From positions 340 through 64,339 of the forward strand of contig JAIMBK010000004.1 of assembly GCA_023511535.1 (NCBI GenBank): 64,000 nucleotides of DNA. Reading direction: 5' to 3'. Below the pieces are notes generated by a model. It did no database searches, was not told the origin of the DNA, and saw nothing but the letters and a program-made list of their open reading frames with translations. Made by a program: the position numbers and the translations under genes. Origin of the DNA: Armatimonadota bacterium. GTDB lineage: Bacteria > Bacillota > Desulfotomaculia > Desulfotomaculales > Nap2-2B. Shown piece after piece: positions 1-64,000 of this stretch (within the stretch, counting starts at the first letter, position 1; every line of letters starts with the position of its first letter).

Positions 1-23
1 TCCATGATTTCCTCTTCTTTCGC

Positions 24-554
24 CTAATCTTTTTGGGTCAGGCGGGCAACGGTATCAATTACCTTTTGCCACCCAAACTGGTCGATCAATGATTCCAGTC
101 CCGTTTCCAGTTCGTCCAGCTTCACTTCTTCTTCGGCTTCTTCTTCCCTTTCTTCGTAAGTCAGGGCGTCGGCCAGGCACCATTGAACGCACATTGGTTT
201 TTCAAGCGGTGGATCGTCTTCACAGCTGTCACATTTTAGAGGAAGTCCCGAATCCGGCTCTTTGAAAAGGTCCCTGGATGGACAGGAGGCCCCACAGAAG
301 ACGCACTCGTCATACTCTGTTCCGTTGATAATGTATTTGTTTCTGCTCGCACATTCCGCAGGAGTATAAAAGCTGGAAAAAACCGGAATATAAACATTCC
401 TGAGCGGGTCAAAATGTATCCTGATTCTGGATCTGGCAGTATTACTACTGCTATACTTTGGTTTGGCGTGAAAGGCGGAACAGATTACCTCGCAAGCTCG
501 ACAACCATTGCATTTTTCAGCATCAATCTTGATTACTTTTATCTTCTTTTTCAT
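24..554 (-). CDS. bamC: Poly-[4Fe-4S] ferredoxin-like electron-transfer subunit, BamC-like partner of the adjacent tungsten AOR-family enzyme
   Basis: This is ORF 24..578. The internal ATG at 554 lies 1 nt after the upstream stop (TAA 556-558) and has a GAAGGGGA SD. Cys clusters are CNGCRACEVIC, CVFCGASCP and CDSCE..CVQWC. An acidic C-terminal tail is present. Confidence 0.55.
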   Translation of the reverse strand: MKKKIKVIKIDAEKCNGCRACEVICSAFHAKPKYSSSNTARSRIRIHFDPLRNVYIPVFSSFYTPAECASRNKYIINGTEYDECVFCGASCPSRDLFKEPDSGLPLKCDSCEDDPPLEKPMCVQWCLADALTYEEREEEAEEEVKLDELETGLESLIDQFGWQKVIDTVARLTQKD

Positions 555-555
555 T

Positions 556-2517
556 TTACAAAATTCCCCTTCGTTCAAATTCCTCTCCGACGAAGTCGAG
601 ACCTAATTCATTCAATGTCTCTTTAGTAGGGATGCCTTCCTTATTCCAACCCCTGAATTGATAATACTCATCCTGTAACTTTGACTCGTAATCAGGGAAC
701 CTTTTCTTCCAGTGATCGTCTGGAGGACGTTCGTCCTTTCTTCTTAAGCCTCTTATAATGTTATTGGCTCTAACCATATTCCGGTTTCGCCGGGCTATTT
801 TCCACAGTTCTGCATCATCGAGGTCCAACCCGGCTGCCGCCGAGATGATTTGTGGTAAATTGTTTATATGGTACGGAGGTTTGATGGGAAAAGACGACAG
901 ACCTGCACAGATTCCCGTGCTATCGTCAATGTAATGCATGGTCTCCTGCCATTCAACCAGTTTACAAATCAAGTCGGGAGGCGGGTAAAACGGCAACGCA
1001 TATTCTCCCCGTGGTTCCCATTTCAAAATAAACTCCTTAAATTCCTTTTCATACCAACGCGGAAGGTGGGGCCAATCTGCCACAAACTCCTCTCTCACCT
1101 CTTTCGGAAGAGGTGCCTGGGGAATTTGCCCTTCAATTTGGGTGATATTTGACTTTTCTCCCGTAGCGTACATAAGGTAATAGATGGGATTAAGCATGCC
1201 CAGCTTAATGACCATCTGCTCATGTTTCCTGGTGGTATTATGATCAAAGGCCTCCGCCCCTTTGCCGATCTTGCGGGCTGCCCAGTATACCCCATCGGCC
1301 AGGATATCTCCGATACCTTCTCTTCTGACGATCTTATCCAGTAACCAGAAAAATCTCTCCTCGTTACTGGAGGGGAATCCCGGCATATCCCTGTCGGTCA
1401 AAATACCGGCTTCGTAAAGTTCAATCGCAAAAGCCATCACCTGGGGCGTTGTAAATCCATCTACTCCATACTCCTGGGCAAGACCGGCAATTCTGAAACC
1501 AAAGGCAAGATCATCTGCCATGGCCGCCATTACGTAGGTAAGTTTTGAGTAGCATTTCATCATGTATCTTTCAAGTTCCGGGTGGCGGATTATTCCTCCG
1601 CATTTCATTGGACAGTTATAGCAACTTATCAACCGCTCGACTGCACTGTCCTGAATCTCCTTCCATCGCTTTGCAATCTCCTCGGTCCAAAAATCTTTTC
1701 TCCTGTGGCGTGCATGCCCCCAGGAGAAACCTGTGGTGTGCCATTCCTCATCGTGGATTGCCATCTCCTGGGGCGAACCAATGTAGGCCAGAATAGGCGG
1801 CACCCCTTTAATGGGATGTTCCCTTCGCCATTCTATATATTTTAAAATTCCATTACAAAGTTCTATAAACCCGGCAGGCCGGGCAATATTCAGATCCTTT
1901 GTTCCCCGGACCGCGATCGCCTTTACTCCCTTGTCTCCCATAATGGCGCCCAGCCCCAATCGACTGGCGCTTGATCTCATGTGTTCAATGGAGGCAAAAT
2001 GTACCCTGTTTTCGCCGGCGAGACCAATTGCAAGTACCTGGATTTTGGGGTCTTTCAGCTCCTCCCGGATAAGTCGTGCGGTTTCGATGGCACCCTTCCC
2101 CTTTAAATGAGATGCATCACGGATTTCTACTTTGTCATTGTTTATCCACAGATATACAAGACGGGGAGATTTGCCGCGGATGATTACTTTGTCGTAACCG
2201 GCCTGCTTCAATTCAGGCGCCCAAAACCCTCCCATCATTGAATACGCCATAAAAAGAGTCTGGGGAGAAAAGGACGAAACAATGGTCCGGTTAGCTCCCG
2301 GGGCAGGTGTACCACATAAAAGACCAGTGCTAAAGATCAAAAGATTATCGGGTGAAAATGGTTCTACTTCAGGAGGAACCCTATCCCATAATATCCTGGC
2401 GCTGGTACCCAGCCCCCCCAGGTGAAGTTCGGTTAATCTTGGGTCGGTTTCTACTCTTTCAATGCTTCCCCGGGATAGATCAATTTCTAAATTATACCCT
2501 GTTTCTGCGTACCTCAT
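556..2517 (-). CDS. bamB: Tungsten/molybdopterin aldehyde:ferredoxin oxidoreductase family protein, BamB-like (active-site subunit of class II ATP-independent benzoyl-CoA reductase)
   Basis: The 653-aa ORF has N-terminus MRYAETGYNLEIDL..LGGLG, the motifs ISCYNCPMKCG and MMKCYSKLTY, and AOR domain order throughout. Length and N-terminus match my recollection of Geobacter BamB. The BamB subfamily assignment was not checked by alignment. Confidence 0.6.
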   Translation of the reverse strand: MRYAETGYNLEIDLSRGSIERVETDPRLTELHLGGLGTSARILWDRVPPEVEPFSPDNLLIFSTGLLCGTPAPGANRTIVSSFSPQTLFMAYSMMGGFWAPELKQAGYDKVIIRGKSPRLVYLWINNDKVEIRDASHLKGKGAIETARLIREELKDPKIQVLAIGLAGENRVHFASIEHMRSSASRLGLGAIMGDKGVKAIAVRGTKDLNIARPAGFIELCNGILKYIEWRREHPIKGVPPILAYIGSPQEMAIHDEEWHTTGFSWGHARHRRKDFWTEEIAKRWKEIQDSAVERLISCYNCPMKCGGIIRHPELERYMMKCYSKLTYVMAAMADDLAFGFRIAGLAQEYGVDGFTTPQVMAFAIELYEAGILTDRDMPGFPSSNEERFFWLLDKIVRREGIGDILADGVYWAARKIGKGAEAFDHNTTRKHEQMVIKLGMLNPIYYLMYATGEKSNITQIEGQIPQAPLPKEVREEFVADWPHLPRWYEKEFKEFILKWEPRGEYALPFYPPPDLICKLVEWQETMHYIDDSTGICAGLSSFPIKPPYHINNLPQIISAAAGLDLDDAELWKIARRNRNMVRANNIIRGLRRKDERPPDDHWKKRFPDYESKLQDEYYQFRGWNKEGIPTKETLNELGLDFVGEEFERRGIL

Positions 2518-2883
2518 TTTTAAACACCTCTTAAGTATCTTTTAACCCTTCAGGACATCTTAAACAGTCACAGCCTTGAAGCTGCGCCGCATACAGCATT
2601 TCCTCCGGTATATGGAAGCAAAAGCAGCCGGTCGCTTTCCCGCCCCCAAATAACCCAACAATTGCCGTCCCCTGTGGTTCAGAGCTGACTACTCTAATTG
2701 TAAGTAGATTGTAAAGGAAAGAGAGATTAAATAAAATCGCTTAAAAGCATGAAAGCCAGGTTAAACAGCGGGTGAAATGAGGATTAACCTTTTTTGGTTA
2801 CGGGGAGCAGTTTTTGATAATCAGCGGTGGCGGGTGGGCGGTTCTGGTTTGGGTTATTAGTCACGATGCCGGTATTCAGCCAC

Positions 2884-4074
2884 CTATACTAAAAACAAAT
2901 CCCTTTCAGTAACAGATAAAATTTCACACCCATTTTCTTTAATTAAAACCATGTCTTCCAGTTTTACCGCCCCATGTTCCGGGTGCGTCAAATGAATTTC
3001 AATCGTTATTACAAAATTACTTCTCAAGACAAAGTCCGATCTTTCAAATAATATAGGTGGCTCATTAGCATCCAGGCCTATTCCGTGACCAATAAAGTTG
3101 CCCTTCCTCGGTTCCAACCCCAGAAAATAATCTTCGACGCCTAAGCGCCGGGCACAGGCATACGCTGTCCCAAATAACTCACTACACTTTATTCCGTCTT
3201 TTAAAGAAGCGAGGACATGATCTGAAATATCCCTGAGAGATTTAAATAAATCTGTAACCTCTGCACCGGCCTTACCCAAAACATATGTACGCGTTTCATC
3301 ACAATGATAACCCTGGTGACAGGTAGGTATATCGACTATAATTATATCTCCGCTTTTTATTTTCCTTAAAGACGGTCCCGCGGGTACCGCCGGACTAAGA
3401 CCGATACCGGTAATTGTATTCGAAAAACCACTTACTTTAAACAAGTTTTCACCGGAAGAAAGCGGGCCACGGCTGATATAAAAATCAAAATTTCGCATCG
3501 ACAATATTCCTTCGTGCCCTGCTTTTCGATGGGCATATTCAACTTCCGCCGCAAGTTCCAGCTCTGTCATTCCTTCCGAAAGCACTTCCAGAACTCTTTG
3601 GTGGCCGGCATTCATTATCTTGCACGCCGTTCTAATTAAGTCGATTTCATCCTGATCCTTTTTCATTCTCTGCCTTATTATTTCTTCGGAAATATTAACG
3701 GGTTTGAAATCGGCAAATATTTTCATTATCTTTAAAAACAGTTCTGCAGGGAGAACATCCATTTCCAGCCCCAATTTCCCCTTCTTTATGCCTGCTTCAT
3801 TCAATCTTAACAATACTTCCTTGAAACTGCCGTTTTTTAGTATTTTACTGGCGTCTATCCAAGTCTCGTTCAACACAAAGTCTAACGCCCTTCTTACAAT
3901 CAAAAAATAATCGGTTTGGGTTACTGCTAAAATACAAGGCTGGGCTGTTCCGGTATAATAAAAAATATCCCTGGAAAGAACCAGGACAGCCGCATCTACT
4001 TCCAGCTCCGAAAGTCTTTTTTGAAAAATTTTTAATCTCATCGTCTTATCCTTACTTATCATTTCTGAAACCAC
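2884..4074 (-). CDS. M24 family metallopeptidase (Xaa-Pro aminopeptidase / creatinase-like)
   Basis: The 396-aa ORF has a creatinase-type N-domain and a pita-bread C-domain (HGIGLDANEPP, ITIEI). The gene is markedly AT-rich relative to the rest of the window. Confidence 0.7.
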   Translation of the reverse strand: MVSEMISKDKTMRLKIFQKRLSELEVDAAVLVLSRDIFYYTGTAQPCILAVTQTDYFLIVRRALDFVLNETWIDASKILKNGSFKEVLLRLNEAGIKKGKLGLEMDVLPAELFLKIMKIFADFKPVNISEEIIRQRMKKDQDEIDLIRTACKIMNAGHQRVLEVLSEGMTELELAAEVEYAHRKAGHEGILSMRNFDFYISRGPLSSGENLFKVSGFSNTITGIGLSPAVPAGPSLRKIKSGDIIIVDIPTCHQGYHCDETRTYVLGKAGAEVTDLFKSLRDISDHVLASLKDGIKCSELFGTAYACARRLGVEDYFLGLEPRKGNFIGHGIGLDANEPPILFERSDFVLRSNFVITIEIHLTHPEHGAVKLEDMVLIKENGCEILSVTERDLFLV

Positions 4075-4431
4075 CTTTCCTAATTTTTATGAGTTTTTTA
4101 TTTTTATGACTATTCGTTAATATATCAGGTGGACGTATGTTAGTTCACATGCCCTCCAAAAACATTATAGAAGAAAAAAATGGTGCCGAAAATCACTCCA
4201 AAGAACGGAAAAAGTTATATCCTGAGCTGGCTTCCAGGGGTAATTCGATAGAGTGATTTTAATTCACCCGGGTGATTTTTTACCCGGCAAGCAGGAATTA
4301 ATTTTAAAGTGTCTAAAAATATAAGCGGTAAGCATAAAAAGAAGGTTTTCGGACAAAGCAATTAAATCTTATAATTATCTAAAAGAATCAACTCTCCTCA
4401 TCCAAAAGGTTTAGCTTGAGAGCGTAGCGAG

Positions 4432-6111
4432 GTGATCTGTGTGCAGGAACCCGAATTATTGTTTGTCTGTAAAATAAATTCCAGCTTTAAAATTTCCAAA
4501 AGACTTCAGAACAATTTGCGGGAAGTTTTAAAGTCGGCCGTCGATTATTATGAATTTTCCTCCGCCGGCCTGCTCATTTTTGCCGACAAAACCCTGCTGG
4601 CCAGCCTAAAGTCAGCCCGGGTCCCCGGAGAAAGCAAAGACAGGCCGGCTGCCGACCATACCGCCCTTTATCTTCAGGAATTTAACCGGCATGCCGGGCG
4701 GACGGACGTCATGGCCCTTTTGCAACCCTCCTTTTCGACTGCGATTCCGGTGGTGCTGCGGGCTTTTGACCCGCTCAGCATCATGGAAATCGCCGTTTTC
4801 AAGATGTCTATGGATAACCCCGTAAACCCGGCCAACAAGGCGATTTCCCTGGGCAGGCATATTGCCAACATCCTGCAGGAATCCGTTTACCGGGGGCAAA
4901 AGCACGGCGCCTTAAGAAAGCTGTCCCTCTGGATGGAAACTGTCTGCACCATTAACTCTGTTTTAAATCTGAAACAGGTTCTCCACGTTGTGGCCCAGCT
5001 GGCGGCGGACATTTTCAACGCCCGCTGCGCAATCTTCCTGTTCGACGAACAAAAGGGCGCGATCATCCCGGAGGTGGCCGTGGGCAGCTACGATCCGGAA
5101 CTGCGCAAAAAATTCAAGGCCCAAAAAGGGCTGCCCCCTTTTCCGGCTTTTGTAAAAATTATCAAGGAAAAAGAACCGCTGATTTTAACTCCCGACAACA
5201 TCAAAAGCGGTCTGCCCGAAGAAATCATCAACGACTTCTCCTACAGCTGGGTTATTATGTTCCCGCTCGTGACCAAAGAAAGGGTTTTGGGGGTCATGCA
5301 ACTGGACCGGCCCCTGGAAGCCAAAGGTTTTGACCAGGAAGAGGTGGCCATCATCTCCGCCCTGGCCAAAGAAGCCTCCATCGCCATCGAAAACGCCCGC
5401 CTCGTGGAACACCTGGAGCAGAAGGAAAAACTCCTCCAGCAGATTCTGGCCAAGTCCATCGCCGCCCAGGAAGAAGAACGCAAACGGGTGGCCTCGGAAA
5501 TCCACGACGGCGTGATCCAGGCGATTTTGGGAATCTGGTACCGGCTGCAGAAGCTGACCAACGAAAGCGCCCCCGGCGAGGAAGTCCGGCAGGAACTGGT
5601 CAAGATCCGGGATTTACTGGGCCAGCAGATTAAAGATATCCGGAAAATCATTTATAATTTGCGGCCGGTCATCTTAGATACGTACGGCCTGGGCCCGGCC
5701 ATCCGCACCCTGCTCCGGAACCTGCAGGAGGAAAGCGCAATTAAATTTGAACTGGCCATGGAAGGCCCCAGCCAGCGCCTGCCGGCCCGGTTCGAAATGA
5801 ACCTTTACCGCATCCTCCAGGAACTGCTGGCCAACGTGATCAAGCATTCGCAGGCCACCAAGGCCCAGGTGATTTTAATTAACGGGAAAGAAAAAACTGT
5901 TTTGGTGGTCAAAGACAACGGCGTGGGATTTAATTACACCCCCCCGGCAAGGAACAGGTCATACGGAAACCTTGGACTGGCCAGCGTTCAGGAGCGTGTG
6001 CACCTGCTGGGCGGAACGTGCCAGATCGAATCCCGGTTAGGGTGGGGAACTACAATAACCGTCACCATCCCGACGCCGGCACCGAATCCATTAGAGAGAC
6101 AAATAAGCTAA
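4432..6111 (+). CDS. Cytoplasmic GAF-domain sensor histidine kinase, HisKA_3/NarX-LiaS type
   Basis: The 559-aa ORF has a GTG start. Its H-box is EEERKRVASEIHDGVIQ and it ends in an HATPase_c tail (DNGVGF..GLASVQERV). No obvious TM segments were seen. Confidence 0.75.
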   Translation: MICVQEPELLFVCKINSSFKISKRLQNNLREVLKSAVDYYEFSSAGLLIFADKTLLASLKSARVPGESKDRPAADHTALYLQEFNRHAGRTDVMALLQPSFSTAIPVVLRAFDPLSIMEIAVFKMSMDNPVNPANKAISLGRHIANILQESVYRGQKHGALRKLSLWMETVCTINSVLNLKQVLHVVAQLAADIFNARCAIFLFDEQKGAIIPEVAVGSYDPELRKKFKAQKGLPPFPAFVKIIKEKEPLILTPDNIKSGLPEEIINDFSYSWVIMFPLVTKERVLGVMQLDRPLEAKGFDQEEVAIISALAKEASIAIENARLVEHLEQKEKLLQQILAKSIAAQEEERKRVASEIHDGVIQAILGIWYRLQKLTNESAPGEEVRQELVKIRDLLGQQIKDIRKIIYNLRPVILDTYGLGPAIRTLLRNLQEESAIKFELAMEGPSQRLPARFEMNLYRILQELLANVIKHSQATKAQVILINGKEKTVLVVKDNGVGFNYTPPARNRSYGNLGLASVQERVHLLGGTCQIESRLGWGTTITVTIPTPAPNPLERQIS

Positions 6112-6145
6112 GGATCAGGCCTTAACTTATCGAAGCGAGTTCAAT

Positions 6146-6171
6146 CCGGAATTCGCTTTAGCGAATTCCGG
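6146..6171 (+). other. Perfect 11-bp stem / 4-nt loop hairpin between the kinase and regulator genes
   Basis: The sequence is CCGGAATTCGC-TTTA-GCGAATTCCGG. No T-tract follows it. The next bases are the CGACGACTG direct repeats at 6178-6200. Confidence 0.6.
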
Positions 6172-6219
6172 CTATCCCGACGACTGACGACCGACGACTG
6201 TTTTCAGGAGGTGTTCCCG

Positions 6220-6894
6220 ATGTCCACCATCAAACTGCTCATCGTCGACGACCACCTGATGATCAGGGAAGGGCTGGTGGCCATGCTCAGTTCTTATCCG
6301 GATCTGCAAATTGCCGGCTCTTGCGAAAGCGCTTTCGAGGCGCTGGAATTTCTCGCCCATACTGTTCCCGACGTGATTTTAATGGACATTAAAATGAAGG
6401 ATAAAAACGGGCTGGACGCCACCCGGGAAATTAAAGCAAAATTTCCCGAGGTCAAAGTGCTCATCCTGACCATCTACGAAGATATGGAGTCGGTCCGGCT
6501 TTCCCTGCAGGCCGGCGCCGCCGGTTACCTCTTAAAGCAGGTTTCCCAGGAAAAACTGGCCGAAAGCATCAAAAGGGTCTACCACGGGGAAACCGTGATC
6601 GACCCTTCCTTAATCGGACAGCTGGTCAACGATTACGCCAAAATGACCCAGGGCTTTTTAACCCAGCTGAAAAGCCGGGTGGAACTTGAAGGCAAGGGCC
6701 TTACGCCCCGGGAAAACGAGGTACTGAAATATCTGGCCCAGGGGCTGACCAACAAGGAAATCTCCAGTAAAACCCATCTGGCCATCGACACCGTCAAGAC
6801 TCACCTGCGGAGCATTTACCGGAAACTGGGGGTAAAAAACCGCTCCCAGGCGATTACCCTGCTGAACAGGCAAAATAAGGCCTTCGAGATTTGA
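6220..6894 (+). CDS. NarL/LuxR-family response regulator (REC + HTH_LuxR)
   Basis: The N-terminus MSTIKLLIVDDH is preceded by an AGGAGG SD 7 nt upstream of the ATG at 6220. The C-terminal LuxR HTH reads LTPRENEVLKYLAQGLTNKEIS. Confidence 0.85.
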   Translation: MSTIKLLIVDDHLMIREGLVAMLSSYPDLQIAGSCESAFEALEFLAHTVPDVILMDIKMKDKNGLDATREIKAKFPEVKVLILTIYEDMESVRLSLQAGAAGYLLKQVSQEKLAESIKRVYHGETVIDPSLIGQLVNDYAKMTQGFLTQLKSRVELEGKGLTPRENEVLKYLAQGLTNKEISSKTHLAIDTVKTHLRSIYRKLGVKNRSQAITLLNRQNKAFEI

Positions 6895-6962
6895 TCAGGG
6901 CTGCCGGATCAGGACCGGCCGGATTTAAGAGCGGCAATTCCCCCGGTCGGTTACAATCACCC

Positions 6963-8156
6963 TCAGGACACCTTGACGACCAGGGCCGCACCGGTATCCC
7001 CGGCCGCACATCCCGTAAACAGCCCGTAACCGCCCCCGAGGATAACCAGCTCTTCAATCATTTCAATAATTCCACGGCCGGCGGTAGGTCCCTGGGGATG
7101 TCCGTAAATAAGTGAAGAACCGTAATTATTGAATTTCATGACGTCAATGTTCATTTCCCGGGCAAGGTATAGATCGTTGGCCGCAAAGGGATTATGCGTC
7201 TTGATAGCCCTGACGTCCCCGATGTCAATCCCCGCTTTTTCCAGCGCCATTCTTGCCGCCGGTACCACGGCCATCGCCATATGAGCCTTGAGGGCGCGGG
7301 CAAAACCATAGGAAACTACCTGTATTTCGATGCTGCTGTCGGCACTGAGTTCCCGCGCTTTTTCCCGGGTGGTTAAAATAATTCCACAGTTGCCGTCGGC
7401 CGGGTGGGTTTGGGCGCCGAATGAGTGTACCCCTCCCTCAATAACCGGTTTCAATCTGGCCAGTCCTTCCCTGGTTGTGGGAACCACGCCTTCGTCCGCT
7501 TCAAGTAACGCGGTTTCTTTTTTGCCCTTTTTATATTCCACGGGAAACATGTAACGCTTCTGGAACTCCCGGTCATTGGCCAGGGCGTCCTGGTACTGCT
7601 CGTAACGTCTATAGGTTACCTCATCGCAGTCTTCTTTGGTAATCCCGCCCACCTTTTTAACCACGTTTTCCGCCGTCTGGATCATGGCGACCCCTCCCCA
7701 GGGATCTTTATTGAAGTTGTCCATCATCCAGTCCTCCGAAATTACCTCCCCGCCGGGACCCATGGGATTGGGCCAGATAGTGTGCGGGCCGTTGGAACAA
7801 CGGTCTGTCATCAGGCAGAATACAGTTTTGTAAAGACCTGTTTCAATGCCCGCCGCTGCCAGACTTATACAGGTGGTGGAGGTGGAACACGCCTGCGGGA
7901 TATGACAGCCGGGAATTTCCGTAGCTCCCATGAGGGCGGCCGCCCAGGGGGCGGCGTAAAAGGTGTGCAGTTGCCCGATGGTTTTCCCCAAATAGAGGTA
8001 TTCAAATATCTTTGCATCCAGATCCTTTGCCGCCAGCCACCTCCTGGCGGTTATCGCCCCTAATTCGATGGCGTTTTCATTTTGCAGGCTCCCCTGCCAG
8101 CGGGCGAAGGGGGAACTGAAGTATCCGCGGTAAGGAATAAATGCTTTTGAGTACAT
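6963..8156 (-). CDS. Thiolase-family acyl-CoA acetyl/acyltransferase
   Basis: The 397-aa ORF has the catalytic Cys context QACSTS and the C-terminal motifs GHPQGPTAG and GCAAGDTG. It is the last gene of the 9-gene operon. Confidence 0.7.
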   Translation of the reverse strand: MYSKAFIPYRGYFSSPFARWQGSLQNENAIELGAITARRWLAAKDLDAKIFEYLYLGKTIGQLHTFYAAPWAAALMGATEIPGCHIPQACSTSTTCISLAAAGIETGLYKTVFCLMTDRCSNGPHTIWPNPMGPGGEVISEDWMMDNFNKDPWGGVAMIQTAENVVKKVGGITKEDCDEVTYRRYEQYQDALANDREFQKRYMFPVEYKKGKKETALLEADEGVVPTTREGLARLKPVIEGGVHSFGAQTHPADGNCGIILTTREKARELSADSSIEIQVVSYGFARALKAHMAMAVVPAARMALEKAGIDIGDVRAIKTHNPFAANDLYLAREMNIDVMKFNNYGSSLIYGHPQGPTAGRGIIEMIEELVILGGGYGLFTGCAAGDTGAALVVKVS

Positions 8157-8175
8157 AAAAATGCCTCCCTATTAA

Positions 8176-8769
8176 TTATTTATTTTTTGCCGTCATTTCC
8201 CGCCCCGCCTGAAAAGCCTTTACGTTCAACTCCTTGAACTTCGGGGGGACCATTTCCTCGATGACGGCCCGCCAGATTTCGACGGGTTCGGCTAAATAAT
8301 TCGATAGGGTGCCGAGCAGCACCACTCCCGCCACGGCCGGGCTGCCCAACTCCCGGGCCTTCGCCGCCCCTTCGACCCAGACCACCCGGGCGCCGGCCTG
8401 GCTTAAGATATCCTCTATTTCCTTTTCTTCCGGATATCTGGCCTGGCCCAGGTTCACTGCGGGGGGCATGATCCGGTGGCGGTTCACCAGGGCCGTCGCC
8501 CCGGGGGCCAGGAAGTGGGGCCAGCGGGCCGCCTCCAGCATTTCAAACCCCAAAAGGTAGTCCGCGCTCCCTTCTTCAATTAAAGGGGAGTAGACCTTTT
8601 CCCCCCAGCGGACGTGGCTCTCCACCGCCCCACCCCGCTGGGACATGCCGTGGACCTCCGACTTTTTCACGGCGTACCCGCAGCGCAGGCCCACTTCCGC
8701 TAAAATATCGCTGGCCAGGATGGTGCCCTGCCCGCCCACGCCGGCAAAGAGAAAGTCGATCTTTTTCAT
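8176..8769 (-). CDS. iorB: Indolepyruvate (arylpyruvate):ferredoxin oxidoreductase beta subunit
   Basis: The 197-aa ORF starts MKKIDFLFAGVGGQGTILASDIL. It lies directly downstream of iorA. Confidence 0.85.
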   Translation of the reverse strand: MKKIDFLFAGVGGQGTILASDILAEVGLRCGYAVKKSEVHGMSQRGGAVESHVRWGEKVYSPLIEEGSADYLLGFEMLEAARWPHFLAPGATALVNRHRIMPPAVNLGQARYPEEKEIEDILSQAGARVVWVEGAAKARELGSPAVAGVVLLGTLSNYLAEPVEIWRAVIEEMVPPKFKELNVKAFQAGREMTAKNK

Positions 8770-8785
8770 CTGTTCACCTCCAAAA

Positions 8786-10534
8786 TCAAGATACCTGGGT
8801 GATGGCGTTCTGGTTGCAGACGGCGGCGCAGAAGCCGCAGCCGATGCACAAAGAGGCGTCGATGGCCACGCCTCCTTCGACTTTGCCGATGGGCGAACAG
8901 CCGATCCGCAGGCAGTTGCCGCATTCGTTGCAAGCTTGAAGATTGACCGTGTAGGGGGCGTGGCGCTCCCTGGTATAGAGCACGCAGGGGTGCCGGGCGA
9001 CGATGACCGAAGGTTCCCCGGATTTAACGTGCTCTTTGATGGTTTCCACCACGTTTTTGAAGTCGTACGGGTCGACCACGTCTATTTTTTTAAAACCGAT
9101 CCCCCGGGCTACTTCTTCCACGCTGATCAGCGGCGCTTCTTCACCCATTAAAGTTTTGCCGCTGCCGGGATGCGGCTGGTGCCCGGTCATGGCCGTGACC
9201 CGGTTGTCTAAAACAATCACGGTGCTCGTGCCCCGGTTGTAAAAAACGTTAATCAAGGGCGCCACGCCGCTGTGGAAGAAGGTGGAGTCGCCGATGACGG
9301 CCACGGTGCGGTCCTTCACCCCGACTTTATCCACGCCGTGCACCACCCCGATGCTCGCCCCCATGCACCCGCAGGTGTGCAGGGCGGAAAGCGGGGGGGC
9401 GGCACCCAGAGTGTAACAGCCGATGTCGCCGAAGGTGGCGGTGCGCAGGCGCTGCAGGGCGTAGAAAACGCCCCGGTGCCCGCAGCCCGGGCAGAGCATG
9501 GGGGGGCGGGCCGGCAGGGCCGGGATAGAAAAGGTTTTCTTTTCTTGCGGAGAAATGAGCCCGGCTTCGGCGGCGCACTGGCGGACCCGGCCGGGGCTGA
9601 ACTCGTAGAGGTTCGGGAAGATGTCTTTCCCGCGGGCGGGAATGCCCAAAAGCCTGACCTGTTCTTCAAGAAAGGGATCCAGTTCCTCGATCACCAAGAC
9701 CTGCTTGACCCGTCCGGCCAGTTCGCGAATTAAACCCGCCGGGAGGGGGTAAACCATCCCCAGTTTTAAAAAAGTGGCGGTGGGGAATACTTCTCTGGCG
9801 TACTGGTAGACGACCCCCGAAGTAATGATCCCGAGCGCACTGTCGCCATCTTCGAGGCAGTTGAAGGGAGCAGTTTCGGCGTAAGCGGCCAGTTTCTTTA
9901 ATCTATCCTCCACCACCGGGTGGCGCGCCCGGGCGTTGGCCGGAACCATCACGTACTTGGCCGGGTTACGCTCGTAAGCCGCCGGTTCGGCCGGGGACGC
10001 CTCCCTCGCCGGTTCTTCCTCCAGGGAAACGACCGCCCGGGAGTGGGACAACCGGGTGGTGGTCCGGATGATTACCGGTGTGTCGAAGGTTTCGCTGATT
10101 TCCACGGCGTATTTTACAAAGCACTTGGCCTCTTCAGCGTCGGCGGGCTCGAGCATGGGCACTTTGGCGAACCGGGCGTAGTGGCGGTTGTCCTGCTCGT
10201 TCTGGGAGCTGTGCAGGCTGGGGTCGTCGGCGTTGACAATCACCAGGCTCCCCTTCATCCCGGTGTAGGCGACGTAAAAGAGGGAATCCGCGGCCACGTT
10301 CAAACCCACGTGCTTCATGGTCACCAGGGCGCGGGCGCCGGCGTAGGCGGCCCCGACGCCCACATCTAAAGCCACTTTTTCGTTGACCGACCACTCCGCG
10401 TAAACCCCCGGGTACCGGGCGAAGTTTTCCAGGATTTCCGTGCTCGGGGTGCCGGGGTAGCCGGCGCCCATTTTGATCCCGGCCAGGTAAGCCCCGTAGG
10501 CGATGGCTTCGTTGCCGGACATGATTTTTTTCAT
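8786..10534 (-). CDS. iorA: Indolepyruvate (arylpyruvate):ferredoxin oxidoreductase alpha subunit
   Basis: The ORF spans 8786..10564. The likely start is the ATG at 10534 (MKKIMSGNEAIAYG), preceded by an AGGTGA SD. It has a TPP-binding region and C-terminal 2x[4Fe-4S] motifs (CNECGNC, CIGCGFC). Confidence 0.85.
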   Translation of the reverse strand: MKKIMSGNEAIAYGAYLAGIKMGAGYPGTPSTEILENFARYPGVYAEWSVNEKVALDVGVGAAYAGARALVTMKHVGLNVAADSLFYVAYTGMKGSLVIVNADDPSLHSSQNEQDNRHYARFAKVPMLEPADAEEAKCFVKYAVEISETFDTPVIIRTTTRLSHSRAVVSLEEEPAREASPAEPAAYERNPAKYVMVPANARARHPVVEDRLKKLAAYAETAPFNCLEDGDSALGIITSGVVYQYAREVFPTATFLKLGMVYPLPAGLIRELAGRVKQVLVIEELDPFLEEQVRLLGIPARGKDIFPNLYEFSPGRVRQCAAEAGLISPQEKKTFSIPALPARPPMLCPGCGHRGVFYALQRLRTATFGDIGCYTLGAAPPLSALHTCGCMGASIGVVHGVDKVGVKDRTVAVIGDSTFFHSGVAPLINVFYNRGTSTVIVLDNRVTAMTGHQPHPGSGKTLMGEEAPLISVEEVARGIGFKKIDVVDPYDFKNVVETIKEHVKSGEPSVIVARHPCVLYTRERHAPYTVNLQACNECGNCLRIGCSPIGKVEGGVAIDASLCIGCGFCAAVCNQNAITQVS

Positions 10535-10703
10535 CTGGTTCACCTGCTTTTTAGAAAATTTCACTAAATAGGTAACCGCAAAGACGCCTGGAACCTAAAT
10601 GAAGTTAAATTATAGAGCAGGCCCCAAATTTCCCGGGCCCAAAGGTACAAAGTCAGTATCCCACAATGCATTTTTCTTTGTGCCTTTGGGCCTCCGGCCT
10701 TCC

Positions 10704-11567
10704 TTACTTTTTCCCGTACGTATACCAGCCCGCCCCGGTTTTCCGGCCCAGGCGGCCGGCCCGGATGAGGGTCTTGAGCGCCAGTGGCGGGTTCCAGCGG
10801 GTATCTTTAAACTCTTCACAGAAGTAGTTGGCCACGTGGTAGCCGATGTCCACCCCGGCAAAGTCCTGCAGTTCGAAAGGCCCCATGGGGTAGTTCAAAC
10901 CAAGCTTCACCGCCGTGTCGATATCCTCGACCGTCGCCACCCCTTCCTCCAACAGGCGGATCGCCTCGATGAACTGGGCCATCAAAACCCGGTTGACAAT
11001 AAAACCGGGGGAGTCTTTCTTTACCTCCACGGTGGTTTTACCCATTTTTTGCGCCACGGCGGAAAGCACCGCGACGGTTTCGTCGCTGGTGGCGTAGCCC
11101 CGGATGATTTCCACCAGTTTCATGATCGGCGGCGGGTTAAAAAAGTGCATCCCGGCAACTTTTTCGGGCCGTTTCGTAGCCGCCGCAATCACCGTGATGG
11201 ACATGGAAGAAGTGTTGGTAGCCAGGAAAGCTTCGGGTTTGCAAATCGCGTCCAGTTTCGCAAAGGCTTCCTTTTTGGCCTGCAGATCCTCGATGATGGC
11301 CTCGATGACCAGATCCGCGCCGGCAAAAGCTTCGCCGATGCCGGTGGCGGTACTGATCCGGCCTAAAACGGCTTCCTTCTGTTCGGGCGTCATTTTCCCC
11401 TTTTCCACGCTTTTGGCCAGAAAATCGTTCATTCGCCCGAGCGCCCGGTCGACAATTGCTTTGTCTACATCGCTTAACACAACGTCAAACCCCGCGGCGG
11501 CCGCCACCTGGGCAATCCCTCCCCCCATGGCGCCGGCACCCAAAACACCAATTTTTTTGACTTCCAT
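10704..11567 (-). CDS. hbd: NAD-dependent 3-hydroxyacyl-CoA (3-hydroxybutyryl-CoA) dehydrogenase
   Basis: The 287-aa ORF has the Rossmann motif GVLGAGAMGGGIA, plus NTSS and the C-terminal domain PMGPFEL. Confidence 0.85.
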   Translation of the reverse strand: MEVKKIGVLGAGAMGGGIAQVAAAAGFDVVLSDVDKAIVDRALGRMNDFLAKSVEKGKMTPEQKEAVLGRISTATGIGEAFAGADLVIEAIIEDLQAKKEAFAKLDAICKPEAFLATNTSSMSITVIAAATKRPEKVAGMHFFNPPPIMKLVEIIRGYATSDETVAVLSAVAQKMGKTTVEVKKDSPGFIVNRVLMAQFIEAIRLLEEGVATVEDIDTAVKLGLNYPMGPFELQDFAGVDIGYHVANYFCEEFKDTRWNPPLALKTLIRAGRLGRKTGAGWYTYGKK

Positions 11568-11644
11568 GAAAACTTTCGCCTCCCCTTTCGTCTTATTAAT
11601 CAGTTATTTTCTCCGGTTCCGCCTGTTTATCCTCCTGGCCCGCC

Positions 11645-12844
11645 TTACGCCCTCTTTTGCAGCTGTTCAAAAAAGATCGAGAACTTCCATCGGATTTGTT
11701 CCTCGGTAAAATACCGCTGATCGGCCATGTCCGCTTCGAAGACGATCCCTGGCAGGCCGGTGCGCTCCGAAATTATTTTCTGCTTATCGTAGAGGCCGAA
11801 GGACGTCGGCTTGCAGCTCCGGTTGGAAAACAAAACGAAGCCGTCCACTTTATACTTTTTCATCATGTCTATTTTCAGCTGAACGCGGTAGTCAAAACCC
11901 CGGTTGACGAACTGTTCGGTGTAAGTTTCCGCCATGCTTTCCAGAGGCCTTTCCAGGTCGAAACGGTGGGTCCAGGAATGGGTGTACTGGGAAACGGCCA
12001 CCAGGGCGCCGTTTTCCGCAAACAGCTCGGCGAACCAGCGCAGCCGCGGCCAGACCGGGAGGTGGTCCCAGTAGATTTTAAAGCGCTCGTTGGGCACAGC
12101 GGAAATCTTTTTCTCGATTCTTTCTTCCAGTTCCTTCTTTAATTCCCGGTAATAAGCAACGGCGGCCGGGGTGCCCCGCAGCGTAACGATCGGCGCCATG
12201 TGAAAACAGGCGTCGAAAAAGCCGAAAGGGGCCGGTGTGAGCGCCGCCGTTTCGAGAATTTCGTTCCACAGGCGGCAGGCCTCGTTGGCCAGGGCCAGCA
12301 CCTCGAGCAACCGGTCAAAATCGAACTGTCTTCCCGTATACACTTCGATAAAATCAATCATTTCCTCCATCTGCTCGACGAAATACCTTTTGATTAAGGT
12401 CGTCGATGCCCCCTCGATGAAGGGCGCGTCCAGCAAAAAGTAAGGAACCCGGTAAAAACGGCCCGCCTCCTCGAACCATTTCTGCAGGCTGCCGCACTGG
12501 GTATTGCAGCTGAAGACGAGATCGGGCCGGACGATTTCCCCCACCGGGTGTTCTTTTGCATAGGCGTCGCCCAGGCCGCAGCGGGCGTAGCCGCAAAGAT
12601 CGGCGTAGTAACCGCGCGCTTCCGCAGCGGCGGACAGCTTTTCGGTGACTTTCCGGGCCGCCGCCAGGGCGCCGAAGTTTTCCGGGTAATACGGGAAAAG
12701 CCCGGCGGCGTAGACGATTTCCACCGGAAAAACAGCCGTCACCCAGACCACCGGGACGCCGCGCTCTTTGGCCTGCGCGCCCTGAGCGTAGTAATCGGCC
12801 ATAATCTCTTTTAGCCGGCCGGCGTTGCGAAAAGGCGTCGCCAT
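11645..12844 (-). CDS. 2-hydroxyacyl-CoA dehydratase / benzoyl-CoA reductase BcrB-C family (HGD-D) subunit
   Basis: The 399-aa ORF has the family's typical length and Cys pattern (LCGYARCG, CNTQCG, SCKP). It is paired with the upstream paralogue. Confidence 0.7.
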   Translation of the reverse strand: MATPFRNAGRLKEIMADYYAQGAQAKERGVPVVWVTAVFPVEIVYAAGLFPYYPENFGALAAARKVTEKLSAAAEARGYYADLCGYARCGLGDAYAKEHPVGEIVRPDLVFSCNTQCGSLQKWFEEAGRFYRVPYFLLDAPFIEGASTTLIKRYFVEQMEEMIDFIEVYTGRQFDFDRLLEVLALANEACRLWNEILETAALTPAPFGFFDACFHMAPIVTLRGTPAAVAYYRELKKELEERIEKKISAVPNERFKIYWDHLPVWPRLRWFAELFAENGALVAVSQYTHSWTHRFDLERPLESMAETYTEQFVNRGFDYRVQLKIDMMKKYKVDGFVLFSNRSCKPTSFGLYDKQKIISERTGLPGIVFEADMADQRYFTEEQIRWKFSIFFEQLQKRA

Positions 12845-12887
12845 TTATTTTGCCTCCTCCAGATAAATAATTCGGGGGACATCATAC

Positions 12888-14081
12888 TCAATTAGCTGCG
12901 TCCAGCATTTCTATAAAGGCCCCGATCCTCGTCCTGATCTGCCCTAAAGACTCACTGCCCACCTCTGTCTCGACCCTTAAGGAGGGTATTCCGGCGGCGT
13001 TGAGGGTTTCCTCCAGGAAGGGGTAATCGTAATTCTCCGGCTCGCAAAACTTTAAATGAACGAAGATCACGCCGTTCGCCCCCGTCTCCCGGACCTTGCG
13101 CAGCAGAAAGTCCGGCCGGTCCTGTTTCTTATTGGTAAAACAGGCCGCCGCCACCCGCGTCAGCTGCCGCTCGGCCAGGGCTACGTAGGGATCGCCGTTC
13201 TCCGCCGCGTCGCCGGTGATGTACCGGTACCCGGTGCAAAGGTCGTCGCCGACGCAGACGGCTCCCGCCTCGTCTAAAATATCCAGCAAAGCCGGCGGCT
13301 CCCCCAGTTTACCGCTCAAGATTACCCGCACTCTGGTTTTGGCCTTTCCGGACTTTTGCTTCCCGGCCTCCTGCTCCAGGGCGCCGAGCAGCCGGTCCGC
13401 CAGCAGGTTGTGCTCTTCCTTGGGGAGGATCAAAGATGACTTGATGACGTCGTACACCGCCCGGTTGCCGAGCAAATCCGGGCAGCGGACGTGAAAATCG
13501 TAAAGCCGCCGCAAAAGGGCGCGGTTGCGGTTGTACAGGCGGATACTGTTCTGCAGGTCCGCGGCTGTAATTTTCCGGTCGGTAAACTGCTCCAGCCGGG
13601 CCTTCAAGCGCCCCATTTCACCCAGCAGGTAATTTTTAGCGCTGGGGCGGTCCAGCTGCCTGGGCAGCAGGAAAGCTTCCATGAAATTAAAGGGCCGGAC
13701 TTTTTTCCAGATGGTATAAACCGTTCTGGTCGTATCACAAATCGTCGGGACAATCAATCCCTGCAAAAAATCGAGCTTTCCGGCCAGCGCCATCCCAAAC
13801 GCGCACCGGATCAGCGAACAGGCCCACATCTGCAGGTGCGCGTTCGCCCGGTTGATTTGCCCTCCGTCGTAGGCAACCACCCCGAAGGGGTAGGCCCCTG
13901 CCGCGTGCACCAGTTCTTCCGGAACGTCAGTAGGCAAATGGCCGACCACCCGGACGATTTTTTCCGCCGCAATTCTTTTCACTGCCGGGGCGGGATCGCT
14001 TAAAACGCTTTGCAGTTCACCGAGGATTTTTTTGCTGTTCGGCATTGCTTTTCCGGCTCCGGGAGACCCCAGAACCGTCAC
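12888..14081 (-). CDS. 2-hydroxyacyl-CoA dehydratase / BcrB-C family (HGD-D) subunit, second component
   Basis: The 397-aa ORF starts at a GTG with an AAGGAG SD 6 nt upstream. Motifs include ICDTTR, DDLCTGYRY and KFCEP. Confidence 0.7.
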   Translation of the reverse strand: MTVLGSPGAGKAMPNSKKILGELQSVLSDPAPAVKRIAAEKIVRVVGHLPTDVPEELVHAAGAYPFGVVAYDGGQINRANAHLQMWACSLIRCAFGMALAGKLDFLQGLIVPTICDTTRTVYTIWKKVRPFNFMEAFLLPRQLDRPSAKNYLLGEMGRLKARLEQFTDRKITAADLQNSIRLYNRNRALLRRLYDFHVRCPDLLGNRAVYDVIKSSLILPKEEHNLLADRLLGALEQEAGKQKSGKAKTRVRVILSGKLGEPPALLDILDEAGAVCVGDDLCTGYRYITGDAAENGDPYVALAERQLTRVAAACFTNKKQDRPDFLLRKVRETGANGVIFVHLKFCEPENYDYPFLEETLNAAGIPSLRVETEVGSESLGQIRTRIGAFIEMLDAAN

Positions 14082-14102
14082 CCAGGCTCCTTTCCAGCGC
14101 GT

Positions 14103-15680
14103 TTATCCGGACCCGGCCTGTTTTTCCCGGAGCTTCCGGTGGAGAATTTTCCCCGTCGGCGTGCGGGGCATTTCATCGTCGGAGATAAAATCCACCGCCC
14201 GGGGCCGCTTATAATCCGCTATTTTTCCCCGGCAAAACGCCATAATCTCCCCGGCCAGCGCTTCGTCCGGGGAATATCCCTGGCGCAGCACGACCACCGC
14301 TTTGACCATTTCCCCCCACTTGACGTCCGGCACGCCGATGACGGCCACGTCCTTGACGGCCGGGTGTTTGGCCACGACGGCTTCCACCTCCGAGGGGTAA
14401 ATATTTTCGCCCCCGGAAATGATCATGTTTGCCTTGCGGTCCACCAGGTAGTAATACCCTTCCGGGTCTCTCCTGGCCATATCCCCTACGGTGCACCATT
14501 CCCCCCGGAAAGCTTCCCTGGTTTTTACGGGATCTTTCCAGTACTCCTTAAACGTAGCGGGCGAACGGGTATAAAGCTCGCCCACTTCCCCGTCGGGCAC
14601 CTCGTTGCCGTTTTCGTCCAGCAGTTTGATCTGGTCGATACCAAAGATCTCTTTGCCGATGGAACCCAGCTTTTTAAACTGGTCTTCCGGGCGCAGGTAG
14701 GTGATTAAGCCGGCTTCCGTGGAGCCGTAAGCCTCCCACAGCTCCGCGGACTTAAAGAAATCCATGATGGCCAGCTTCAAATCTTCCCGGGCCGGCGCCG
14801 AAGAAATCAAAAGCTGTCTGATGCTGCTGACGTCGTATTTGCGCTTCACCGCCTCGGGCAGGGACAAAATCATCACGTAATGGGTGGGTACCAGGGAAGT
14901 AAAGGTCACCTTAAATTCACTGATTGTTTTCAGCAGATCCTCCGGATCGAAACTGATCAGGTTATAAACCATCACCGGGGCGCCTACGTAAGTATAGGCA
15001 AAAGAGTAATACGTCGAATTGACGTGGCACATGGGCATGACCATCAGCGTTTTATCGGTCGGCCGGACGCCCATGTTGATATTGCTCAACAGGTACTGCC
15101 CCAGGTAACTTTCGTGGGTGCGCACAACCCCCTTGGGGCGGCCGGTGGTGCCGGAGGTATACATGATTACCCAGGGGTCCGCCGCGTCTACCATCACCGC
15201 CGGTTCTCCCGGATCGCCCCCCCTGAGCACATCTTCATAATGTACATACCCGGCAGGAGCCTCACCTTCCCCCAGGTAGATAAAATTCCCCTCCCCAACG
15301 GTGGGGAGTTTTTCCCGCACGGCATTCACTTTTTCGACGAGGGGCTCCTCCACAATAAAAACCTTGCTTTCGGAGTGATTGATAATATATTCAATCTCGG
15401 GAGGAGCCAGGCGGAACATCACCGGCACCGTAATCTGCCCGCCCTTGGCACAGGCGGCGTAAATCTCCATCCATTCCACCCGGTTGTAGGCCAGGACCGC
15501 CACCCGCTCGCCGTAACCCGCGCCCATCCCGGTCAGCGCGTTGGCCAGGCGGCAGGAACGCTCGTTCCACTCGCGAAAGGTAAAGCTTTTATATTTATCC
15601 TGGCACCCCAGGCGTTCCGGGTAGTTGCGGGCGTTCATTTTGAGCACGGTTCCGACGGTCATCCATTTACTGATCGTCAT
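14103..15680 (-). CDS. AMP-forming acyl-CoA ligase (ANL superfamily), substrate unknown
   Basis: The 525-aa ORF has the AMP-binding motifs YTSGTTGRPKGV, GDMARRDPEGYYYLVDRK and PRTPTGKI. Confidence 0.8.
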   Translation of the reverse strand: MTISKWMTVGTVLKMNARNYPERLGCQDKYKSFTFREWNERSCRLANALTGMGAGYGERVAVLAYNRVEWMEIYAACAKGGQITVPVMFRLAPPEIEYIINHSESKVFIVEEPLVEKVNAVREKLPTVGEGNFIYLGEGEAPAGYVHYEDVLRGGDPGEPAVMVDAADPWVIMYTSGTTGRPKGVVRTHESYLGQYLLSNINMGVRPTDKTLMVMPMCHVNSTYYSFAYTYVGAPVMVYNLISFDPEDLLKTISEFKVTFTSLVPTHYVMILSLPEAVKRKYDVSSIRQLLISSAPAREDLKLAIMDFFKSAELWEAYGSTEAGLITYLRPEDQFKKLGSIGKEIFGIDQIKLLDENGNEVPDGEVGELYTRSPATFKEYWKDPVKTREAFRGEWCTVGDMARRDPEGYYYLVDRKANMIISGGENIYPSEVEAVVAKHPAVKDVAVIGVPDVKWGEMVKAVVVLRQGYSPDEALAGEIMAFCRGKIADYKRPRAVDFISDDEMPRTPTGKILHRKLREKQAGSG

Positions 15681-15822
15681 AACCCACCCCTCTTTTTTTT
15701 CAAAAAGATTTTTCTCCCGGTAAGCTTAAATATAGACAAATCGAGGACTTATTCCTATCGCTAAAAAGGATGGAAACCAGGTTATTTTCGCAAGCGGCGG
15801 AGTTAACCCTTTCGTTTGAAAC

Positions 15823-17130
15823 TCAATTCCTGTCTTTCTTCCGTTTGTCCAGCACGCGCACGGCCTTCCCCTCGAAGCGCTGCAGGCTGCCGCAGGGCAC
15901 CAGGACCACCTTGCAGGTGATTTCCAGGTAGCTGTGCAGTTCCTTTTCCAACCGGTTAACAAACTCTTCGCCCGGTTCCGCCCCGGGGACGGGCTCCACC
16001 TGAACCTCCAGGGTGTGCAAACCTTTGCGCTCTCCCACCACCAGCAGCCAGTTTTCGCTTAACTCCGCATGTTTCAGTAAAACGTGCTCGATTTGACTGG
16101 GAAAAACGTTGGTGCCGCTGACCAAAAGCATATCGTCCACGCGCCCTAAAAATTTCACGATCCGGGGATGGGTCCGCCCGCAGGGGCAGGGAGAAAAGTC
16201 CACGATCACCCGGTCCCCGGTCCGGTAGCGCAGGATGGGCATGGCTTCAAAACTTAAATTACTCAGCACCAGTTCCCCCGGTGTCCCCGGCGGAACATCC
16301 TGCAGCGTCTCCGGATCGAGCACCTCCACCAGGTAATGATCCGCCCAGATGTGAATCCCCGTCACGGATTCGCAATCCATGGCCATCGGCCCGCCCATTT
16401 CCGTCAAGCCGTACACGCGCCGCATCCCGCCGCCGTGGGCGGTATACCCCAGGCGTTCGTTGATGCGCGCCCGCATCTCGTCGGAACAGGGCTCGCCGCC
16501 GTGAAAACCGAGCCGGAGCTTTAAATCTTTCCCCGGATCGATCCCTTTTTCCCGGGCCACTTCGCTGACGTAGACCGCGTAGGTAGGCGTACAGGTAAAA
16601 ACCGTGGTGCCCCACTCCCGCATTAAACGCAGCTGCCTTTCGGTCCCGCCGGCGCCGGTGGGAATTACCTTGGCGCCGATTTCCTCCAGGGCATAATGAA
16701 AACCGAAGCCCCCGGTGAAAAGGCCGTAACCGTGGGCCTGTTGCACAATATCCCCTTTTTGCAGCCCGCCGGCGGTAAAATTCCGGGCCATCAGACGGCT
16801 CCAGGTGCGCAGGTCGTTTTTCGTATAAACCATGGCCACCGGCACCCCCGTGGTGCCGGAAGTCATGTGCACCCGCACCACCTCGTCCCAGTTCCCGCTG
16901 ATGAGACCCAGGGGATAACCGTCCCGAAGGTCCTTTTTGGTGACAAAAGGAACGCCTTTGATGTCGCCCAGGGTTTTAATGTCTCCAGGATGAATCCCGG
17001 CTTCGTCAAAACGCTTCTTCAAGAATGGGTTTTGATAGACCCGCTGCGCCTGTTGCTTAAATTTTTCCAGCTGGACCGCCGCCAGTTTTTCCAAGGGCAT
17101 GGTTTCCCATTCTTGCTCGTAAAAAGCCAA
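15823..17130 (-). CDS. paaK: Phenylacetate-CoA ligase family protein
   Basis: The 435-aa ORF has MTSGTTGVPV, PaaK-type length and the C-terminal ACT-like tail (KAVRVLDKR). Confidence 0.8.
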   Translation of the reverse strand: MAFYEQEWETMPLEKLAAVQLEKFKQQAQRVYQNPFLKKRFDEAGIHPGDIKTLGDIKGVPFVTKKDLRDGYPLGLISGNWDEVVRVHMTSGTTGVPVAMVYTKNDLRTWSRLMARNFTAGGLQKGDIVQQAHGYGLFTGGFGFHYALEEIGAKVIPTGAGGTERQLRLMREWGTTVFTCTPTYAVYVSEVAREKGIDPGKDLKLRLGFHGGEPCSDEMRARINERLGYTAHGGGMRRVYGLTEMGGPMAMDCESVTGIHIWADHYLVEVLDPETLQDVPPGTPGELVLSNLSFEAMPILRYRTGDRVIVDFSPCPCGRTHPRIVKFLGRVDDMLLVSGTNVFPSQIEHVLLKHAELSENWLLVVGERKGLHTLEVQVEPVPGAEPGEEFVNRLEKELHSYLEITCKVVLVPCGSLQRFEGKAVRVLDKRKKDRN

Positions 17131-17322
17131 ACACTCCTACCCCCTCGAAAGTAGTGGATTCACTGCAGCCATAAACAATCATGCCCTCCCAATAATACCC
17201 TAATTATAACACATCACCAAAAAAGTTGAGGCGCACTGGCCTCGCATTTCCCAGCACGCCCTCCGGCAGGCCTCCCTTCCCCAAAAAAACCGGCATTTTC
17301 CCCGGACCAAAAAACGATCATC

Positions 17323-18891
17323 CTAACTCTTCTTTTCGATGTATTTTTTGCGCAGCAGGGCTTTTTGCAGTTTGCCGGTCGGGTTGCGCGGCACATCGGA
17401 GAAAACGACTTTTTCCGGCCACTTGTACCGGGCCAACCCCTGTTCCTTGCAAAACTGCACCACTTCTTCCTCGCTCATCGTTTCCCCCGGGTGCAGCTGA
17501 ATAACCGCCATGGCTATTTCCACCAGGCGCTCGTGCGGATAGCCGATGACCGCCACGTCGGCAATTTTCGGGTGGCGGTGCAGCACTTCCTCAATTTCTA
17601 CCGGGTAAATATTTTCGCCGCCCCTGATGATCAGATCCTTCTTCCGGTCAACAATGTACACGTAGCCGTCCTCGTCCTGCCGGACCAAATCACCGGTGTG
17701 AAGCCAGCCGTCTTTAATTGTCTGGGCGGTCATGGCGGGGTTTTTGTAATATTCCTTCATGATCCGGGGCCCCTTCAGGAGCAACTCGCCCACTTCACCC
17801 ACCGGGACGTCGTTTCCCTGCTCGTCCACAACGCGCGCCTCCACGTTAAAGGTCGGTTTGCCGATGGAACCCGGCCTGCTCAGCACATCTTCGTCGTACA
17901 GGTTAAAACTGCCGCCGCCCCCGCCTTCGGTAATCCCGTAAATGTTGCCCGTCTTGAAGGGGAAAATTCGCTTCATATCCTGGAAGAGCGTATAGGGAAC
18001 CGGCTGTGCACCGATGACAATGTTGCCGGTAACGTGGGAAAAATCGTACTTGCTGATGTCAATCTCGCCCCGCTTGATGGCGTTCACCGAATCGGACATG
18101 GTGGGAACGGTAACCCAGCCGTTGTTGACCTTTTCTTCGGCGATGGCGTCCAGCAGGTAACGCGGGTCGGAGAGTTCCCGCAGGATAACGATCTTGCCCC
18201 CGGCCAGGTAGGAAGGGAAGGACAGGAAAAAGCTGCCGCTGTGATAAAAGGGGTGGGGGGCCAGGTAAACGGTTTCGTGGCCTTCGCTGTAGGCCAGGGC
18301 ACAGCTGAGCCCGACGTTGTATAAAGTGCTGTGCGCCTGGCAAACGGGCTTCGGGTCGCCCGTGGTTCCGGAGGTAAACATCAGCTCTGCCGGGTCGTCG
18401 TCGGCCACGTCGACCAATACGTCCTCCGGGCTGCCGGCTTCGATGATCTTCGCGTAGGAAATCATGTCCGCGGGAACTTCTTTGCCGATGCAGATATAAT
18501 TACGGATCGAGGGCATTTCGCCTTGAATGGGCTGCACTTTGGGCAGAAATCCTTCTTCCAGAATAAAAGCCACGGGCTGGCAGGCCTCCGCCGCAAACTT
18601 GATGTCTGCACTGGCGAAACGGAAGTTGAGCGGCACCGCCACCGCCCCTATTCTTAAAATGGCGTGGAAAGTAACCACCCACTCCAGGCTGTTCATTTGG
18701 AGGTGGAGGACAAAGTCCCCCTTTTTAATGCCCAGTTCCTTTTGCAGGTAATTAGCCACCCGGTTGGTGTCCTCGTTGAACTCTTTCCAGGTCATGACCC
18801 GCCGCAAACCTTTCGAAGGCGTCCGCTCAATTAAAAAATCTTTCTGCGGGTACTTCTTTGCATTAATAATGCCGTAACGGGCAAAATTCAT
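17323..18891 (-). CDS. AMP-forming acyl-CoA ligase (ANL superfamily), substrate unknown; first gene of the operon
   Basis: The 522-aa ORF has FTSGTTGDPKPV, GDLVRQDEDGYVYIVDRKKD and PRNPTGKL. Confidence 0.8.
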   Translation of the reverse strand: MNFARYGIINAKKYPQKDFLIERTPSKGLRRVMTWKEFNEDTNRVANYLQKELGIKKGDFVLHLQMNSLEWVVTFHAILRIGAVAVPLNFRFASADIKFAAEACQPVAFILEEGFLPKVQPIQGEMPSIRNYICIGKEVPADMISYAKIIEAGSPEDVLVDVADDDPAELMFTSGTTGDPKPVCQAHSTLYNVGLSCALAYSEGHETVYLAPHPFYHSGSFFLSFPSYLAGGKIVILRELSDPRYLLDAIAEEKVNNGWVTVPTMSDSVNAIKRGEIDISKYDFSHVTGNIVIGAQPVPYTLFQDMKRIFPFKTGNIYGITEGGGGGSFNLYDEDVLSRPGSIGKPTFNVEARVVDEQGNDVPVGEVGELLLKGPRIMKEYYKNPAMTAQTIKDGWLHTGDLVRQDEDGYVYIVDRKKDLIIRGGENIYPVEIEEVLHRHPKIADVAVIGYPHERLVEIAMAVIQLHPGETMSEEEVVQFCKEQGLARYKWPEKVVFSDVPRNPTGKLQKALLRKKYIEKKS

Positions 18892-19163
18892 TATTTTTCC
18901 TCCTTGCCTGACTAAAAAATAATTTTTCTGAACTCTTGGTTGATTATTTTCTTAATTTCCTTTTTTAGTATTTCCAGCCTCCTTTCCGGATGCAGCCAAA
19001 CAGGCTCGACTTTTCAGCCAGGATTAAATATTGGTGCCTTAATGATTTGCGTTACAATTCCTACTCTTTTATATTAAAATAAAAGTATAGTAGAAAAAAT
19101 ACCCCTAAAGAATGAAACAAAAAAATCCACGGGTGAAACTTGGGCTAACCTTCTTGGTGGAAA

Positions 19164-19727
19164 TTAGACAAGGTTTTTATGCATGGCATAAGCGATAAAG
19201 AGGTTCTTCCGGTTCTCATGCTGCTGAAAAAATTCTCTTTCCCCGGCACTGGTAAAATTATACCCCTGCTTTAGCCAGAAATTAACAGCACTATGTTCGG
19301 CCGGGACGGATATCGTCCGGATACCCACCTGCCTCCCCAGCTTTTCAATTTTTTTCACCACCTGCGCGCCGGCCCCCCGCCCGCGGAAGACAACGGGCAG
19401 GTTTAAGTAATGGACGACACAGACCCCGGCCCCGTAATCGTATTCCAGATCAAGGAGAAACTCCTCGCTGAAAGGGGGAACATTTTTATTATAAAAACGG
19501 TTTTTCAGTTCGGCATACCTGCCCACAATCACCTTTTCCGGCGCTTCGCCCCGGCCTGGCTGCCCTTTGCCCGCTGTTTCCCCGTCCTTCGGCCGGCCAA
19601 GGAAAAGAACGCTGAAAGTACTGGCCGACTGGTTAATTTCTTCACTGATCAGAAAGACATTTAACCGCCCCTGAAAAAAAGCTTCCAGTTCTTCCCGTAA
19701 ATTCAGGAACAATTCGATCCGGGTCAA
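19164..19727 (-). CDS. GNAT-family N-acetyltransferase-like protein
   Basis: The 187-aa ORF has a motif A-like segment VVFRGRGAGAQVVKKIEKLGRQVG. The N-terminal half shows no similarity I can recognise. Confidence 0.45.
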   Translation of the reverse strand: MTRIELFLNLREELEAFFQGRLNVFLISEEINQSASTFSVLFLGRPKDGETAGKGQPGRGEAPEKVIVGRYAELKNRFYNKNVPPFSEEFLLDLEYDYGAGVCVVHYLNLPVVFRGRGAGAQVVKKIEKLGRQVGIRTISVPAEHSAVNFWLKQGYNFTSAGEREFFQQHENRKNLFIAYAMHKNLV

Positions 19728-19937
19728 TTTTTAGTTCATCCTTCCAAGTTAATTCCCTTTTCATTCGTTCGGGTTGAATAAACTAGCCTTTTAAGCGATA
19801 TGCTCCCGCGAAAAAGATATAATATAATTGTAAAATAAAAAAGTTTTTTTCAAAAGCAGTTTTAAAACTTTTTTGAACAATCAACTGAAAACGCATCACG
19901 GTAGGATAGATTTCTATTCTAACGGAGGTGAGGGTTC

Positions 19938-20942
19938 ATGACCAACGCAGGGCAGCAGGACGTGACTACGGTTTTAATCATCCAGGAAGAGGCGCACCGG
20001 TATGCAAAAATGATCGAAGAAGCTTTCCCGGAAGAAGTCAAAACGGGTAAAATCAAATTAATTCCGTGCGTCGACGAGCGGGAAATTCCAGAGGACGTCA
20101 GTAACGTCAACATCGTCGGTACGTGGCCACTGGTAAAGCAGGTTCCGCAAATGAAAAATCTGAAGTGGGTGATGACCTTCAGTTCGGGGATCGACCACTG
20201 GGAAAAGGCAAATCTTTTGCCGCGGGAAATTCCGTTAATTCATTTGCCCGGCGGCTCGGGTATCCCGGTGGCGGAATTTGTCATCGGCCTGATGCTCAAC
20301 CACGTCAAATATTACAATCAAATTTGGGACAACCAGAAACAACGCAAATACCAGCGCCTGCAGGGCAAGGAACTTTACGGGAAGACCCTGGGAATTATCG
20401 GTCTGGGCGGGATCGGCCGGCAAATCGCCAAAAGGGCGAAAGCCTTCGATATGTACGTAATCGGCTCGGAAATTCAAATTATCGACGTTCCGTTTGTCGA
20501 TAAGGTTTATTTAAGCCAAGATTGCGAGGAAATATTGAAGATCAGCGATTTTGTAGTGCTCTCCTGCCCGGAAACGCCCGAAACCATCAACATGATGAAT
20601 GAAGAACGATTTAAAATGATGAAGCCGACCGCCTATTTTATCAACTGTGCCCGGGGCTCCCTGGTGGTGAAGGAAGCCCTGATCAAGGCGCTGAACGAGG
20701 GCTGGATCGCTGGGGCGTCCATCGATACCCACTGGATTAAGAATCCGCTGCCTTCGTACCTTCCTCCCGACGACCCGCTGTGGGACGCCAAAAACGTTTT
20801 CATCTCGCCCCACATCTCCAGCTGGACGGACATGTACGCACCACGCTTCGGGGCGGTCTTCGTCGAGAATATCCGGCGCTACCTGCAGGACGAGCCGCTG
20901 ATCCACGTGGCCCCCGGATTTGGAGTGAAGACGGAAAAGTAA
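19938..20942 (+). CDS. D-isomer-specific 2-hydroxyacid dehydrogenase (NAD-binding)
   Basis: The 334-aa ORF has GKTLGIIGLGGIGRQIAKRA, a CARG segment and SPHISSWT. Confidence 0.8.
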   Translation: MTNAGQQDVTTVLIIQEEAHRYAKMIEEAFPEEVKTGKIKLIPCVDEREIPEDVSNVNIVGTWPLVKQVPQMKNLKWVMTFSSGIDHWEKANLLPREIPLIHLPGGSGIPVAEFVIGLMLNHVKYYNQIWDNQKQRKYQRLQGKELYGKTLGIIGLGGIGRQIAKRAKAFDMYVIGSEIQIIDVPFVDKVYLSQDCEEILKISDFVVLSCPETPETINMMNEERFKMMKPTAYFINCARGSLVVKEALIKALNEGWIAGASIDTHWIKNPLPSYLPPDDPLWDAKNVFISPHISSWTDMYAPRFGAVFVENIRRYLQDEPLIHVAPGFGVKTEK

Positions 20943-20973
20943 AATTTTGGGCGCAGGCGGCCAGGACCCGAAA

Positions 20974-21005
20974 AAACGCCCGGTTAAACCGGGTGTTTCT
21001 TTTTT
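20974..21005. terminator. Bidirectional rho-independent terminator between convergent genes
   Basis: The hairpin is AAACGCCCGG-TTAAA-CCGGGTGTTT. It is followed by CTTTTTT on the plus strand and by TTTTTT on the minus strand. Confidence 0.8.
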
Positions 21006-21079
21006 GGCTTATTTCCGGCGCCTCAAACCCACTCCACTCCTCTTTTTTACTCGGACGCCCATTCTTCCCGGACGTTTAC

Positions 21080-21122
21080 TGCCTTTGTCCTTTGTTCCTT
21101 TGTCTCTTGTGCCTTTGTGCCT
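21080..21122. repeat. Tandem 7-8 nt units of the TGCCTTTG family
   Basis: The units read TGCCTTTG TCCTTTG TTCCTTTG TCTCTTG TGCCTTTG TGCCTAA. The last unit contains the dctM stop codon. Confidence 0.8.
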
Positions 21123-22434
21123 AACGATAAGCCATCAGAGAAGGCAGGAAGGTGGCAATTTGCGGAAAGGCAATTAACAGGGCGCAGCAGATAATAATGG
21201 CAATCAAAAAAGGCCAGATCCCCCGGAAGATTACTTCCAAAGGAACGTCGGGGGCAATCCCCTTGATAATATACACGTTCATTCCCACCGGCGGCGTAAT
21301 GACCCCCATGGCCACCACCAAAACGATGATCACCCCGAACCAGATCGGGTCATATCCAAGGACATCCACGGCGACCGGGTAAAAAATGGGAATGGTGAGC
21401 AGGATAAGCGCCAGCGCATCGATAACACAACCCAAAAGCAGGTAAATAAACAAAATAATCCCCATAATGACAAAGGGCGGGTAGGGCAGGGAACCCGCCC
21501 ACTCCGCCAGTTCGAAAGGAAGACGGCTGACGGCGATGAAGCGGCCGAAAATGGTCGCCCCGGCCACCAGAAACATAATCATGGCCGTGGTCCGGGTGGT
21601 GTCCACCAGGGAGCGGTTGAAGCCCTGCCAGGTCAGGTGCCGGCCGAGCAAAGAAACGGCCAGAACGCCGGCTGAGCCCACCGCACCGGCTTCGGTGGGG
21701 GTGAACCAGCCGGCAAAAAGCCCGCCGATGGAAAGGGCGAAAACCGCCAGCACTTCCGGCAGGCCGCCCCGCAGGGAAGCAAGCACCTCCCGGAAGCCGG
21801 CCCGGGGTCCGGGCGGTCCCAGCGCCGGGTTCCGCCAGGAAATCACCAGAATTGCCGCCATGTAAAGCAAAGTGAGTAAAATTCCGGGCAATATCCCGGC
21901 CACGAACAGCTTGCCGATGGATTGTTCCGTAGCGATCCCGTAAACCACGAAGATGACGCTGGGCGGGATCAGGATCCCCAGGGCCCCGCCGGCAGCTACG
22001 CTGGCCGTGGCCAGGGAGCGATCGTAATTGAATTTTCTCATCTCCGGGATGGCAATGGCGCCCATGGTGGCCGCCGTGGCCGTGTTCGACCCGCAGACGG
22101 CGCCGAAAATGGCGCAGGCCGCTTCGGAGGCAACGGCCAGCCCGCCGGGCAGCCCGCCCAGCAGTTTATAGGCAAAAGAAAAGAGCTTTGAGCCGATCCC
22201 CGAGTAATAGGCCAGAAACCCCATCCAGACAAACATCGGAATGACGCTCAACGAGTAGGAAGAAAAGGTGGAATAAATGTCTTTGGCCACCACCCGCAGG
22301 GCGGCCTCCGGGGAAACCAGCCAGCAGCAGCCCAGAAAGCCCACCAGGCCCATGGCAATGGCAATGGGCAGGCGGAACAACAAAAGGATCAAAAAGGCGA
22401 TGATGCCGATTACGCCAACTAGAAAGGGACTCAT
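21121..22434 (-). CDS. dctM: TRAP transporter large permease
   Basis: The 437-aa polytopic ORF overlaps dctQ by 4 nt. Confidence 0.85.
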   Translation of the reverse strand: MSPFLVGVIGIIAFLILLLFRLPIAIAMGLVGFLGCCWLVSPEAALRVVAKDIYSTFSSYSLSVIPMFVWMGFLAYYSGIGSKLFSFAYKLLGGLPGGLAVASEAACAIFGAVCGSNTATAATMGAIAIPEMRKFNYDRSLATASVAAGGALGILIPPSVIFVVYGIATEQSIGKLFVAGILPGILLTLLYMAAILVISWRNPALGPPGPRAGFREVLASLRGGLPEVLAVFALSIGGLFAGWFTPTEAGAVGSAGVLAVSLLGRHLTWQGFNRSLVDTTRTTAMIMFLVAGATIFGRFIAVSRLPFELAEWAGSLPYPPFVIMGIILFIYLLLGCVIDALALILLTIPIFYPVAVDVLGYDPIWFGVIIVLVVAMGVITPPVGMNVYIIKGIAPDVPLEVIFRGIWPFLIAIIICCALLIAFPQIATFLPSLMAYR

Positions 22435-22907
22435 TTCCGGACCACCTTTCTGGCGGCTTCGCCCAGGTCCACCAGGATCACCAGGCAGTAGACCAGGAAA
22501 CCAAAAGCAGCGAGGTAAATAAAGGGATAAAAAGGTACGTTGGTGGTCGGAGCAACCTCGCCGCTCTGGATCATGCTGGCGGCGTAGCCGGTCAGCTGCC
22601 AGGAAACCAGGAGCAGAAAGCCCAGGGATACCAACCCCACCGCCAAATCAATCCCCGCCTGGACTCTGGGCGACAGGCGTTCGGTTAAAAAGGTGATGGC
22701 AATGTGGCCGTTGGACACGGCGCAGTAAGCCACCGCCAGGCCAATCACCAGGGTGGTTAAAAAACCCACCCACTCGTAGGTTCCTTCGATCGGGCGCTTA
22801 AAAAGACGCAGGATGATATTTCCCACAACCAGAACCATGGTGGCCACCAGCGCCCATCCGGCGATCCTGTCCAGGATTTGACTGATTTTCGTAACAAATC
22901 TTGCCAT
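22431..22907 (-). CDS. dctQ: TRAP transporter small permease
   Basis: The 158-aa ORF has 4 predicted TM segments and overlaps dctM. Confidence 0.8.
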   Translation of the reverse strand: MARFVTKISQILDRIAGWALVATMVLVVGNIILRLFKRPIEGTYEWVGFLTTLVIGLAVAYCAVSNGHIAITFLTERLSPRVQAGIDLAVGLVSLGFLLLVSWQLTGYAASMIQSGEVAPTTNVPFYPFIYLAAFGFLVYCLVILVDLGEAARKVVRK

Positions 22908-23094
22908 AAGTTCCTCGGTGCACCTCCCCTAGCCCGGTCCGGCCCGATCAAGCTTCAACCTTAAGCAAACAGGAAGGGGCACAACGCCTGAGGCACAATT
23001 TTAAGAACATCGGCGCTGTACCCCGAGCCCTGCTGCAGCGAAGCCTGGTCTTAATCCGGCTTAAATTTATGCTCCTGTCCTTGCCGTATTTTGC

Positions 23095-24189
23095 CTATTT
23101 ATATTCTTTGTTGTATTTATCCGCCAGCTCCTGAATCGTTTGCAGGACTTCTTCTCCCGACAGCCCCTTTTCTTTCATCCTCTTCAGATAATCGTCCCGG
23201 ATTGGCTTTAAGCGCTCAATCCACAGGGCCTTCTCCTGATCGGAAAGGGTCAGGAACTGCACGTTTTTCTCTTTGGCAAACTGGACTCCGGCGTCGTTAA
23301 TGCTGTCCCAGAATCCCACGCCCTTCTCCTCGTAATATTTTGCGCAGGCATCTTCAATGGCCTTTTGCAGGTCCGGGGGCAGGGAATTAAACTTGTCTTT
23401 ATTCATGGTCACAAAAAACAGGGTGTTGTATAGGAAGGGCGTATCCGTAACGTATTTGACGACCTCGCCGAATTTAAAACCTTTTAGCGTTTCCAGAGGA
23501 GCAATATTACCTTTAACTACCCCTCTGGAAAGGGCCTCGTAAGCTTCCGACTGGGGCATGGCCACGGCCGTGGCGCCCAGTAGGGGAAGTGTCTTGGCGG
23601 TCACTCCCGTTGCTCTGATCTCCATCCCCTTCAGGTCGGCCAGCTTTTGCACCGGCGTCTTCGTAAACAGGTGCCCGGGACCGGTGGAAATGATCATCAG
23701 GTGCTTGGTGTCCTGCAACTCCTTCGGATTTAGTTTTTTCGCCCCTTCCCAGGCAACCCGGTCGGATACCTTCGAGTTATTGTAAGTGGTTCCCGGCAGC
23801 TCGAAGGCTTCCATAACCGGGAAGCGGCCGGCGGTGTAGGAGTAGCAGGAGATACCGATGTCGGCCACCCCTTTCACCACCCCGTCGTAGATCTCCGCCG
23901 CCTTCAGGAGGATTTCCCCGGAATAGCTGACGACTTTGACCCGCCCGTTGGTAGCCTGTTCAATGGCTTTGGCCAGACCGGGAACAAAAACTGTTTCGAT
24001 CTGGTGGGTACTGGGCCAGAAGTGGGCCAGCTTCAGCTCGATGGGCTTCGCTTCCGGTTTCGGCGCCTCCTGCTGGGGCGCCGGCTTGGGCCCTCCGCAA
24101 CCGGCAATGGCGAGCACAGTCACCAGCAGCACAGCCAGCAGCACAGCAACCGCCGCTTTGCCCTTTTTCAACGTCCGCTTAGTCAGCAA
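23095..24189 (-). CDS. dctP: TRAP transporter substrate-binding lipoprotein (DctP family)
   Basis: The long ORF spans 23095..24363. The likely start is the TTG at 24189, 9 nt after an AAGGAGG SD. This gives a signal peptide with lipobox LAIAGC. Confidence 0.75.
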   Translation of the reverse strand: MLTKRTLKKGKAAVAVLLAVLLVTVLAIAGCGGPKPAPQQEAPKPEAKPIELKLAHFWPSTHQIETVFVPGLAKAIEQATNGRVKVVSYSGEILLKAAEIYDGVVKGVADIGISCYSYTAGRFPVMEAFELPGTTYNNSKVSDRVAWEGAKKLNPKELQDTKHLMIISTGPGHLFTKTPVQKLADLKGMEIRATGVTAKTLPLLGATAVAMPQSEAYEALSRGVVKGNIAPLETLKGFKFGEVVKYVTDTPFLYNTLFFVTMNKDKFNSLPPDLQKAIEDACAKYYEEKGVGFWDSINDAGVQFAKEKNVQFLTLSDQEKALWIERLKPIRDDYLKRMKEKGLSGEEVLQTIQELADKYNKEYK

Positions 24190-24324
24190 AAAAAATCTCC
24201 TCCTTAACTTTAAATTTTCTGCCTGTTCGTTTGTCCCTGCCGGTAGCCTGCTTTCACCCCCCTGCCAGGTCTGACCTTTCCTCTTTAATGCATTCCTTGC
24301 AGCCATTTCTATAAACAATTTCGA

Positions 24325-24363
24325 GTGCGCCGTTCGTTTTCCTGCCGGAAGCGAACGGCGCAC
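24325..24363. repeat. 12-bp perfect inverted repeat (stem-loop), function unknown
   Basis: The sequence is GTGCGCCGTTCG-N15-CGAACGGCGCAC. It lies between the SSS transporter stop and the dctP start. No clear U-tract is present. Confidence 0.6.
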
Positions 24364-24429
24364 CAGATATTCTAAAAAACTTTCCCGTTTCCGGAGTTTT
24401 TTTACTTTTTTACTCTCCGGGTATAACGG

Positions 24430-25995
24430 CTACGTGGTTACGGTGGCGCTGCCGGCCGGCGCCCTGGGCGCCGTCCCCAGGATTTTATCCAGCTTTCCCT
24501 CCGGCAGCGGCCTGGAGAGCAGGCTTCCCACAATGTAGCAGAAGAAACAGCCGAGGACAATCAACCAGATGGCGGTGCCCATCCCAATCATGCTCTTCCC
24601 GACCATAAAGGAAAAGATTAAAGTAGCCGGCAGCCCGTAAACAATACAGGCAATGGCGCCTACCTTCGTGGCCCGGCGCCACCACAGGCCGAGGGTGACC
24701 ACCGGCAGGAACATCCCGCCCATCCCGGCGGCCGCCTGGCCCATCAGCAAGGCCAGCAGGGGTGGCGGGCTGAACAGGGTCCAGAAGAAGGGAATCAATG
24801 CCGCGGGAATCAGTAACAGGCGGGTTAAAACCAAGAGGGTGCTTTTCTGGATGTTCGGCCACCAGGCGCCGATTATGTCGTTGGTGATGTTCGCGGCAAT
24901 GATCATGATCATCCCCGAGAAAGTTCCCAGAGTAGCGGCAAAAACACCGGTAACGTAAAGCGTCGTCAGCGGCACTCCGCCGGAAACCATGGCGATAAAG
25001 GGAGCGGCCAGATCTCCTTTCCAGGGAACAATTTTTAAAAGCTCCGCCCCGAAGGTGGCCCGGGCCGCCAGACCGGTGGTGGCGTTCAGCATGATCGGAA
25101 ACCCGGCAATGAGAAACACCGGAATGACCAGCCAGATGAAATCCGCCTTTTTCTTCATCGGCCGCATGCCCAAAAAGCGGGCGACGTTATGGGGGAAACC
25201 GGTGCTCATGGTAAAGAAAAGCAAAAGGGTGGAAGTAATTCCGATCCAGCTCGAAAAAAGCTGATTGGAGCCAACCTTGGGCAGGTCAGGACGGATCAGC
25301 CGCAGCAGGTTAGGGTTCTCGGCAGCCAGCCTGGCCTCCAGCCCCGAAGGTCCGCCCACGTAGCTCAGAGCGGCAATACCCAATACAAAACAGGCGACGC
25401 CCAACAGGATGCCCTGGAACCCCATCGCCCATTGGGTGCCGGTATAACCGCCGATCAGCAGGTAAATCAACACCACCACGACGGCCAGCAAAAGACACCA
25501 CACTGGAGAAAAGCCGGTAACCGCATACCACAGGGTGCCGGCTGCTTTCAGCTGGCCGACGGAATAACCGAACAACAGGAGAGCCATGGCCAGGGCGGCC
25601 AGGGAGGAGGCCACCTTGCTGTCATACCGCAACTGGACGATATCCGCCAGGGTCCGGGTATTATTGCGCATACTGAAGTCGCTCAATTTGCGCGCCGCTA
25701 AAAACAAAGTGGGAATAATACCGAAAAGCGTCCACACGCCGGCAAACCACATCCCCGACCAGCCGACGGCGTAGGTAATCCCCATCATCCCCATGGTCGC
25801 CCAGCCGCTCAAGTAAGTAGAAGCAATCGCGCAACCGGTGATAAAAGGACCGATGTCCCGCGACCCAACCAGGTACTGGTCATAACCGGCCGCCCGGCGC
25901 CGGGCGATGAGGCCGAGAACGGCGCAAACGATCAACAATACCGCCAGGCCGGCCACAGCCCCGGTGAAAAAAGCAGGAGTAGGCTTTGGAATCAT
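24430..25995 (-). CDS. Sodium:solute symporter (SSS) family transporter
   Basis: The polytopic ORF spans 24430..26079. The likely start is the ATG at 25995 (MIPKPTPAFF), which forms an ATGA overlap with the upstream mini-ORF. Confidence 0.75.
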   Translation of the reverse strand: MIPKPTPAFFTGAVAGLAVLLIVCAVLGLIARRRAAGYDQYLVGSRDIGPFITGCAIASTYLSGWATMGMMGITYAVGWSGMWFAGVWTLFGIIPTLFLAARKLSDFSMRNNTRTLADIVQLRYDSKVASSLAALAMALLLFGYSVGQLKAAGTLWYAVTGFSPVWCLLLAVVVVLIYLLIGGYTGTQWAMGFQGILLGVACFVLGIAALSYVGGPSGLEARLAAENPNLLRLIRPDLPKVGSNQLFSSWIGITSTLLLFFTMSTGFPHNVARFLGMRPMKKKADFIWLVIPVFLIAGFPIMLNATTGLAARATFGAELLKIVPWKGDLAAPFIAMVSGGVPLTTLYVTGVFAATLGTFSGMIMIIAANITNDIIGAWWPNIQKSTLLVLTRLLLIPAALIPFFWTLFSPPPLLALLMGQAAAGMGGMFLPVVTLGLWWRRATKVGAIACIVYGLPATLIFSFMVGKSMIGMGTAIWLIVLGCFFCYIVGSLLSRPLPEGKLDKILGTAPRAPAGSATVTT

Positions 25996-26090
25996 TCTTT
26001 CCACCTCGCAATCGTGATCCAGGTTCCAATGACGGTGAGGAGAATACTGGCAATGGCCACTCCCCACCAGGCCGTCCAACCGCTTGACAT
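25992..26090 (-). CDS. 32-aa single-TM mini-protein translationally coupled to the SSS transporter
   Basis: Hand translation gives MSSGWTAWWGVAIASILLTVIGTWITIARWKE. Its stop (TGA) overlaps the transporter ATG, and a GGAG lies 12 nt upstream. It is below the ORF-track size cutoff. Confidence 0.5.
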   Translation of the reverse strand: MSSGWTAWWGVAIASILLTVIGTWITIARWKE

Positions 26091-26705
26091 ACTGAAAACA
26101 CGCTCCTTTCTAAATTTTAGGATAAGTCCTTATTTGCATAGCTAATTTTAATCATTCACCCCCTTTTATGTCATTCATTTTCCCATTAACTGCGCAAAAA
26201 CGAAGGTTAAAGGGTGATAAGAAGAGTTAAACGGTTCTTCACGATGAATTGAAAACTGTACAGGTTAAAAAATTAATTGCCTGAATCGCCTAATAAATAG
26301 CATAACTAGGGCTTACTGGTATTATCTTTTCGTCCGCAAAAACATTCCCTCTAACATGTATTCTCAAATTCCGTTCTTAAATTCAACTCTTCAGTATTCA
26401 AATTAAATAAATCAAAACCGTCTTTGCGTTTAAATTTTACCCGGATTGATCACCTCCCCGGTGGAATATATAGAAATATATAAATAAGAGTCTTGCTTGA
26501 ATTATATTACTTGTATTTGCGGAAATATATCACTTAAATGAATGAATATTGAGTTAACTATTATTAGTGATGATGATCAGTATTTCTGTACAAGTTTGAC
26601 TAATTATAAAATTTAAAAACCGTTTTTTTCCTTACTTTTACCGTGAGACCATCTGTATATTCCGTGCTAGCCCTTCCGTGTTAACATTTTTCATCTATAA
26701 TTGGC

Positions 26706-28052
26706 CTAGCACCGGGCTTCCGGCGGACGCAGGGTGAAAGAACCCAGGCAGCCCAGCGCTGCCACCCCGGCCGCCAGGAAAAGGGCCGGGGCGAAGGAGC
26801 GCAGGAGGTCGGCCAGGTAACCTGCCACCGCCGGGGCCAGCGCCTGCCCCACGGCAAAGCAAAGGGTCACCATCCCTAAAGCCGCCGGCGCCAATCGCGA
26901 CCCCACGTAATCACCGCAGGCCGCCGCCACCACGCCCGGAATGCTCCAGGCGGTCAATCCGAACAAAATGGCGGAAAGCAAGAGGATGCCCGTGGCCTGT
27001 CCGCCCGCCATCAAGGCGTAGCAAATCGCCTGCAGGCCGAAAATGACCGCCAGGGCGTATTTACGCCCGATATAATCCGAAACCACTCCCCATAAAATCC
27101 CGCTAAAAATGCTCAGCACGCCGACCAGGGCCCAAAGCGAACCGGCGGCCGCCTGGGTTAATCCCTTGTCGCTGACCAGCGCGGCCGAGAAAAAGGTGCT
27201 GTAGATGATATAGGAAAACCCAAACATGAAATAAATCAGCCCGAGGTGCCACAGGGCAAGGGAAGCATATACGTTGCCCCACTGAATTTTTTCCCCTCCG
27301 GCTTTTGCCGGCGCCGGCCCGGCTGTCCCGGCCCCGCCGGCCCGTTTACTGTCAACCCGGGTCCCGTTTTTACCCCCGCCGTTTATTTGCCCTGGCTGCT
27401 CCAGTTCAGCCCCCACGGGAAGCAGGCCCTTTTCCGCCGGACTATTCCGCAGAAAAGCGTAACTTAAAATCCCCAGCAAAACCACCAGCCCGCCCAGGAT
27501 GAACCAGCTGATCCGCCAGCCGTTTTCCGGCCAGGCGGCAATCACCTGCGGGACCAAAAGGCCGGTGACCACCAGGGCTACACCCGAACCGCCCACCTGA
27601 AACCCGGCCGCCATTCCTCGGCGCCGGGGGGCAAACCAGGCCGAAACCAGCCCCATCACGGGGATGTTGCTCCCGGCACTGCCAAAACCGGTCAGGAAGC
27701 GGTACACCAGGGCCGCTGCAAAGCCGTTGGCCAGGCCGGTCAGAACCATGGTTATCCCGGCGAGAAACATGGAAAAAACGATAATGATCCGGGGCCCGTA
27801 CCGGGCGGCCAGAAAACCGCCGATCAGGGAAAAGGCCGTGTAGCCGATTAAATTACCGGTGGCAATCAACCCCATCTGGGAATTGTTAAAACTCAGGCCA
27901 ACTTTCATGGAAGGCAGGATGGTCGTGTAGCCGAAACGGGCAAAACCCAGGGCGCCCGTCACGGTCAAAATACCGATGATCAAAATCACGTAACCGTAGT
28001 GAAAAGCCGGTTTGCCATGTTCTGCCCGCTTTTCGAGCCGGGCCTGCGTCAT
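26706..28052 (-). CDS. MFS transporter
   Basis: The 448-aa ORF has about 12 TM segments. The central loop is Gly/Ala-rich. Confidence 0.8.
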   Translation of the reverse strand: MTQARLEKRAEHGKPAFHYGYVILIIGILTVTGALGFARFGYTTILPSMKVGLSFNNSQMGLIATGNLIGYTAFSLIGGFLAARYGPRIIIVFSMFLAGITMVLTGLANGFAAALVYRFLTGFGSAGSNIPVMGLVSAWFAPRRRGMAAGFQVGGSGVALVVTGLLVPQVIAAWPENGWRISWFILGGLVVLLGILSYAFLRNSPAEKGLLPVGAELEQPGQINGGGKNGTRVDSKRAGGAGTAGPAPAKAGGEKIQWGNVYASLALWHLGLIYFMFGFSYIIYSTFFSAALVSDKGLTQAAAGSLWALVGVLSIFSGILWGVVSDYIGRKYALAVIFGLQAICYALMAGGQATGILLLSAILFGLTAWSIPGVVAAACGDYVGSRLAPAALGMVTLCFAVGQALAPAVAGYLADLLRSFAPALFLAAGVAALGCLGSFTLRPPEARC

Positions 28053-28621
28053 CTTTATTACGCCCCCTCGATTACATTTATAGTTAACAGTTAAAATGCT
28101 CCGAAAGATCGCTAAATTTTATAACTTCCGGTAACTGTGTCGGGTTAAAGGGTTGCTTTTTACTTCCTCCCGAAATCTTCTCAATCAACCGCCAGTGTTG
28201 CTGTTTCCGCTTAAACCACGGCCAGACCGACACGCCAAAGCCGGGTGTTCGCCCGGTTATCCCGCCTTCCCGGGAGAAGTCAAGAAAAAGGTTCGGCCGG
28301 AATAATGGCCCGGTACGCCAGCCTTCCTCAGGGAACGGCTTTTCCACCACCGTCAGCAATTTTTTCCCGCATCAAAGTTACCGCCTGCCCGAACCTCCTT
28401 CCTAAACCTGTCATCTTGACGGTTTCATCGCCGCCCGGCTCCGCCATTCCAACAACTCTTATCCAAACAAACAAACCGGTAAAATTTTTAACCGGCCGGT
28501 CAGCTTTCAAGGTATCCTATTCTCCAACCATTAGAAAAATCCTGCCGCAATTTTAAAACACTTTTTGAAAAATATCTCTTTGTACGCGCCGGCATGCGGA
28601 TGCAGGCGGGCCGGAGGGGGC

Positions 28622-28650
28622 TTGACAGGATAACCAGCGAATCGTATAAT
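28622..28650 (+). promoter_or_regulatory. Consensus sigma-A/sigma-70 promoter for tRNA-Leu
   Basis: TTGACA (28622-28627), a 17-nt spacer and TATAAT (28645-28650). The -10 element ends 18 nt before the first tRNA base. Confidence 0.85.
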
Positions 28651-28668
28651 TTTTATTGCAGGCAGCAT

Positions 28669-28751
28669 GTCGGAGTGGCGGAATTGGCAGACGCGTACGT
28701 TTGAGGGGCGTATGGGCAACCGTGCGGGTTCAAGTCCCGCCTCCGACACCA
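28669..28751 (+). tRNA. tRNA-Leu, anticodon GAG, CCA encoded
   Basis: Acceptor stem GTCGGAG/CTCCGAC. D arm GCG-GAATTGGCAGA-CGC. Anticodon arm TACGT-TTGAGGG-GCGTA. A long variable arm is present. T arm GCGGG-TTCAAGT-CCCGC, then ACCA. Confidence 0.9.
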
Positions 28752-28803
28752 GTCGAATATCGCACATTGTGCGGAGATATACAAACAGAAATGAAGTTTT
28801 AGT

Positions 28804-28839
28804 AACTGCCTGGGCGGGTTAGACCAGGCAGTTTTACTT
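28804..28839 (+). terminator. Hairpin plus T-rich tail downstream of tRNA-Leu
   Basis: AACTGCCTGG-N10-CCAGGCAGTT followed by TTACTT. The 10-bp stem is perfect. Confidence 0.55.
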
Positions 28840-28841
28840 CA

Positions 28842-29144
28842 GTGTTGGAGCGTAAAATAAATTTGGAAATAATATACTCAAAGCACTTTTTAAATCGAAA
28901 AAAGCTTCGGGAAATCCCCAATGGGCTGGCAGAAACAATATTAAACCATGCAGATGAACACTATAAGGATACCCAACCGGGATATTCTGTCGCAGTTAAA
29001 AGTGCCAATTTCCAGGGAAAAACCAGGGAATTAGCATTAACATATGAGAAATCCGAAAATAAAATTACAATAGTTACCCTGCACCCTCTTAAAAAAGGTC
29101 AAAAGGAGAATAGAATTAAAACAAGAAGGTGGGTTAAACAGTGA
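28842..29144 (+). CDS. DUF4258-like putative toxin
   Basis: The 100-aa ORF has a GTG start and the segment IIYSKHFLNRKKLREIPNGLAETIL, which resembles the DUF4258 N-terminal motif. It overlaps the downstream DUF2283 gene by 4 nt. No SD was seen. Confidence 0.45.
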   Translation: MLERKINLEIIYSKHFLNRKKLREIPNGLAETILNHADEHYKDTQPGYSVAVKSANFQGKTRELALTYEKSENKITIVTLHPLKKGQKENRIKTRRWVKQ

Positions 29145-29344
29145 AAGTTTATTACGATGATGAGCTTGACATCCTCTATATCGCCAAAGAAGGGCAGGAA
29201 GAAGAGGTAATCGAAATTCATCCTGGGATAAATTTAGAAATGGATAAATATGGTCAGCTAATTGGCATAGAATTACTTAACGCCTCCAGGTTACTCAAAG
29301 ATGTTTTAAAACCTTTGGAGCAAAGGGCTATCGCGAATGGTTAA
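29141..29344 (+). CDS. DUF2283-family protein (putative antitoxin partner)
   Basis: The 67-aa ORF starts MKVYYDDELDILYIAKEG..LIGIELLNAS, which is typical of DUF2283. Confidence 0.7.
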   Translation: MKVYYDDELDILYIAKEGQEEEVIEIHPGINLEMDKYGQLIGIELLNASRLLKDVLKPLEQRAIANG

Positions 29345-29624
29345 ATTATTGAGGATTCCCCGGAGGATGTGCGGGGGCGCAGTTGTCTGGTTGCACCTCA
29401 ATATTGCAGTAGTAATCAACCAGCAAGTTATTGAGGAAGGTATTTTGCCACCACCTTCACCGGCTCCTCCGCGTCAGCACTGGTACGACCCATTTTAAAT
29501 TGACATTGTCAAGGAACCGTCCCTTGATACACTCCCAATGTATTTACTTTTTTGATTACTACCATATAACCACATTTATGGAAGGATAAAACACCAAAAA
29601 CTTCTTGACTCAATCACTTAAATT

Positions 29625-29659
29625 AAACGCTTGACGTTTAGCGTTTAACGTTATACAAT
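29625..29659 (+). promoter_or_regulatory. higBA promoter with overlapping inverted-repeat operator
   Basis: TTGACG (29631-36), a 17-nt spacer and TACAAT (29654-59). The inverted repeat AAACGCT-N8-AGCGTTT (29625-29646) spans the -35 element. Confidence 0.6.
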
Positions 29660-29665
29660 TGTCTT

Positions 29666-29947
29666 GTGATTAAGTCTTTCAGAAACAGCGAAACGGAGAG
29701 AATCTTCAAACGCCTGCGTTCTCGCAAGCTGCCGCCTGATATTCAGCAAGTGGCATTGCGTAAGCTGCGGATGCTGAATAACGCAGTGACCCTAAACGAC
29801 CTTCGGATCCCACCGGCAAACCGACTGGAAAAGCTGTCCGGAGACCGAGCGGGACAGTATAGCATCCGCATTAATGATCAGTGGCGCATCTGTTTCGAAT
29901 GGCGCGATCGAGATGCATATAACGTAGAGATCACTGACTATCACTAA
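29666..29947 (+). CDS. higB: HigB-family toxin (plasmid maintenance system killer)
   Basis: The 93-aa ORF reads MIKSFRNSETERIF..YSIRINDQWRICFEW..VEITDYH. Confidence 0.8.
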   Translation: MIKSFRNSETERIFKRLRSRKLPPDIQQVALRKLRMLNNAVTLNDLRIPPANRLEKLSGDRAGQYSIRINDQWRICFEWRDRDAYNVEITDYH

Positions 29948-29959
29948 GGAGAGTACTGT

Positions 29960-30283
29960 ATGAACAAGGAAAAGCTGAAATCCGTCCATCCCGGGGAAGT
30001 GCTGATGGAAGAATTCCTAAAACCAATGGGTTTAAGCCAAAGCCGTTTGGCCTTGGATATTGGCGTGCACCCACGCCGGATCAATGAGATTGTACAAAGG
30101 AAACGCGGCATCACGGCTGATACTGCTCTGCGCTTAGCCCGCTACTTCGGCACATCACCTCAGTTTTGGTTAGGGCTCCAGGCTGATTATGATTTAGATG
30201 TTGCCGCAGACGCTTTGGGCAACCGGCTCGAACGAGACGTAAAACCCTGTCCGGCGGTGCAAGAACCCATTAGCTCCTCGTGA
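29960..30283 (+). CDS. higA: HigA-family antitoxin (XRE HTH)
   Basis: The 107-aa ORF has HPGEVLMEEFLKPMGLSQSRLALDIGV..RINEIV..RGITADTALRLARYFGTSPQFWLGLQ. Confidence 0.85.
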   Translation: MNKEKLKSVHPGEVLMEEFLKPMGLSQSRLALDIGVHPRRINEIVQRKRGITADTALRLARYFGTSPQFWLGLQADYDLDVAADALGNRLERDVKPCPAVQEPISSS

Positions 30284-30365
30284 TAACCCGTTGGAGCCGA
30301 CCGGGCTGGGCTATCCGCGGTGAACTGAAAACTGGACGGCGAGGCCGGGGGCTTTGGAAGGAATT

Positions 30366-30491
30366 TCACCTGCCAGGAGAATCCTTTGGAGGAGCAAAGC
30401 TCCGTTTAGAAAAGATTCGAATCAAAGCTAAACCCATCTTTAGCAACAGCCCTTCCATGGTTTTGAAATTAACAACAGGAATTTTACTCAT
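30366..30491 (-). CDS. hicA: HicA-like short ORF, probably a truncated or decayed toxin
   Basis: Hand translation gives MSKIPVVNFKTMEGLLLKMGLALIRIFSKRSFAPPKDSPGR (41 aa). The N-terminus resembles HicA, but the conserved GSH region and C-terminal half are not recognisable. It forms an ATGA overlap with the hicB stop. Confidence 0.3.
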   Translation of the reverse strand: MSKIPVVNFKTMEGLLLKMGLALIRIFSKRSFAPPKDSPGR

Positions 30492-30721
30492 CCAGCCACC
30501 TCAATTTGCTGCAAGCCAACAAATTGGGGGAATTCAACAATCTCTCCCTGTTTTTTCAGCTCTTCCAGGCATAACTCAAGAACTTCTTGAAGATTTTTGG
30601 TGAGCTCATCCAGACTGGCTCCCTGCGTATGAGCGCCAGAAATTCCTGGAACAAATCCTACATATAACCTGGTTTCGGGGTCCCATTCTATATAAGCAGT
30701 AAACACTCTTTTAGCCGTCAT
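30488..30721 (-). CDS. hicB: HicB-family antitoxin (UPF0150)
   Basis: The sequence is MTAKRVFTAYIEWDPETRLYVGFVPGISGAHTQGASLDELTKNLQEVLELCLEEL. The ATG at 30721 is preceded by an AAGGAGAG SD. Confidence 0.75.
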   Translation of the reverse strand: MTAKRVFTAYIEWDPETRLYVGFVPGISGAHTQGASLDELTKNLQEVLELCLEELKKQGEIVEFPQFVGLQQIEVAG

Positions 30722-30808
30722 TACTCTCCTTTTCAAGTTTTATATTCGGTATAAAAGGCGCTATTGCCAGGGCACCCAGCTCAACTTCCGTAATTTTTAA
30801 CCCTGGCG

Positions 30809-30913
30809 TTCAGGAAAGTTTAGCATGAACCCGAGGAAGCAGAAAAACTCAAGGACAAAGTCTTCCGGCCAAAAAGCCTTTCCATCATAAACAGCGCTTA
30901 GAGTTTTTGTCAT
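30809..30913 (-). CDS. 34-aa ORF with a DUF104/AF2212-like antitoxin N-terminus; no toxin partner present
   Basis: Hand translation gives MTKTLSAVYDGKAFWPEDFVLEFFLLPRVHAKLS. The segment A.Y..G.F.PE resembles DUF104. There is no room for a PIN toxin before hicB. Confidence 0.25.
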
Positions 30914-31006
30914 TTTTCTCACCCCTGTCCGGCAAAACATTTTAATCAGCTTTCACAATATATTTATTCTGGCGGCTGCTCCTGTTTTTAACATTAAGTT
31001 TACACC

Positions 31007-31026
31007 GGGAAAAAGCGTCTGGCAAC
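31007..31026 (+). repeat. Direct repeat, left copy (17-nt perfect core AAAAAGCGTCTGGCAAC)
   Basis: GGGAAAAAGCGTCTGGCAAC. The partner copy is at 31590-31611. Confidence 0.85.
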
Positions 31027-31077
31027 CCCTAATCAAATAAGCTAAGTGCTCCGCCTCACCCCCGCCCGAAATCGTCG

Positions 31078-31270
31078 TCAAAACCGCACGATGTCATCTT
31101 CCTCCAGGTACTCACCAGGCTGCACTCCGATAACCTTTAGGGTCACCTTCCCCGGGTTTTCCAGGCGGTACTTTTGGCTACCGGCCCGAAACATTAAAGC
31201 CGTCGTCCAAAAAGATGATTTCGGCGTTGCTGCATTTGCCCGCCTTTTCGCCCGGCACGCCTTTCGACCG
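31078..31270 (-). pseudogene. Decayed gene fragment of unknown family (frame-broken)
   Basis: Two adjacent minus-strand frames read ..KGVPGEKAGKCSNAEIIFLDDGFNVSGR* and ..FRAGSQKYRLENPGKVTLKVIGVQPGEYLEEDDIVRF*. No intact ORF is present. Confidence 0.25.
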
Positions 31271-31380
31271 CCGTCCGCGCCGCGGGTCTTTTTTTGCGCC
31301 CCCTGCTATCCGCTTTCGCGCGGTGCTGCAACACCGGGGTGTGCCTGAAGGCGAAGGCCGGGCAGGTAGGCCGCCGTGAT

Positions 31381-31595
31381 CATGATCGTCGGGGACACGA
31401 GGAGCAGAAAGCACGTTGAAATCCTGCGGGAGCTCGGCTGGGGGCGCATTGGTGATCGATAAGGCGATCCGCCCCTACGAGGGGAAGCCCTGGGGGTTCA
31501 ACAACGGGGCCTTCAGGGATCACCTCCGGGGGGAACCTTTCAACGAAAGCGCCGCTTCGCTCAGGCTCCTTGCCAATCAAGGCTAACACGGGCAA
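31381..31595 (+). pseudogene. Decayed gene fragment of unknown family (frameshifted)
   Basis: MIVGDTRSRKHVEILRELGWGRIGDR* continues in another frame as VIDKAIRPYEGKPWGFNNGAFRDHLRGEPFNESAASLRLLANQG*. Confidence 0.3.
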
Positions 31596-31611
31596 AAAAG
31601 CGTCTGGCAAC
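31590..31611 (+). repeat. Direct repeat, right copy
   Basis: GGGCAAAAAAGCGTCTGGCAAC. It shares the 17-nt core with 31007-31026. Confidence 0.85.
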
Positions 31612-31623
31612 ATGGCATCTGCT

Positions 31624-32415
31624 TTACCTGTCAAAAGAGCGGATAAAATTTTCGGATGAAAACTGACCTTGCGTGAACTCTTTTAAGGTACTTTCGCGGC
31701 CAAAAATTTCCCTGACCATCTGGGCCGGAGTAAGACCTTGCGCTTTGAACCTGTTAACCTGGTCCCTGATCCTCTCCAAATATAAAATTGTCCTGGCCAG
31801 TGTCCCGGTTGCCTCCTCAACAATATTTCCCAGGCCCGTAAAAAGAACCTGGGGGCGTAAATGATAAACTTTCTGCAAAGATTTGATGATTTCGCCCTGG
31901 TTATCCTCCGGCCGGGCTGTTTTGGGCGTTTCCGAAACAAACAAATCCCCTGTAAAAAGCCAGCCTTTTTCCGGCAGCCAAAAAACAACGTGGTCGTCGC
32001 TGTGGCCGGGCGTTTCAATGACTTCGAAGCGGTACTTTCCGGTGCGTACCTCCTTGCCCAGGGGATTGGGCCGCGAAGGCTCGGGACAGCCCCAAACGAG
32101 TTCCTGGTAGGGGTAGAGAGCGGGTTTGGCGGCAATCCTCTCGATAGATTTCACGGGAGCGAAAATTTCGATCCCCAACTCCCGCTGCAGAAGGGCGTTC
32201 CCTCCAATGTGATCTTCGTGGTAGTGAGTATTGACTGCTTTTTCTACTTTTTCCCGGCGCAGTTCCTCCAAAAGCTCGTGGGCCGTATGGGCAGGACCGG
32301 TATCAATCAACAGGCCGTCCACCAGGTAAACGGCCGCCCAGTATAACACCTGGTTGTTTACCGCCCTGCCCATTTTAAATTGGATGATGTCCTGATACAT
32401 ATAACGTTCGATCAC
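31624..32415 (-). CDS. MBL-fold metallo-hydrolase
   Basis: The 263-aa ORF has an HxHxDH motif (THYHEDHIGG) and GHSDDH. Confidence 0.8.
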   Translation of the reverse strand: MIERYMYQDIIQFKMGRAVNNQVLYWAAVYLVDGLLIDTGPAHTAHELLEELRREKVEKAVNTHYHEDHIGGNALLQRELGIEIFAPVKSIERIAAKPALYPYQELVWGCPEPSRPNPLGKEVRTGKYRFEVIETPGHSDDHVVFWLPEKGWLFTGDLFVSETPKTARPEDNQGEIIKSLQKVYHLRPQVLFTGLGNIVEEATGTLARTILYLERIRDQVNRFKAQGLTPAQMVREIFGRESTLKEFTQGQFSSENFIRSFDR

Positions 32416-32563
32416 AAGTGTCCCTCCCTAAAAAATTTGCGGGCGTCTTTTTACCGATTGCACCGCCTAATGGCTGAACCGGCCCCCCGGCGATTGGCCC
32501 TGGGACCTCACCAAGGAACGAAGCGTTTGCCCGTTCAGCCGGAGCGTGGAGCGTCCATCCCGC

Positions 32564-33505
32564 TCACCGGCAGTAAACATACCTCTCCAGCCCCTTCACC
32601 CAATCCGTCCAGGAGGAGTCTTTATCCTCGCGGGCGGCGGCGGCGCGGGAAAACATGTCCGCCTGGGCGTCCAGCAGGTCGAGCTGGTGAAGAAGGGCGG
32701 CTTCCAAAAACTTGGGCCGCTTGGGCGACTGCCACTCGTAGCGCCCGTGGTGGCTGACGATCATGTGCAAAAGCTTTAAGCGCAGGTCTTCCGGAAAGTC
32801 CGGCACCCTGGCGATGGCACGGTCTATGAGCAGCGCGCCGGAGACAATGTGCCCCAAAAGCCGCCCTTCGTCGGTCTGCTCCACGGTGCCGCGGCAGCGG
32901 TACTCCTGCACCTTGCCGATGTCGTGTAAGATGGCCCCGGCCACCAAAAGATCCCGGTCGGCCCGGGGGTAGCCTTTGGCGATGCCGTCCGCGGCCACGG
33001 CCATGGTCACGCTGTGGACCAAAAGCCCGCCCAAAAGGGCGTGATGGTACTGTTTGGCAGCGGGGGCCAGGCAAAAGGCCGCGTAGAAATCCTGTTCCGC
33101 AAAGAGGAGGGAAAGCAGAGCCTTTAAGTACGGGTTGGTCAAAGAAGTAATCAACTGCTGAAGCTTTTCTTTGGCCTCTGCCAATCCCTCGGCGACGGGG
33201 ATGAACCGTGCCGGGTCAATTTGTCCGCTTTCCTTAACGATCGAATCGATGCGCAGCTGCACTGACCCGTTGTAGGCCACGGCCTGCGCTTTTACGGCGA
33301 CGATGTCCCCCACCTTCAGGCGGGCGCCGGCTTCTTCCGCCCCTTCCCAGAGCCGCCCCTCCACGCTGCCGGTGCGGTCGGCCAGGGTAACGGCCAGGAA
33401 GTACCCCGGGACCTCCCGGTAGGGAAGGAGTTTTTTTACCTTCAGGGCGAAGACCCCGTGCACGCTCAGGCCGGGACGGATCTGTTCCACCAGCAGTTCA
33501 GCCAT
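32564..33505 (-). CDS. yhaM: 3'-5' exoribonuclease YhaM-like (OB-fold + HD domain)
   Basis: The N-terminal half is an OB fold. The HD region has ILHDIGKV, LGHI and SHHGRYEWQSPKRPKF. The start was chosen at MAELLVEQ. Confidence 0.7.
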   Translation of the reverse strand: MAELLVEQIRPGLSVHGVFALKVKKLLPYREVPGYFLAVTLADRTGSVEGRLWEGAEEAGARLKVGDIVAVKAQAVAYNGSVQLRIDSIVKESGQIDPARFIPVAEGLAEAKEKLQQLITSLTNPYLKALLSLLFAEQDFYAAFCLAPAAKQYHHALLGGLLVHSVTMAVAADGIAKGYPRADRDLLVAGAILHDIGKVQEYRCRGTVEQTDEGRLLGHIVSGALLIDRAIARVPDFPEDLRLKLLHMIVSHHGRYEWQSPKRPKFLEAALLHQLDLLDAQADMFSRAAAAREDKDSSWTDWVKGLERYVYCR

Positions 33506-33681
33506 TTTGAACCCCCTCTGCAGTTGTGCCCTCCGCACCGTCAGCGTTTCTGCTCCATTCAGCCGGCCGGCATTTTCGGGACCGAACGGCTCTTGATAAG
33601 GCGGCCGGACATATATCTGCCGGCCAGGATAGATTTATGCCTTAAAAATTTAACAGAACCGGGTGGGGTGGAAACCCCCGC

Positions 33682-34923
33682 CTATTCCGGCTCACTCCGG
33701 GATGCCGTACTTTTTTGAGCAGCCTCAACGGCAGCCAGGTAGACATTTTTCAAGGGAACGCCCTTTTCCCGGGCAAGCCGGCGGCAGTCCTCGTATTCCG
33801 GGCTGATTTGGCGCCCCGGCCGGTCGCCCGCGGCGTCAATTTTCACGCGCACTTCTCCGTAACCGGTTTCCACGCTCATCTGCCGCCGGGGCAAACAATG
33901 CCGTTTTTCCCGCCGCACCCGTACGCCCAGGGTGGAGGTTTCCGCAAAAATGATTTGCCGGAATTCGTTTTCTTTTTCCGGAGGACAAAGCACGGTAAGC
34001 AAACTCCCCGGACGCCCCTTTTTCATGATGACGGGAGTGATCCAGGCATCCAGGGCGCCGGCGGCCAGCAGCTTTTCCGCCGCATAAGCCAGAATTTCCG
34101 GATTCAAATCGTCAATGGCGGTCTGCAGCACGGAGATCTCCTGTTCAAAGCCGGGTGCCTGGTTTTTATTTTTGTCCGGGTGCTTTTCCTCCGCAAGTTC
34201 TTCCGGCTTTTCGCCGATGAAAACCCGTAGAAAATTCGGGAGTCCGTAATCGTTGCTCCCCAGCCCGTAGCCCGTTTGCTGAATCCGCATGGCCGGCACC
34301 GGGCCAAAACCCTCGGCCAGGGCCGCCGCAATGGCCGCCCCCGTGGGCGTGACCAGTTCCCCTTCCACCTGAACGGAGCGGATCGGAAGCCCTTTGAGCA
34401 GTTCCGCGGTGGCCGGGGCCGGGACCGGAAGCAGGCCGTGGGCGGTGCGGACGCAGCCGCAACCGGCGGGAAGGGGGGAACAATAAACCTTTTCGATGCC
34501 GGCCTCGTGCAGGGCGATGGCCGTTCCCACGATGTCGACGATAGAGTCCACCGCCCCTATTTCGTGAAAATGCACTTTCTCCGGAGGTATTCCGTGCACC
34601 TTTCCTTCCGCCCGGGCCAGTTTTTCAAAAATGACCAGGGAATGTTCCTTAATCTTTGGAGCAAGCCCGCTGCCGGCAATAAGCCTTGAAATATCTTCCC
34701 AGGTCCGGCGGGGCTCGTGATGATCCCGGGCAGGTTCCACCACAAACCTGGTACCCCTGAAACCGTGCGTTTGAGCCTGGTAAACATTCAGGGAATAGCC
34801 TGCCAGCCCTAATCGTTTTAATTGTTCCGCAACCGAAGCCGGGGGAACACCGGCGTCAATTAAAGCGCCTAAAACCATGTCCCCGCTGATGCCCCCGAAA
34901 CAGTCCAGGTAGAGTACTTTCAT
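33682..34923 (-). CDS. larC: Nickel-pincer cofactor biosynthesis protein LarC (nickel insertion, DUF111)
   Basis: The 413-aa single ORF starts MKVLYLDCFGGISGDMVLGALIDAGV. Confidence 0.85.
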   Translation of the reverse strand: MKVLYLDCFGGISGDMVLGALIDAGVPPASVAEQLKRLGLAGYSLNVYQAQTHGFRGTRFVVEPARDHHEPRRTWEDISRLIAGSGLAPKIKEHSLVIFEKLARAEGKVHGIPPEKVHFHEIGAVDSIVDIVGTAIALHEAGIEKVYCSPLPAGCGCVRTAHGLLPVPAPATAELLKGLPIRSVQVEGELVTPTGAAIAAALAEGFGPVPAMRIQQTGYGLGSNDYGLPNFLRVFIGEKPEELAEEKHPDKNKNQAPGFEQEISVLQTAIDDLNPEILAYAAEKLLAAGALDAWITPVIMKKGRPGSLLTVLCPPEKENEFRQIIFAETSTLGVRVRREKRHCLPRRQMSVETGYGEVRVKIDAAGDRPGRQISPEYEDCRRLAREKGVPLKNVYLAAVEAAQKSTASRSEPE

Positions 34924-34973
34924 CTTAAGAAACTCCGTGAAAACAGAAATTAAAATTAAACACGCAGCTTAAT

Positions 34974-35759
34974 TCAGCAATTCCCTTGAAAAGTACGGGC
35001 TAATCTGTTGATCGCCGTGGCCAGGGCGGCAGCCCCGAAGCCGTTGTCGATGTTGACCACACCTACCCCGGCGGCGCAACTGTTGAGCATTCCCAAAAGG
35101 GCGGCTAAACCGCCGAAACTCGCCCCGTATCCGACGCTCGTCGGGACGGCAATCACCGGCCGGTCGGTTAAGCCGCCGACCACCCCGGGCAGAGCCCCTT
35201 CCATGCCGGCCACGACAATAATCACGGCCGCCTGTTGAAATAAATCCCGGTGATCCAGCAGGCGGTGCAGGCCGGCAACACCCACGTCAAACAGGGTTTC
35301 GACCGGATTGCCCATGGCCCGGGCGCATACGGCCGCTTCCTCGGCAACGGGAAGATCCGCCGTCCCGGCGCTGACGATCAGCACTTTGCCCGGAAAGACG
35401 GGTTTCTCCGGCATACCGTGGATCAGGCAGCGGGCAGCCGGGAAATACTGAACGTCCGGACAAAATTCGCGCACGGCCAGGTAAGCTCGCTTCCCCGCCC
35501 TGGTACCCAAAACCGTCCGGTGGGCGCCGGCCAGCCGCCGGAAAATTTCGGCTACCTGCTCCGGCTTTTTTCCGGCGCAAAAAATAACCTCCGGAAACCC
35601 GCAGCGGATGCTCCGGTGGTGATCTATTTTGGCAAAGCCCAGGTCCTGGTAAGGAAGATTTTTCAATTCCGCAAGAGCCTCGTCAACGCTGATCTCCTTT
35701 TGCACAAGGCGGTCTAACAAGTCATTAAGTTTTTGTCGGTCCATTTTCTCCATCCTCAA
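34974..35759 (-). CDS. larB: Nickel-pincer cofactor biosynthesis protein LarB (PurE-like NaAD carboxylase/hydrolase)
   Basis: The 261-aa ORF has HHRSIRCGFPEVIFCAGK and a PurE-like C-domain. Confidence 0.8.
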   Translation of the reverse strand: MRMEKMDRQKLNDLLDRLVQKEISVDEALAELKNLPYQDLGFAKIDHHRSIRCGFPEVIFCAGKKPEQVAEIFRRLAGAHRTVLGTRAGKRAYLAVREFCPDVQYFPAARCLIHGMPEKPVFPGKVLIVSAGTADLPVAEEAAVCARAMGNPVETLFDVGVAGLHRLLDHRDLFQQAAVIIVVAGMEGALPGVVGGLTDRPVIAVPTSVGYGASFGGLAALLGMLNSCAAGVGVVNIDNGFGAAALATAINRLARTFQGNC

Positions 35760-35791
35760 TAAATTGCGTCTGTTATGGCCGGCCGTTGCTT

Positions 35792-36604
35792 TTAAATATC
35801 CCGGTGCACCAGCAGATCGTTTAAACCGCCGCTCCGCAAACCGGCCAGATCCACGCTCACGTAAAGGAATCCGAACTGCTTCAAGGCTTGATCAATCTCC
35901 TCCCGGAGAGACGGATTGCTGAGCCGCCCGATCTGGCCGGGCGGCAGTTCCAGGCGGGCTACCGGACCGTGGTGGCGGACGCGTACCGGAGAAAAACCGC
36001 GTTCGGCAAGGAACTCTTCGGCCCGGGCGATTTGTTGCAGTTTTTCCCCGGTAATTAACTCTCCGTAAGGAATGCGGGTGGCCAGGCAGGGTTGGGCCGG
36101 CTGGTTCCAGTTCGGGAGGCCCAGCTCCCGGGCCAGGCGGCGGACCTCCTCCTTTGTCAGCCCGGCTTCCAGCAGGGGGCTGCGCACCCCCATCTCCCGG
36201 GCTGCCCGCAGGCCCGGGCGAAAATCGCCGGTGTCGTCGGCGTTGGCCCCGTCCAGAACAACTTCGGCTCCCATTTCCCGGGCTATCTCGCTCATTGCCC
36301 GGTAAACATGAAGCTTGCAGAGATAACAGCGTTCGGGAGGGTTCTGCCGGAATTCCGGGTCGCTTAAGGCTTTGCCCGGAACAACAACGTGCCGGACGCC
36401 CAGCAGGGCGGCCAGCCGCTTCGCCCGGTCCGCCTCCCCGGGCGCGGCCAGGGGGGAATCGATGGTTGCGGCAATCACACGGTCGCCCAGGATATCCGCA
36501 GCTATTTTCAAAATCAGCGTGCTGTCCACGCCCCCCGAAAACGCCACCACCGCACCGTCAAAAGCAAAAGTGATGCTCCGGAGGTGCGCTATCTTTTCCT
36601 GCAT
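35792..36604 (-). CDS. larE: ATP-dependent sacrificial sulfur transferase LarE (PP-loop)
   Basis: The 270-aa ORF has the PP-loop AFSGGVDSTL and a conserved Cys context (CYLCK). Confidence 0.8.
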   Translation of the reverse strand: MQEKIAHLRSITFAFDGAVVAFSGGVDSTLILKIAADILGDRVIAATIDSPLAAPGEADRAKRLAALLGVRHVVVPGKALSDPEFRQNPPERCYLCKLHVYRAMSEIAREMGAEVVLDGANADDTGDFRPGLRAAREMGVRSPLLEAGLTKEEVRRLARELGLPNWNQPAQPCLATRIPYGELITGEKLQQIARAEEFLAERGFSPVRVRHHGPVARLELPPGQIGRLSNPSLREEIDQALKQFGFLYVSVDLAGLRSGGLNDLLVHRDI

Positions 36605-36828
36605 CGCTTTCCCCGCCCCTACCCTTTTTTAATACCATCATTTTATTCCGTCCCGCCCCCACCGTCAAGAAAAGCTTTGCTGCCGGTTCTCATCTCTTGC
36701 TTTTCAACACCTTGACGGGCGGTCAAAATTTATCCTATATTAAGACCATGGCAGGGGAAAGGAAGTGAGCGGGAAAACCGCAAAGAATCAAGAATAAAAT
36801 AATTTTAGAACGAGGTGCTTTGTTTGCC

Positions 36829-38607
36829 ATGAGACTGGAATTCACAGCGGAACTGGGCAGACGCCTGGGAGACGTGGCGCTCGGGAAAGAACCCGCCGAC
36901 CTGATCATCAAAGGAGCCAGGCTGTTAAACGTCTACACCGGTGAAATCTTGAAAGACCAGGAGGTGGTCATTGCCGGAGAAAGAATTGCTTACGCGGGAC
37001 CGGAGCACGACTTCCCCGCCGGGGCCCGGACGAAAGTGATCGACGTGGACGGTCAGACGCTCGTTCCCGGCTTCATCGACGGCCACGCCCACATTGATTC
37101 CCTGCTGCAAGTGGACGAGTTCATCCGGCTGTCGCTCCCGGGCGGAACCACCACCGTCATTACCGACTGCTCCGTTATCTCCAACGCCATGGGCCTGGAG
37201 GGAGTGCTTATCTTTTTAGATCAGCTCGGCAACCAGCCCCAAAGGATATTTACCGCCGCGCCGGTCATCTCCTTCCGGCGGTCCGACCGGGGAGCAGGCA
37301 AAAAGGCCATCAGCCTGGCCGAAATGATCGCCCTTTTGGACAGGCCCGAAGTTGCCGGCCTGGGGGAAATTTACTGGTCCGACCTGTTAAATGATTCTTT
37401 CCGGGGTGATCTGGTCAGGCTCATTGAAGCCGCCATTACCCGGGACAAAACCGTGGAAGGCCACGGCGCAGGTGCCCGCAACCGGAAGCTGGCGGCCCTG
37501 GCGGCACACGGCGCGGACTCCTGCCACGAACCGATCACTGCCGAAGAAGTCCGGGAAAGACTGCGCCTGGGGCTGGCCACCATGATCCGGGAAGGTTCCA
37601 TCCGCCGGGAACTGGCGGCGGTAATCCCGCCCCTGGCCGGAATGGACCTCGACTTACGCCGGGCCATTTTGGTTTCGGACGGCATCTGGCCGCACGAACT
37701 GGCTGAGTACGGCCACATGGATTACATCGTCCAAAAAGCCATCGACCTGGGGCTGGAACCCGTCCGGGCCGTTCAGATGGCCACCTTGAACGCAGCCGAA
37801 CATTTTCACTTGGACGGCGACCTGGGCGGCATCGCCCCGGGCAAATGCGCGGACCTGGTGGTAATTCCCGATTTAAAAACCATCAAAGCGCAGCTGGTGA
37901 TTTGCCGGGGGCAAGTCGTCGCCCGCGAAGGAAAGCTCCTGACGGAGCCGGGGACGCAAGCTTACCCGGACAAGGTTTACCAAAACATTAAGCTTGCGCC
38001 CGTAGATGCCGGCTTTTTCCGCCTTCCCGCAGGTTCCCCGGGGGCAAAAGTGCGGGTCATGGAAATCGTGACGGACATCGTGAACCGCGAAACCGCTCTG
38101 ACCCTGCCGGTGGTGGACGGTGCCGTGGACATTGCCGGAGAGGAAGATCTGCTTAAAGCGTCCGTCATTGAACAGCACGGCGGGAACGGCCAGCGCTCCC
38201 TGGGATTCCTGAAGGGCTACGGACTGCGCCGCGGCGCCCTGGCCTGCAGCATCAGCTTTGACGAAGGAAACCTGATTGTCGTCGGCAAGGAAGACCGGGA
38301 CATGGCCTGCGCCGTCAACCGGATCAGGGAATTAAACGGCGGGCTGGTCTATTGTTGCAACGGCCGGGTCGAAGACGAAATCCCGCTTCCCGTTTTCGGC
38401 AAAATAAGCACCCTTTCCGGACCGGAAGCGGCCGCCCGGCTCGGCTCCTTTTTGAAAAATTTAAAGGCGGCGGGCTGCCGGGGCGAAAACCCGCTGTTAA
38501 CTTTGCTTACCATTACCTTCACCGCCATTCCCGCTTTGCGGCTCCTTTCGAGAGGGTACTGGCTGGCGAAGGAAAGCCGGGCGGTAGATATTTTCGTCGC
38601 CAATTAA
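36829..38607 (+). CDS. ade: Adenine deaminase (amidohydrolase superfamily)
   Basis: About 590 aa, with LVPGFIDGHAHIDS and adenine-deaminase length and architecture. The ATG at 36829 lies 11 nt after a GAGGTG SD. Confidence 0.7.
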   Translation: MRLEFTAELGRRLGDVALGKEPADLIIKGARLLNVYTGEILKDQEVVIAGERIAYAGPEHDFPAGARTKVIDVDGQTLVPGFIDGHAHIDSLLQVDEFIRLSLPGGTTTVITDCSVISNAMGLEGVLIFLDQLGNQPQRIFTAAPVISFRRSDRGAGKKAISLAEMIALLDRPEVAGLGEIYWSDLLNDSFRGDLVRLIEAAITRDKTVEGHGAGARNRKLAALAAHGADSCHEPITAEEVRERLRLGLATMIREGSIRRELAAVIPPLAGMDLDLRRAILVSDGIWPHELAEYGHMDYIVQKAIDLGLEPVRAVQMATLNAAEHFHLDGDLGGIAPGKCADLVVIPDLKTIKAQLVICRGQVVAREGKLLTEPGTQAYPDKVYQNIKLAPVDAGFFRLPAGSPGAKVRVMEIVTDIVNRETALTLPVVDGAVDIAGEEDLLKASVIEQHGGNGQRSLGFLKGYGLRRGALACSISFDEGNLIVVGKEDRDMACAVNRIRELNGGLVYCCNGRVEDEIPLPVFGKISTLSGPEAAARLGSFLKNLKAAGCRGENPLLTLLTITFTAIPALRLLSRGYWLAKESRAVDIFVAN

Positions 38608-38757
38608 GGGGTTCAATTTTTGTTTAAGAGGAAGTTGACAGGGGCGGGAAAGGGTTTTATACTTTACTTTGTAAATTGTTTGTTGGGATGGAAAGACTGT
38701 ATGTGCGTATGTGCGCCGCGGTGTTTTACGCCGCGGCTTTTTAATTGGCCGGCCCTT

Positions 38758-39162
38758 CTACCCGGCGATGATTTTTACCAGGACTTTTCTTTGCCGGGGT
38801 CCGTCGAACTCGCAAAAGAAGATGCCCTGCCAGGTGCCCAGAACCAGCCGGCCGTTGCTGATAAAAATGGTTTGGGAGGCACCCAGCAGGCCGGCCTTGA
38901 TGTGCGCGGCGGCGTTTCCTTCGGTGTGCCGGTAGTCACCCTGCCAGGGTACCATTTTTTCCAGCTGGTTTAAAATATCCTGGACAACGGTAGGGTCGGC
39001 GTTTTCGTTAATGGTGATGGCCGCGGTGGTATGCGGTACGTAAAGGTAACAAACCCCTTCCCGGATGCCGGCGTCGGCCACCAGCTGCCTGACCTGGCCG
39101 GTAATGTCGATGAATTGCGAGCGGGAAGAAGTTTTGACGTCCAGAATATTGTAGCCGCTCAT
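38758..39162 (-). CDS. yjbQ: YjbQ/UPF0047 family (secondary thiamine-phosphate synthase) protein
   Basis: The 134-aa ORF has [16 protein letters not shown] and GNAAAHIKA. Confidence 0.8.
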
Positions 39163-39188
39163 TTTTTCTACCCCCCTCGCCCCCCATT

Positions 39189-39686
39189 TTACAACGAGGC
39201 CAGGTGAAAAGCAAGCTCAACCGCTTCGGCGGCGCTTTTCGCCGGGTGAACGGCAAAAGACCGCCCGGGCCGGGTCAACTCCCAGGTGAACAGGCCGACA
39301 ACGGGCTTCCCCATTTTTAAGGCCAGCCCAATCTCCGACAGGGTTCCGTAGCCGCCGGAAATGGCGATTAAAGCGTCGGATGCGCAGGCGATCACGGCGT
39401 TGCGCGCATCGCCCAGGCCCGTGGCCAGCGCCACCGTCAGATAAGGGTTGCCTTCCCGGCGGCTGTTTCCGGGAAGAATCCCCACCACCAGCCCTCCGGC
39501 CAGCTGCGCCCCCCGGGCGGCGGCCTCCATCACCCCCCGGCGGCCTCCGCAAATGAGCACGCCCTTCCGGCGGGCAATTTCCCGCCCCACTTCTTCGGCC
39601 AGGCGGGTTTCCTCTTCTGTACATTCCCCTGCGCCAATTACCCCAATGTAGGTTGAATTATTTGAAATGTTATAAAAATCCCTCAT
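39189..39686 (-). CDS. TIGR00725 / LOG-like Rossmann-fold nucleotide-binding protein
   Basis: The sequence is [40 protein letters not shown]. The ATG at 39686 lies 5 nt after a GGAG SD. Confidence 0.65.
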
Positions 39687-39868
39687 TGCAACTCCGCTCA
39701 ACCTTAATTCAGCTGTTGTTCACTCGCCGGCAAACGTCTCAGGTAATTGCAAGCTTTACCATTATCCTGAATTTCACCGCCTGTACGGCGCCAACCGCTC
39801 CAGGCGGTAAAATTCCCTTTCGGCGCCCGCGTCGGGTGTCCGCTGCCCCGGCACCCGGCGTCCATCGT

Positions 39869-39906
39869 CTGACGGCCGGCGACTGACGGCCGGCGACTGA
39901 CGGCCG
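39869..39906. repeat. 2.7 tandem copies of the 14-nt unit CTGACGGCCGGCGA
   Basis: Read directly from the sequence. It lies in the rex / TIGR00725 intergenic region. A related motif (CGACGACTGACGACCGACGACTG) occurs at 6178-6200. Confidence 0.85.
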
Positions 39907-39912
39907 TTCTTC

Positions 39913-40554
39913 TTACAGACTTTGCGCGGCTTTAAAGCAGAGGTTAAAGGTAAGGATCTCCAGTTTGACGGAAAGGTCGACGTTCCGCACCTCAATCCGG
40001 TCCGGCAGGTTTAAAGTGATGGGGGCGAAGTTCAAAATGGCTTCCAGGCCGTTTTTCACCATGTATTCGGCCACGTCCTGGGCGGCCCGCGGCGGTACGG
40101 CAATGATCCCGATCCGCACCTTGTGCTTTTCAATCACTTCCGGCATTTTCTCCATCGGGAGCACTTCCAGGTGTCCGATCATTTTGCCGATTTTCATCAG
40201 ATCGTTATCGAAAACGGCGGCAATTGAAAACCCCCGGTCGTTAAATCCTTTGTAGGTACAAAGGGCAAAGCCCAGGTTCCCGGCGCCGACCAGGATTAAA
40301 GGCCACTTTTGATCGAGCCCCAGTATTTTCAACGTATAACGCATCAAATCTTTAACGTTATAACCGACTCCACGGGTGCCGAATTCACCAAAGTAGGCCA
40401 GATCCTTGCGTACCTGAGCAGGACTGACCCCAACTCCTTCGGCGATTTCGCCCGAGGAAACGGTAGTCACCCCGTTCCGGTCCAACCTTTCCAGGTACCG
40501 GGAGTAGACAGACAGCCTGGTGACCGTGGCCTCCGGCACTCGTAATGTTTTCAC
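39913..40554 (-). CDS. rex: Redox-sensing transcriptional repressor Rex
   Basis: The sequence is [53 protein letters not shown] with a Rossmann GAGNLG. The likely start is the GTG at 40554, 7 nt after an AAAGGAGG SD. Confidence 0.85.
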
Positions 40555-40676
40555 GCTGGCTCCTCCTTTAGCAAACAAGGTCAGTTAATTTTCAGAACAG
40601 TATTTAAACAGTTCTCCTTAAATGTACTCAAATTCACATGCTCACTTTCTTTTATAACATCCTCAGGGCACTTTTG

Positions 40677-41972
40677 TCAAATTGTTTTTAATTCGCGAAA
40701 AGCCGCGGCGGCTGCTTCAATGGTATAATCGATCTGCTCTTCAGTATGGGCGGCGGAAATGAACATGGCTTCAAACTGGGAAGGCGCCAGGTAAACGCCC
40801 CGGTCCAGCATTTTTCTAAAGAACGCGGCATACCGGGAGGTATCGGAAGAAAGGGCGGTTTCGTAATCAACCACTTCTTTTCCGGTAAAGAAAGCACAGA
40901 GCAGCGACCCGACGCGGTTGACCGCCACCGGCAAACCTGCTTCCCGGGCGGCATTCTGCAGGCCGGCGGCCAGGCGGGCGCCTTTTTCTTCCAGCTCCCG
41001 GTAAATTTCCGGCTGCCGTAAAACTTTTAAGGTAGCCAGGCCGGCGGTAACGGCCAGGGGGTTGCCGGACAGGGTGCCGGCCTGGTACACGGGCCCCTGG
41101 GGAGCAACCTGTTCCATGATTTCCCTTTTTCCGCCGTATGCCCCCACCGGCAATCCTCCGCCGATGATTTTGCCCAGGCAGGTGAGGTCGGGAGTGATGC
41201 CGTACAGCCCCTGGGCGCCGCCATAAGCCACCCGGAAGCCGGTAATGATTTCATCAAAAATCAGCAAAGCGCCGGAGCGGCGCGTAATCTCCCGCACACC
41301 TTGCAAGAAGCCGGCCCACGGCGGCACCACGCCCATATTGCCGGCCACGGGCTCGATAATCACGGCGGCGATGCGGGCACCCTCCTGCGCGAAGATTCTC
41401 TCCAGCGTTTCCAGATCGTTATAAGGGGCGGTGATGGTATTCACGGCAACGTCGGGCGGAATCCCGGGGCTGGTGGGCACACCGAAAGTAAGGGCGCCGG
41501 AACCGGCCTGCACCAGCAGGTAATCGGCGTGACCGTGATAGCAGCCCGCGAATTTGACGATTTTCGGGCGTCCGGTCCAGGCCCGGGCCAGCCGCAGGGC
41601 GCTCATGGCCGCCTCTGTTCCCGAATTGACCAGGCGCACCATTTCGCACGAAGGAACGGCGGCCGCAATGGTCCTGGCCAGTTCAATCTCCAGTTCCGTA
41701 GGCGCGCCGAAGCTGGTCCCCCGCTCCAGGCACTCCGCCAGGGCCGCCACGACCTCCGGGTGGCGGTGACCCAGAATGAGCGGTCCCCACGAACAAATGT
41801 AGTCGATGTACCGGTTGCCGTCTACGTCGTAAAGGAATGGACCGTTTCCCCGGTCGATGAAAACGGGGTCCCGCCCGACGGCCCGAAAGGCCCGCACGGG
41901 GCTGTTTACCCCTCCCGGCAGCCAGCGCCGGGCTTCGGCAAACAATTGTGAGGACCGGCGGTAATCAGGCAT
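40677..41972 (-). CDS. hemL: Glutamate-1-semialdehyde 2,1-aminomutase
   Basis: The 431-aa ORF has the class III aminotransferase pattern and [10 protein letters not shown]. Confidence 0.9.
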
Positions 41973-42015
41973 GAGTAAAGCCTCCCCCGGAAATAGCTTC
42001 TACCCTTCTTTTATC

Positions 42016-42492
42016 TCAGGTTTCCTCCAGGAAATACTTCATGCTGCTTTTCTTTAATTCGGCGGTGCTGAAAAGCACCAGGTAGTCGGTCAGGCCGGCG
42101 GCCGCGGCGAGGCGGGCGGCCTTTTCCCGGCACTGCTCCTCCGTTTGGCCGTGGATGACAGTATACAGATTATAGGGCCACCCGGGCGCACGGATTCGTT
42201 CGTAACAATGGCTTACTTCGGAAAAAGAAGCCATGATCCGGCCGGCTTCCTGGACGCGTTCGTCCGGCACCTGCCAGACCACCATGGCGTTGGCCACGTA
42301 CCCCAGGTCCTGATGGCGCACGGCGGCGCCGAACCGGCGGATGATTCCCCGATCAATAAATTCCTGGACTTTGGCCAGCACTTCCGGTTCGCTTAAGTGC
42401 AGCTTTCGGGCAATCGCCAGAAAAGGCCGGCTGACCAAAGGAAGGCCTTTTTGGAGTTCCCGGATCAGCGCTTGATCAAGTTTATTCAACAT
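42016..42492 (-). CDS. Siroheme decarboxylase subunit (AhbA/AhbB type; Lrp/AsnC-like NirDLGH family)
   Basis: The 158-aa ORF starts MLNKLDQALIRELQKGLPLVSRPF. Its context is the Ahb cluster. Alpha versus beta identity cannot be resolved by eye. Confidence 0.7.
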   Translation of the reverse strand: MLNKLDQALIRELQKGLPLVSRPFLAIARKLHLSEPEVLAKVQEFIDRGIIRRFGAAVRHQDLGYVANAMVVWQVPDERVQEAGRIMASFSEVSHCYERIRAPGWPYNLYTVIHGQTEEQCREKAARLAAAAGLTDYLVLFSTAELKKSSMKYFLEET

Positions 42493-42500
42493 AGAACCCC

Positions 42501-42953
42501 TTAAGCAAGGTCAAAATTTACCCGGATTTTAAAAATATTTATCGCCGGAAGGAGGAGATATTCGTTTATGCCCGTGCGCTCTTTGATTTCCTCCACAATT
42601 TTGTTCAGTCCGGCCTCCGAACCGGCCAGGACGGTAAACCACATGTTGTATTCGTGATCCCGCAAGTAATTATGGGTTACCCCGGGGTGCCTGTTCACCT
42701 CGGCGGCAACCTCGGCAATCCGCTCCGGGGGTACTTTAAAAGCACAAAGAGTGCCTTTGTAGCCCACCTTCCGGGAATCAAAGATGGCACCCAGCCGCCG
42801 GATTACCCTTTTTTCGATCAACCGCCGCAGGCGGGCGATCACCTCTTCCTCGGCAATTCCCAGCTCCCGCGCCAGCTCGCGGTAAGGCTCGGGCGCCACC
42901 GGCAAACGGGTTTGCACCAGATTCAGCAGGCGTTTGTCCAGATCATCCAGCAT
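42501..42953 (-). CDS. Siroheme decarboxylase subunit (AhbA/AhbB type; Lrp/AsnC-like NirDLGH family)
   Basis: The start was chosen at [24 protein letters not shown]. This overlaps the end of the upstream radical SAM gene by 11 nt. Confidence 0.7.
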   Translation of the reverse strand: MLDDLDKRLLNLVQTRLPVAPEPYRELARELGIAEEEVIARLRRLIEKRVIRRLGAIFDSRKVGYKGTLCAFKVPPERIAEVAAEVNRHPGVTHNYLRDHEYNMWFTVLAGSEAGLNKIVEEIKERTGINEYLLLPAINIFKIRVNFDLA

Positions 42954-44040
42954 TCGAAAAAGCCCGTCCTCTTGCCTCGCGAACCCCGCCCCGGTAACTG
43001 CACAACGGCTCTTCGGCCATATAATCGCCGGTGTAATAGTAAGCGCGGGCCCGGCAGCCGCCGCAAATTTTTCGATATGCGCAGACACCGCAGGCGCCCC
43101 CGTAGGCGCCCGAACGGAGCCGCTTCAACACCGGGTGCTCCCGCCACAATTCGCCGAAAGAAACCTCCCGGACGTTTCCCAGCGGGATGTTCAGGTAAGC
43201 GCACGGCTGGACATTCCCCCGCGGGTCGATGATGCAGTAAGCAATGCCCGCCAGGCAGCCGCGGCTGAACCGGGTGGCCAGGCCCATCTGCCGGGCGATG
43301 CGCATAAACTGGGGGGCGCAGGTCGGCTTTAGTTCGATATCGACCTGTTGCTGTTTCCGGAGGATGCGCCGCAGTAAGTCTTCGTACTGCTCCGCGCGCA
43401 AAGATTCTTCTTCAATCTTGACCGCCCGCCCGGTGGGCACCAGAAAGAAAATATGGTGGGCCCGGGCTCCTTTTTCCACGGCAAAGTCGGTCAAAGCCTC
43501 TACCTCGCGGCAGTTCCAATCAACCACCGTGGTGTTCACCTGGAAAGGAAGCCCTGCCTCGCGGCAAACCCGCATCCCTTCCACCGCCGCCTGCCAGGCG
43601 CCGGGGGAACCGCGCCATTCGTCGTGCCGCCGGGGGTCGACGCTGTCCAGGCTGATGCCCATCGCCCGGGCGCCGGCTTCTTTTAACCGGCGGACCAGCT
43701 CCGGGGTCAGCAGGGTACCGTTGGTGCCGAAGACGGGCCGCAGGCCCCGGCGGGCGGCATGTTCGACCAGGGTGACGATATCCGGGCGTAAAAGGGGCTC
43801 TCCCCCGCTAAAAATCATTATTTTAAACCCCGCCCGGGCAATTTCGTCAATCAGGGCCAGCCCTTCGGCGGTGGTTAATTCCTCCCGGGCCTTTTCTCTG
43901 GCGTCGCGGTAGCAGTGCCGGCAACGCAGGTTACATTCGTTGGTGGTGTTCCAGGAAATGATCACCTTATCCTTCCTCCCGCGGCGGGTATTATCCCGCC
44001 CTGCCGCTTGCGTTATGCAAATGATGATTTCTTGCTTCAC
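42943..44040 (-). CDS. ahbD: Radical SAM/SPASM enzyme of the NirJ/Ahb family, tentatively AhbD (heme synthase)
   Basis: It has the CNLRCRHC radical SAM motif and a Cys-rich SPASM-like tail ([22 protein letters not shown]). The likely start is the GTG at 44040, which overlaps the hemB stop. The AhbC versus AhbD assignment is tentative. Confidence 0.55.
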
Positions 44041-45017
44041 ATTTCTTCGGCCAGCCAGCGGGCGGCGTCTTTGGCGTGATAGGTCAGGATGAGGTCGGCG
44101 CCGGCGCGCTTGATCGCGGTCAGGATCTCCATCACGACGGCGCGCTCGTCGAGCCACCCCTTTTGGGCCGCCGCCTTGACCATGGCGTATTCCCCGCTGA
44201 CGTTATAGGCGGCTACCGGACAACCGAACCGGTCCCGGACCCGGCGGAGGACGTCCAGGTAGGCCAGGGCCGGTTTGACCATCACGATATCGGCCCCTTC
44301 TTCAAGGTCGAGCTCTGCTTCCCGGAGGGCCTCCCGGGCGTTGGGAAAGTCCATCTGGTAGGTTTTCCGGTCGCCGAACTGCGGAGCTGAACCGGCCGCC
44401 TCCCGGAACGGACCGTAAAAGGCGGAAGCGTACTTGGCCGAGTACGCCATGATGGGAACCTCCACGTACCCCGCTTCATCCAGCGCTTCCCGGATGGCCT
44501 TCACCCGGCCGTCCATCATGTCGGAAGGGGCGACCAGATCCGCCCCCGCCCGGACGTGGGAAAGGGCGGTGCGGGCCAGCAGTTCCAGGGTGGGGTCGTT
44601 TAACACCCGGCCGTCTTTCACGACGCCGCAGTGCCCATGGCTGGTGTATTCGCAAAGGCATACATCGGTAATGACCAGCAGGTCCGGCAGTTCCTTTTTG
44701 ATGGCGCGGACGGCCTGCTGCACAATGCCCTCGTCGGCGTAGGCTTCCGTAGCGGCCTCGTCTTTTACAAGCGGAATGCCAAAGATAATGGTCGCCTTGA
44801 CGCCCAGGGCCCTGGCCTCCGCCAGTTCCGCCAGCAGGGTGTCGACGGAAAAATTATAAACGCCGGGCATCGCTTCTACGGCCTTGCGCACCCCCCGGCC
44901 GTGCGTTACAAAAACGGGATAAATCAGGTCGTCCGCCGTCAGGCGGGTTTCCCTCACCATCTGGCGCAGGCGCTCATTTGCCCGCAGCCGGCGAAGACGC
45001 GTAACCGGGTAACCCAT
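44037..45017 (-). CDS. hemB: Porphobilinogen synthase (delta-aminolevulinate dehydratase)
   Basis: The 326-aa ORF has RRLR, the Zn-site Cys cluster [14 protein letters not shown] and the active-site Lys regions. Confidence 0.9.
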
Positions 45018-45159
45018 TGTTTTCCCTCCTTAAAAAAATTAACCAGAACGCAAAGATTCGCCGGTATTAATCATGATGATCGGCTTATTTAGGCCGGTTC
45101 CTTTTCCTGAACCCTGAAAATACCCCTCTGTGGGTGCTACTAAAAAGCATCATGGAGGT

Positions 45160-45215
45160 CTAATTCCCATCCCCCAATTCCTAATTCCTAACCCCTGATT
45201 CCTGATTTCTAATCC
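45160..45215. repeat. Tandem approx. 8-nt units of the AATTCCTAA family
   Basis: The sequence is CTAATTCCCATCCCCCAATTCCTAATTCCTAACCCCTGATTCCTGATTTCTAATCC. It covers the ahbC stop codon. Positions 45171-45204 match the reverse complement of 51007-51043 at about 31 of 33 positions. Confidence 0.85.
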
Positions 45216-46393
45216 TCCATCCCGGCCAAAACTTCGTCATCATTCAAATAACAGGCCGGGTCGGGCGCCCAGTAATCGCCGTAAACGGCTTCGGCGCGCC
45301 CGCGGGAATTGCCGTTGCAGATCTCCAGAAAGCGGCAGGAGGCGCAGCGCCCTTTCAGCAGCCCCTGCCGGTTTCTTAAGGCGGCCAGGAGGGGGTGCGC
45401 AGTGTCCTGCCAGATTTCACTAAATTTACGTTCTCTTATCTTACCAAAAGTATGCTGAAATGTAAACTGATCCGGGTGGACGTTACCCTCCCAATCGATG
45501 GCGGCAATGGCGATGCCGGAGCGGTTGCCGCCGTTCCGGCGCAGCATCCGGTAGGCGCCGGCGGCCCGCTTCCTGTCTTTTTTGGCCAGGTATAAATATA
45601 AATATACCGCATCGGCGTGATTATTTACCGTGAGCACCTCCACATTTTTGCCCCGGCGGCAGAAATCCAGCGTTTTTTCGATAATTAAATCCATCACCCG
45701 GCGGCGCTCCCGGTTGGTAATGTCCTGATCACCCATGGCGCTGCCCCGCCCGGCGTAGGCCAGGTGGTAAAAACAGACCCGTTCAATGCCTTCCCCGTCA
45801 ACCAGGTCAAAGATGGGCTCTAATTCGGTAAGATTATGCTGGTTAATCGTAAAACGCAGGCCGACTTTTTGCCCCACGGCCACACAGTGGCGAATCCCCT
45901 CCAGGGCGGCCGCAAAGGCTCCCGGCCGGCCGCGAAAGGCGTCGTTGTTTTCCCCGGTGCCGTCTAAGCTGATGCCCACGTAACTGACCCCGGTCTCCTT
46001 TATTTTCCGCGCCAGCTCTCGCGTAATGAGCGTACCGTTGGTGGACAGGGTCAGGCGCAGGCCCAGGGATCCGGCGTATTCGGCCAGCGCAAAGAAATCG
46101 GGACGGAGCAGGGGCTCGCCGCCGGAAAGAAGCAGGGCCGGAACGCGAAAAGCGGCCAGGTCGGCAATCAGCTCTTTAGCTTCCCGGGTGGTCAGCTCGT
46201 TGTCCGCCGGCCGGCTGCCGGCCGCGGCGTAACAGTGCCGGCAGCGCAGGTTGCAGGCGCGCGTCATGTTCCAGGCAACCACCGGCCCGTAACCCGCCGC
46301 CGCTCCGGAGCGCCGGGGGTGTGCATTTTCGTTGTACCGCAAGAGATCACCAAAGTTTTGGGAATCGCAGAGCAGTTTCGTTACGCTTAACAT
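45209..46393 (-). CDS. ahbC: Radical SAM enzyme of the NirJ/Ahb family, tentatively AhbC (Fe-coproporphyrin III synthase)
   Basis: The 394-aa ORF has the CNLRCRHC motif, IDWEGNVHPDQF and a C-terminal CASCRFLEICNG. The AhbC versus AhbD assignment is tentative. Confidence 0.55.
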   Translation of the reverse strand: MLSVTKLLCDSQNFGDLLRYNENAHPRRSGAAAGYGPVVAWNMTRACNLRCRHCYAAAGSRPADNELTTREAKELIADLAAFRVPALLLSGGEPLLRPDFFALAEYAGSLGLRLTLSTNGTLITRELARKIKETGVSYVGISLDGTGENNDAFRGRPGAFAAALEGIRHCVAVGQKVGLRFTINQHNLTELEPIFDLVDGEGIERVCFYHLAYAGRGSAMGDQDITNRERRRVMDLIIEKTLDFCRRGKNVEVLTVNNHADAVYLYLYLAKKDRKRAAGAYRMLRRNGGNRSGIAIAAIDWEGNVHPDQFTFQHTFGKIRERKFSEIWQDTAHPLLAALRNRQGLLKGRCASCRFLEICNGNSRGRAEAVYGDYWAPDPACYLNDDEVLAGMED

Positions 46394-46410
46394 TTTTTAT
46401 CCCTCTTGAA

Positions 46411-46476
46411 AGGCACAAAGTAAGTATTTGCTTTTTCTGCCTCAGTTCCCTGGTGCCTTTGCGCCTTTGTGCCTAG
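46411..46476. repeat. Inverted copy plus tandem units of the TGCCTTTG family
   Basis: AGGCACAAAG (46411-20), a T-rich spacer, then TGCCTTTG CGCCTTTG TGCCTAG (46454-76). The outer 10-mers are reverse complements of each other. Confidence 0.8.
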
Positions 46477-46504
46477 AAAAAAGAAGATTTCTCTGGGCCT
46501 TAAA

Positions 46505-48025
46505 TTACCTGCCGAATTTCGCGACAATCGCCTTGACCAATCCTTCAATCGTATATTCCCCGGCCACCGCGTCCACCTGCAGGCCGAATTCTTCCGCCGT
46601 TTGGGCCGTGACCGGCCCGATGCAGGCGATGCCGGCGCCGGTCAGGAGCCGGGGCAAATCCTCCCGGCCGATCAGATCGACAAAGTAACGCACGGTGGAA
46701 GAACTGGTAAACGTGATGATGTGGATGCGCCCCCGGCGCAAATATTCTTTGACCAGATCCCTGCCCCGCCCGTCCATGACTGTGCGGTAGGCCGCCGTTT
46801 CCTCCACGGCAACCCCGGCTTCCGCCAGCGCCTCTTTTAAAAAGGGGCGGGCGATATCCGCCCTGGGCAGCAGGACGCGCCGGCCGGGGTGAATTTTTTC
46901 TTTCAGGCCGGCGGCAACTGCTTCCGCCCGGTATTCCTCCGGCATAAAATCCACCCGCAGGCCGTAATCACGGAGCGCCCGGCGGGTCGCCGGACCGATT
47001 GCCCCGATCTTGATCCCTTTTAATTCGCGGATATCCCGCTCCTTTTGCAAAAGCCTCCGGAAAAAGAATTTCACTCCGTTTACGCTGGTGAAAATCAGCC
47101 AGTCATAAAGTGTAATCTGGTCAATGGCCCGGTCCAGGGGACCGTAGTCGTCCGGGGGGGTGATTTTGATCGCGGGAAATTCCAGCGTCTCGGCGCCCAG
47201 GGAACGCAAGGCGCCGGACAGGCTGCCGGCCTGCTCCGCCGCCCGGGTAACCAGCACGCGGCGGCCGGCCAGGGGCTTGTTTTCCAGCCACTTCAGCCGC
47301 TCCCGCAAAGCCGCCACCTCGCCCACGACAATCACCGCCGGATTGGCGAAACCGGCGCCGGCGGCCCGCTCCGCGATGTCGGCCAGCGTCCCCGTTAAGA
47401 CCTGCTGTTCCGCCCAGGTGCCCCAGCGGATCAGAGCAACCGGGGTGCCGGGGGCGCGTCCGTGTTCGAGCAGGCGGGAAGTGATGGCGGCCAGGTTCGC
47501 CATCCCCATCAGGAAGACCAGGGTGCCCGCCCCGGCGGCAATTTTCTCCCAGGCGAGACGGGAACTTTCTTTGGCTGGATCTTCATTTCCCGTGATGATC
47601 GCCACCGTGGAAGTGTAGTCGCGGTGGGTCACCGGAATTCCCGCGTAGGCCGGCGCGGCAATGGCCGAGGTGACCCCGGGCACCACCTCAAAGGGAACGC
47701 CGCTTTCGGCCAGGGCCTCCGCCTCTTCCCCCCCGCGTCCGAAAACAAATGGATCGCCCCCTTTCAGGCGGACCACGGCCTGCCCCCTTTTTGCCCTTTC
47801 GGCGAGCAGGGAGTTGATTTCCTCCTGGGACAATGTATGACCGTCCGGGCTTTTCCCGGCATAAATTATTTCCGCCCCGGGGCGGGCCAGGGACAGCAAA
47901 GCCGGGTTGACCAGCCGGTCGTAAACCACCACGTCGGCCTTTTCCAGAACTTCCCGGCCCTTTATCGTAAACAGGCCCGGATCACCCGGACCCGCTCCTA
48001 CCAGGTACACTGTTCCTGCCTTCAT
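46505..48025 (-). CDS. cobA-hemD: Bifunctional uroporphyrinogen-III C-methyltransferase / uroporphyrinogen-III synthase
   Basis: The 506-aa ORF has an N-terminal SUMT domain (VYLVGAGPGDPGL) and a C-terminal HemD-like half. Confidence 0.85.
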   Translation of the reverse strand: MKAGTVYLVGAGPGDPGLFTIKGREVLEKADVVVYDRLVNPALLSLARPGAEIIYAGKSPDGHTLSQEEINSLLAERAKRGQAVVRLKGGDPFVFGRGGEEAEALAESGVPFEVVPGVTSAIAAPAYAGIPVTHRDYTSTVAIITGNEDPAKESSRLAWEKIAAGAGTLVFLMGMANLAAITSRLLEHGRAPGTPVALIRWGTWAEQQVLTGTLADIAERAAGAGFANPAVIVVGEVAALRERLKWLENKPLAGRRVLVTRAAEQAGSLSGALRSLGAETLEFPAIKITPPDDYGPLDRAIDQITLYDWLIFTSVNGVKFFFRRLLQKERDIRELKGIKIGAIGPATRRALRDYGLRVDFMPEEYRAEAVAAGLKEKIHPGRRVLLPRADIARPFLKEALAEAGVAVEETAAYRTVMDGRGRDLVKEYLRRGRIHIITFTSSSTVRYFVDLIGREDLPRLLTGAGIACIGPVTAQTAEEFGLQVDAVAGEYTIEGLVKAIVAKFGR

Positions 48026-48066
48026 CCCAATCGTGCTCCTCCGAAAACCCAGATTACCATCATCAT

Positions 48067-48091
48067 AAGTTAAGTGCCTGGCACTTAACTT
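48067..48091. repeat. Perfect 12+12 palindrome AAGTTAAGTGCC-T-GGCACTTAACTT spanning the hemC stop codon
   Basis: Read directly from the sequence. A near-identical copy is at 59330-59358. Confidence 0.85.
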
Positions 48092-49026
48092 AATTCAAAC
48101 TCCTGCCGGACCCGGGTTAAAATTTCGCCGGCCCCCTTCGCCAGCATCCGCCCGGCCAGTTCCTCCCCCAGGGCGGCGGCCTCTTCCGGCGGACCGCTGA
48201 TGCTCTCCCGGAGATAACGCTGCCCGTCCAGGGTAAGCACTACCCCTGTCAGATGAAGACGGCCGTTTTCAATCTGCCCCAGAGCGCCGATGGGCACCTG
48301 GCAGCCTCCTTCCAGCCGGCGTAAAAAAGCCCGCTCGGCGGTTACGGCCGGGCGCGCTTCGGGATCATCCAGCCCCGCCGCCAGCTGCCGGATTTCCTCG
48401 TCCCCTTCCCTGATTTCCACCCCGATCGAACCCTGCCCGACGGCAGGCAGGCAGATGGAAAAGGGAATCTTTTGCGTAATCTCCTTTTCCAGGCCGAGCC
48501 GGCAAATTCCGGCGTACGCCACCACCAGGGCGTCCAACTCCTGTTCCGCCAGCTTGCGCAGGCGGGTGGTCAGGTTTCCGCGGATGTCGACCATTTTTAA
48601 ATCCGGGCGAAAACGCAGCAACTGCGCCTTGCGGCGCAGACTGGAGGTGCCGAGGCATGCCCCCGGCGGCAAATCCTGCAAAGTCAGCCCCCGTTTGGAG
48701 ATCAGCACGTCCCCCGGGTACTCCCGGCGGCAAACCGCCCCGATCACCAGCCCGCCGGGCAGGCGCGTGGGAAGATCCTTCATGCTGTGCACCGCCAGGT
48801 CGCACTCCCCTGCCAGCAGGGCGTTTTCCAGTTCCTTTGTAAACAGGCCCTTGTCCCCGATCCTGGCCAGAGGTACGTTCAGGATATGGTCGCCCCTGGT
48901 TTTCATCCCGGCAATCCGGAAGCGGCGTCCGGGATGCTGCTTTTTGAGCTGCTCAACCACCCATTGGGCCTGCCAGAGGGCCAGCCTGCTCTCCCGGCTG
49001 CCCACCACAATCTCCTTGCGCACCAA
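48085..49026 (-). CDS. hemC: Hydroxymethylbilane synthase (porphobilinogen deaminase)
   Basis: The 313-aa ORF has VGSRESRLALWQA, TRGD and RGNL.TRL. Confidence 0.9.
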   Translation of the reverse strand: MVRKEIVVGSRESRLALWQAQWVVEQLKKQHPGRRFRIAGMKTRGDHILNVPLARIGDKGLFTKELENALLAGECDLAVHSMKDLPTRLPGGLVIGAVCRREYPGDVLISKRGLTLQDLPPGACLGTSSLRRKAQLLRFRPDLKMVDIRGNLTTRLRKLAEQELDALVVAYAGICRLGLEKEITQKIPFSICLPAVGQGSIGVEIREGDEEIRQLAAGLDDPEARPAVTAERAFLRRLEGGCQVPIGALGQIENGRLHLTGVVLTLDGQRYLRESISGPPEEAAALGEELAGRMLAKGAGEILTRVRQEFELS

Positions 49027-49054
49027 TCTTCCTCCGCCGTATTTAATTTACCCC

Positions 49055-50371
49055 CTATCCCCCAATCCCTAATCCCTGTTTTTTAGCCTGTTCTTCGCGC
49101 TTTTCGGACACTTCCAGGTCAAAAAGATTTTGCAAAACCTCAGTATACAGGTGGCCCTCCGCAGTGAGGGCATATTCTTTCAGCCGGGTGATGGGAAGAT
49201 GCAAAAGCTGGTTGACAATTGAATTGGCCAGCGAACCAATCACTTTTTTATCGTGGGCCGAAAGCTCCCCCAGACGGTTCAGCGCCCGCCGCAGCTCATT
49301 TTGCTTGATTTGCTCGGCCCGCTCTTTCAGCGCGGCGATGGTCGGCACCACGGACTGAATCCCCAGCCAGGCCATGAACTGATTCAATTCTTCCTCGATA
49401 ATGCCTTCCGCCGTGACGGCCGCCTGTTTACGCCAGGCCAGGTTTTGATCCACCACGGTTTGCAGGTCGTCGATGTCGTGCAGGGTAATCCCCGGCAGTT
49501 CACCGATCCGCGGGTCAATATCCCGGGGCACGGCGATGTCAATCAGCAGGAGCCGGGCCCCCGGCCGCCTGGCCATGACCTCCGCCACCTGCGGGTAGTG
49601 GACCACGTAATGGGCGGCGGCGGTGCAGCTGATCACAATGTCCGCTTCCAACATGTAGTTGTATAATTGATCAAATTTCACCGCGCGCCCGCCGAATTGC
49701 CGGGCCAGGTTGACGGCCCGCCCGTAAGACCGGTTGGAAACAATCACCCCGGTAACGCCGTTGGCCACCAGGTAGCGGGCGGCCAGCTCACTCATCTTGC
49801 CGGCCCCGATAATCAGCACCGAACGCCCGGCCAGCTCTCCCAGCGCCTGCCTGGCCAGGTCCACCGCGGCGTAGCTGATGGAAACCGCGTTTTGATCGAT
49901 CCCGGTCGCCCGGCGCACCCGCTTGCCCGCCGCAATGGCCTGCTGAAAGAGGGTGTTCAGCACCTTGTTGGTAAAGCCCCGCTGGAAGGCAAACTGGTAG
50001 GCGTCCCGCACCTGGCCCAGGATTTGCGGTTCCCCCAGCAGCATGGAATCCAGCCCGGCGGCTACACGGAAGAGATGCCGGACGGCGTCCTGGAGCGTGT
50101 GCACGTACGTATAATTTTTAATCCCGGCAATGTCGACCCCGGACAGGCTGGAAAGGTGGCCCCGGATCGCGTTTAAACCCTCGTCCAGTTCCCGGGCTGC
50201 CGCGTAAATCTCCGTCCGGTTGCAGGTGAAAAGGATTACGCAACCGGCGACGGCCGGCTCGGCGCTGATCCTGGCCAGCGCCTCCTGCAAAGAATGTTCC
50301 GTAAAAGAAAGGCGCTCGCGCACTTCAACGGGCGCCGTCCGGTGATTGACCCCTACGACAAGGACGAACAT
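49055..50371 (-). CDS. hemA: Glutamyl-tRNA reductase
   Basis: The 438-aa ORF has [15 protein letters not shown] and TCNRTEIY. The last residues (GLGIGG) are encoded by the CCCTAATCCC repeat at 49051-49078. Confidence 0.9.
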
Positions 50372-50990
50372 TATTTATAACCCGCTCCTTTGCCTCCGCC
50401 CAAAGCCCTTTTTGCACGAGCTTCAGCACCTGCTCGTCGACCAGCCCGGCCAAAAGCTCCTGCCTGGCGTGGCCGTCTTCAATTTCCCGCCTTGCCTTTT
50501 CCCGGATCCGGCCCAGCAGTTCGGTCAGTTCCCCGTATTCCGGCCCGTATCTTTTCTCCAGTTCCTCCCGGATTTTCCTGGCCAGCAGGGGGCTTTTTCC
50601 GCCGGTAGAAACGGCAATCTGAAAGGAGCCCCGCGTTACCACCGCCGGCACATAAAAAGTGCAATTTTCCGGGTCGTCGACCACGTTGACCAGCAGGTTG
50701 CGCTCCCGGCAGTCCCGGGCCAGCCGCCGGTTCGTCTCCGGACAGCTGGTCGCCCCGATGGCCAGGAAAACCCCCGCCAGGTCGGCCGGCCGGTATTCCC
50801 CCTGCCGCCAGCAAATCCGCCCCTCTGCAATTAAGCGGTGCAGGCGGGGCGTTACTTCCCTGCTCACCAGTTTAACCTTCGCCCCGCTTCTAAGCAGGGA
50901 AAGCACCTTTCGCTCGGCCACCGCCCCTCCGCCGACGACCAGACAGTTCCGGTTTTCCAGCTTTAGGGCGATAGGATAACAACAAGCCAT
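50325..50990 (-). CDS. sirC: Precorrin-2 dehydrogenase / sirohydrochlorin ferrochelatase (SirC / CysG N-domain type)
   Basis: The 221-aa ORF has the NAD motif [13 protein letters not shown]. It overlaps the hemA start by 47 nt. Confidence 0.75.
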
Positions 50991-51006
50991 CAGTCTCCCT
51001 CGAAAA

Positions 51007-51043
51007 CAGGAATTAGGGGTTAGGAATTAGGAATTAGGGTTAG
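51007..51043. repeat. AATTCCTAA-family repeat in inverse orientation
   Basis: The sequence is CAGGAATTAGGGGTTAGGAATTAGGAATTAGGGTTAG. Confidence 0.85.
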
Positions 51044-51109
51044 ACCCTCTTCCTGGATGTGACTGTATGCAGGAACGCAAGTTCCGCAGCTAACTCCTTA
51101 AATATTTCC

Positions 51110-52072
51110 TCAATACCTTCTTGTCTGGATATAATCAGCAACCAGCCTCAGCGTTTCTTTGACCGGTTCCGCGGGCAAAGCGGCCAGCGCCCGTTTGGCC
51201 CGGGCGATAAATCTTTGCCCGACCCGGGCGGCAAAAACGATGCCGCCGCAATCTTTGATTATTTCAATGGCCTCCCCGATTTTTCCGTCGCTTTGCTCCC
51301 GCCCGGAAATCAGCTTAAACAATCGCTCCCGCCGGGGGCTGTGCCGCAGCGCGTAGATGGCCGGCAAAGTAAGAATGCCCTGGCGCAAATCGCTCCCCAC
51401 CGGCTTGCCCAGCAAATCCTGGTCGGCCACCATATCCAGGATGTCGTCTGTAATTTGAAAAGCCATGCCAAGATTGTAACCGTAGCGGCGCAAAGATTCC
51501 GCCACGCCGGACGGAGCCCTGCAGACCGCCGCGCCCAGCTGGCAGCTGGCCGAGATCAGCAGGGCGGTCTTCCGTTTGATGCGGTAGAAATAATCTTTCA
51601 CTGTCTGGTTGAGATCATAACAGGTAACAATTTGCAGCATTTCCCCCTCGCACATCTTGACGCTGGTTTCGGCGAGGACCCGGCTGATCAGCGGCTCTTC
51701 GTACCGGGAAACTAAAATCAACGATTTGGAAAATAAATAATCGCCAATGTGGGTGGACACCTTATTTCCCCACCGGGCCTTGACGGTATCCACCCCCCTG
51801 CGTTTCACGGCCGAATCAACCACGTCGTCGTGAACCAGGGTGGCCATATGGATCAATTCCAGGGCCATGGCCAGAGGCAAAACGCGCTCAAAGGAGTAGT
51901 CGCCGCACCGGCCGCCCAGCAGGCTGAAGGCAGGACGGAGCCTTTTGCCGCCGGCGTTTAACAGGTGGGTGGCTGTTTCGGTAATAAACGGGTCCGGAGC
52001 CTGCAAAACCTTCCTTAACTCCTCTTCTACAACCTTCAGCTCGCTTTTGATTTCTCCGAAAAGCTCCTGCAT
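51110..52072 (-). CDS. Polyprenyl diphosphate synthase (hepta/octaprenyl type)
   Basis: It has two Asp-rich motifs, LVHDDVVD and FQITDDILD. The start was chosen at MQELFGEI. Confidence 0.8.
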   Translation of the reverse strand: MQELFGEIKSELKVVEEELRKVLQAPDPFITETATHLLNAGGKRLRPAFSLLGGRCGDYSFERVLPLAMALELIHMATLVHDDVVDSAVKRRGVDTVKARWGNKVSTHIGDYLFSKSLILVSRYEEPLISRVLAETSVKMCEGEMLQIVTCYDLNQTVKDYFYRIKRKTALLISASCQLGAAVCRAPSGVAESLRRYGYNLGMAFQITDDILDMVADQDLLGKPVGSDLRQGILTLPAIYALRHSPRRERLFKLISGREQSDGKIGEAIEIIKDCGGIVFAARVGQRFIARAKRALAALPAEPVKETLRLVADYIQTRRY

Positions 52073-52305
52073 GCGTTTTTCGCCCCGTCCCCCAACAAGC
52101 GCTCTTACCCACAAAATAGTTCGCCCAAGACACTAAAAAATCCTCCCCCGGACGGGAAGAATCCTGACGAAAAGCAATCTTCCATTAGATTATTACATTT
52201 TAGTGAAAAAATCAATGGCAGCAGATGGTTTTTCTTAACTTGCCAAACTGTTTGGAATGTTATAACATAAGTTAAAAAGTTTACTAACCGGGAGGTTTTA
52301 AGGTA

Positions 52306-52752
52306 ATGCGTTTTTTCCTGTCCTGGGCTGATCTGCAGGTCGGTGACACGGTAACTTTTTACCGCACCTTCACGGATGGAGACGTCGCCAACTTTACCGG
52401 CGTTACGGGCGATTTTAACCCTATCCACGTCGATCCCCAGGCCGCCGCCCTTTGCGGCTTCCGGGAACGGGTGGTACCGGGGCTCCTCACCGGCAGCATG
52501 ATTACCCACGCGGGAGGAACCCTGCTTCCCGAACCTTACCCGGCCACCAGGATGTCCTTCCGTTTCCTGGCCCCCGTCTACATCGGTGAAACCATCTGCG
52601 CCCGGGTCACCGTTGCCGAAAAAGACCCCGAAAAAAATAAACTGACCCTCCGGATGACCTGTACCAACCAGCAGGGCCAGGTGGTTCTGGAAGGGGAAGT
52701 GTCCGGAAAGATCTTTCCCATTTCGCACCGGCGGGAAAACGCCGGCGCCTAG
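52306..52752 (+). CDS. MaoC-like (R)-specific enoyl-CoA hydratase / hot-dog fold dehydratase
   Basis: The 148-aa ORF has FTGVTGDFNPIHVD. A GGGAGG SD precedes the start. Confidence 0.75.
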   Translation: MRFFLSWADLQVGDTVTFYRTFTDGDVANFTGVTGDFNPIHVDPQAAALCGFRERVVPGLLTGSMITHAGGTLLPEPYPATRMSFRFLAPVYIGETICARVTVAEKDPEKNKLTLRMTCTNQQGQVVLEGEVSGKIFPISHRRENAGA

Positions 52753-52766
52753 GCTTTTCGTAATAA

Positions 52767-52795
52767 TTGATTAATCCGGGGTGATGTGCTATAAT
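52767..52795 (+). promoter_or_regulatory. Near-consensus promoter upstream of tRNA-Sec
   Basis: TTGATT (52767-72), a 17-nt spacer and TGCTATAAT (extended -10, TATAAT at 52790-95). This implies a leader of about 64 nt before the tRNA. Confidence 0.65.
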
Positions 52796-52865
52796 ATTTT
52801 CTGGCCCTTAGGCGGTTGGTGCCGGAGGGCCAAATCCAGGAATAATTTTTTGCAAACAAATTTTC

Positions 52866-52963
52866 GGGAGTGGATGGGGCCTGGTGGCCCTCCTGGTCTT
52901 CAAAACCAGCCGCGGGGCGGCGTTCCCGTCCCTGGTGAGTTCGATTCTCACCCGCTCCCGCCA
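52866..52963 (+). tRNA. selC: tRNA-Sec (selenocysteine), anticodon UCA
   Basis: The acceptor stem has 8 bp (GGGAGTGG/CCGCTCCC). The anticodon loop is CTTCAAA. A long GC-rich variable arm is present. T arm TGAG-TTCGATT-CTCA, then GCCA. Confidence 0.9.
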
Positions 52964-52972
52964 CTTTTTCTC

Positions 52973-53882
52973 CTACTTCCCGGCGAAATAAGTGCCGGCC
53001 AGGGCCATGACCCCTCCCGCAACAAGATAAAAACCGGGAATCTCCCCTAAAAATACCGCCGCAATAATTCCGGCGATGACAGGTATAAGGTATAAATACG
53101 CCCCCGCGGTAACGGTGGAAGTGACGGCCAGGGCTTTATTCCAGAGCAGGTAGGCCAGGGCGGACGCCATCAAGCCAAGGTAAATGATGTTGAGGCCAGC
53201 CCGCCAGATTCACGGAGCCAAACTGCGGCGATTCGAAAAGCATGAGGGGGAACAAAAGCAGGGTGCCGATTACCGTTGAATAAGTAAGGACGGTGACCGG
53301 CGGGTAACGGTCCAGCAATTTTTTTAAGGCGATATTATACACGGCCCAGACTACCCCGGTTAACAAAACTAAAAAATCGCCCCATAAACGGGTGGAATTT
53401 ATGGCCAGATCCCGGAAAGAACCGTTGGTGGCCACCAGTAACGAACCGGTAAAAGCAACAATAATCCCGAAAATTTGCTGTCCGGTGATGTTTTCGTGCA
53501 GGATCAGCCAGCTTAAGACGGCCATAAAAACAGGCGCCAGCGAAGCCAGAATGGCCGCGTCCGTGGCCCCCGCATACTTCAGCCCCTGGTTCTGGAGAAA
53601 ATTATACAGAGCAACCCCGGTTAAACCGCAGACACCTACCCGCGGCCAGTCTTCCCTCTTCACCCCCGGCTGGCCGGTTAACCTGAAGTAAAAAACCAAA
53701 ATAATGCCGGCCAGAAAAAACCTCAGAAAGGCAATGGTATTCGGAGGAAGCTGCTGAAGAACAACTTTGATGTTAATAAACGTGCTGGCCCAGATGGTAA
53801 CCGTCAAAAAAAGGACAAAGTGGATGCCCAAACTGGCTTTTGCTTTTGTCCCGGCGGGGGACAGCTGCGTTTTTTGCTCCAA
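52973..53882 (-). pseudogene. EamA/DMT-family transporter interrupted by a 1-nt frameshift
   Basis: ORFs 53136..53882 and 52973..53173 are consecutive halves. The reading ..VNLAGW / LNIIYLGLMASALAYLLWNKAL is restored by removing one base near 53194-53200. This may be an assembly error. Confidence 0.6.
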
Positions 53883-54106
53883 CCGGTTTCACTCCTTACA
53901 AAAAAATTACCCCAGAGGATACGAAAGATACTGAGATTAACCCCTCTGAGAATATAAGGCATAAAGCTAAGCAGGCACGAAGGCGCAAAGCAGAAATACT
54001 TCTAACCCTGATTCTTTTTGCCCGCGTGCCTCAGTGCTTCCAGGTAAATGCTATGGAAGTCGTTAATTTTCATCCTTTGCTGGTGCTGTGTTAGCAGCGT
54101 GAGTGT

Positions 54107-54535
54107 CTAATCCCTGTTACGGACGGGGGACAGCCGAAAAGCCAGGGGGAGGAGTTCAGCCACCCGCCGCTCCAGGTATTCGCCCCGCGAGTTGCCCATC
54201 AAAACCGTTAGCTGGGGGTTAAACTCCGCCAGCACCTGCAGGCAGGCACCGCAGGGAAGACAGTACTCTACCGTGCCGGCCGTAACCGCCAGCGCCGCAA
54301 ATTCCCGCTCCCCTTCGCTGACCGCCTTGAAAAGCGCCACCCGTTCGGCGCAAACGGTCAACCCGAAAGAAGCGTTTTCCACGTTGCAGCCTTTATATGC
54401 CAGTCCGCGGGTGGTCAAGAGCGCCGCCCCGACGCGAAACCCGGAATAGGGCGCGTAAGCCGCTTCCCGGGCGGCGCGGGCCAGGCTAAGCAGCTTTTCC
54501 CCGGGATAATCCATGTTGGGCAGTTTGATCAACAT
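54107..54535 (-). CDS. cdd: Cytidine deaminase
   Basis: The 142-aa ORF has the zinc motifs CAERVA and PCGACLQ. Confidence 0.85.
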   Translation of the reverse strand: MLIKLPNMDYPGEKLLSLARAAREAAYAPYSGFRVGAALLTTRGLAYKGCNVENASFGLTVCAERVALFKAVSEGEREFAALAVTAGTVEYCLPCGACLQVLAEFNPQLTVLMGNSRGEYLERRVAELLPLAFRLSPVRNRD

Positions 54536-54604
54536 AAATCGATCACCCCCTCGACAATGGGGCAGTCAATTTAAAAAGGCATAAAGTAAAAAATTTCCGT
54601 CATA

Positions 54605-54712
54605 TTTCTCTTTTTTGCCTTTGTGCCTTAGTGTCTTAGTGCCTTAGTGTCTTAGTGCCTTAGTGCCTGTTGCCTTTGTGCCTGTTGCCTTTGTGCCTGT
54701 TGCCTTTGTGCC
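54605..54712. repeat. About 14 tandem 7-8 nt units (TGCCTTTG / TGCCTTAG / TGTCTTAG / TGCCTGTT)
   Basis: Read directly from the sequence. The first half has 16-nt periodicity (TGCCTTAGTGTCTTAG). The second half has 15-nt periodicity (TGCCTGTTGCCTTTG). An inverted unit AAGGCATAAAG lies upstream, about 29-33 nt before the array. Confidence 0.9.
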
Positions 54713-54734
54713 TTTGTGCCTTTTTACCCCGGGA

Positions 54735-55133
54735 TTAATGTTTAAAAAGGGCCGCCAGATACGGGTAAAACACCAGTACCCCGATGATTACGGAATTAAT
54801 TGCGGCCAGCAGGACGGCCCCGGCGGCCACGTCTTTGGCGGCTTTGGCCAGGCGGTGGTGGCCGGGGCCGAAAAGGTCGACGGCCAGCTCAATGGCCGTA
54901 TTCAGCATTTCGGCAATAAACACAAGAAAAATGGCAAAAAGCAAAAAAAGAAACTCGCGGGCGGACAGCCGGAAAAGAAAAGCGGCCAGCAAGGTCACCA
55001 GTGCGGCCAGCAGATGAAGGCGGAAATTGCTTTGGGTCGACCAGGCGTAGCTGATCCCCGCGAGAGCTAAACTAAATTTTTCCTTAAGGCCGTTAGTTTT
55101 CGGCAACCTGGGAAATTTCTTTTTCTTCGCCAT
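54735..55133 (-). CDS. dgkA: Diacylglycerol / undecaprenol kinase
   Basis: The 132-aa ORF has 3 TM segments and the motif EMLNTAIELAVD. Confidence 0.8.
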   Translation of the reverse strand: MAKKKKFPRLPKTNGLKEKFSLALAGISYAWSTQSNFRLHLLAALVTLLAAFLFRLSAREFLFLLFAIFLVFIAEMLNTAIELAVDLFGPGHHRLAKAAKDVAAGAVLLAAINSVIIGVLVFYPYLAALFKH

Positions 55134-55193
55134 TCATTTGGTGATCCTTTTCCCCACGAATTTTCCCGAAGAGCGTCCGGAAGGAATGTTCTG

Positions 55194-55925
55194 CTAAGAA
55201 TGTTCCGTCGTCATCAACTTATTTATTCGTTCCAGTTCGGCTGCTACTTTAGTCAAGTGCCGGTACATTAATTTGCGCGCGGCGGCCTTGTTGCGCCGGC
55301 CGATCGCCTGGTAAATCTGCCTGTGCTCTTCGTACAGGCGCTGCGGGGTTCCGGGCACCGGCGTCATCCAGAGATTACGCGTGATGCGCAGGGTATGGTG
55401 CATCATATCGTGAATAGTATTCATCACCCTCAGCAGCAGCTGGTTATGCGCGGCCTCGGCAATGGCGTAATGAAACTCGAAGTCCGCCTTCTCTCCGGAC
55501 CGGCCGGTTTTCACATCTTCCTCCATCAGGCGCAGGGCCGCTTCCATCCTGGCCAGCTCCTCTTCCGTCGCCCGCTGGGCGGCCAGACCGGCGGATTCCA
55601 CTTCCAAACCCAGCCGCACTTCCAGAATGTCGCGGACCCGGTCTTTTTCCAGCAAGATGGCAAAGGAAAGGGGCTCAATGATGGTGTCCGTTCCGGCCCG
55701 GCGGACAAAGGCCCCTTCACCCGGACGCACCTCGATTAATCCGGCCATGTCCAGGGCGCACAGCGCCTCCCGGACAGAAGTGCGGCTCACCTGCAACTGC
55801 TCGGCCAGTTCCCGCTCGGAAAGCAACTTATCGCCTGGACTAAGGTTACCGGAGGCAATTAAATTTTTAATCTGCTCGGCGATGATTTCGTAAATCCGCC
55901 GGTTCCGGATCGGCTGTAAATCCAT
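55194..55925 (-). CDS. GntR-family regulator, FadR subfamily (FCD domain); LutR/PdhR-like by context
   Basis: It has the winged HTH segment GDKLLSERELAEQLQVSRTSVREAL and a C-terminal FCD domain. The start was chosen at MDLQPIRN. Confidence 0.75.
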   Translation of the reverse strand: MDLQPIRNRRIYEIIAEQIKNLIASGNLSPGDKLLSERELAEQLQVSRTSVREALCALDMAGLIEVRPGEGAFVRRAGTDTIIEPLSFAILLEKDRVRDILEVRLGLEVESAGLAAQRATEEELARMEAALRLMEEDVKTGRSGEKADFEFHYAIAEAAHNQLLLRVMNTIHDMMHHTLRITRNLWMTPVPGTPQRLYEEHRQIYQAIGRRNKAAARKLMYRHLTKVAAELERINKLMTTEHS

Positions 55926-56034
55926 GCTGATCTCCTTTTTTCCGGCCTCTGCCCGCATTATCATCACTTTCTGATTAAAGAGTCAAAAAACCTTAAACAA
56001 TAGGTAATTCGCCTTGTGCCCGGGAAAACCTTTT

Positions 56035-56067
56035 TTATCTTTAATTTATCTTTGGATTTATCTTTGG
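56035..56067. repeat. Three direct repeats TTATCTTT(A/G)(A/G) phased at 11-12 nt
   Basis: TATCTTT occurs at 56036, 56047 and 56059. The repeats lie between the lutBA stop and the GntR gene. Confidence 0.8.
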
Positions 56068-56086
56068 TCCACGGTAATTAATTTTA

Positions 56087-58315
56087 TCATGAAAATTTCC
56101 GCTTGAGAATATCCCCGATGATCGACGCCGTATGCTCTGCTTTTACCGGCAGGTCACGGTAATCCAGCCCGCCGCGGATCTGCAAAAGGCACCCCGGGCA
56201 GTCCATGGCCACCATCCTCGCTCCGGAAGCGGCTATATTGGCGATTTTTTGCTCCAGGATCGGCCGGCTCAATTCCGGAAACTGAATGCTGTAGCTGCCG
56301 CCGAAACCGCAGCAGCGGTCGGACCAGGCCATCTCCTGAAGCTGCGCGCCCGCCCTGACCAAAAGCTCCCTGGGCTCCCGGTAAACGCCCAGGCTGCGCT
56401 TTAAGTGGCAAGAATCGTGGTAGGTCACCGGACCAAAGGGAGTCCCCTCGATTTGCCGGTCCGCCAGTTGGTGCAAGGCAAAGCTGGCGTAATCCACCAC
56501 TTTTGCCGCCAGGTCCGCCGCTTGTTTCGCCCAGGCCGGGTCGTCCCCCAGGAGCCGCGGGTAACTTTTTTTCAGGCTGACCGCGCAGGTGGGGCAGGCC
56601 GTAACCACGACGGAAACGCCGGCCCCGGCAAAAGCGGCGATATTTTGTTTGGCAAGTTCCACCGCCGCCTCCCGGAAACCGGAATGTTCCAGGGGGAACC
56701 CGCAGCAGTTTTGGGCCGGCGGAAAAACAGGCGCATACCCCAGGCAGACGAGGGTATCCAGGACGGCCTCGCCGATTTCCGGGTATACAAAATCAATCAG
56801 ACAGCCGGCGAAAAAGCCGGCTTTTTGAACCGGTTCGCCGGCCGGCCGGATCGTTTGTCCTCCGATTTGCCCGGCGGCTGTTTCACCCGCCCCGAGGCGA
56901 TCCCGCAAAGCGCGGTCGGCCAGCGCCGGCAGGCTGCGCCCCTCCGTTAAACCGCGCCCGAAAAGGGGCAGGTGACGCACCAGGGGCCGGCCTTTGGTGA
57001 CCGGTTTTTGCACCCGCGCGGCGGTTTTCAGGATGGTATGGAATAATTTCCGGTTCGGCATCACTTTTTCCATAAACAGCTTTTGCCCCCGGGGCAAAAG
57101 ACGGCCGCCTGCATAGCGCTCCCGCAGGTCCAGAATCATTTGCGGGATGTCGATCCCCGCCGGGCAGTACTCCCTGCAGCGCTGGCAGCCCAGGCAGAGG
57201 GTCTGGAGGTCCTCCGCTTCGCGGCCGGGGCCGAAAAAGGCGGTCAGGATGGTGCCAATACCGCCGGTATAAATGTGGCCGAAGACATGCCCCCCGATCA
57301 GGGCAAAAACGGGGCAGACGTTTAAGCAAGAGGCGCAGCGGATACAGCGCAGGGCGTCCCGGAACCGGGGATCCGCCGCCATTTTCCGCCGGCCGTTATC
57401 CAGCAGAACGATGTGCAGTTCCTTGGCCCCGGTTTCCCCTTCGATATTTTCGACCTGCGCCGGTCCGGTGATCAGGGAAAGATAGCTGGTCAGGTGCTGG
57501 GCGGTGGCGCAACGGGGCAGCGCCTCGAAAATCGGGCCGGCGTCAGAGAGTTTCTCCACCAGCTTTTCCAAGCCGACGATGACTACGTGAATGGGCGGCA
57601 GCGTGGTCACCAGGCGGGCGTTCCCTTCGTTGGTCATAATGAAAAGAGTGCCCGTCTCCGCCACCGCCACGTTGGCCCCGGAGATCCCCATTTGGGCCGT
57701 GAGAAACTTTTGCCGGAGCTGCTCCCGGGCCACCTTCACCAGGCGCGGGATGTCGCTTTCCAGACGCTCCTTGATTTCGTGCGAAAAGATTTCGGCCACT
57801 TCCTGCCTGGTCAGGTGGATGGCCGGCATCACCATGTGGGAGGGCTTCTGGCCGCACAATTGAATGATCCACTCGCCCAGGTCCGTTTCGGCTACTGTGA
57901 TCCCGGCCTTTTCCAGGTATTTGTTCAGGTGGATTTCCTCGCTGGCCATGGATTTGGACTTGACCACGAAATCCACGCTGTTTTTCCGCGCCAGCTCCAG
58001 GATGTAAGCGCAGGCCGCCTGGGCGTCCGGCGCCGGAAAAACGACGGCGCCGCGCTTTCTGGCGTTTTCGGTAAATCTCTCGGCCAGCGCATCCATATAA
58101 TCGATGGTGCTCTGCTTGACCCGCCGGATTTCTTCCCGGAGGGCGGCAAAGTCTCTGCCCTCAAAAACCTTTTCCCGCGAAGGCAAATAGGCGTCTGCAA
58201 AGCGGCCCAGCGCGCCGCCCAGGTTCTGATTGGCCAGGGCCTGCCGGATCGCCTGCCGGAGATCAAGCGGGCTACAGCCTTTCCCTTTCTTTTCCCTTGT
58301 TTCCTCTTTATCCAT
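56087..58315 (-). CDS. lutB: Lactate utilisation protein LutB fused to a LutA-like CCG-domain Fe-S oxidoreductase
   Basis: The 742-aa ORF has an N-terminal LUD/DUF162-type region and 2x[4Fe-4S] motifs (CIRCASCLNVCP, CLGCQRCREYCP). The C-terminal part has two CCG motifs (NCCGFP, RCCGFGG). Confidence 0.75.
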   Translation of the reverse strand: MDKEETREKKGKGCSPLDLRQAIRQALANQNLGGALGRFADAYLPSREKVFEGRDFAALREEIRRVKQSTIDYMDALAERFTENARKRGAVVFPAPDAQAACAYILELARKNSVDFVVKSKSMASEEIHLNKYLEKAGITVAETDLGEWIIQLCGQKPSHMVMPAIHLTRQEVAEIFSHEIKERLESDIPRLVKVAREQLRQKFLTAQMGISGANVAVAETGTLFIMTNEGNARLVTTLPPIHVVIVGLEKLVEKLSDAGPIFEALPRCATAQHLTSYLSLITGPAQVENIEGETGAKELHIVLLDNGRRKMAADPRFRDALRCIRCASCLNVCPVFALIGGHVFGHIYTGGIGTILTAFFGPGREAEDLQTLCLGCQRCREYCPAGIDIPQMILDLRERYAGGRLLPRGQKLFMEKVMPNRKLFHTILKTAARVQKPVTKGRPLVRHLPLFGRGLTEGRSLPALADRALRDRLGAGETAAGQIGGQTIRPAGEPVQKAGFFAGCLIDFVYPEIGEAVLDTLVCLGYAPVFPPAQNCCGFPLEHSGFREAAVELAKQNIAAFAGAGVSVVVTACPTCAVSLKKSYPRLLGDDPAWAKQAADLAAKVVDYASFALHQLADRQIEGTPFGPVTYHDSCHLKRSLGVYREPRELLVRAGAQLQEMAWSDRCCGFGGSYSIQFPELSRPILEQKIANIAASGARMVAMDCPGCLLQIRGGLDYRDLPVKAEHTASIIGDILKRKFS

Positions 58316-58331
58316 CCGTGATCAGCGCCCC

Positions 58332-58988
58332 CTAACCGTTTGGGTTCCCATTTTCGTCCGCATTGTCGATGGCCAGAATAATCAGCCGGTAGGGTCCGTG
58401 CACCCCGATGGTAAGCACCCTTTCGATGTCGGCCGTCCGGCTGGGGCCGGTGATGATCGTCCAGTACGGAGGCGGGCCGCCGCCTTCCCCGGCCCGGGTG
58501 ATGGCGTCCCTTAAGGTGGGGACAATAGTGTCCGTGCGCAGGACGGCCAGATGTACGGGAGGCAGGGTGGACACCAGGCGGCTGGCCGCGTCTGTGGCGT
58601 TCTGGGCGATGCTGCCGGTTTCGGCGATGCCCAGTTCCATTTCGGAAACCCCCAAATCCGCCTCGGGAGCGTACCGGCGCAGTTTTTCCGTGTAAAAGGC
58701 GGCGCCGGCCTCTTGCGCCGCTTCGCCCGGCGCCAGCCTGGCGAGGAGAACGCCCGGAGCGGCAACGATCTTTCGGGGCGCCAGCGCCTGCAGGATTTCC
58801 CGTAATTTTTCCCTGGCCGCGCTCAAATTGCCCGCCCGGTGCACTTCCGCCGCCATGGCTTCGGCCATCCGGGCAAACAGCCGGTAGTTGCTTTCTGCTT
58901 TTGAATCCAGGGCAGTATTCGCCAAAGTCTTTTTCGCCTCCTCAGAAAATAGATTTTCATGATTAATGGAGAGAACGAACGTTCTCAT
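58332..58988 (-). CDS. lutC: Lactate utilisation protein LutC (LUD domain)
   Basis: The likely start is the ATG at 58988 (MRTFVLSINHEN), preceded by a GAGGGAG SD. The C-terminal segment is ITGPSRTADIE..GVHGP. Confidence 0.7.
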   Translation of the reverse strand: MRTFVLSINHENLFSEEAKKTLANTALDSKAESNYRLFARMAEAMAAEVHRAGNLSAAREKLREILQALAPRKIVAAPGVLLARLAPGEAAQEAGAAFYTEKLRRYAPEADLGVSEMELGIAETGSIAQNATDAASRLVSTLPPVHLAVLRTDTIVPTLRDAITRAGEGGGPPPYWTIITGPSRTADIERVLTIGVHGPYRLIILAIDNADENGNPNG

Positions 58989-59009
58989 GGGGAACTCCCT
59001 CGAAAATAG
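58953..59009 (-). repeat. Copy 2 of a 57-nt unit (SD + ATG + 12 codons); this copy is the functional lutC start
   Basis: Minus strand: TATTTTCGAGGGAGTTCCCCATGAGAACGTTCGTTCTCTCCATTAATCATGAAAAT. Confidence 0.75.
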
Positions 59010-59016
59010 TGTCATC

Positions 59017-59272
59017 GGGCTGGAATTGTCCGGCTCGCTCCGATGCTCCGGGTCGACCAGACATCAGCTTGCCGCGGAGCGAACCAGGCAGCGCTGCAAA
59101 ATGCGCACGAGACGTTAGTTTTTTAGCTATGCCGGTCTAACCAGCGATTATTGTCAGCACTTTTGCATAGTGGTATCTGCGCGTTTCGCGCTGCCGGTTC
59201 GCTTGCCGCGGCTGCGCTGTGTCTGGTTCCCGACCCTTCGCATATGTCGCTCGCCCGGACAAATTCCAGCCC
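59017..59272. mobile_element. 256-bp MITE-like element: two approx. 90-nt imperfect inverted-repeat arms around a 72-nt centre
   Basis: The termini are GGGCTGGAATTGTCCGG (59017-33) and CCGGACAAATTCCAGCCC (59255-72). Conserved inner blocks are GGGTCG, CCAGACA, GCCGCGG and AGCGAACC.GGCAGCGC. No credible ORF is present. Confidence 0.4.
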
Positions 59273-59274
59273 TC

Positions 59275-59332
59275 ATTTTCATTCTTTATGGAGAGGACGG
59301 CAGTCTTCATGGGCAACTCCTCAGAAAATAAG
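59275..59332 (-). repeat. Copy 1 of the 57-nt unit (SD + ATG + MKTAVLSIKNEN), separated from lutC by the IR element
   Basis: Minus strand: TATTTTCTGAGGAGTTGCCCATGAAGACTGCCGTCCTCTCCATAAAGAATGAAAAT. It is about 78% identical to copy 2. Confidence 0.75.
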
Positions 59333-59358
59333 TTAAGTGTCTGGCACTAGCTTAACTT
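59330..59358. repeat. Second copy of the AAGTTAAGTG..CTTAACTT palindrome, spanning the glcF-like stop codon
   Basis: The sequence is AAGTTAAGTGTCTGGCACTAGCTTAACTT. Confidence 0.8.
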
Positions 59359-60650
59359 AACCCGCTTTTTTCCTTTTGCGCGCGGGCGAGAAACTCCACG
59401 GTGTGCAGCACTTCGACGGCCAGGCCGGCTTTGGCCAGAGCCTCCGCCAGCTGCATCCGGCAGGCGCTGCAACCGGTAAGCACGGTTTGGGCGCCGGTTT
59501 GCCTGATGTCGGCCACCTTGGGGTTCAGCACCAGTTCGGACAGCCCCCGGTTGGTGAAGGTAAAGGCACCGGCTCCGCCGCAGCAGGTGGTGGGTTCCCG
59601 CAAAGGCCGAAAAACAGTTTCTGGAACCTTTTTAATCAGCTCCAGCGGCTGTTTGTAAACCCCCATTCCCCGGTCCAGGTGGCAGGGGCTGTGGTAGGTA
59701 ACTGTACCGGGAACCGGCCCCCATACCTCCGGCGCCCCTAAATTATATTTGATCAAAAAATCCGTCATGTCCATGGTTTTTTCCGCCAGCGTCCGCGCTC
59801 TTTCCCCCGGCTCGCCCGTCAGTAAGGCCGGATAGTAATGCAAAAAGGCCTCCCCGCAGGTCGGGCACACCGTCACCAGGGCGGCGCAGTCCACGCCGCT
59901 GAAAAGGCGCACCTGCTCTCCGGCAATTTTGCGCATCAGCTCCAGGTCGCCGTGGATGAAAACAGGCATCCCGCAGCAGTGCTGGGGCCGCGGCGTGACC
60001 ACCGTCACGCCGAAAGAGGTCAGCAGTTCCGTTGCCGCCCGGGCGGTTTGCGGATAAACGTAGTTGGCCAGGCACCCCGGGAAAAAGGCCACCTTCAGGC
60101 CGCCGGCGCCGGCCTCGCGGACAGTGCCGGGAGCGGGGGAAACGATCTCCGGAACAAGGTCGAGATAGGGGCGGGGCGCCAGCCGGGGCAAAATCCGGTC
60201 CCGGCCGGCCACCAGCCGGAAACGCGGCGACTGCCCGCCCGCGGGTTCCCGCCGGAAAAGCAAACCCTGCGTTTTCCCGGCCGCGCGCAGGGCCAGCCGG
60301 AAAAGGCGCGGGCGGCGGAGCAGCAGCGCGGCGGAGCGGAGCAGCCGGGGCAGGCCGCGTTTTTGGGCGGCGGCGGCGCGGGCGGCAATGATCAGCCGGT
60401 CGTAACGCACGCCGCTGGGGCAGTTCGCCATGCAGGCCAGGCAGGTCAGGCACTCTTCAAAGCGCCGGGCGATTTTCGGCGTGCAGTCGATTTCCCCCAG
60501 CAACACTGCCTCGGCCAGCCTGATCTTGCCCCGGGCGACCAGCGGCTCCTCCCGGGTCGCCTTATAAAGGGGGCAGACCGCCTGGCAGTTGCCGCACTTC
60601 ATGCACCGTAAAAGTTCTTCTTCCAGATCGGCCAGCTGAAAAGAACTCAC
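59352..60650 (-). CDS. GlcF/GlpC-like Fe-S oxidoreductase (2x[4Fe-4S] + two CCG domains), partner of the FAD-linked oxidase
   Basis: The 432-aa ORF has CMKCGNCQAVCP, CLTCLACMANCP, HCCGMP and TCCGGAG. Confidence 0.75.
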   Translation of the reverse strand: MSSFQLADLEEELLRCMKCGNCQAVCPLYKATREEPLVARGKIRLAEAVLLGEIDCTPKIARRFEECLTCLACMANCPSGVRYDRLIIAARAAAAQKRGLPRLLRSAALLLRRPRLFRLALRAAGKTQGLLFRREPAGGQSPRFRLVAGRDRILPRLAPRPYLDLVPEIVSPAPGTVREAGAGGLKVAFFPGCLANYVYPQTARAATELLTSFGVTVVTPRPQHCCGMPVFIHGDLELMRKIAGEQVRLFSGVDCAALVTVCPTCGEAFLHYYPALLTGEPGERARTLAEKTMDMTDFLIKYNLGAPEVWGPVPGTVTYHSPCHLDRGMGVYKQPLELIKKVPETVFRPLREPTTCCGGAGAFTFTNRGLSELVLNPKVADIRQTGAQTVLTGCSACRMQLAEALAKAGLAVEVLHTVEFLARAQKEKSGLS

Positions 60651-62083
60651 CGCCCCGTCTCCCCCTCCCCTTCCCTTTTTTCTCCATTTTCGTCCAGGTC
60701 CGCACTATCCACGAACTTGCCGGGGTTCAAAATATTCAAAGGATCCAGGGCCCGCTTGATTTTTTTCATCAGCGCCAGCCCTTCCGGGCCGACCTGCCAG
60801 GGCAAAAACCTTTTCTTGGCCAGGCCGATGCCGTGCTCGCCGGACAGGGTGCCGCCCAGTTCCAGAGCCTTTTTGAAGATTTCCTCCACAGCCCGGTGGA
60901 CCCGCTCCATTTCCTCCTCGTTCCGAGCGTCGGTCAGGATGGTGGGGTGCAGGTTACCGTCGCCGGCATGGCCGAAATTTCCGATCAGCACGTTATATTT
61001 TTGGCCAATCTCCCGGATTGCCGCCAGCATCCTGGTCACCTGGCTGCGCGGCACCGTGGCGTCTTCCAGTACAGTGGTCGGTTTGACCCGGGCCAGGGCG
61101 GGCAGCGCGGCCCGGCGCCCCGCCCAGAGCTGGTCCCTTTCCTGTTCGCCGGCGGCAATCCGCACTAAAGCGCCGTGCTTCTCCAGGACCCGGCGCAGCA
61201 CTTCCTTTTCTTTTTCCACTACCTCTTTGATCCCGTCCGTCTCCACCAGCAAGATTGCTTCCGCCTCCACGGGCAGCCCGATGTGCAGGTAATCCTCCAC
61301 GGTCCGGATCGTCACCTTATCCAGAATTTCCAGGGTGGCCGGGATGACCTTGTGCCGGATAATATCACTTACCGCGTTGCCGGCCGCTTCCAGATCCGCG
61401 AAAACGGCCAGCATGGAGCAGCGGCTCTCCGGCACGGGCAAAAGCCGGACGGTGATTTCCGTGATGATCCCCAGGGTGCCCTCGGAGCCGACAAAAAGTT
61501 TCACCAGGTCGTAGCCGGCCACGTTTTTCACCGTTTTTCCGCCCAGCCGGACCACCGTCCCGTCGGCGAGGACCACTTCCAGGCCCTGGACGTAATCCTT
61601 GGTCACTCCGTACTTTAAGCCCCGCAGGCCCCCGGAACACTCCGCCACGTTACCGCCCATGGTGGCCGTGGCCGCCGAGCCGGGGTCCGGCGGGTAGAAA
61701 ACTCCGTAAGGAGCCAGGGCGTCGTTTAAGGCCTGATTCACCACCCCCGGCTGGACCACGGCAATCAGGTTGTCGGCGTCAATTTCCAGGATTTTGTTCA
61801 TCTTCAGCAGGGAAAGGACGATGCCACCCCGCACGGGCACCGTCCCTCCGCTTAAATTTGTCCCGGCGCCGCGCGGGTAAACGGGCACCCGGTACCGGCC
61901 GGCAATTTTGATCACCTGAGCCACTTCGGCGGTGTTTTCCGGCATAACAACGGCTTCCGGCAGCGCCCCCGGCACGTCGGGGGTAGCGTCGTAAGAATAG
62001 CAAAGGAGGTCCTCCCGGTCCGTGAGCACCTTTTCTTTGCCCAGCGCCTTGATGAACTCAGCAATGGCCTGGGAAGCAGCCAA
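60647..62083 (-). CDS. glcD: FAD-linked oxidase, GlcD / D-lactate dehydrogenase type
   Basis: The ORF spans 60647..62155. The likely start is the TTG at 62083, 8 nt after an AAGGAGG SD. It has the FAD-binding PCMH domain (VYPRGAGTNLSGG) and HGIGLAK. Confidence 0.8.
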   Translation of the reverse strand: MAASQAIAEFIKALGKEKVLTDREDLLCYSYDATPDVPGALPEAVVMPENTAEVAQVIKIAGRYRVPVYPRGAGTNLSGGTVPVRGGIVLSLLKMNKILEIDADNLIAVVQPGVVNQALNDALAPYGVFYPPDPGSAATATMGGNVAECSGGLRGLKYGVTKDYVQGLEVVLADGTVVRLGGKTVKNVAGYDLVKLFVGSEGTLGIITEITVRLLPVPESRCSMLAVFADLEAAGNAVSDIIRHKVIPATLEILDKVTIRTVEDYLHIGLPVEAEAILLVETDGIKEVVEKEKEVLRRVLEKHGALVRIAAGEQERDQLWAGRRAALPALARVKPTTVLEDATVPRSQVTRMLAAIREIGQKYNVLIGNFGHAGDGNLHPTILTDARNEEEMERVHRAVEEIFKKALELGGTLSGEHGIGLAKKRFLPWQVGPEGLALMKKIKRALDPLNILNPGKFVDSADLDENGEKREGEGETGR

Positions 62084-62151
62084 TGCGTTCGCCTCCTTAT
62101 CGTGGGTATTCAGACGGCAAACAGGCTTCCTGTCGCTGAAAGCCCCGGTGC

Positions 62152-63895
62152 TCAAGCCCCCGTGCGCAAAGTTCCGTTAGCCTGCCGGTAGGCAGCCACC
62201 CCGATCACCAGGACAATCACCGCCGAAATTAACAGGTACCAGGCGCCGCCTTTGGCTGCCGCGGCCGCCGCGGCCGCCGCCTTGACCGCCGGCGGGATCA
62301 TTCCCGGAAATACGTACGCCTGGAGCGTGGCGATCACCCCGATGAAGGCGGTGAAAAAGATGCTGTGCCACACGGTGAACCGGAACAGGTCCCCCTCGCG
62401 GCCGATCAGTCCGGTGGAGGAGGCGCCGACCACGATATTTTGCGGGGAAATCATCTTCCCGGCCACACCACCCGCCGAGTTTGTCGCCACCGTAAGAACC
62501 GGATTAATGTTGAGGGATTCCGCTGTCACCTTCTGCATGTTGCAGAACAAAGCGTTCGAGGAGGTGTCGCTGCCGGTGATGAAGACGCCCAGCCAGCCCA
62601 AAAAAGCGGCTACAAAGGGGAAAGCCGCTCCGACCACGGTGAACGCCTTACCCATCGTCGTGGTCATTCCCGACCAGTTGGCCACATAGGCAAAGGCCAA
62701 AACGCAGGCGATGGTCACCAGGGCGAAGCGGAGGTTTTTCAGAGTTTCCCAGAAGATGGCCAGGAACCTGCCCGGTCCCACCCGTAAAATAAATGCTGAA
62801 ACGATTGCTGCAATCAGGATGGAAGTCCCGGTGGCGGCCAGCCAGTTAAACGTATAAACAACGGCCATCGGCTTTCCGCCGACGAGAATCATTTTATCCA
62901 GACCGCTGAAAACGATCGGGATGTTGACCTTGTTTAACAGCGCCTTCACCGGGTTCAAGCCCCAGTCGGCAATTAAAATGGTCAAAACAATGAAGGGGGA
63001 CCAGGCTTTCAAAATCACACCGGGACTGTGCCGGGTGACTTTTAAAGTTGCCGGCGGCTCATCCTGAAAACGCCAGACCTGCCCGGGTTTCCATACCCGC
63101 AGGAATAAAACGAGACAGACGATGGAAAATAGAGAAGACAAAATATCGGGAAGCAAAGGACCCAGGTAATTGGAGGAAAACCACTGCATCAGGGCAAAGG
63201 AGACGCCGCTGACGACAATGGCCGGCATGACTTCCCTGGCCCCCTTCCAGCCGGCCATGATGAACACCAGCCAGAAAGGTACAAAGACCGAAAGAAAAGG
63301 CAGCTGGCGGCCCACCATCTGGCTGATCGGCATAGTGTCCAGGCCGGTCACGCCGCCGGCGGTGATAATGGGAATGCCGATGGCTCCGAAAGCCACCGGG
63401 GAAGTATTGGCAATCAGACAGATGCCGGCCGCGTAGAGGGGGTTGAAACCCAGCCCCACCAGCATGGCCGCCGTGATCGCCACCGGCGTGCCGAAGCCGG
63501 CGGCGCCTTCAATAAACGCGCCAAAGGAAAAAGCGATTAAGAGCGCCTGCAGGCGCCGGTCGTCAGTAATTGCCGCGATAGAATCCTTGATGATTTCAAA
63601 CTGGCCGGTTTTGACGGTGAGGTTGTAAAGAAAAACGGCGGTGACGACAATCCAGCCGATGGGCCAGAGGCCGTACAGGGCTCCGTAAAGGGCGGACCAC
63701 AAGGCATAGTTGGCGGGCATGCCGTAACCCAGGATGGCCACGGCAATGGCCAAAACGATGGTGATGATCCCGGCCGTATGGCCTTTCGTCCGGAAGACGC
63801 CCAAAGCAATAAACATAAAAAATAATCGGAATGGCCGCCACCAGCGAAGATAACCCAAGGTTTCCCAGGGGGTTAAAAGCCTGTGTCCAGGTCAT
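62152..63895 (-). pseudogene. lctP: L-lactate permease (LctP family) with a 1-nt frameshift near codon 27
   Basis: The N-terminus MTWTQAFNPLGNLGLSSLVAAIPII (frame of ORF 63596..63895) continues as FMFIALGVFRTKGHTAG.. (ORF 62152..63858). The frames join if one base of the A6/T6 run at 63817-63822 is removed. Confidence 0.7.
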
Positions 63896-63949
63896 TTGGA
63901 AAAGCCTCCTTTCAAAATAGAAATCTCGCCAGGTAATTTCTGCGGCACC

Positions 63950-63977
63950 ATTAAAGAATAAAGCGGGATAAGGTCAA
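63950..63977 (-). promoter_or_regulatory. Candidate promoter of the lactate operon
   Basis: On the minus strand: TTGACC (63977-72), a 16-nt spacer and TTTAAT (63955-50). The inverted repeat AGAAAT-N11-ATTTCT lies downstream at 63919-63941. Confidence 0.4.
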
Positions 63978-64000
63978 CACCCCCGTCCCTGTGACATTCC

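Follow-up and report, generated by a model that had tools for sequence, protein, structure and literature searches.

How a single unit could combine enzymes of arylpyruvate oxidation, 2-hydroxyacyl-CoA dehydration and beta-oxidation is the question raised by nine genes in the 64-kb stretch of DNA analyzed here (the window). Family assignments were made with Pfam and NCBIfam profiles, with equivalog cut-offs applied, and bore out all nine families named in a preliminary description of the locus (Table 1). The nine open reading frames were confirmed at 6963-18891, and since all lie on the minus strand, the unit has its 5' end at 18891. The preliminary description had called the genes tightly spaced or overlapping; they share one strand and are closely spaced, with gaps in operon order of 192, 142, 21, 43, 77, 139, 16, and 19 bp, but none overlap. 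Its use of upstream and downstream followed plus-strand coordinates and has to be reversed: relative to transcription, the dehydrogenase and the TRAP, SSS, and MFS genes are 5' of the operon, and BamBC is 3'. The nine genes are presumably co-transcribed; a promoter and terminator scan gave no signal above chance. The gene combination had not been recognized as a described operon, and the literature that we searched likewise contained no account of it.

Table 1. Genes of the cluster and its flanks, with the profile matches on which the names are based.
Feature	Position	Strand	Match or remark
AMP-forming ligase 1	17323-18891	-	Pfam AMP-binding, 252 bits
PaaK-like ligase	15823-17130	-	AMP-binding + AMP-binding_C_2
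AMP-forming ligase 2	14103-15680	-	Pfam AMP-binding, 283 bits; directly 5' of dehydratase genes
HGD-D beta (HadC-like), single-cubane type	12888-14081	-	PF06050, 297 bits
HGD-D alpha (HadB-like), catalytic [4Fe-4S] subunit	11645-12844	-	PF06050, 254 bits
Hbd, NAD-dependent 3-hydroxyacyl-CoA dehydrogenase	10704-11567	-	3HCDH_N, 220 bits; 3HCDH, 125 bits
IorA, arylpyruvate:ferredoxin oxidoreductase alpha	8786-10564	-	TIGR03336, 711.6 bits (cut-off 650.9)
IorB, beta subunit	8176-8769	-	PF01558, 118 bits; NF005322, 229 bits (just under cut-off 237)
Divergent thiolase	6963-8156	-	Thiolase_N, 65 bits; Thiolase_C, 68 bits
D-isomer-specific 2-hydroxyacid dehydrogenase	19938-20942	+ (divergent)	2-Hacid_dh_C, 179 bits
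GNAT acetyltransferase	19164-19727	-	Weak Pfam Acetyltransf_1 match; 272 bp 5' of ligase 1
GAF/HisKA_3 histidine kinase	4432-6111	+ (convergent)	Pfam
LuxR-type response regulator	6211-6894	+ (convergent)	Pfam
TRAP DctM, DctQ, DctP	21121-24363	-	Pfam
SSS symporter	24430-26079	-	Pfam
MFS transporter	26706-28052	-	Pfam
BamB	556-2517	-	1030 bits, full length, to 4z3w_A
BamC-like ferredoxin	24-578	-	Fer4 matches

Conservation of the neighborhood, a check suggested in the preliminary description, was assessed in 48 Bacillota loci (designated by L numbers) that encode a dehydratase alpha subunit at least 50% identical to ours. The association of the HGD-D pair with IorA, the dehydrogenase, and the ligases recurs among them: IorA is present in 38 loci, IorB in 34, the dehydrogenase in 33 (mostly directly 5' of the HGD-D pair), ligase 2 in 32, ligase 1 in 25, and the PaaK-like ligase in 18. 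The combination is thus more than a chance arrangement. One carrier is D. gibsoniae (CP003273, about 1.427-1.440 Mb).

We propose, with a probability of roughly 0.55, that the conserved cluster converts acids of the phenylpyruvate or phenyllactate type, and perhaps phenylacetate, to benzoyl-CoA together with acetyl-CoA without oxygen. It would be a catabolic cluster of strictly anaerobic Bacillota, made up of the nine genes, the dehydrogenase, the convergent two-component system, and the carboxylate transporters lying 5', and it would shorten the side chains of aromatic C6-C3 acids that bear a 2-oxo or 2-hydroxy group, with neither oxygen nor alpha-oxidation. Each step is read from family membership and gene neighborhood. 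The proposed role of the dehydrogenase is to interconvert arylpyruvate and (R)-aryllactate; enzymes of the HgdAB, HadBC, and FldBC family act on (R)-2-hydroxy acids, so the stereochemistry expected of a D-specific dehydrogenase fits the HGD-D family. Ligase 2 would then spend ATP to make aryllactyl-CoA, standing in for the CoA-transferase of fermenters because CoA stays on the product here. Following a one-electron activation by a BcrAD/HgdC-type ATPase, presumably encoded outside the window, the HGD-D alpha/beta heterodimer, with a three-Cys [4Fe-4S] site in each subunit, would perform a ketyl-radical dehydration to a cinnamoyl-type enoyl-CoA. A crotonase would add water at C3, Hbd would oxidize the resulting 3-hydroxyacyl-CoA, and the thiolase, proposed to cleave aroylacetyl-CoA, would release aroyl-CoA (benzoyl-CoA) and acetyl-CoA. 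The net change, a redox-neutral move of the hydroxyl from C2 to C3, would thereby permit beta-cleavage. The arylpyruvate pool would be tied to arylacetyl-CoA and arylacetate by IorAB and the PaaK-like ligase, working in one direction or the other. A route from aryl-lactate to benzoyl-CoA had been suggested in the preliminary description, and it stands as the best-supported reading by virtue of the frequent dehydrogenase and ligase 2 and of the hydratase found in relatives; it leaves the roles of IorAB and PaaK unexplained.

IorA lies directly 3' of the HGD-alpha gene, a few tens of bases away, in most of its loci (its start is placed 10 codons later in the gene call on an identical contig). 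Both IorAB and the PaaK-like ligase are superfluous to the aryllactate route as written, which counts against that reading. The sole scheme that places all the conserved genes in one pathway is a linear arylacetate route by C1 elongation, again ending in benzoyl-CoA and acetyl-CoA, which we regard as unlikely. Here, PaaK would activate phenylacetate, IorAB running in reverse would carboxylate phenylacetyl-CoA to phenylpyruvate with reduced ferredoxin, and the dehydrogenase would draw the reaction forward through reduction of phenylpyruvate to phenyllactate, the substrate for ligase 2, the dehydratase, hydratase, Hbd, and thiolase. Rumen bacteria and methanogens are established to make phenylpyruvate from phenylacetate by reductive carboxylation with IOR-type enzymes, and this precedent favors the scheme, as do the closeness of IorA to HGD-alpha, the co-occurrence of PaaK-like ligases with the cluster (in D. 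gibsoniae they flank an SSS symporter), and the absence of an aminotransferase and of a phosphotransacylase/kinase from the cluster. Its price, however, would be two AMP-forming activations plus reduced ferredoxin, PaaK is missing within 10 kb in about one-third of the full-length loci that have IorAB, and the direction of the oxidoreductase cannot be read from sequence. D. gibsoniae bears on it in both directions: it grows on many aromatic acids, phenylacetate included, but its genome paper also reports PadBCD, PadEGHI, and PadJ, so a second phenylacetate route is not required there. Alpha-oxidation (PadBCD/PadEFGHI) depends on molybdenum and requires an acceptor of high potential; C1 elongation, if true, would avoid it, and IorAB in reverse would constitute a new route of phenylacetate degradation.

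The aryllactate reading needs a hydratase; as the preliminary description had it, the operon encodes no enoyl-CoA hydratase, and none is found anywhere in the 64-kb window. Orthologous clusters, those of L005, L048, L049, and L016 among others, do carry the gene. In L005, which at 85% identity is the nearest complete relative, it sits between Hbd and IorA, as it does in L048 and L049. Three non-orthologous beta-oxidation gene sets alternate at the same position among related loci: Hbd, hydratase, and thiolase (L018, L048, and L049); Hbd, hydratase, SCP-x thiolase, and DUF35 (L005, L016, and L023); and SDR, SCP-x thiolase, DUF35, and Amidohydro_2 (L012, L014, L020, and others). Orthologues of Hbd itself occur in 14 of the 48 loci, with an SDR in its place elsewhere; those of the thiolase (74-95% identity) occur in L018, L036, L048, and L049, and other loci carry SCP-x thiolase with DUF35 instead. 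Our thiolase scores 175 bits against TIGR01930, below the 240 cut-off; aligned to 4e1l_A, it retains the catalytic Cys/His/Cys triad, and the NEAF motif reads HNPF. Among the related loci examined, only L018 has an acyl-CoA dehydrogenase; the flanks for which Pfam scans were run showed no Etf gene. Judged by gene content, beta-oxidation rather than acyl-CoA dehydrogenase/Etf is the conserved partner of the HGD-D pair.

These partners (Hbd or SDR, crotonase, and thiolase) and the rarity of acyl-CoA dehydrogenase argue against a Stickland-type module fermenting aromatic amino acids, the alternative named in the preliminary description, which now appears improbable. Such a module would excrete its end products, with an oxidative branch in which IorAB forms arylacetyl-CoA and a reversed PaaK yields arylacetate, and a reductive branch in which the dehydrogenase, ligase, and dehydratase form arylacrylyl-CoA for reduction to arylpropionate. 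Some hosts of the cluster, such as Dethiobacter and soda-lake MAGs, are ones for which no degradation of aromatic rings is known, a point in favor of the module. Its core families, 2-hydroxyacid dehydrogenase, the HGD-D pair, and 2-oxoacid:ferredoxin oxidoreductase, are also the families at work in the pathways of Clostridium sporogenes and C. difficile, for which the literature cites Dickert 2002. The window, however, encodes no family III CoA-transferase, acyl-CoA dehydrogenase/Etf, enoate reductase, or activator, and an ATP-consuming ligase would be wasteful in fermentative recycling.

Ligase 1 reaches 425 bits against PRK06187 (cut-off 476), its closest solved structures are FadD5, FadD13, and feruloyl-CoA synthetase, and its orthologues are 69-86% identical; by these matches it is an AMP-forming, FadD-like acyl-CoA ligase of the feruloyl- or anthranilate-CoA-ligase-like class, with cinnamate, phenylpropionate, or benzoate as candidate substrates. 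Ligase 2 adjoins HGD-beta or the dehydrogenase in many loci, the order in L048 and L056 being HADH-LIG2-(ACT)-HGDb-HGDa, and we propose it as the (R)-2-hydroxyacid (aryllactate)-CoA ligase that replaces the usual CoA-transferase. In the D. gibsoniae subgroup both ligases are absent nearby, which counts against the aryllactate reading. The ligase comparison called for in the preliminary description did not point to a substrate: the best NCBIfam matches of ligases 1 and 2 are generic fatty-acid-CoA-ligase models, which score below their cut-offs and are therefore non-diagnostic for substrate. Against the two PaaK equivalogs the PaaK-like ligase (orthologues about 70% identical) scores 399 and 377 bits, short of the cut-offs of 700 and 646, so that arylacetate-CoA ligase is a family-level call only.

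The same chemistry could in principle act on an aliphatic 2-hydroxy acid, with IorAB acting on the matching 2-oxo acid; leucine-derived 2-hydroxyisocaproate would give isocaprenoyl-CoA and then isobutyryl-CoA plus acetyl-CoA, and lactate or 2-hydroxybutyrate could be treated likewise. We consider this quite improbable. The closest characterized enzyme is the leucine-pathway HadBC, the ligases score best with fatty-acid models, and Hbd and the thiolase are generic. However, identity to HadB is only 32%, IorA passes the indolepyruvate-oxidoreductase cut-off and not the VOR, KOR, or POR models, the operon includes a PaaK-like ligase, XylR_N/V4R regulators occur in L002 and L013 (and within the D. 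gibsoniae cluster), many loci carry Bbs-like sets of SDR, SCP-x thiolase, and DUF35, and BamB adjoins the cluster here. IorA, the PaaK-like ligase, the regulators, and BamB together suggest an aromatic substrate, and the use of phenylacetate and other aromatic acids by D. gibsoniae is a further hint.

As for the central step, the HGD-D pair resembles a dehydratase. Among solved structures and NCBIfam models, its top matches are HadB and HadC (alpha, 1.9e-62 and 215 bits to HadB 3o3m_A, versus 133 bits to BzdO and 128 bits to MbdO; beta, 2e-50 to HadC 3o3m_B, versus 1e-40 to BzdN). Placement had been proposed earlier; with HadB/HadC and BzdO/BzdN/MbdO as the references, the pair falls in a clade of its own, with HadB closest by identity (32%, versus 28-29% for BzdO/MbdO). 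Cys84, Cys117, and Cys344 of the alpha subunit and its YPEN motif (residues 53-56), which is common to HadB, are invariant across 82 homologues, as are Cys88, Cys115, and Cys346 of the beta subunit across 76. Where BzdN has the double-cubane ligands Cys36 and Cys293, HGD-D beta has Pro50 and Ala312 and so lacks two of the three distal ligands; MbdN also lacks the distal cysteines, so that a beta subunit with three cysteines is not found in dehydratases alone. The 64 kb encode no ATP-dependent activator, and one lies within 10 kb in only 7 of the 48 related loci; in some members activator genes are inside the cluster, and L056 carries HADH-LIG2-ACT-HGDb-HGDa twice. In a very improbable alternative, the pair would instead belong to the BCR/DCCP family of radical enzymes and serve as an ATP-driven reductase or dehydroxylase for a ligase-made aryl-CoA ester: HadB is only 3-4 percentage points nearer than BzdO/MbdO, the three-Cys site recurs in MbdN, in its sister lineages (clade B) the beta subunit is of a six-Cys, double-cubane type and an ATPase adjoins, and L018, L033, and L038 have ATPase genes in tandem (257 and 291 aa) that recall BzdPQ, but BCRs require ATPase subunits stoichiometrically and 41 of the 48 loci have none, the BCR residue His131 (BzdO numbering) is Leu120 in HGD-D alpha and Leu in 49/49 clade members, the YPEN motif matches that of HadB, HMM scores favor HadB and HadC, and linkage to the D-2-hydroxyacid dehydrogenase is constant.

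Under the aryllactate reading, benzoyl-CoA formed in this organism could enter a BamB-type reductase encoded 4.5 kb away. The BamBC-like neighbors noted earlier held up, the BamB match being strong: the pair is the catalytic module of a class II benzoyl-CoA reductase, with the AOR a true BamB orthologue. The suggested feed into this reductase accords with the adjacency seen here but is not reflected elsewhere, as none of the 48 related loci has an AOR and its adjacency to the cluster is specific to this window. The TRAP, SSS, and MFS genes, members of which recur among related loci, are putative carboxylate uptake genes; NCBIfam gave these transporters no substrate-level assignment. The kinase/regulator pair, kept beside the cluster in 15-17 of the 48 loci, D. 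gibsoniae among them, likely regulates it. Homologues of the GNAT acetyltransferase, which at a guess may regulate the ligases, lie within the clusters of L002, L009, L013, and L016.

Open reading frame calling filled 6963-18891 with nine genes, every one on the minus strand, transcribed in the order ligase 1, PaaK-like ligase, ligase 2, HGD-D beta (HadC-like), HGD-D alpha (HadB-like), Hbd, IorA, IorB and a divergent thiolase. Pfam and NCBIfam bore out the family names that a preliminary description had given them; the genes had also been described as tightly spaced or overlapping, but none overlaps, the successive gaps being 192, 142, 21, 43, 77, 139, 16 and 19 bp. IorA is the sole protein of the nine above an NCBIfam equivalog cut-off (711.6 versus 650.9), IorB falls narrowly short (229.3 versus 237), and the PaaK-like ligase scores below both of its cut-offs (399 versus 700 for NF041878 and 377 versus 646 for TIGR02155). 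From sequence, the PaaK-like ligase, the two FadD-like ligases, Hbd and the thiolase, which retains its Cys/His/Cys triad, are assigned at the family level. The HGD-D subunits are adjacent paralogous PF06050 proteins (297 and 254 bits in Pfam) whose genes lie 43 bp apart. Searches of solved structures returned generic nearest matches for the ligases (FadD5, FadD13, feruloyl- and anthranilate-CoA ligases), the dehydrogenase (glyoxylate reductases) and the thiolase (acetoacetyl-CoA thiolases), which are not informative as to substrate. Cotranscription of the nine genes is plausible; a promoter/terminator scan for transcription units gave no signal beyond chance, and Rfam, searched at gathering thresholds and at E<=0.1 for a riboswitch or T-box leader hinting at the substrate, returned only tRNA-Leu and tRNA-Sec.

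The flanks had been called upstream and downstream in plus-strand coordinates, and relative to transcription the two sides are reversed. On the 5' side lie a GNAT gene, a divergent D-2-hydroxyacid dehydrogenase gene and TRAP, SSS and MFS transporters; on the 3' side are a convergent GAF histidine kinase with a LuxR regulator, an M24 peptidase, and BamB with a BamC-like ferredoxin. NCBIfam returned no specific name for the transporters, the kinase, the GNAT protein or the M24 peptidase. The small GNAT acetyltransferase gene just 5' of ligase 1, which is also conserved beside ligase genes in Desulfoscipio (Desulfotomaculum) gibsoniae and in the related loci L009, L013 and L016, may encode a Pat-like lysine acetyltransferase controlling the AMP-forming ligases. 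No CoA-transferase was found among the window ORFs scanned with Pfam, and the AMP-forming ligase 2 stands in that position. SDR, DUF35, Amidohydro_2 and XylR-type regulator genes were also searched for in the window, and none was found.

Features of the window and, where counted, their occurrence within 10 kb in the 48 clade A loci
Feature	Position (strand)	Remark	Clade A loci
Ligase 1	17323-18891 (-)		25/48
PaaK-like ligase	15823-17130 (-)		18/48
Ligase 2	14103-15680 (-)		32/48
HGD-D beta	12888-14081 (-)		
HGD-D alpha	11645-12844 (-)		
Hbd	10704-11567 (-)		14/48
IorA	(-)		38/48
IorB	(-)		34/48
Thiolase	6963-8156 (-)		
D-2-hydroxyacid dehydrogenase	19938-20942	divergent, 5' of operon; 2-Hacid_dh_C 179 bits	33/48
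GNAT acetyltransferase	19164-19727 (-)		
SCP-x thiolase			23/48
DUF35			19/48
Amidohydro_2			18/48
Enoyl-CoA hydratase (ECH)			17/48
SDR			16/48
Two-component system			15-17/48
Activator (BcrAD_BadFG)			7/48
Gap opposite activator fragment of L005	4075-4431	357 bp	
Transferase remnant	6931-7005	25 codons	
Low-G+C stretch	28100-31600	3.5 kb	
tRNA-Leu(GAG)	28669-28751	inside low-G+C stretch	
Lar genes	33682-36604 (-)		
Haem biosynthesis cluster	40677-50990 (-)		
tRNA-Sec	52866-52963 (+)		
Lactate utilisation block	56087-63858 (-)		

Conservation of the neighbourhood, which the preliminary description had left to be searched for in related genomes, was assessed by a locus scan with one genome per species. 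The scan returned 80 loci, labelled by BLAST against the window proteins together with Pfam-checked seed proteins. A search with the alpha subunit gave homologues from Bacillota MAGs and D. gibsoniae. The gene combination recurs across the 48 loci with an alpha-subunit identity of at least 50% (clade A), and is conserved, not accidental. By label, the clade A hosts are Desulfotomaculia/Peptococcaceae, "Syntrophomonadaceae" soda-lake MAGs, Dethiobacteria and Moorellales; two contigs (L041 and L048) come from one Spirochaetia-labelled MAG and several are labelled Desulfovibrio or Desulfovibrionaceae. Labels such as these may be due to errors in binning or to horizontal transfer. The thiolase of L048 (15343-16536) is 85% identical to that of the window, but for HGD-D alpha of this locus the figure is only 57%, which suggests module exchange between lineages.

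The arrangement varies among subgroups. In D. gibsoniae DSM 7213 the cluster occupies about 1,427,400-1,440,600 of CP003273, and the order is response regulator, histidine kinase, XylR_N/V4R regulator, 2-hydroxyacid dehydrogenase, HGD-D beta, HGD-D alpha, IorA and IorB, followed by a PaaK-like ligase, an SSS transporter, a second PaaK-like ligase, a GNAT-like gene, Hbd and ECH. This subgroup is without ligases 1 and 2 and has the two PaaK-like ligases in their stead. It is on the basis of adjacency in the other subgroups that ligase 2 is proposed to activate aryllactate. Locus L056 (5316-19432) carries two tandem units of dehydrogenase, ligase 2, activator, HGD-D beta and HGD-D alpha, with IorAB between them and biotin carboxylase and carboxyltransferase genes before them; the two copies may differ in substrate specificity. 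At L033 17463-21191, and at the same position in L038, a GntR/FCD regulator follows ligase 2 and precedes a PFL-like glycyl-radical enzyme truncated by the locus end. This may be another arylacetate link, since arylacetate decarboxylases are of the same enzyme class.

HadB and HadC are the top matches of HGD-D alpha and beta, respectively, both among solved structures and in NCBIfam. Alpha scored 215 bits with HadB, compared to 133 with BzdO and 128 with MbdO, at identities of about 32% to HadB and 28-29% to BzdO and MbdO; beta scored 175 bits with HadC and 143 and 139 with the Bzd and Mbd counterparts. The NCBIfam equivalog cut-offs for HadB and HadC are nonetheless far from reached (260 versus 750 and 221 versus 700). 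Cys84, Cys117 and Cys344 of alpha are invariant in 82 homologues and align with the HadB cysteines, Cys88, Cys115 and Cys346 of beta are invariant in 76 and align with those of HadC, and the YPEN motif of the HadB type is present in alpha.

An alternative for this protein pair is a class I benzoyl-CoA reductase (BCR) such as BzdNOPQ or MbdONQP (PDB 8s02 and 9g87; PMC11971306), with which it shares the PF06050 fold family and the three-Cys catalytic [4Fe-4S] site in O/alpha. Unlike these enzymes, the cluster encodes no ATPase subunits, and the pair scores lower with them than with Had. The position of the catalytic BCR His131 is occupied by Leu120 in 49/49 clade members, while the Glu of the His131/Glu65 pair is conserved; the combination of two ATPase subunits with that pair, expected of a class I BCR, is not found here. 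In the BzdNO structure, the double-cubane [8Fe-9S] cluster is held by BzdN Cys36, Cys73, Cys100, Cys263, Cys293 and Cys327 (PMC11971306). Alignment mapping places Pro50 and Ala312 of the window beta subunit at two distal positions and cysteines, including Cys282, at the other four; the Cys282 position is a cysteine in only 7/47 clade A members. Judged by these residues, window beta lacks the six-Cys double-cubane site of a class I BCR, and clade A is read as having a single-cubane, dehydratase-like architecture that was apparently derived from double-cubane relatives. A three-Cys beta site was rejected as proof of a dehydratase, since MbdN is also without the distal cysteines. Neighbor-joining bootstraps placed clade A as a distinct lineage (46/50 for alpha and 31/50 for beta); the deeper nodes, which connect it to the reference enzymes of this comparison (HadB, Bzd, Mbd and DCCP), are unsupported, and some distances are saturated. 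The genomic context, namely, the D-specific dehydrogenase, the ligase and the in-cluster activator of L056, argues for a dehydratase.

A BcrAD_BadFG activator was not detected in the 64 kb, either by Pfam, applied to plausible ORFs 130 aa or longer, or by tblastn with 42 seeds (best E value, 0.056). In L005, a Desulfovirgula sp. MAG locus that is the nearest complete relative (85% identity), a 207-aa ORF that separates the kinase and M24 genes retains just a C-terminal activator-family fragment (31 bits), and the window has a gap at this position. An activator is present within each tandem unit of L056, and tandem pairs of activator genes occur in L018, L033 and L038, which indicates that the enzyme class is activator dependent in at least some members. 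The source organism presumably encodes its activator elsewhere in the genome.

A further 33 loci (L053 to L084; 41-48% identity), mostly from Desulfobacterota, form clade B. Their unit consists of HGD-beta, HGD-alpha and a BcrAD_BadFG activator, as at L063 8412-12057 and in L070 (Desulfosarcina widdelii NZ_AP021875, at about 4.32 Mb), and this three-gene unit is apparently uncharacterised. The activator lies directly downstream in 29/33 loci and IorAB is present in only 3-4/33, which makes clade B a different system. Its beta subunit has cysteine at all six BzdN double-cubane positions in 27/29 sequences, and its alpha subunit has retained YPEN, as in HadB, but is missing BCR His131; by these residues, clade B looks like a hybrid of dehydratase and BCR/DCCP architectures.

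Beta-oxidation is the conserved sequel to the HGD-D pair across clade A, where three nonorthologous gene sets share one place: Hbd, ECH and a classical thiolase (L018, L048 and L049); Hbd, ECH, SCP-x thiolase and DUF35 (L005, L016 and L023); and SDR, SCP-x thiolase, DUF35 and Amidohydro_2 (L012, L014, L020 and others). Of the loci examined, only L018 has an acyl-CoA dehydrogenase gene, and the flanks scanned with Pfam gave no Etf hit. The window has Hbd and thiolase. The operon had been noted to contain no enoyl-CoA hydratase, and indeed there is no crotonase anywhere in the 64 kb, so the hydratase would have to be encoded elsewhere in the source genome. In L005, the order is ligase 1, PaaK-like ligase, ligase 2, HGD-D beta, HGD-D alpha, Hbd, ECH, IorA and IorB; the most complete version, in L048 and L049, runs from dehydrogenase through ligase 2, HGD-D beta, HGD-D alpha, Hbd, ECH, IorA and IorB to a thiolase 80-85% identical to that of the window. 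Comparison of these gene orders indicates that ECH has been lost from its position in the window and in L036 (93% identity). Overlapping the 3' end of the window thiolase is a remnant, 76% identical, of a hexapeptide-repeat transferase gene that sits after the thiolase in L036. Together with the decayed activator fragment of L005 opposite the window gap, this remnant suggests that the cluster has recently lost genes at its 3' edge.

These observations are consistent with a route in which the dehydrogenase would interconvert arylpyruvate and (R)-aryllactate, ligase 2 would convert aryllactate to aryllactyl-CoA, and HGD-D alpha/beta would dehydrate this to arylacrylyl-CoA. Hydration by a crotonase would then give 3-hydroxy-3-arylpropionyl-CoA, oxidation by Hbd aroylacetyl-CoA, and cleavage by the thiolase aroyl-CoA and acetyl-CoA, the net effect being to shift the hydroxyl group from C2 to C3. 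The route would be redox neutral, since the NADH used in the first step is regained at the Hbd step, and a ligase instead of a CoA-transferase makes sense if the CoA ester is carried forward and not recycled. The IorA equivalog match, the PaaK-like ligase and the adjacent BamB hint at an aromatic substrate, as do the XylR_N/V4R regulators in L002 and L013, the Bbs-like SDR, SCP-x thiolase and DUF35 genes in many loci, and the aromatic substrate range of D. gibsoniae. BamBC-like genes had been reported beside the operon, and BamB is a true orthologue (1030 bits, full length, to 4z3w_A) with an adjacent Fer4 protein; BamD-I lie outside the window, if present at all. BamB adjoins the cluster in this window only (0/48 clade A loci), and we therefore gave its adjacency less weight as pathway evidence. 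Elsewhere in the window, LarC (Ni_insertion, 499 bits) is encoded alongside a LarB-like AIR carboxylase and a LarE-like ATP-pyrophosphatase. These are genes for the nickel-pincer cofactor that LarA-type 2-hydroxyacid racemases use, although LarA itself was not seen in the window. If the genome encodes a racemase for phenyllactate or lactate at another site, it could provide the dehydratase route with the (R)-isomer.

The closest analogues are the Fld and Had systems of Clostridia, and every part of the cluster belongs to a known family. 2-Hydroxyacyl-CoA dehydratases are known from the reductive branches of amino-acid-fermenting Clostridia, and hadBC in Clostridioides difficile is accompanied by genes for HadA, HadI and AcdB. 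Formation of benzoyl-CoA from cinnamoyl-CoA by beta-oxidation is known in plants, in Streptomyces maritimus (EncHIJ) and in phenylpropanoid degradation by Aromatoleum. With these last systems the proposed route shares the logic of hydratase, 3-hydroxyacyl-CoA dehydrogenase and thiolase yielding benzoyl-CoA and acetyl-CoA; they differ in that their cinnamoyl-CoA comes from ligated cinnamate, PAL-made or taken up, whereas radical dehydration of phenyllactyl-CoA is proposed here. The phenyllactate system of Clostridium sporogenes (Dickert et al. 2002, cited in PMC13416013) comprises the CoA-transferase FldA, the dehydratase FldBC, the activator FldI and the dehydrogenase FldH. As in Fld, a D-2-hydroxyacid dehydrogenase accompanies a PF06050 heterodimer that would dehydrate an arylpyruvate-derived (R)-2-hydroxyacyl-CoA, with cinnamoyl-CoA as the proposed product. 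Unlike Fld, it has an AMP-forming ligase in place of a CoA-transferase, has no nearby activator gene in the window, has IorAB built in, resides in sulfate-reducing or syntrophic Bacillota and would pass the enoyl-CoA to Hbd and thiolase instead of reducing it with acyl-CoA dehydrogenase/Etf. With C. difficile HadBC, the (R)-2-hydroxyisocaproyl-CoA dehydratase (PDB 3o3m), it shares the YPEN motif and three Cys ligands in each subunit, but it is without counterparts of HadA (CoA-transferase), HadI (activator) and AcdB (acyl-CoA dehydrogenase).

IorAB and the PaaK-like ligase would link arylpyruvate with arylacetyl-CoA and arylacetate, and sequence alone cannot fix their direction, which leaves two possible readings. 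In the oxidative direction, they would form a ferredoxin-reducing side branch of the aryllactate route. In the reductive direction, the whole cluster could be a linear route from phenylacetate to benzoyl-CoA: IorAB, operating in reverse as a reductive carboxylase, would add one carbon to phenylacetyl-CoA to give phenylpyruvate, which would be reduced and reactivated as a CoA ester; the ligase-fed radical dehydratase and the hydratase would shift the hydroxyl from C2 to C3, and cleavage would yield benzoyl-CoA and acetyl-CoA. Every conserved gene is used in this scheme, and direct beta-oxidation of arylacetates is not possible. Its price is two AMP-forming activations, and D. gibsoniae would have no need of it provided that its published PadBCD/PadEGHI annotation is correct. 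The established phenylacetate pathway (PadJ, PadBCD and PadEFGHI) of Thauera and Aromatoleum is listed for D. gibsoniae (PMC4148979). There, too, a PaaK/PadJ-type ligase catalyses the first step and benzoyl-CoA is the end product, but a molybdenum enzyme oxidises the alpha-carbon and C1 is lost as CO2; the cluster is without such genes and, if it handles phenylacetate, would add one carbon via IorAB and then remove two. We consider it unlikely that the cluster is an unrecognised anaerobic arylacetate route substituting for molybdenum-dependent alpha-oxidation in low-potential anaerobes.

To our knowledge, little is established about the disposal of phenylalanine-derived acids by sulfate reducers, syntrophs and other strict anaerobes. 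We found no description of the cluster in the full-text literature searched, and the D. gibsoniae genome paper (PMC4148979) does not mention it. The only related idea in that literature occurs in a 2026 paper on a benzene degrader, which puts forward conversion of phenylpyruvate via phenyllactyl-CoA and cinnamoyl-CoA to benzoyl-CoA as a hypothesis only (PMC13416013). Should the aryllactate route hold, 2-hydroxyacyl-CoA dehydratases would have been recruited, with a ligase replacing the CoA-transferase, to supply the benzoyl-CoA pathway by way of beta-oxidation; should IorAB run in reverse, phenylacetate would be degraded without molybdenum-dependent alpha-oxidation. In this one lineage of the BCR/HAD radical-enzyme family, the distal half of a double-cubane site would have been lost, along with the neighbouring activator gene in most genomes. 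The presence of the cluster in D. gibsoniae, a cultured and sequenced isolate, makes these predictions directly testable.

Farther along the window, a stretch of low G+C content (45-50%), in which ORFs do not exceed 107 codons and repeats are unremarkable, contains a tRNA-Leu gene and could be an integrated-element remnant. The siroheme-dependent (Ahb-type) haem biosynthesis cluster includes two radical-SAM/SPASM genes and NirDL-like regulators, and a tRNA-Sec gene is also present. The lactate utilisation block consists of LUD-domain proteins, a CCG/Fer4 protein, an FAD-linked oxidase and a lactate permease.

Follow-up and report, generated by a model that had tools for sequence, protein, structure and literature searches.

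What is the long palindrome that stands between a glcF-like gene and lutC on the minus strand of the window (the whole stretch of 64,000 nucleotides that was analysed), and do the two similar units flanking it stem from the start of lutC? A preliminary description of this DNA had reported a 256-nt inverted-repeat hairpin, two units of about 57 nt and a third, partial copy of the unit, all of which are indeed present on the minus strand. We find that the hairpin and both presumed lutC starts belong, as modules, to a single family of intergenic repeats that is multi-copy and apparently mobile. Since the repeat sits on ribosome-binding sites and brings its own Shine-Dalgarno sequence, it is a new family of a broadly known kind and not a lutC-specific device; its hosts are a few uncultured Desulfotomaculia-like bacteria. 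The region in the window is very probably a stack of modules of this non-autonomous, apparently mobile, MITE/REP-like family that dwells on ribosome-binding sites and is modular in the manner of BOX and BIME elements.

Modules between glcF and lutC

Read along the minus strand, the glcF-like gene for an Fe-S subunit (59352..60650; Pfam CCG and Fer4 domains) lies 5' of the insert and ends with a TAA stop codon at 59354-59352. Its last codons and this stop overlap a small palindromic repeat module, M1 (59331..59360), which is present in a diverged form (TTAAGTTAAG..CTTAACT). Unit copy 1 (59330-59275) follows, composed of the Shine-Dalgarno-bearing terminal motif T14 #1 (59317..59330, TATTTTCTGAGGAG) and of the 42-nt module M3a (59275..59316, TTGCCCATGAAGACTGCCGTCCTCTCCATAAAGAATGAAAAT), which holds at 59310 the ATG of a 'MKTAVLSIKNEN' mini-ORF. 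Next come the hairpin module (59017..59272), an imperfect palindrome of 256 nt whose termini are conserved and whose apex varies, and a short right linker, GATGACAC (59009..59016), delimited from aligned copies with their flanks. Unit copy 2 (59008-58953) consists of T14 #2 (58995..59008, TATTTTCGAGGGAG), which has the consensus form and is the usual 3' end of a hairpin unit, and of M3b (58953..58994), a second M3 of another subfamily and without a hairpin, whose ATG at 58988 shares the lutC reading frame. T14 #3 (58938..58951), again TATTTTCTGAGGAG, is identical in 14 of 14 positions to the start of unit copy 1; the two form the halves of a 14-nt direct repeat that brackets a glcF-lutC insert of 365 nt, made up of a hairpin unit (M3a, hairpin and T14) plus a hairpin-less unit (M3b and T14). 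The last feature is lutC itself (58332..58925), which encodes a LUD-domain protein and whose likeliest true start is TTG 58925-58923, judged from homologue starts and the Pfam LUD domain.

The similarity of the two units was reproduced by pairwise alignment (77% identity over 56 nt, gap-free, at a spacing of 322 nt); the third copy amounts to 14 nt, 58951-58938. The standard order of a unit is T motif, M3, long hairpin, linker and T motif. The T motif (TATTTTC-GAGGGAG, often with GGCAGAAG before it) carries the Shine-Dalgarno sequence and measures 14-23 nt (T14/T23). T14 has 8 matches in the window against 2.1 expected, and none of 100 shuffles attains 8. Where T14 precedes M3, an ATG stands 6 nt after the Shine-Dalgarno sequence, and the terminal T14 of other copies lies 2-16 nt 5' of gene start codons.

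A multi-copy repeat family

The suspicion that the palindrome is a MITE-like, multi-copy inverted repeat was borne out: the loci fetched from three related Bacillota MAGs contain about 45 copies or fragments of the hairpin, and further ones occur in two metagenomes. A search with nhmmer gave 54 hairpin matches in the fetched loci, all in the three MAGs and in L038; blastn and nhmmer together revealed full, internally deleted, nested and mini-hairpin copies, confined to the three MAGs, L038 and two JGI/ENA samples. The three MAGs, which come from one study, are hugely enriched in the 18-mer terminus: about 38 of 114 loci belong to MAG124, MAG158 and MAG242, and the remaining loci are scattered single chance matches. 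When metagenomes were scanned with the right 21-mer, 7 loci were found; the left 26-mer had no match there. No second copy of the hairpin is present in the 64-kb window, a blastn search of a plasmid collection returned no similar record, and the literature on RBS-targeting MITEs or Desulfotomaculum repeats yielded nothing specific.

In many copies the homology reaches past the hairpin to window positions 58995-59330; in L031, L007, L087 and L027 it covers 58995-59318/59330 and ends at T14 #2. Other copies carry a long right linker (GATGGGAAATGAT plus GGCAGAAG) versus the short form in the window. M3, the Shine-Dalgarno-proximal 42-nt module, occurs at 20 or more other loci unrelated to lutC. 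Exact copies of M3a (42/42) are found in L031 and L064 (MAG242), which are unrelated loci, and 18 further distinct copies were aligned; M3b is 91% identical to L062a, 90% to L064a and L036, and 76% to M3a. The consensus of M1, (G)TAAGTTAAGTGCCAGGCACTTAACTTA, occupies the corresponding position in L115 and L126 and also occurs at L055, L082, L014, L005/L059, L064, L125 and window position 48067.

The mini-ORF that starts in M3 (59310-59137, 57 aa) is frameshifted or shortened in other copies. It has no Pfam match, and a search of 5.8 billion proteins returned one weak match of 44 aa; M3 therefore has no parent gene, and its origin as the 5' end of a real gene was rejected. With a mini-ORF that is neither conserved nor assigned to a family, the 256-nt element is small, non-coding and multi-copy, as MITEs are.

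All copies are in sense orientation just 5' of start codons, and at most right ends T14 is succeeded by a start codon that opens an ORF of 100 codons or more. The genes downstream are lutC, hemL, purD-, pheA-, sucD- and ybaB-like genes and others without a coherent function, the four '-like' labels coming from a reading of N-terminal sequences and not from a family search. Because the unit stands in sense orientation directly 5' of a start codon, the downstream gene would be translated from the terminal T motif of the element, and the upstream T motif would now face the ATG of M3. The conserved terminal motif of the repeat would in this way double as the ribosome-binding site of the downstream gene, and such a terminus may explain how operons accommodate a structured insert of 300-400 nt without expression being killed. 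The element would be selfish and probably tolerated because the ribosome-binding site is restored.

Filled and empty sites

The copies and empty sites that had been sought elsewhere were both found, the former in large number and the latter in L126 and L115, where the glcF-lutC spacer is empty; the closest relative lacks the hairpin here. L126 is 97.4% identical to the window on the lutC side and has a single T14, which aligns to both window T14 copies of the 14-nt direct repeat. The empty sites of L115 and L126 both have one T14 ahead of the same GCGAAAgggACT-TTG spacer, and they lack M3 as well as any sequence coding for MKTAVLS/MRTFVLS. At hemL the window is the empty partner and L086 (MAG242), which is 95% identical over 7.7 kb, the filled one. 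The insert in L086 comprises M3, hairpin and a 13-nt linker, and it is bracketed by two copies of a 23-mer that occurs solo in the window as the hemL ribosome-binding site (T23, GGTAGAAGCTATTTCCGGGGGAG, 41982..42004, minus strand). T14 is absent from the hemL ribosome-binding site of more distant relatives; the motif is therefore element-borne at that site. Filled and empty sites at lutC and hemL thus amount to the insertion polymorphism typical of MITEs, although the direction, insertion or deletion, is not proven by them.

The preliminary proposal of an insertion at the 5' end of lutC holds in so far as the element is present or absent in relatives and leaves a functional-looking ribosome-binding site; the units, in its account duplicated lutC starts, are something else (see below). 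Movement is also indicated by the sequences of the copies. The hairpin of the window is 98, 97 and 96% identical to L043, L031 and L050, other loci of MAG158 and MAG242, and the flanking lactate genes of MAG158 and the window share 82-85% identity. An element 98% identical in species with genes 15% apart points to spread and not to vertical conservation, and the 96-98% identity of copies across genomes about 15% apart argues for recent spread among co-occurring uncultured Desulfotomaculia-like bacteria. Mobilisation would need an enzyme acting in trans. In the window and in about 0.3 Mb of DNA from the MAG loci, neither a partner transposase or recombinase nor an autonomous copy with the same termini was detected; solitary ends in L005, L014, L055, L082, L059, L062 and L032 are cut short by other repeat modules and not by a transposase gene.

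No consistent short target-site duplication, as would be usual for a MITE, was seen at the inverted termini (..AAAATGA/GGGCTGG, CCAGCCC/GATG..). Direct repeats of the T motif, 14-23 nt long, flank three insertions only: those in the window, in L086 and in L123, the last with a 21-nt repeat that has private variants. For 29 of 32 units, the similarity between the two flanking T motifs does not exceed that among T motifs taken from different copies, and the duplication signal therefore rests on the three cases. A precise T x T deletion explains the empty state at both polymorphic sites as well as an insertion explains the filled one.

These boundaries raise the question whether the T motif is itself the site of recombination, att-like, with palindromic cassettes moving in and out by a site-specific recombinase or a widely staggered-cutting enzyme, so that the family would consist of RBS-homing cassettes and not of a TIR/DDE MITE. 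We regard this as a possibility, although a rather unlikely one. It is favoured by the insert boundaries, which are exactly the T motifs at both polymorphic sites, and by the direct repeats of L086 and L123, which both run from 13 nt past the hairpin end to the start of M3. The hemL ribosome-binding site exists among close relatives (L086, 95% nt; L127, 97% aa) in three states, T23 alone, hairpin unit and CCCTAA-repeat module; the hairpin, CCCTAA repeats, CCTTTGTGCC repeats and M1 are all cargo modules ending in T14, always in the same orientation relative to T. There is also a precedent for 14-23-nt duplications at insertion, since long direct repeats of 15-28 bp are known for some insertion sequences, e.g., the IS1202 family with 15-17 and 27-28 bp (bioRxiv 10.1101/2022.12.17.520857). 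The ends of IS1202-type elements, however, begin with 5'-TGT / Ta/gT (same source), unlike the hairpin ends (GGGCTGG.../...CCAGCCC) and the unit ends (TTGCCC.../...AATGAT) of the family. Against an att-like site also speak that no recombinase was found, that the flanking T motifs are non-identical in most copies, that T is only 14-23 nt long and not palindromic, and that the same empty sites could arise by slippage or homologous deletion between T motifs. The stronger proposal, that the Shine-Dalgarno-bearing T motif is a dedicated insertion/recombination site to which palindromic and simple-repeat cassettes home, at which they stack and which they leave, replacing the native ribosome-binding site and sometimes adding N-termini, and that the system is distinct from TIR/TSD MITEs, REPINs and integron cassettes, we consider unlikely. 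A true homing site of this kind would be an unusual case of selfish DNA targeting translation-initiation regions. Integron attC, dif/Xer and CRISPR-like arrangements were dropped on inspection, there being no R'/R'' cores, no dif-like palindrome and no spacer-sized inserts; a DGR template/variable repeat pair was rejected for the 56-nt units, whose differences are not confined to adenines.

Fold and conservation of the hairpin

The left end of the hairpin is GGGCTGGAATTTGTCCGG, and the right end is its reverse complement less one T (17/18 match), i.e., terminal inverted repeats as in MITEs. In the test set beforehand, arms versus shuffles, the element folded far better than expected by chance, with -141 kcal/mol as compared to -92.6 +/- 4.8 for 200 dinucleotide shuffles (z = -10.1). 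Across 13 aligned copies, pairing is kept at 98.2% over its 72 pairs, and variation is absent or almost absent from the outer 33 columns. Compensatory changes at 9 pairs (33 cells) in these copies, matched by 0 of 500 shuffles, show that the palindrome is kept by compensatory change.

Could the hairpin with its flanks be a cis-acting RNA element selected for modulation of the downstream gene, as an RNase III/stability determinant, as a decoupler of glcF and lutC translation or through sequestration of the Shine-Dalgarno sequence by M3? The 9 compensatory pairs would agree with this, as would the sense position of every copy just 5' of a start codon and the excess of G-U over A-C mismatches on the sense strand (15 versus 5 pair positions). 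In the MFE fold GAAAAU at the 3' end of M3 can pair with AUUUUC of either T14. A scan for promoters and terminators revealed no consensus and no sigma-70-like site in 58800-59500, and the hairpin would for this reason be co-transcribed within the glcDF-lutCBA operon. The opposite strand, however, folds about as well (-138.9, z = -9.1), nearly identical sequences precede functionally unrelated genes, the hairpin is missing from the spacer in L126 and L115, and its apex has been swapped between the orthologous copies L012 and L083. The small stem in M3 has one covarying pair, which is too weak to claim, and the 98% identity between species with genes 15% apart again points to spread. An Rfam scan of 58500-59800 gave two chance-level matches (E about 0.6-0.7), far under the gathering scores. 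Selection as a cis-acting RNA is in our view improbable. The more specific suggestion, a structured RNA that couples the D-lactate half of the operon to the L-lactate half, found no specific support, given the unrelated genes downstream of the copies, the absence of the hairpin in the closest relative and the lack of an Rfam family.

Relation to known repeats

The family resembles the long-foldback MITEs, Correia of Neisseria and ERIC/IRU of enterobacteria, in being about 250 nt long, non-coding and multi-copy, with inverted termini and a long hairpin (cf. the review PMC3184786), in its position within transcription units, and in its internally deleted and nested derivatives that retain the termini. 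Unlike these, it has no short target-site duplication (such as TA) at the termini and a fixed orientation towards the gene, it moves with asymmetric flanking modules (M3 and T motif), and no partner IS was found. [quoted passage not shown] REP2, however, contains a promoter, lacks terminal inverted repeats and belongs to another host lineage, whereas in the present family no promoter consensus was found and the 256-nt palindrome dominates.

The pneumococcal BOX (boxA-boxB-boxC) and the BIMEs of E. coli are likewise built from interchangeable short modules in fixed order, with variable number and variants per locus, and BOX-type repeats are described as capable of extending ORFs at the 5' end (Croucher 2011, as cited in PMC3184786). 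The modules themselves are different, and a terminal Shine-Dalgarno-bearing module at the start codon does not define BOX or BIME. As in the REPIN/RAYT system, two inverted arms form a hairpin, the copy number within the lineage is high and pairing is conserved, but the arms of the family measure about 90-110 nt versus about 20-40 nt for REPs.

The start of lutC

Is the arrangement at lutC real? An assembly artefact, a MAG contig collapsed or chimerised at repeats, is very improbable: the window apparently derives from a MAG contig (MCL6446898.1, 78 kb) and such repeats often break contigs, several copies ending contigs, e.g., in L064 and L116, but both flanks are syntenic with four relatives and the independent assemblies L064 and L062 repeat the module grammar and the tandem stacking. 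Scarcely credible is the original idea of a MITE in the 5' end of lutC with an in-situ duplicated initiation region that keeps the gene intact. The hairpin does lie between two 56-nt units in direct repeat, and the ATG of the second is in frame with lutC. Each unit, however, is T14 plus M3, modules that recur at 20 or more loci elsewhere without a neighbouring lutC, and its best-matching copies at other loci (100% and 91%) surpass the other unit (76%) in identity; the empty lutC sites have T14 only, and the LutC homologues, which on this idea would have to start MRTFVLSINHEN, start downstream of both units.

The closest LutC homologues (P0002, P0004) begin with MANTALD, which corresponds to TTG 58925 of the window, after the third T14 and both units; in the long lutC ORF the Pfam LUD domain extends from residue 37. 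Judged from these homologue starts, the longer ORF appears to be a repeat-derived extension, and GAGGAG(G) of T14 #3 is most likely the real Shine-Dalgarno sequence of lutC, as predicted from sequence. LutC would be translated mainly from TTG 58925 via T14 #3, possibly also with a repeat-encoded N-terminal extension of 21 aa from ATG 58988.

By supplying a Shine-Dalgarno sequence and an ATG, the repeat modules of the family create false or alternative gene starts, here the 21-codon extension of lutC, for which the NCBI record calls yet another start, an ATG at codon 41. M1 supplies a stop codon as well, together with the final codons of glcF. At many loci in this lineage, gene callers and operon predictions would be misled.

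Structure of the glcF-lutC spacer

The locus encodes, in this order, a lactate permease, GlcD-like and GlcF-like proteins, LutC, a LutB/A fusion and a GntR/FCD regulator, with what we read as two stacked repeat units between glcF and lutC (365 nt overall, bracketed by the 14-nt Shine-Dalgarno-bearing repeat T14). On the minus strand the TAA stop of the glcF-like gene (59354-59352) and the diverged small palindrome M1 (59360-59331) are followed by T14 #1 (14 nt, TATTTTCTGAGGAG, 59330-59317), the 42-nt module M3a (59316-59275, with an ATG at 59310), the two bases GA, an imperfect palindrome of 256 nt, the hairpin (59272-59017), the linker GATGACAC (59016-59009), T14 #2 (TATTTTCGAGGGAG, 59008-58995), M3b (58994-58953, with an ATG at 58988), a single C and T14 #3 (58951-58938), which has the same sequence as T14 #1. 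A 12-nt spacer leads to TTG 58925, in frame in the LUD-domain ORF of lutC, which ends at 58332. The repeats reported in the preliminary description were reproduced as two 56-nt units (77% identity, 322-nt spacing) and a third, partial copy, a 14-mer agreeing with copy 1 in 14 of 14 positions.

A scan of the repeat region revealed no promoter or terminator consensus. M1 (consensus TAAGTTAAGTGCCAGGCACTTAACTTA) overlaps the end of glcF (59331-59362, minus strand), for which it provides the last codons and the stop, and together with the T-rich beginning of T14 it looks like a weak stem-loop with a U-tract. Further M1 copies are found in the window at 48040-48092 (minus strand; at about 48067, followed by a diverged 23-nt form of the T motif) and in contigs L115 (2951-2975) and L126 (2166-2190) of relatives.

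The two units had been taken for a duplicated translation start of lutC. This was not borne out, since both M3 modules have copies elsewhere and empty lutC sites lack M3. M3a recurs exactly (42/42) in loci L031 and L064, and copies in L062, L064 and L036 are closer to M3b (90-91% identity) than M3a is (76%); in all, 20 distinct T14-M3 copies were aligned. The closest LutC homologues (81% and 77% identical) start with MANTALD, which corresponds to TTG 58925, and in the long lutC ORF the Pfam LUD domain does not begin until residue 37. The stretch MRTFVLSINHENLFSEEAKKT is therefore encoded by the repeat. Because ATG 58988 is in frame with lutC and has a good Shine-Dalgarno sequence (GAGGGAG, 6-nt spacing), an extended LutC isoform is possible. 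In the 100% identical NCBI protein MCL6446898.1 (178 amino acids; 58332-58868, minus strand) the start was called at codon 41 of the long ORF, 19 codons downstream of the TTG.

Copies in related genomes

When one genome per species was scanned for the hairpin's 18-nt terminus, 114 loci were obtained. Three 'Bacillota bacterium' MAGs from a single study (MAG124, JBFLZY01; MAG158, JBFMBG01; MAG242, JBFMEJ01) accounted for about 38 of these; the remainder were scattered singles, at chance level for 17 specified bases. The search for further copies proposed in the preliminary description, done with blastn and an nhmmer profile, gave 54 matches in the loci of the three MAGs (plus L038); within the window the profile matched once. 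The matches comprise full hairpins, hairpins with a different apex, with an arm that harbors another, small MITE-like element or with internal deletions, and 'mini-hairpins' retaining just about 25 nt of each terminus. As the similarity of most copies to the window spans 58995 to about 59330 and so includes T14 #1, M3a and T14 #2, the repeat family is taken to extend beyond the hairpin. Further full units were found on two JGI contigs.

The host appears to belong to an uncultured Desulfotomaculia-like lineage of the Bacillota, the nearest named HemL being that of Desulfofundulus (75-76% identity). The public record of MCL6446898.1 labels the MAG Armatimonadota, yet the neighboring genes are closest to Desulfotomaculia; the name is probably a binning label.

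Filled and empty sites

At unrelated loci, MAG158 and MAG242 have copies that match the one in the window at 98%, 97% and 96% identity, whereas glcD-glcF and lutC-lutB of MAG158 share only 82-85% with the window genes. The suggested comparison of lutC upstream regions uncovered an empty site in the closest relative found, ENA contig L126 (97.4% identical over lutC-lutB), where an unbroken spacer consists of M1, one T14, GCTAGAGAGACT and TTG; this sole T14 aligns with both T14 #1 and T14 #3. A second empty site, in the same state, is that of MAG158 (L115). Of the other relatives, L118 has a mini-hairpin at this site, and L117 and L116 have just the right arm and T motif. Identity to L126 jumps at the repeat from 90.8% on the glcD-glcF side (61516-59317) to 97.4% on the lutC-lutB side (58951-56168), an abrupt change suggestive of recombination with its breakpoint in or close to the repeat.

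The ribosome-binding site of hemL in the window is a 23-mer alone (GGTAGAAGCTATTTCCGGGGGAG, 42004-41982). In contig L086 of MAG242 (95% identity over 7.7 kb), M3, a hairpin and a linker of 13 nt stand at this site between two copies of the window's 23-mer, private variants included; L127, a third close relative, has a CCCTAA-type repeat module and a consensus T14 there, and in more distant relatives the T motif is missing altogether. L123 likewise shows a 21-nt flanking repeat with private variants of its own. In L086 and L123 the direct repeat begins 13 nt past the hairpin and stops at the start of M3. In the other 29 units, the T motifs on either side resemble each other no more closely than those of different copies do. 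The signal of T-motif duplication is thus real, though it comes from few, presumably young insertions.

The hairpin

Folding against shuffled controls gave −141 kcal/mol for the palindrome versus −92.6 ± 4.8 for the shuffles (z = −10.1); the opposite strand folds equally well. An alignment of 13 copies shows 98.2% pairing over 72 pairs (slid controls, about 36%), with compensatory double changes at nine pairs (33 cells), a result reached by 0 of 500 shuffles, all of which points to a palindrome that is maintained.

Orthologous copies with different apices, either GCGCGAAACGCGCAG... or palindromic CAATTGAGAAGTGGGATGTGAGAAGT...CTCTCACCTCTCAATTG (L012 of MAG158 versus L083 of MAG124; also L066, L008, L113 and L013), imply an exchange of modules, or gene conversion, among copies. 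The terminal inverted repeat itself appears to be an exchangeable module. Some copies have internal arms without the GGGCTGG termini and another end module, ..GGAGCGACGGCAAACGAACGGCGGGCAAAGG, before T14 (L043 2029-2224, L017 172-388, L066 3936-4142, L097 2098-2246, L116 1-40, L007 about 270-300). The hairpin arms in L036 (e.g., 2186-2277), L012, L053, L085, L083, L097 and L105 contain, sometimes twice, a nested second MITE-like element (about 90-150 nt; termini CCGGCACTCACCGG...CCAGTGAGTGCCGG), which is also free-standing (L105, 694-888).

A repeat family at ribosome-binding sites

The order T motif, M3, hairpin (left arm first), T motif is constant in every unit, and most right-hand T14 are followed within 2-16 nt by the ATG, GTG or TTG of a long ORF. 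The genes downstream are unrelated; besides lutC and hemL they include what we take, from N-terminal sequences without a family search, to be homologues of purD, pheA, sucD, ybaB and thiL. The window contains eight T14-like motifs versus 2.1 expected (eight reached in 0 of 100 shuffles), seven of them on the minus strand, each right before a start codon or M3.

The evidence best supports a family of selfish, modular, non-autonomous repeats that builds up precisely at ribosome-binding sites, where insertion would be tolerated because the terminal module provides the Shine-Dalgarno sequence of the downstream gene. Insertion that targets the T motif, either site-specifically or with widely staggered cuts, is compatible with the data. 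Neither a partner transposase or recombinase (in the MAG loci and the window) nor a short target site duplication adjoining the inverted termini was found. IS1202-type elements are known makers of long direct repeats (bioRxiv 10.1101/2022.12.17.520857); the ends of the family do not fit them. The family combines the behavior of a foldback MITE such as Correia or ERIC with that of an upstream repeat carrying ribosome-binding site and ATG, as exemplified by Neisseria REP2 and Borrelia IR (PMC3184786), and shares its modularity with BOX and BIME. Since it differs from MITEs in having no short target site duplication at its termini and no known partner, we consider it to be of a broadly known kind and not a member of a named family.

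The repeat may have a generic role at the RNA level, in processing, in stability or in the decoupling of translation; single-sided changes on the sense strand give G-U at 15 pair positions and A-C at 5, only a weak hint of such constraint as the copies are not independent events, and no locus-specific evidence indicates this role. That a structured RNA controls coupling between the D- and L-lactate halves of the operon, as had been proposed, or that the repeat has any other lutC- or lactate-specific regulatory role, is unlikely, for the units precede unrelated genes and the palindrome region matched no Rfam family.

Other modules ending in T14

Besides M1, T14 also terminates CCCTAA/AATTCCTAA repeats and CCTTTGTGCC tandem repeats. 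Tandem 8/15-nt repeats CCTTTGTGCC(TGTTG), read on the gene strand as GGCACAAAG, occur in the window at 54611-54736 (upstream of a T14-like ribosome-binding site, 54546-54560), 21061-21122 and 46449-46474, and in L005, L059, L064 and L062 they form a module with M3 or M1 on one side and T14 on the other. A 38-nt inverted pair of the AATTCCTAA/CCCTAA type (45172-45209 and 51002-51039) is 92% complementary over a distance of 5.8 kb, the second copy immediately preceding a T14 (50995-51009) and a start codon; CCCTAA-type repeats also stand ahead of T14 in L062 (3500-3545) and at the hemL site of L127.
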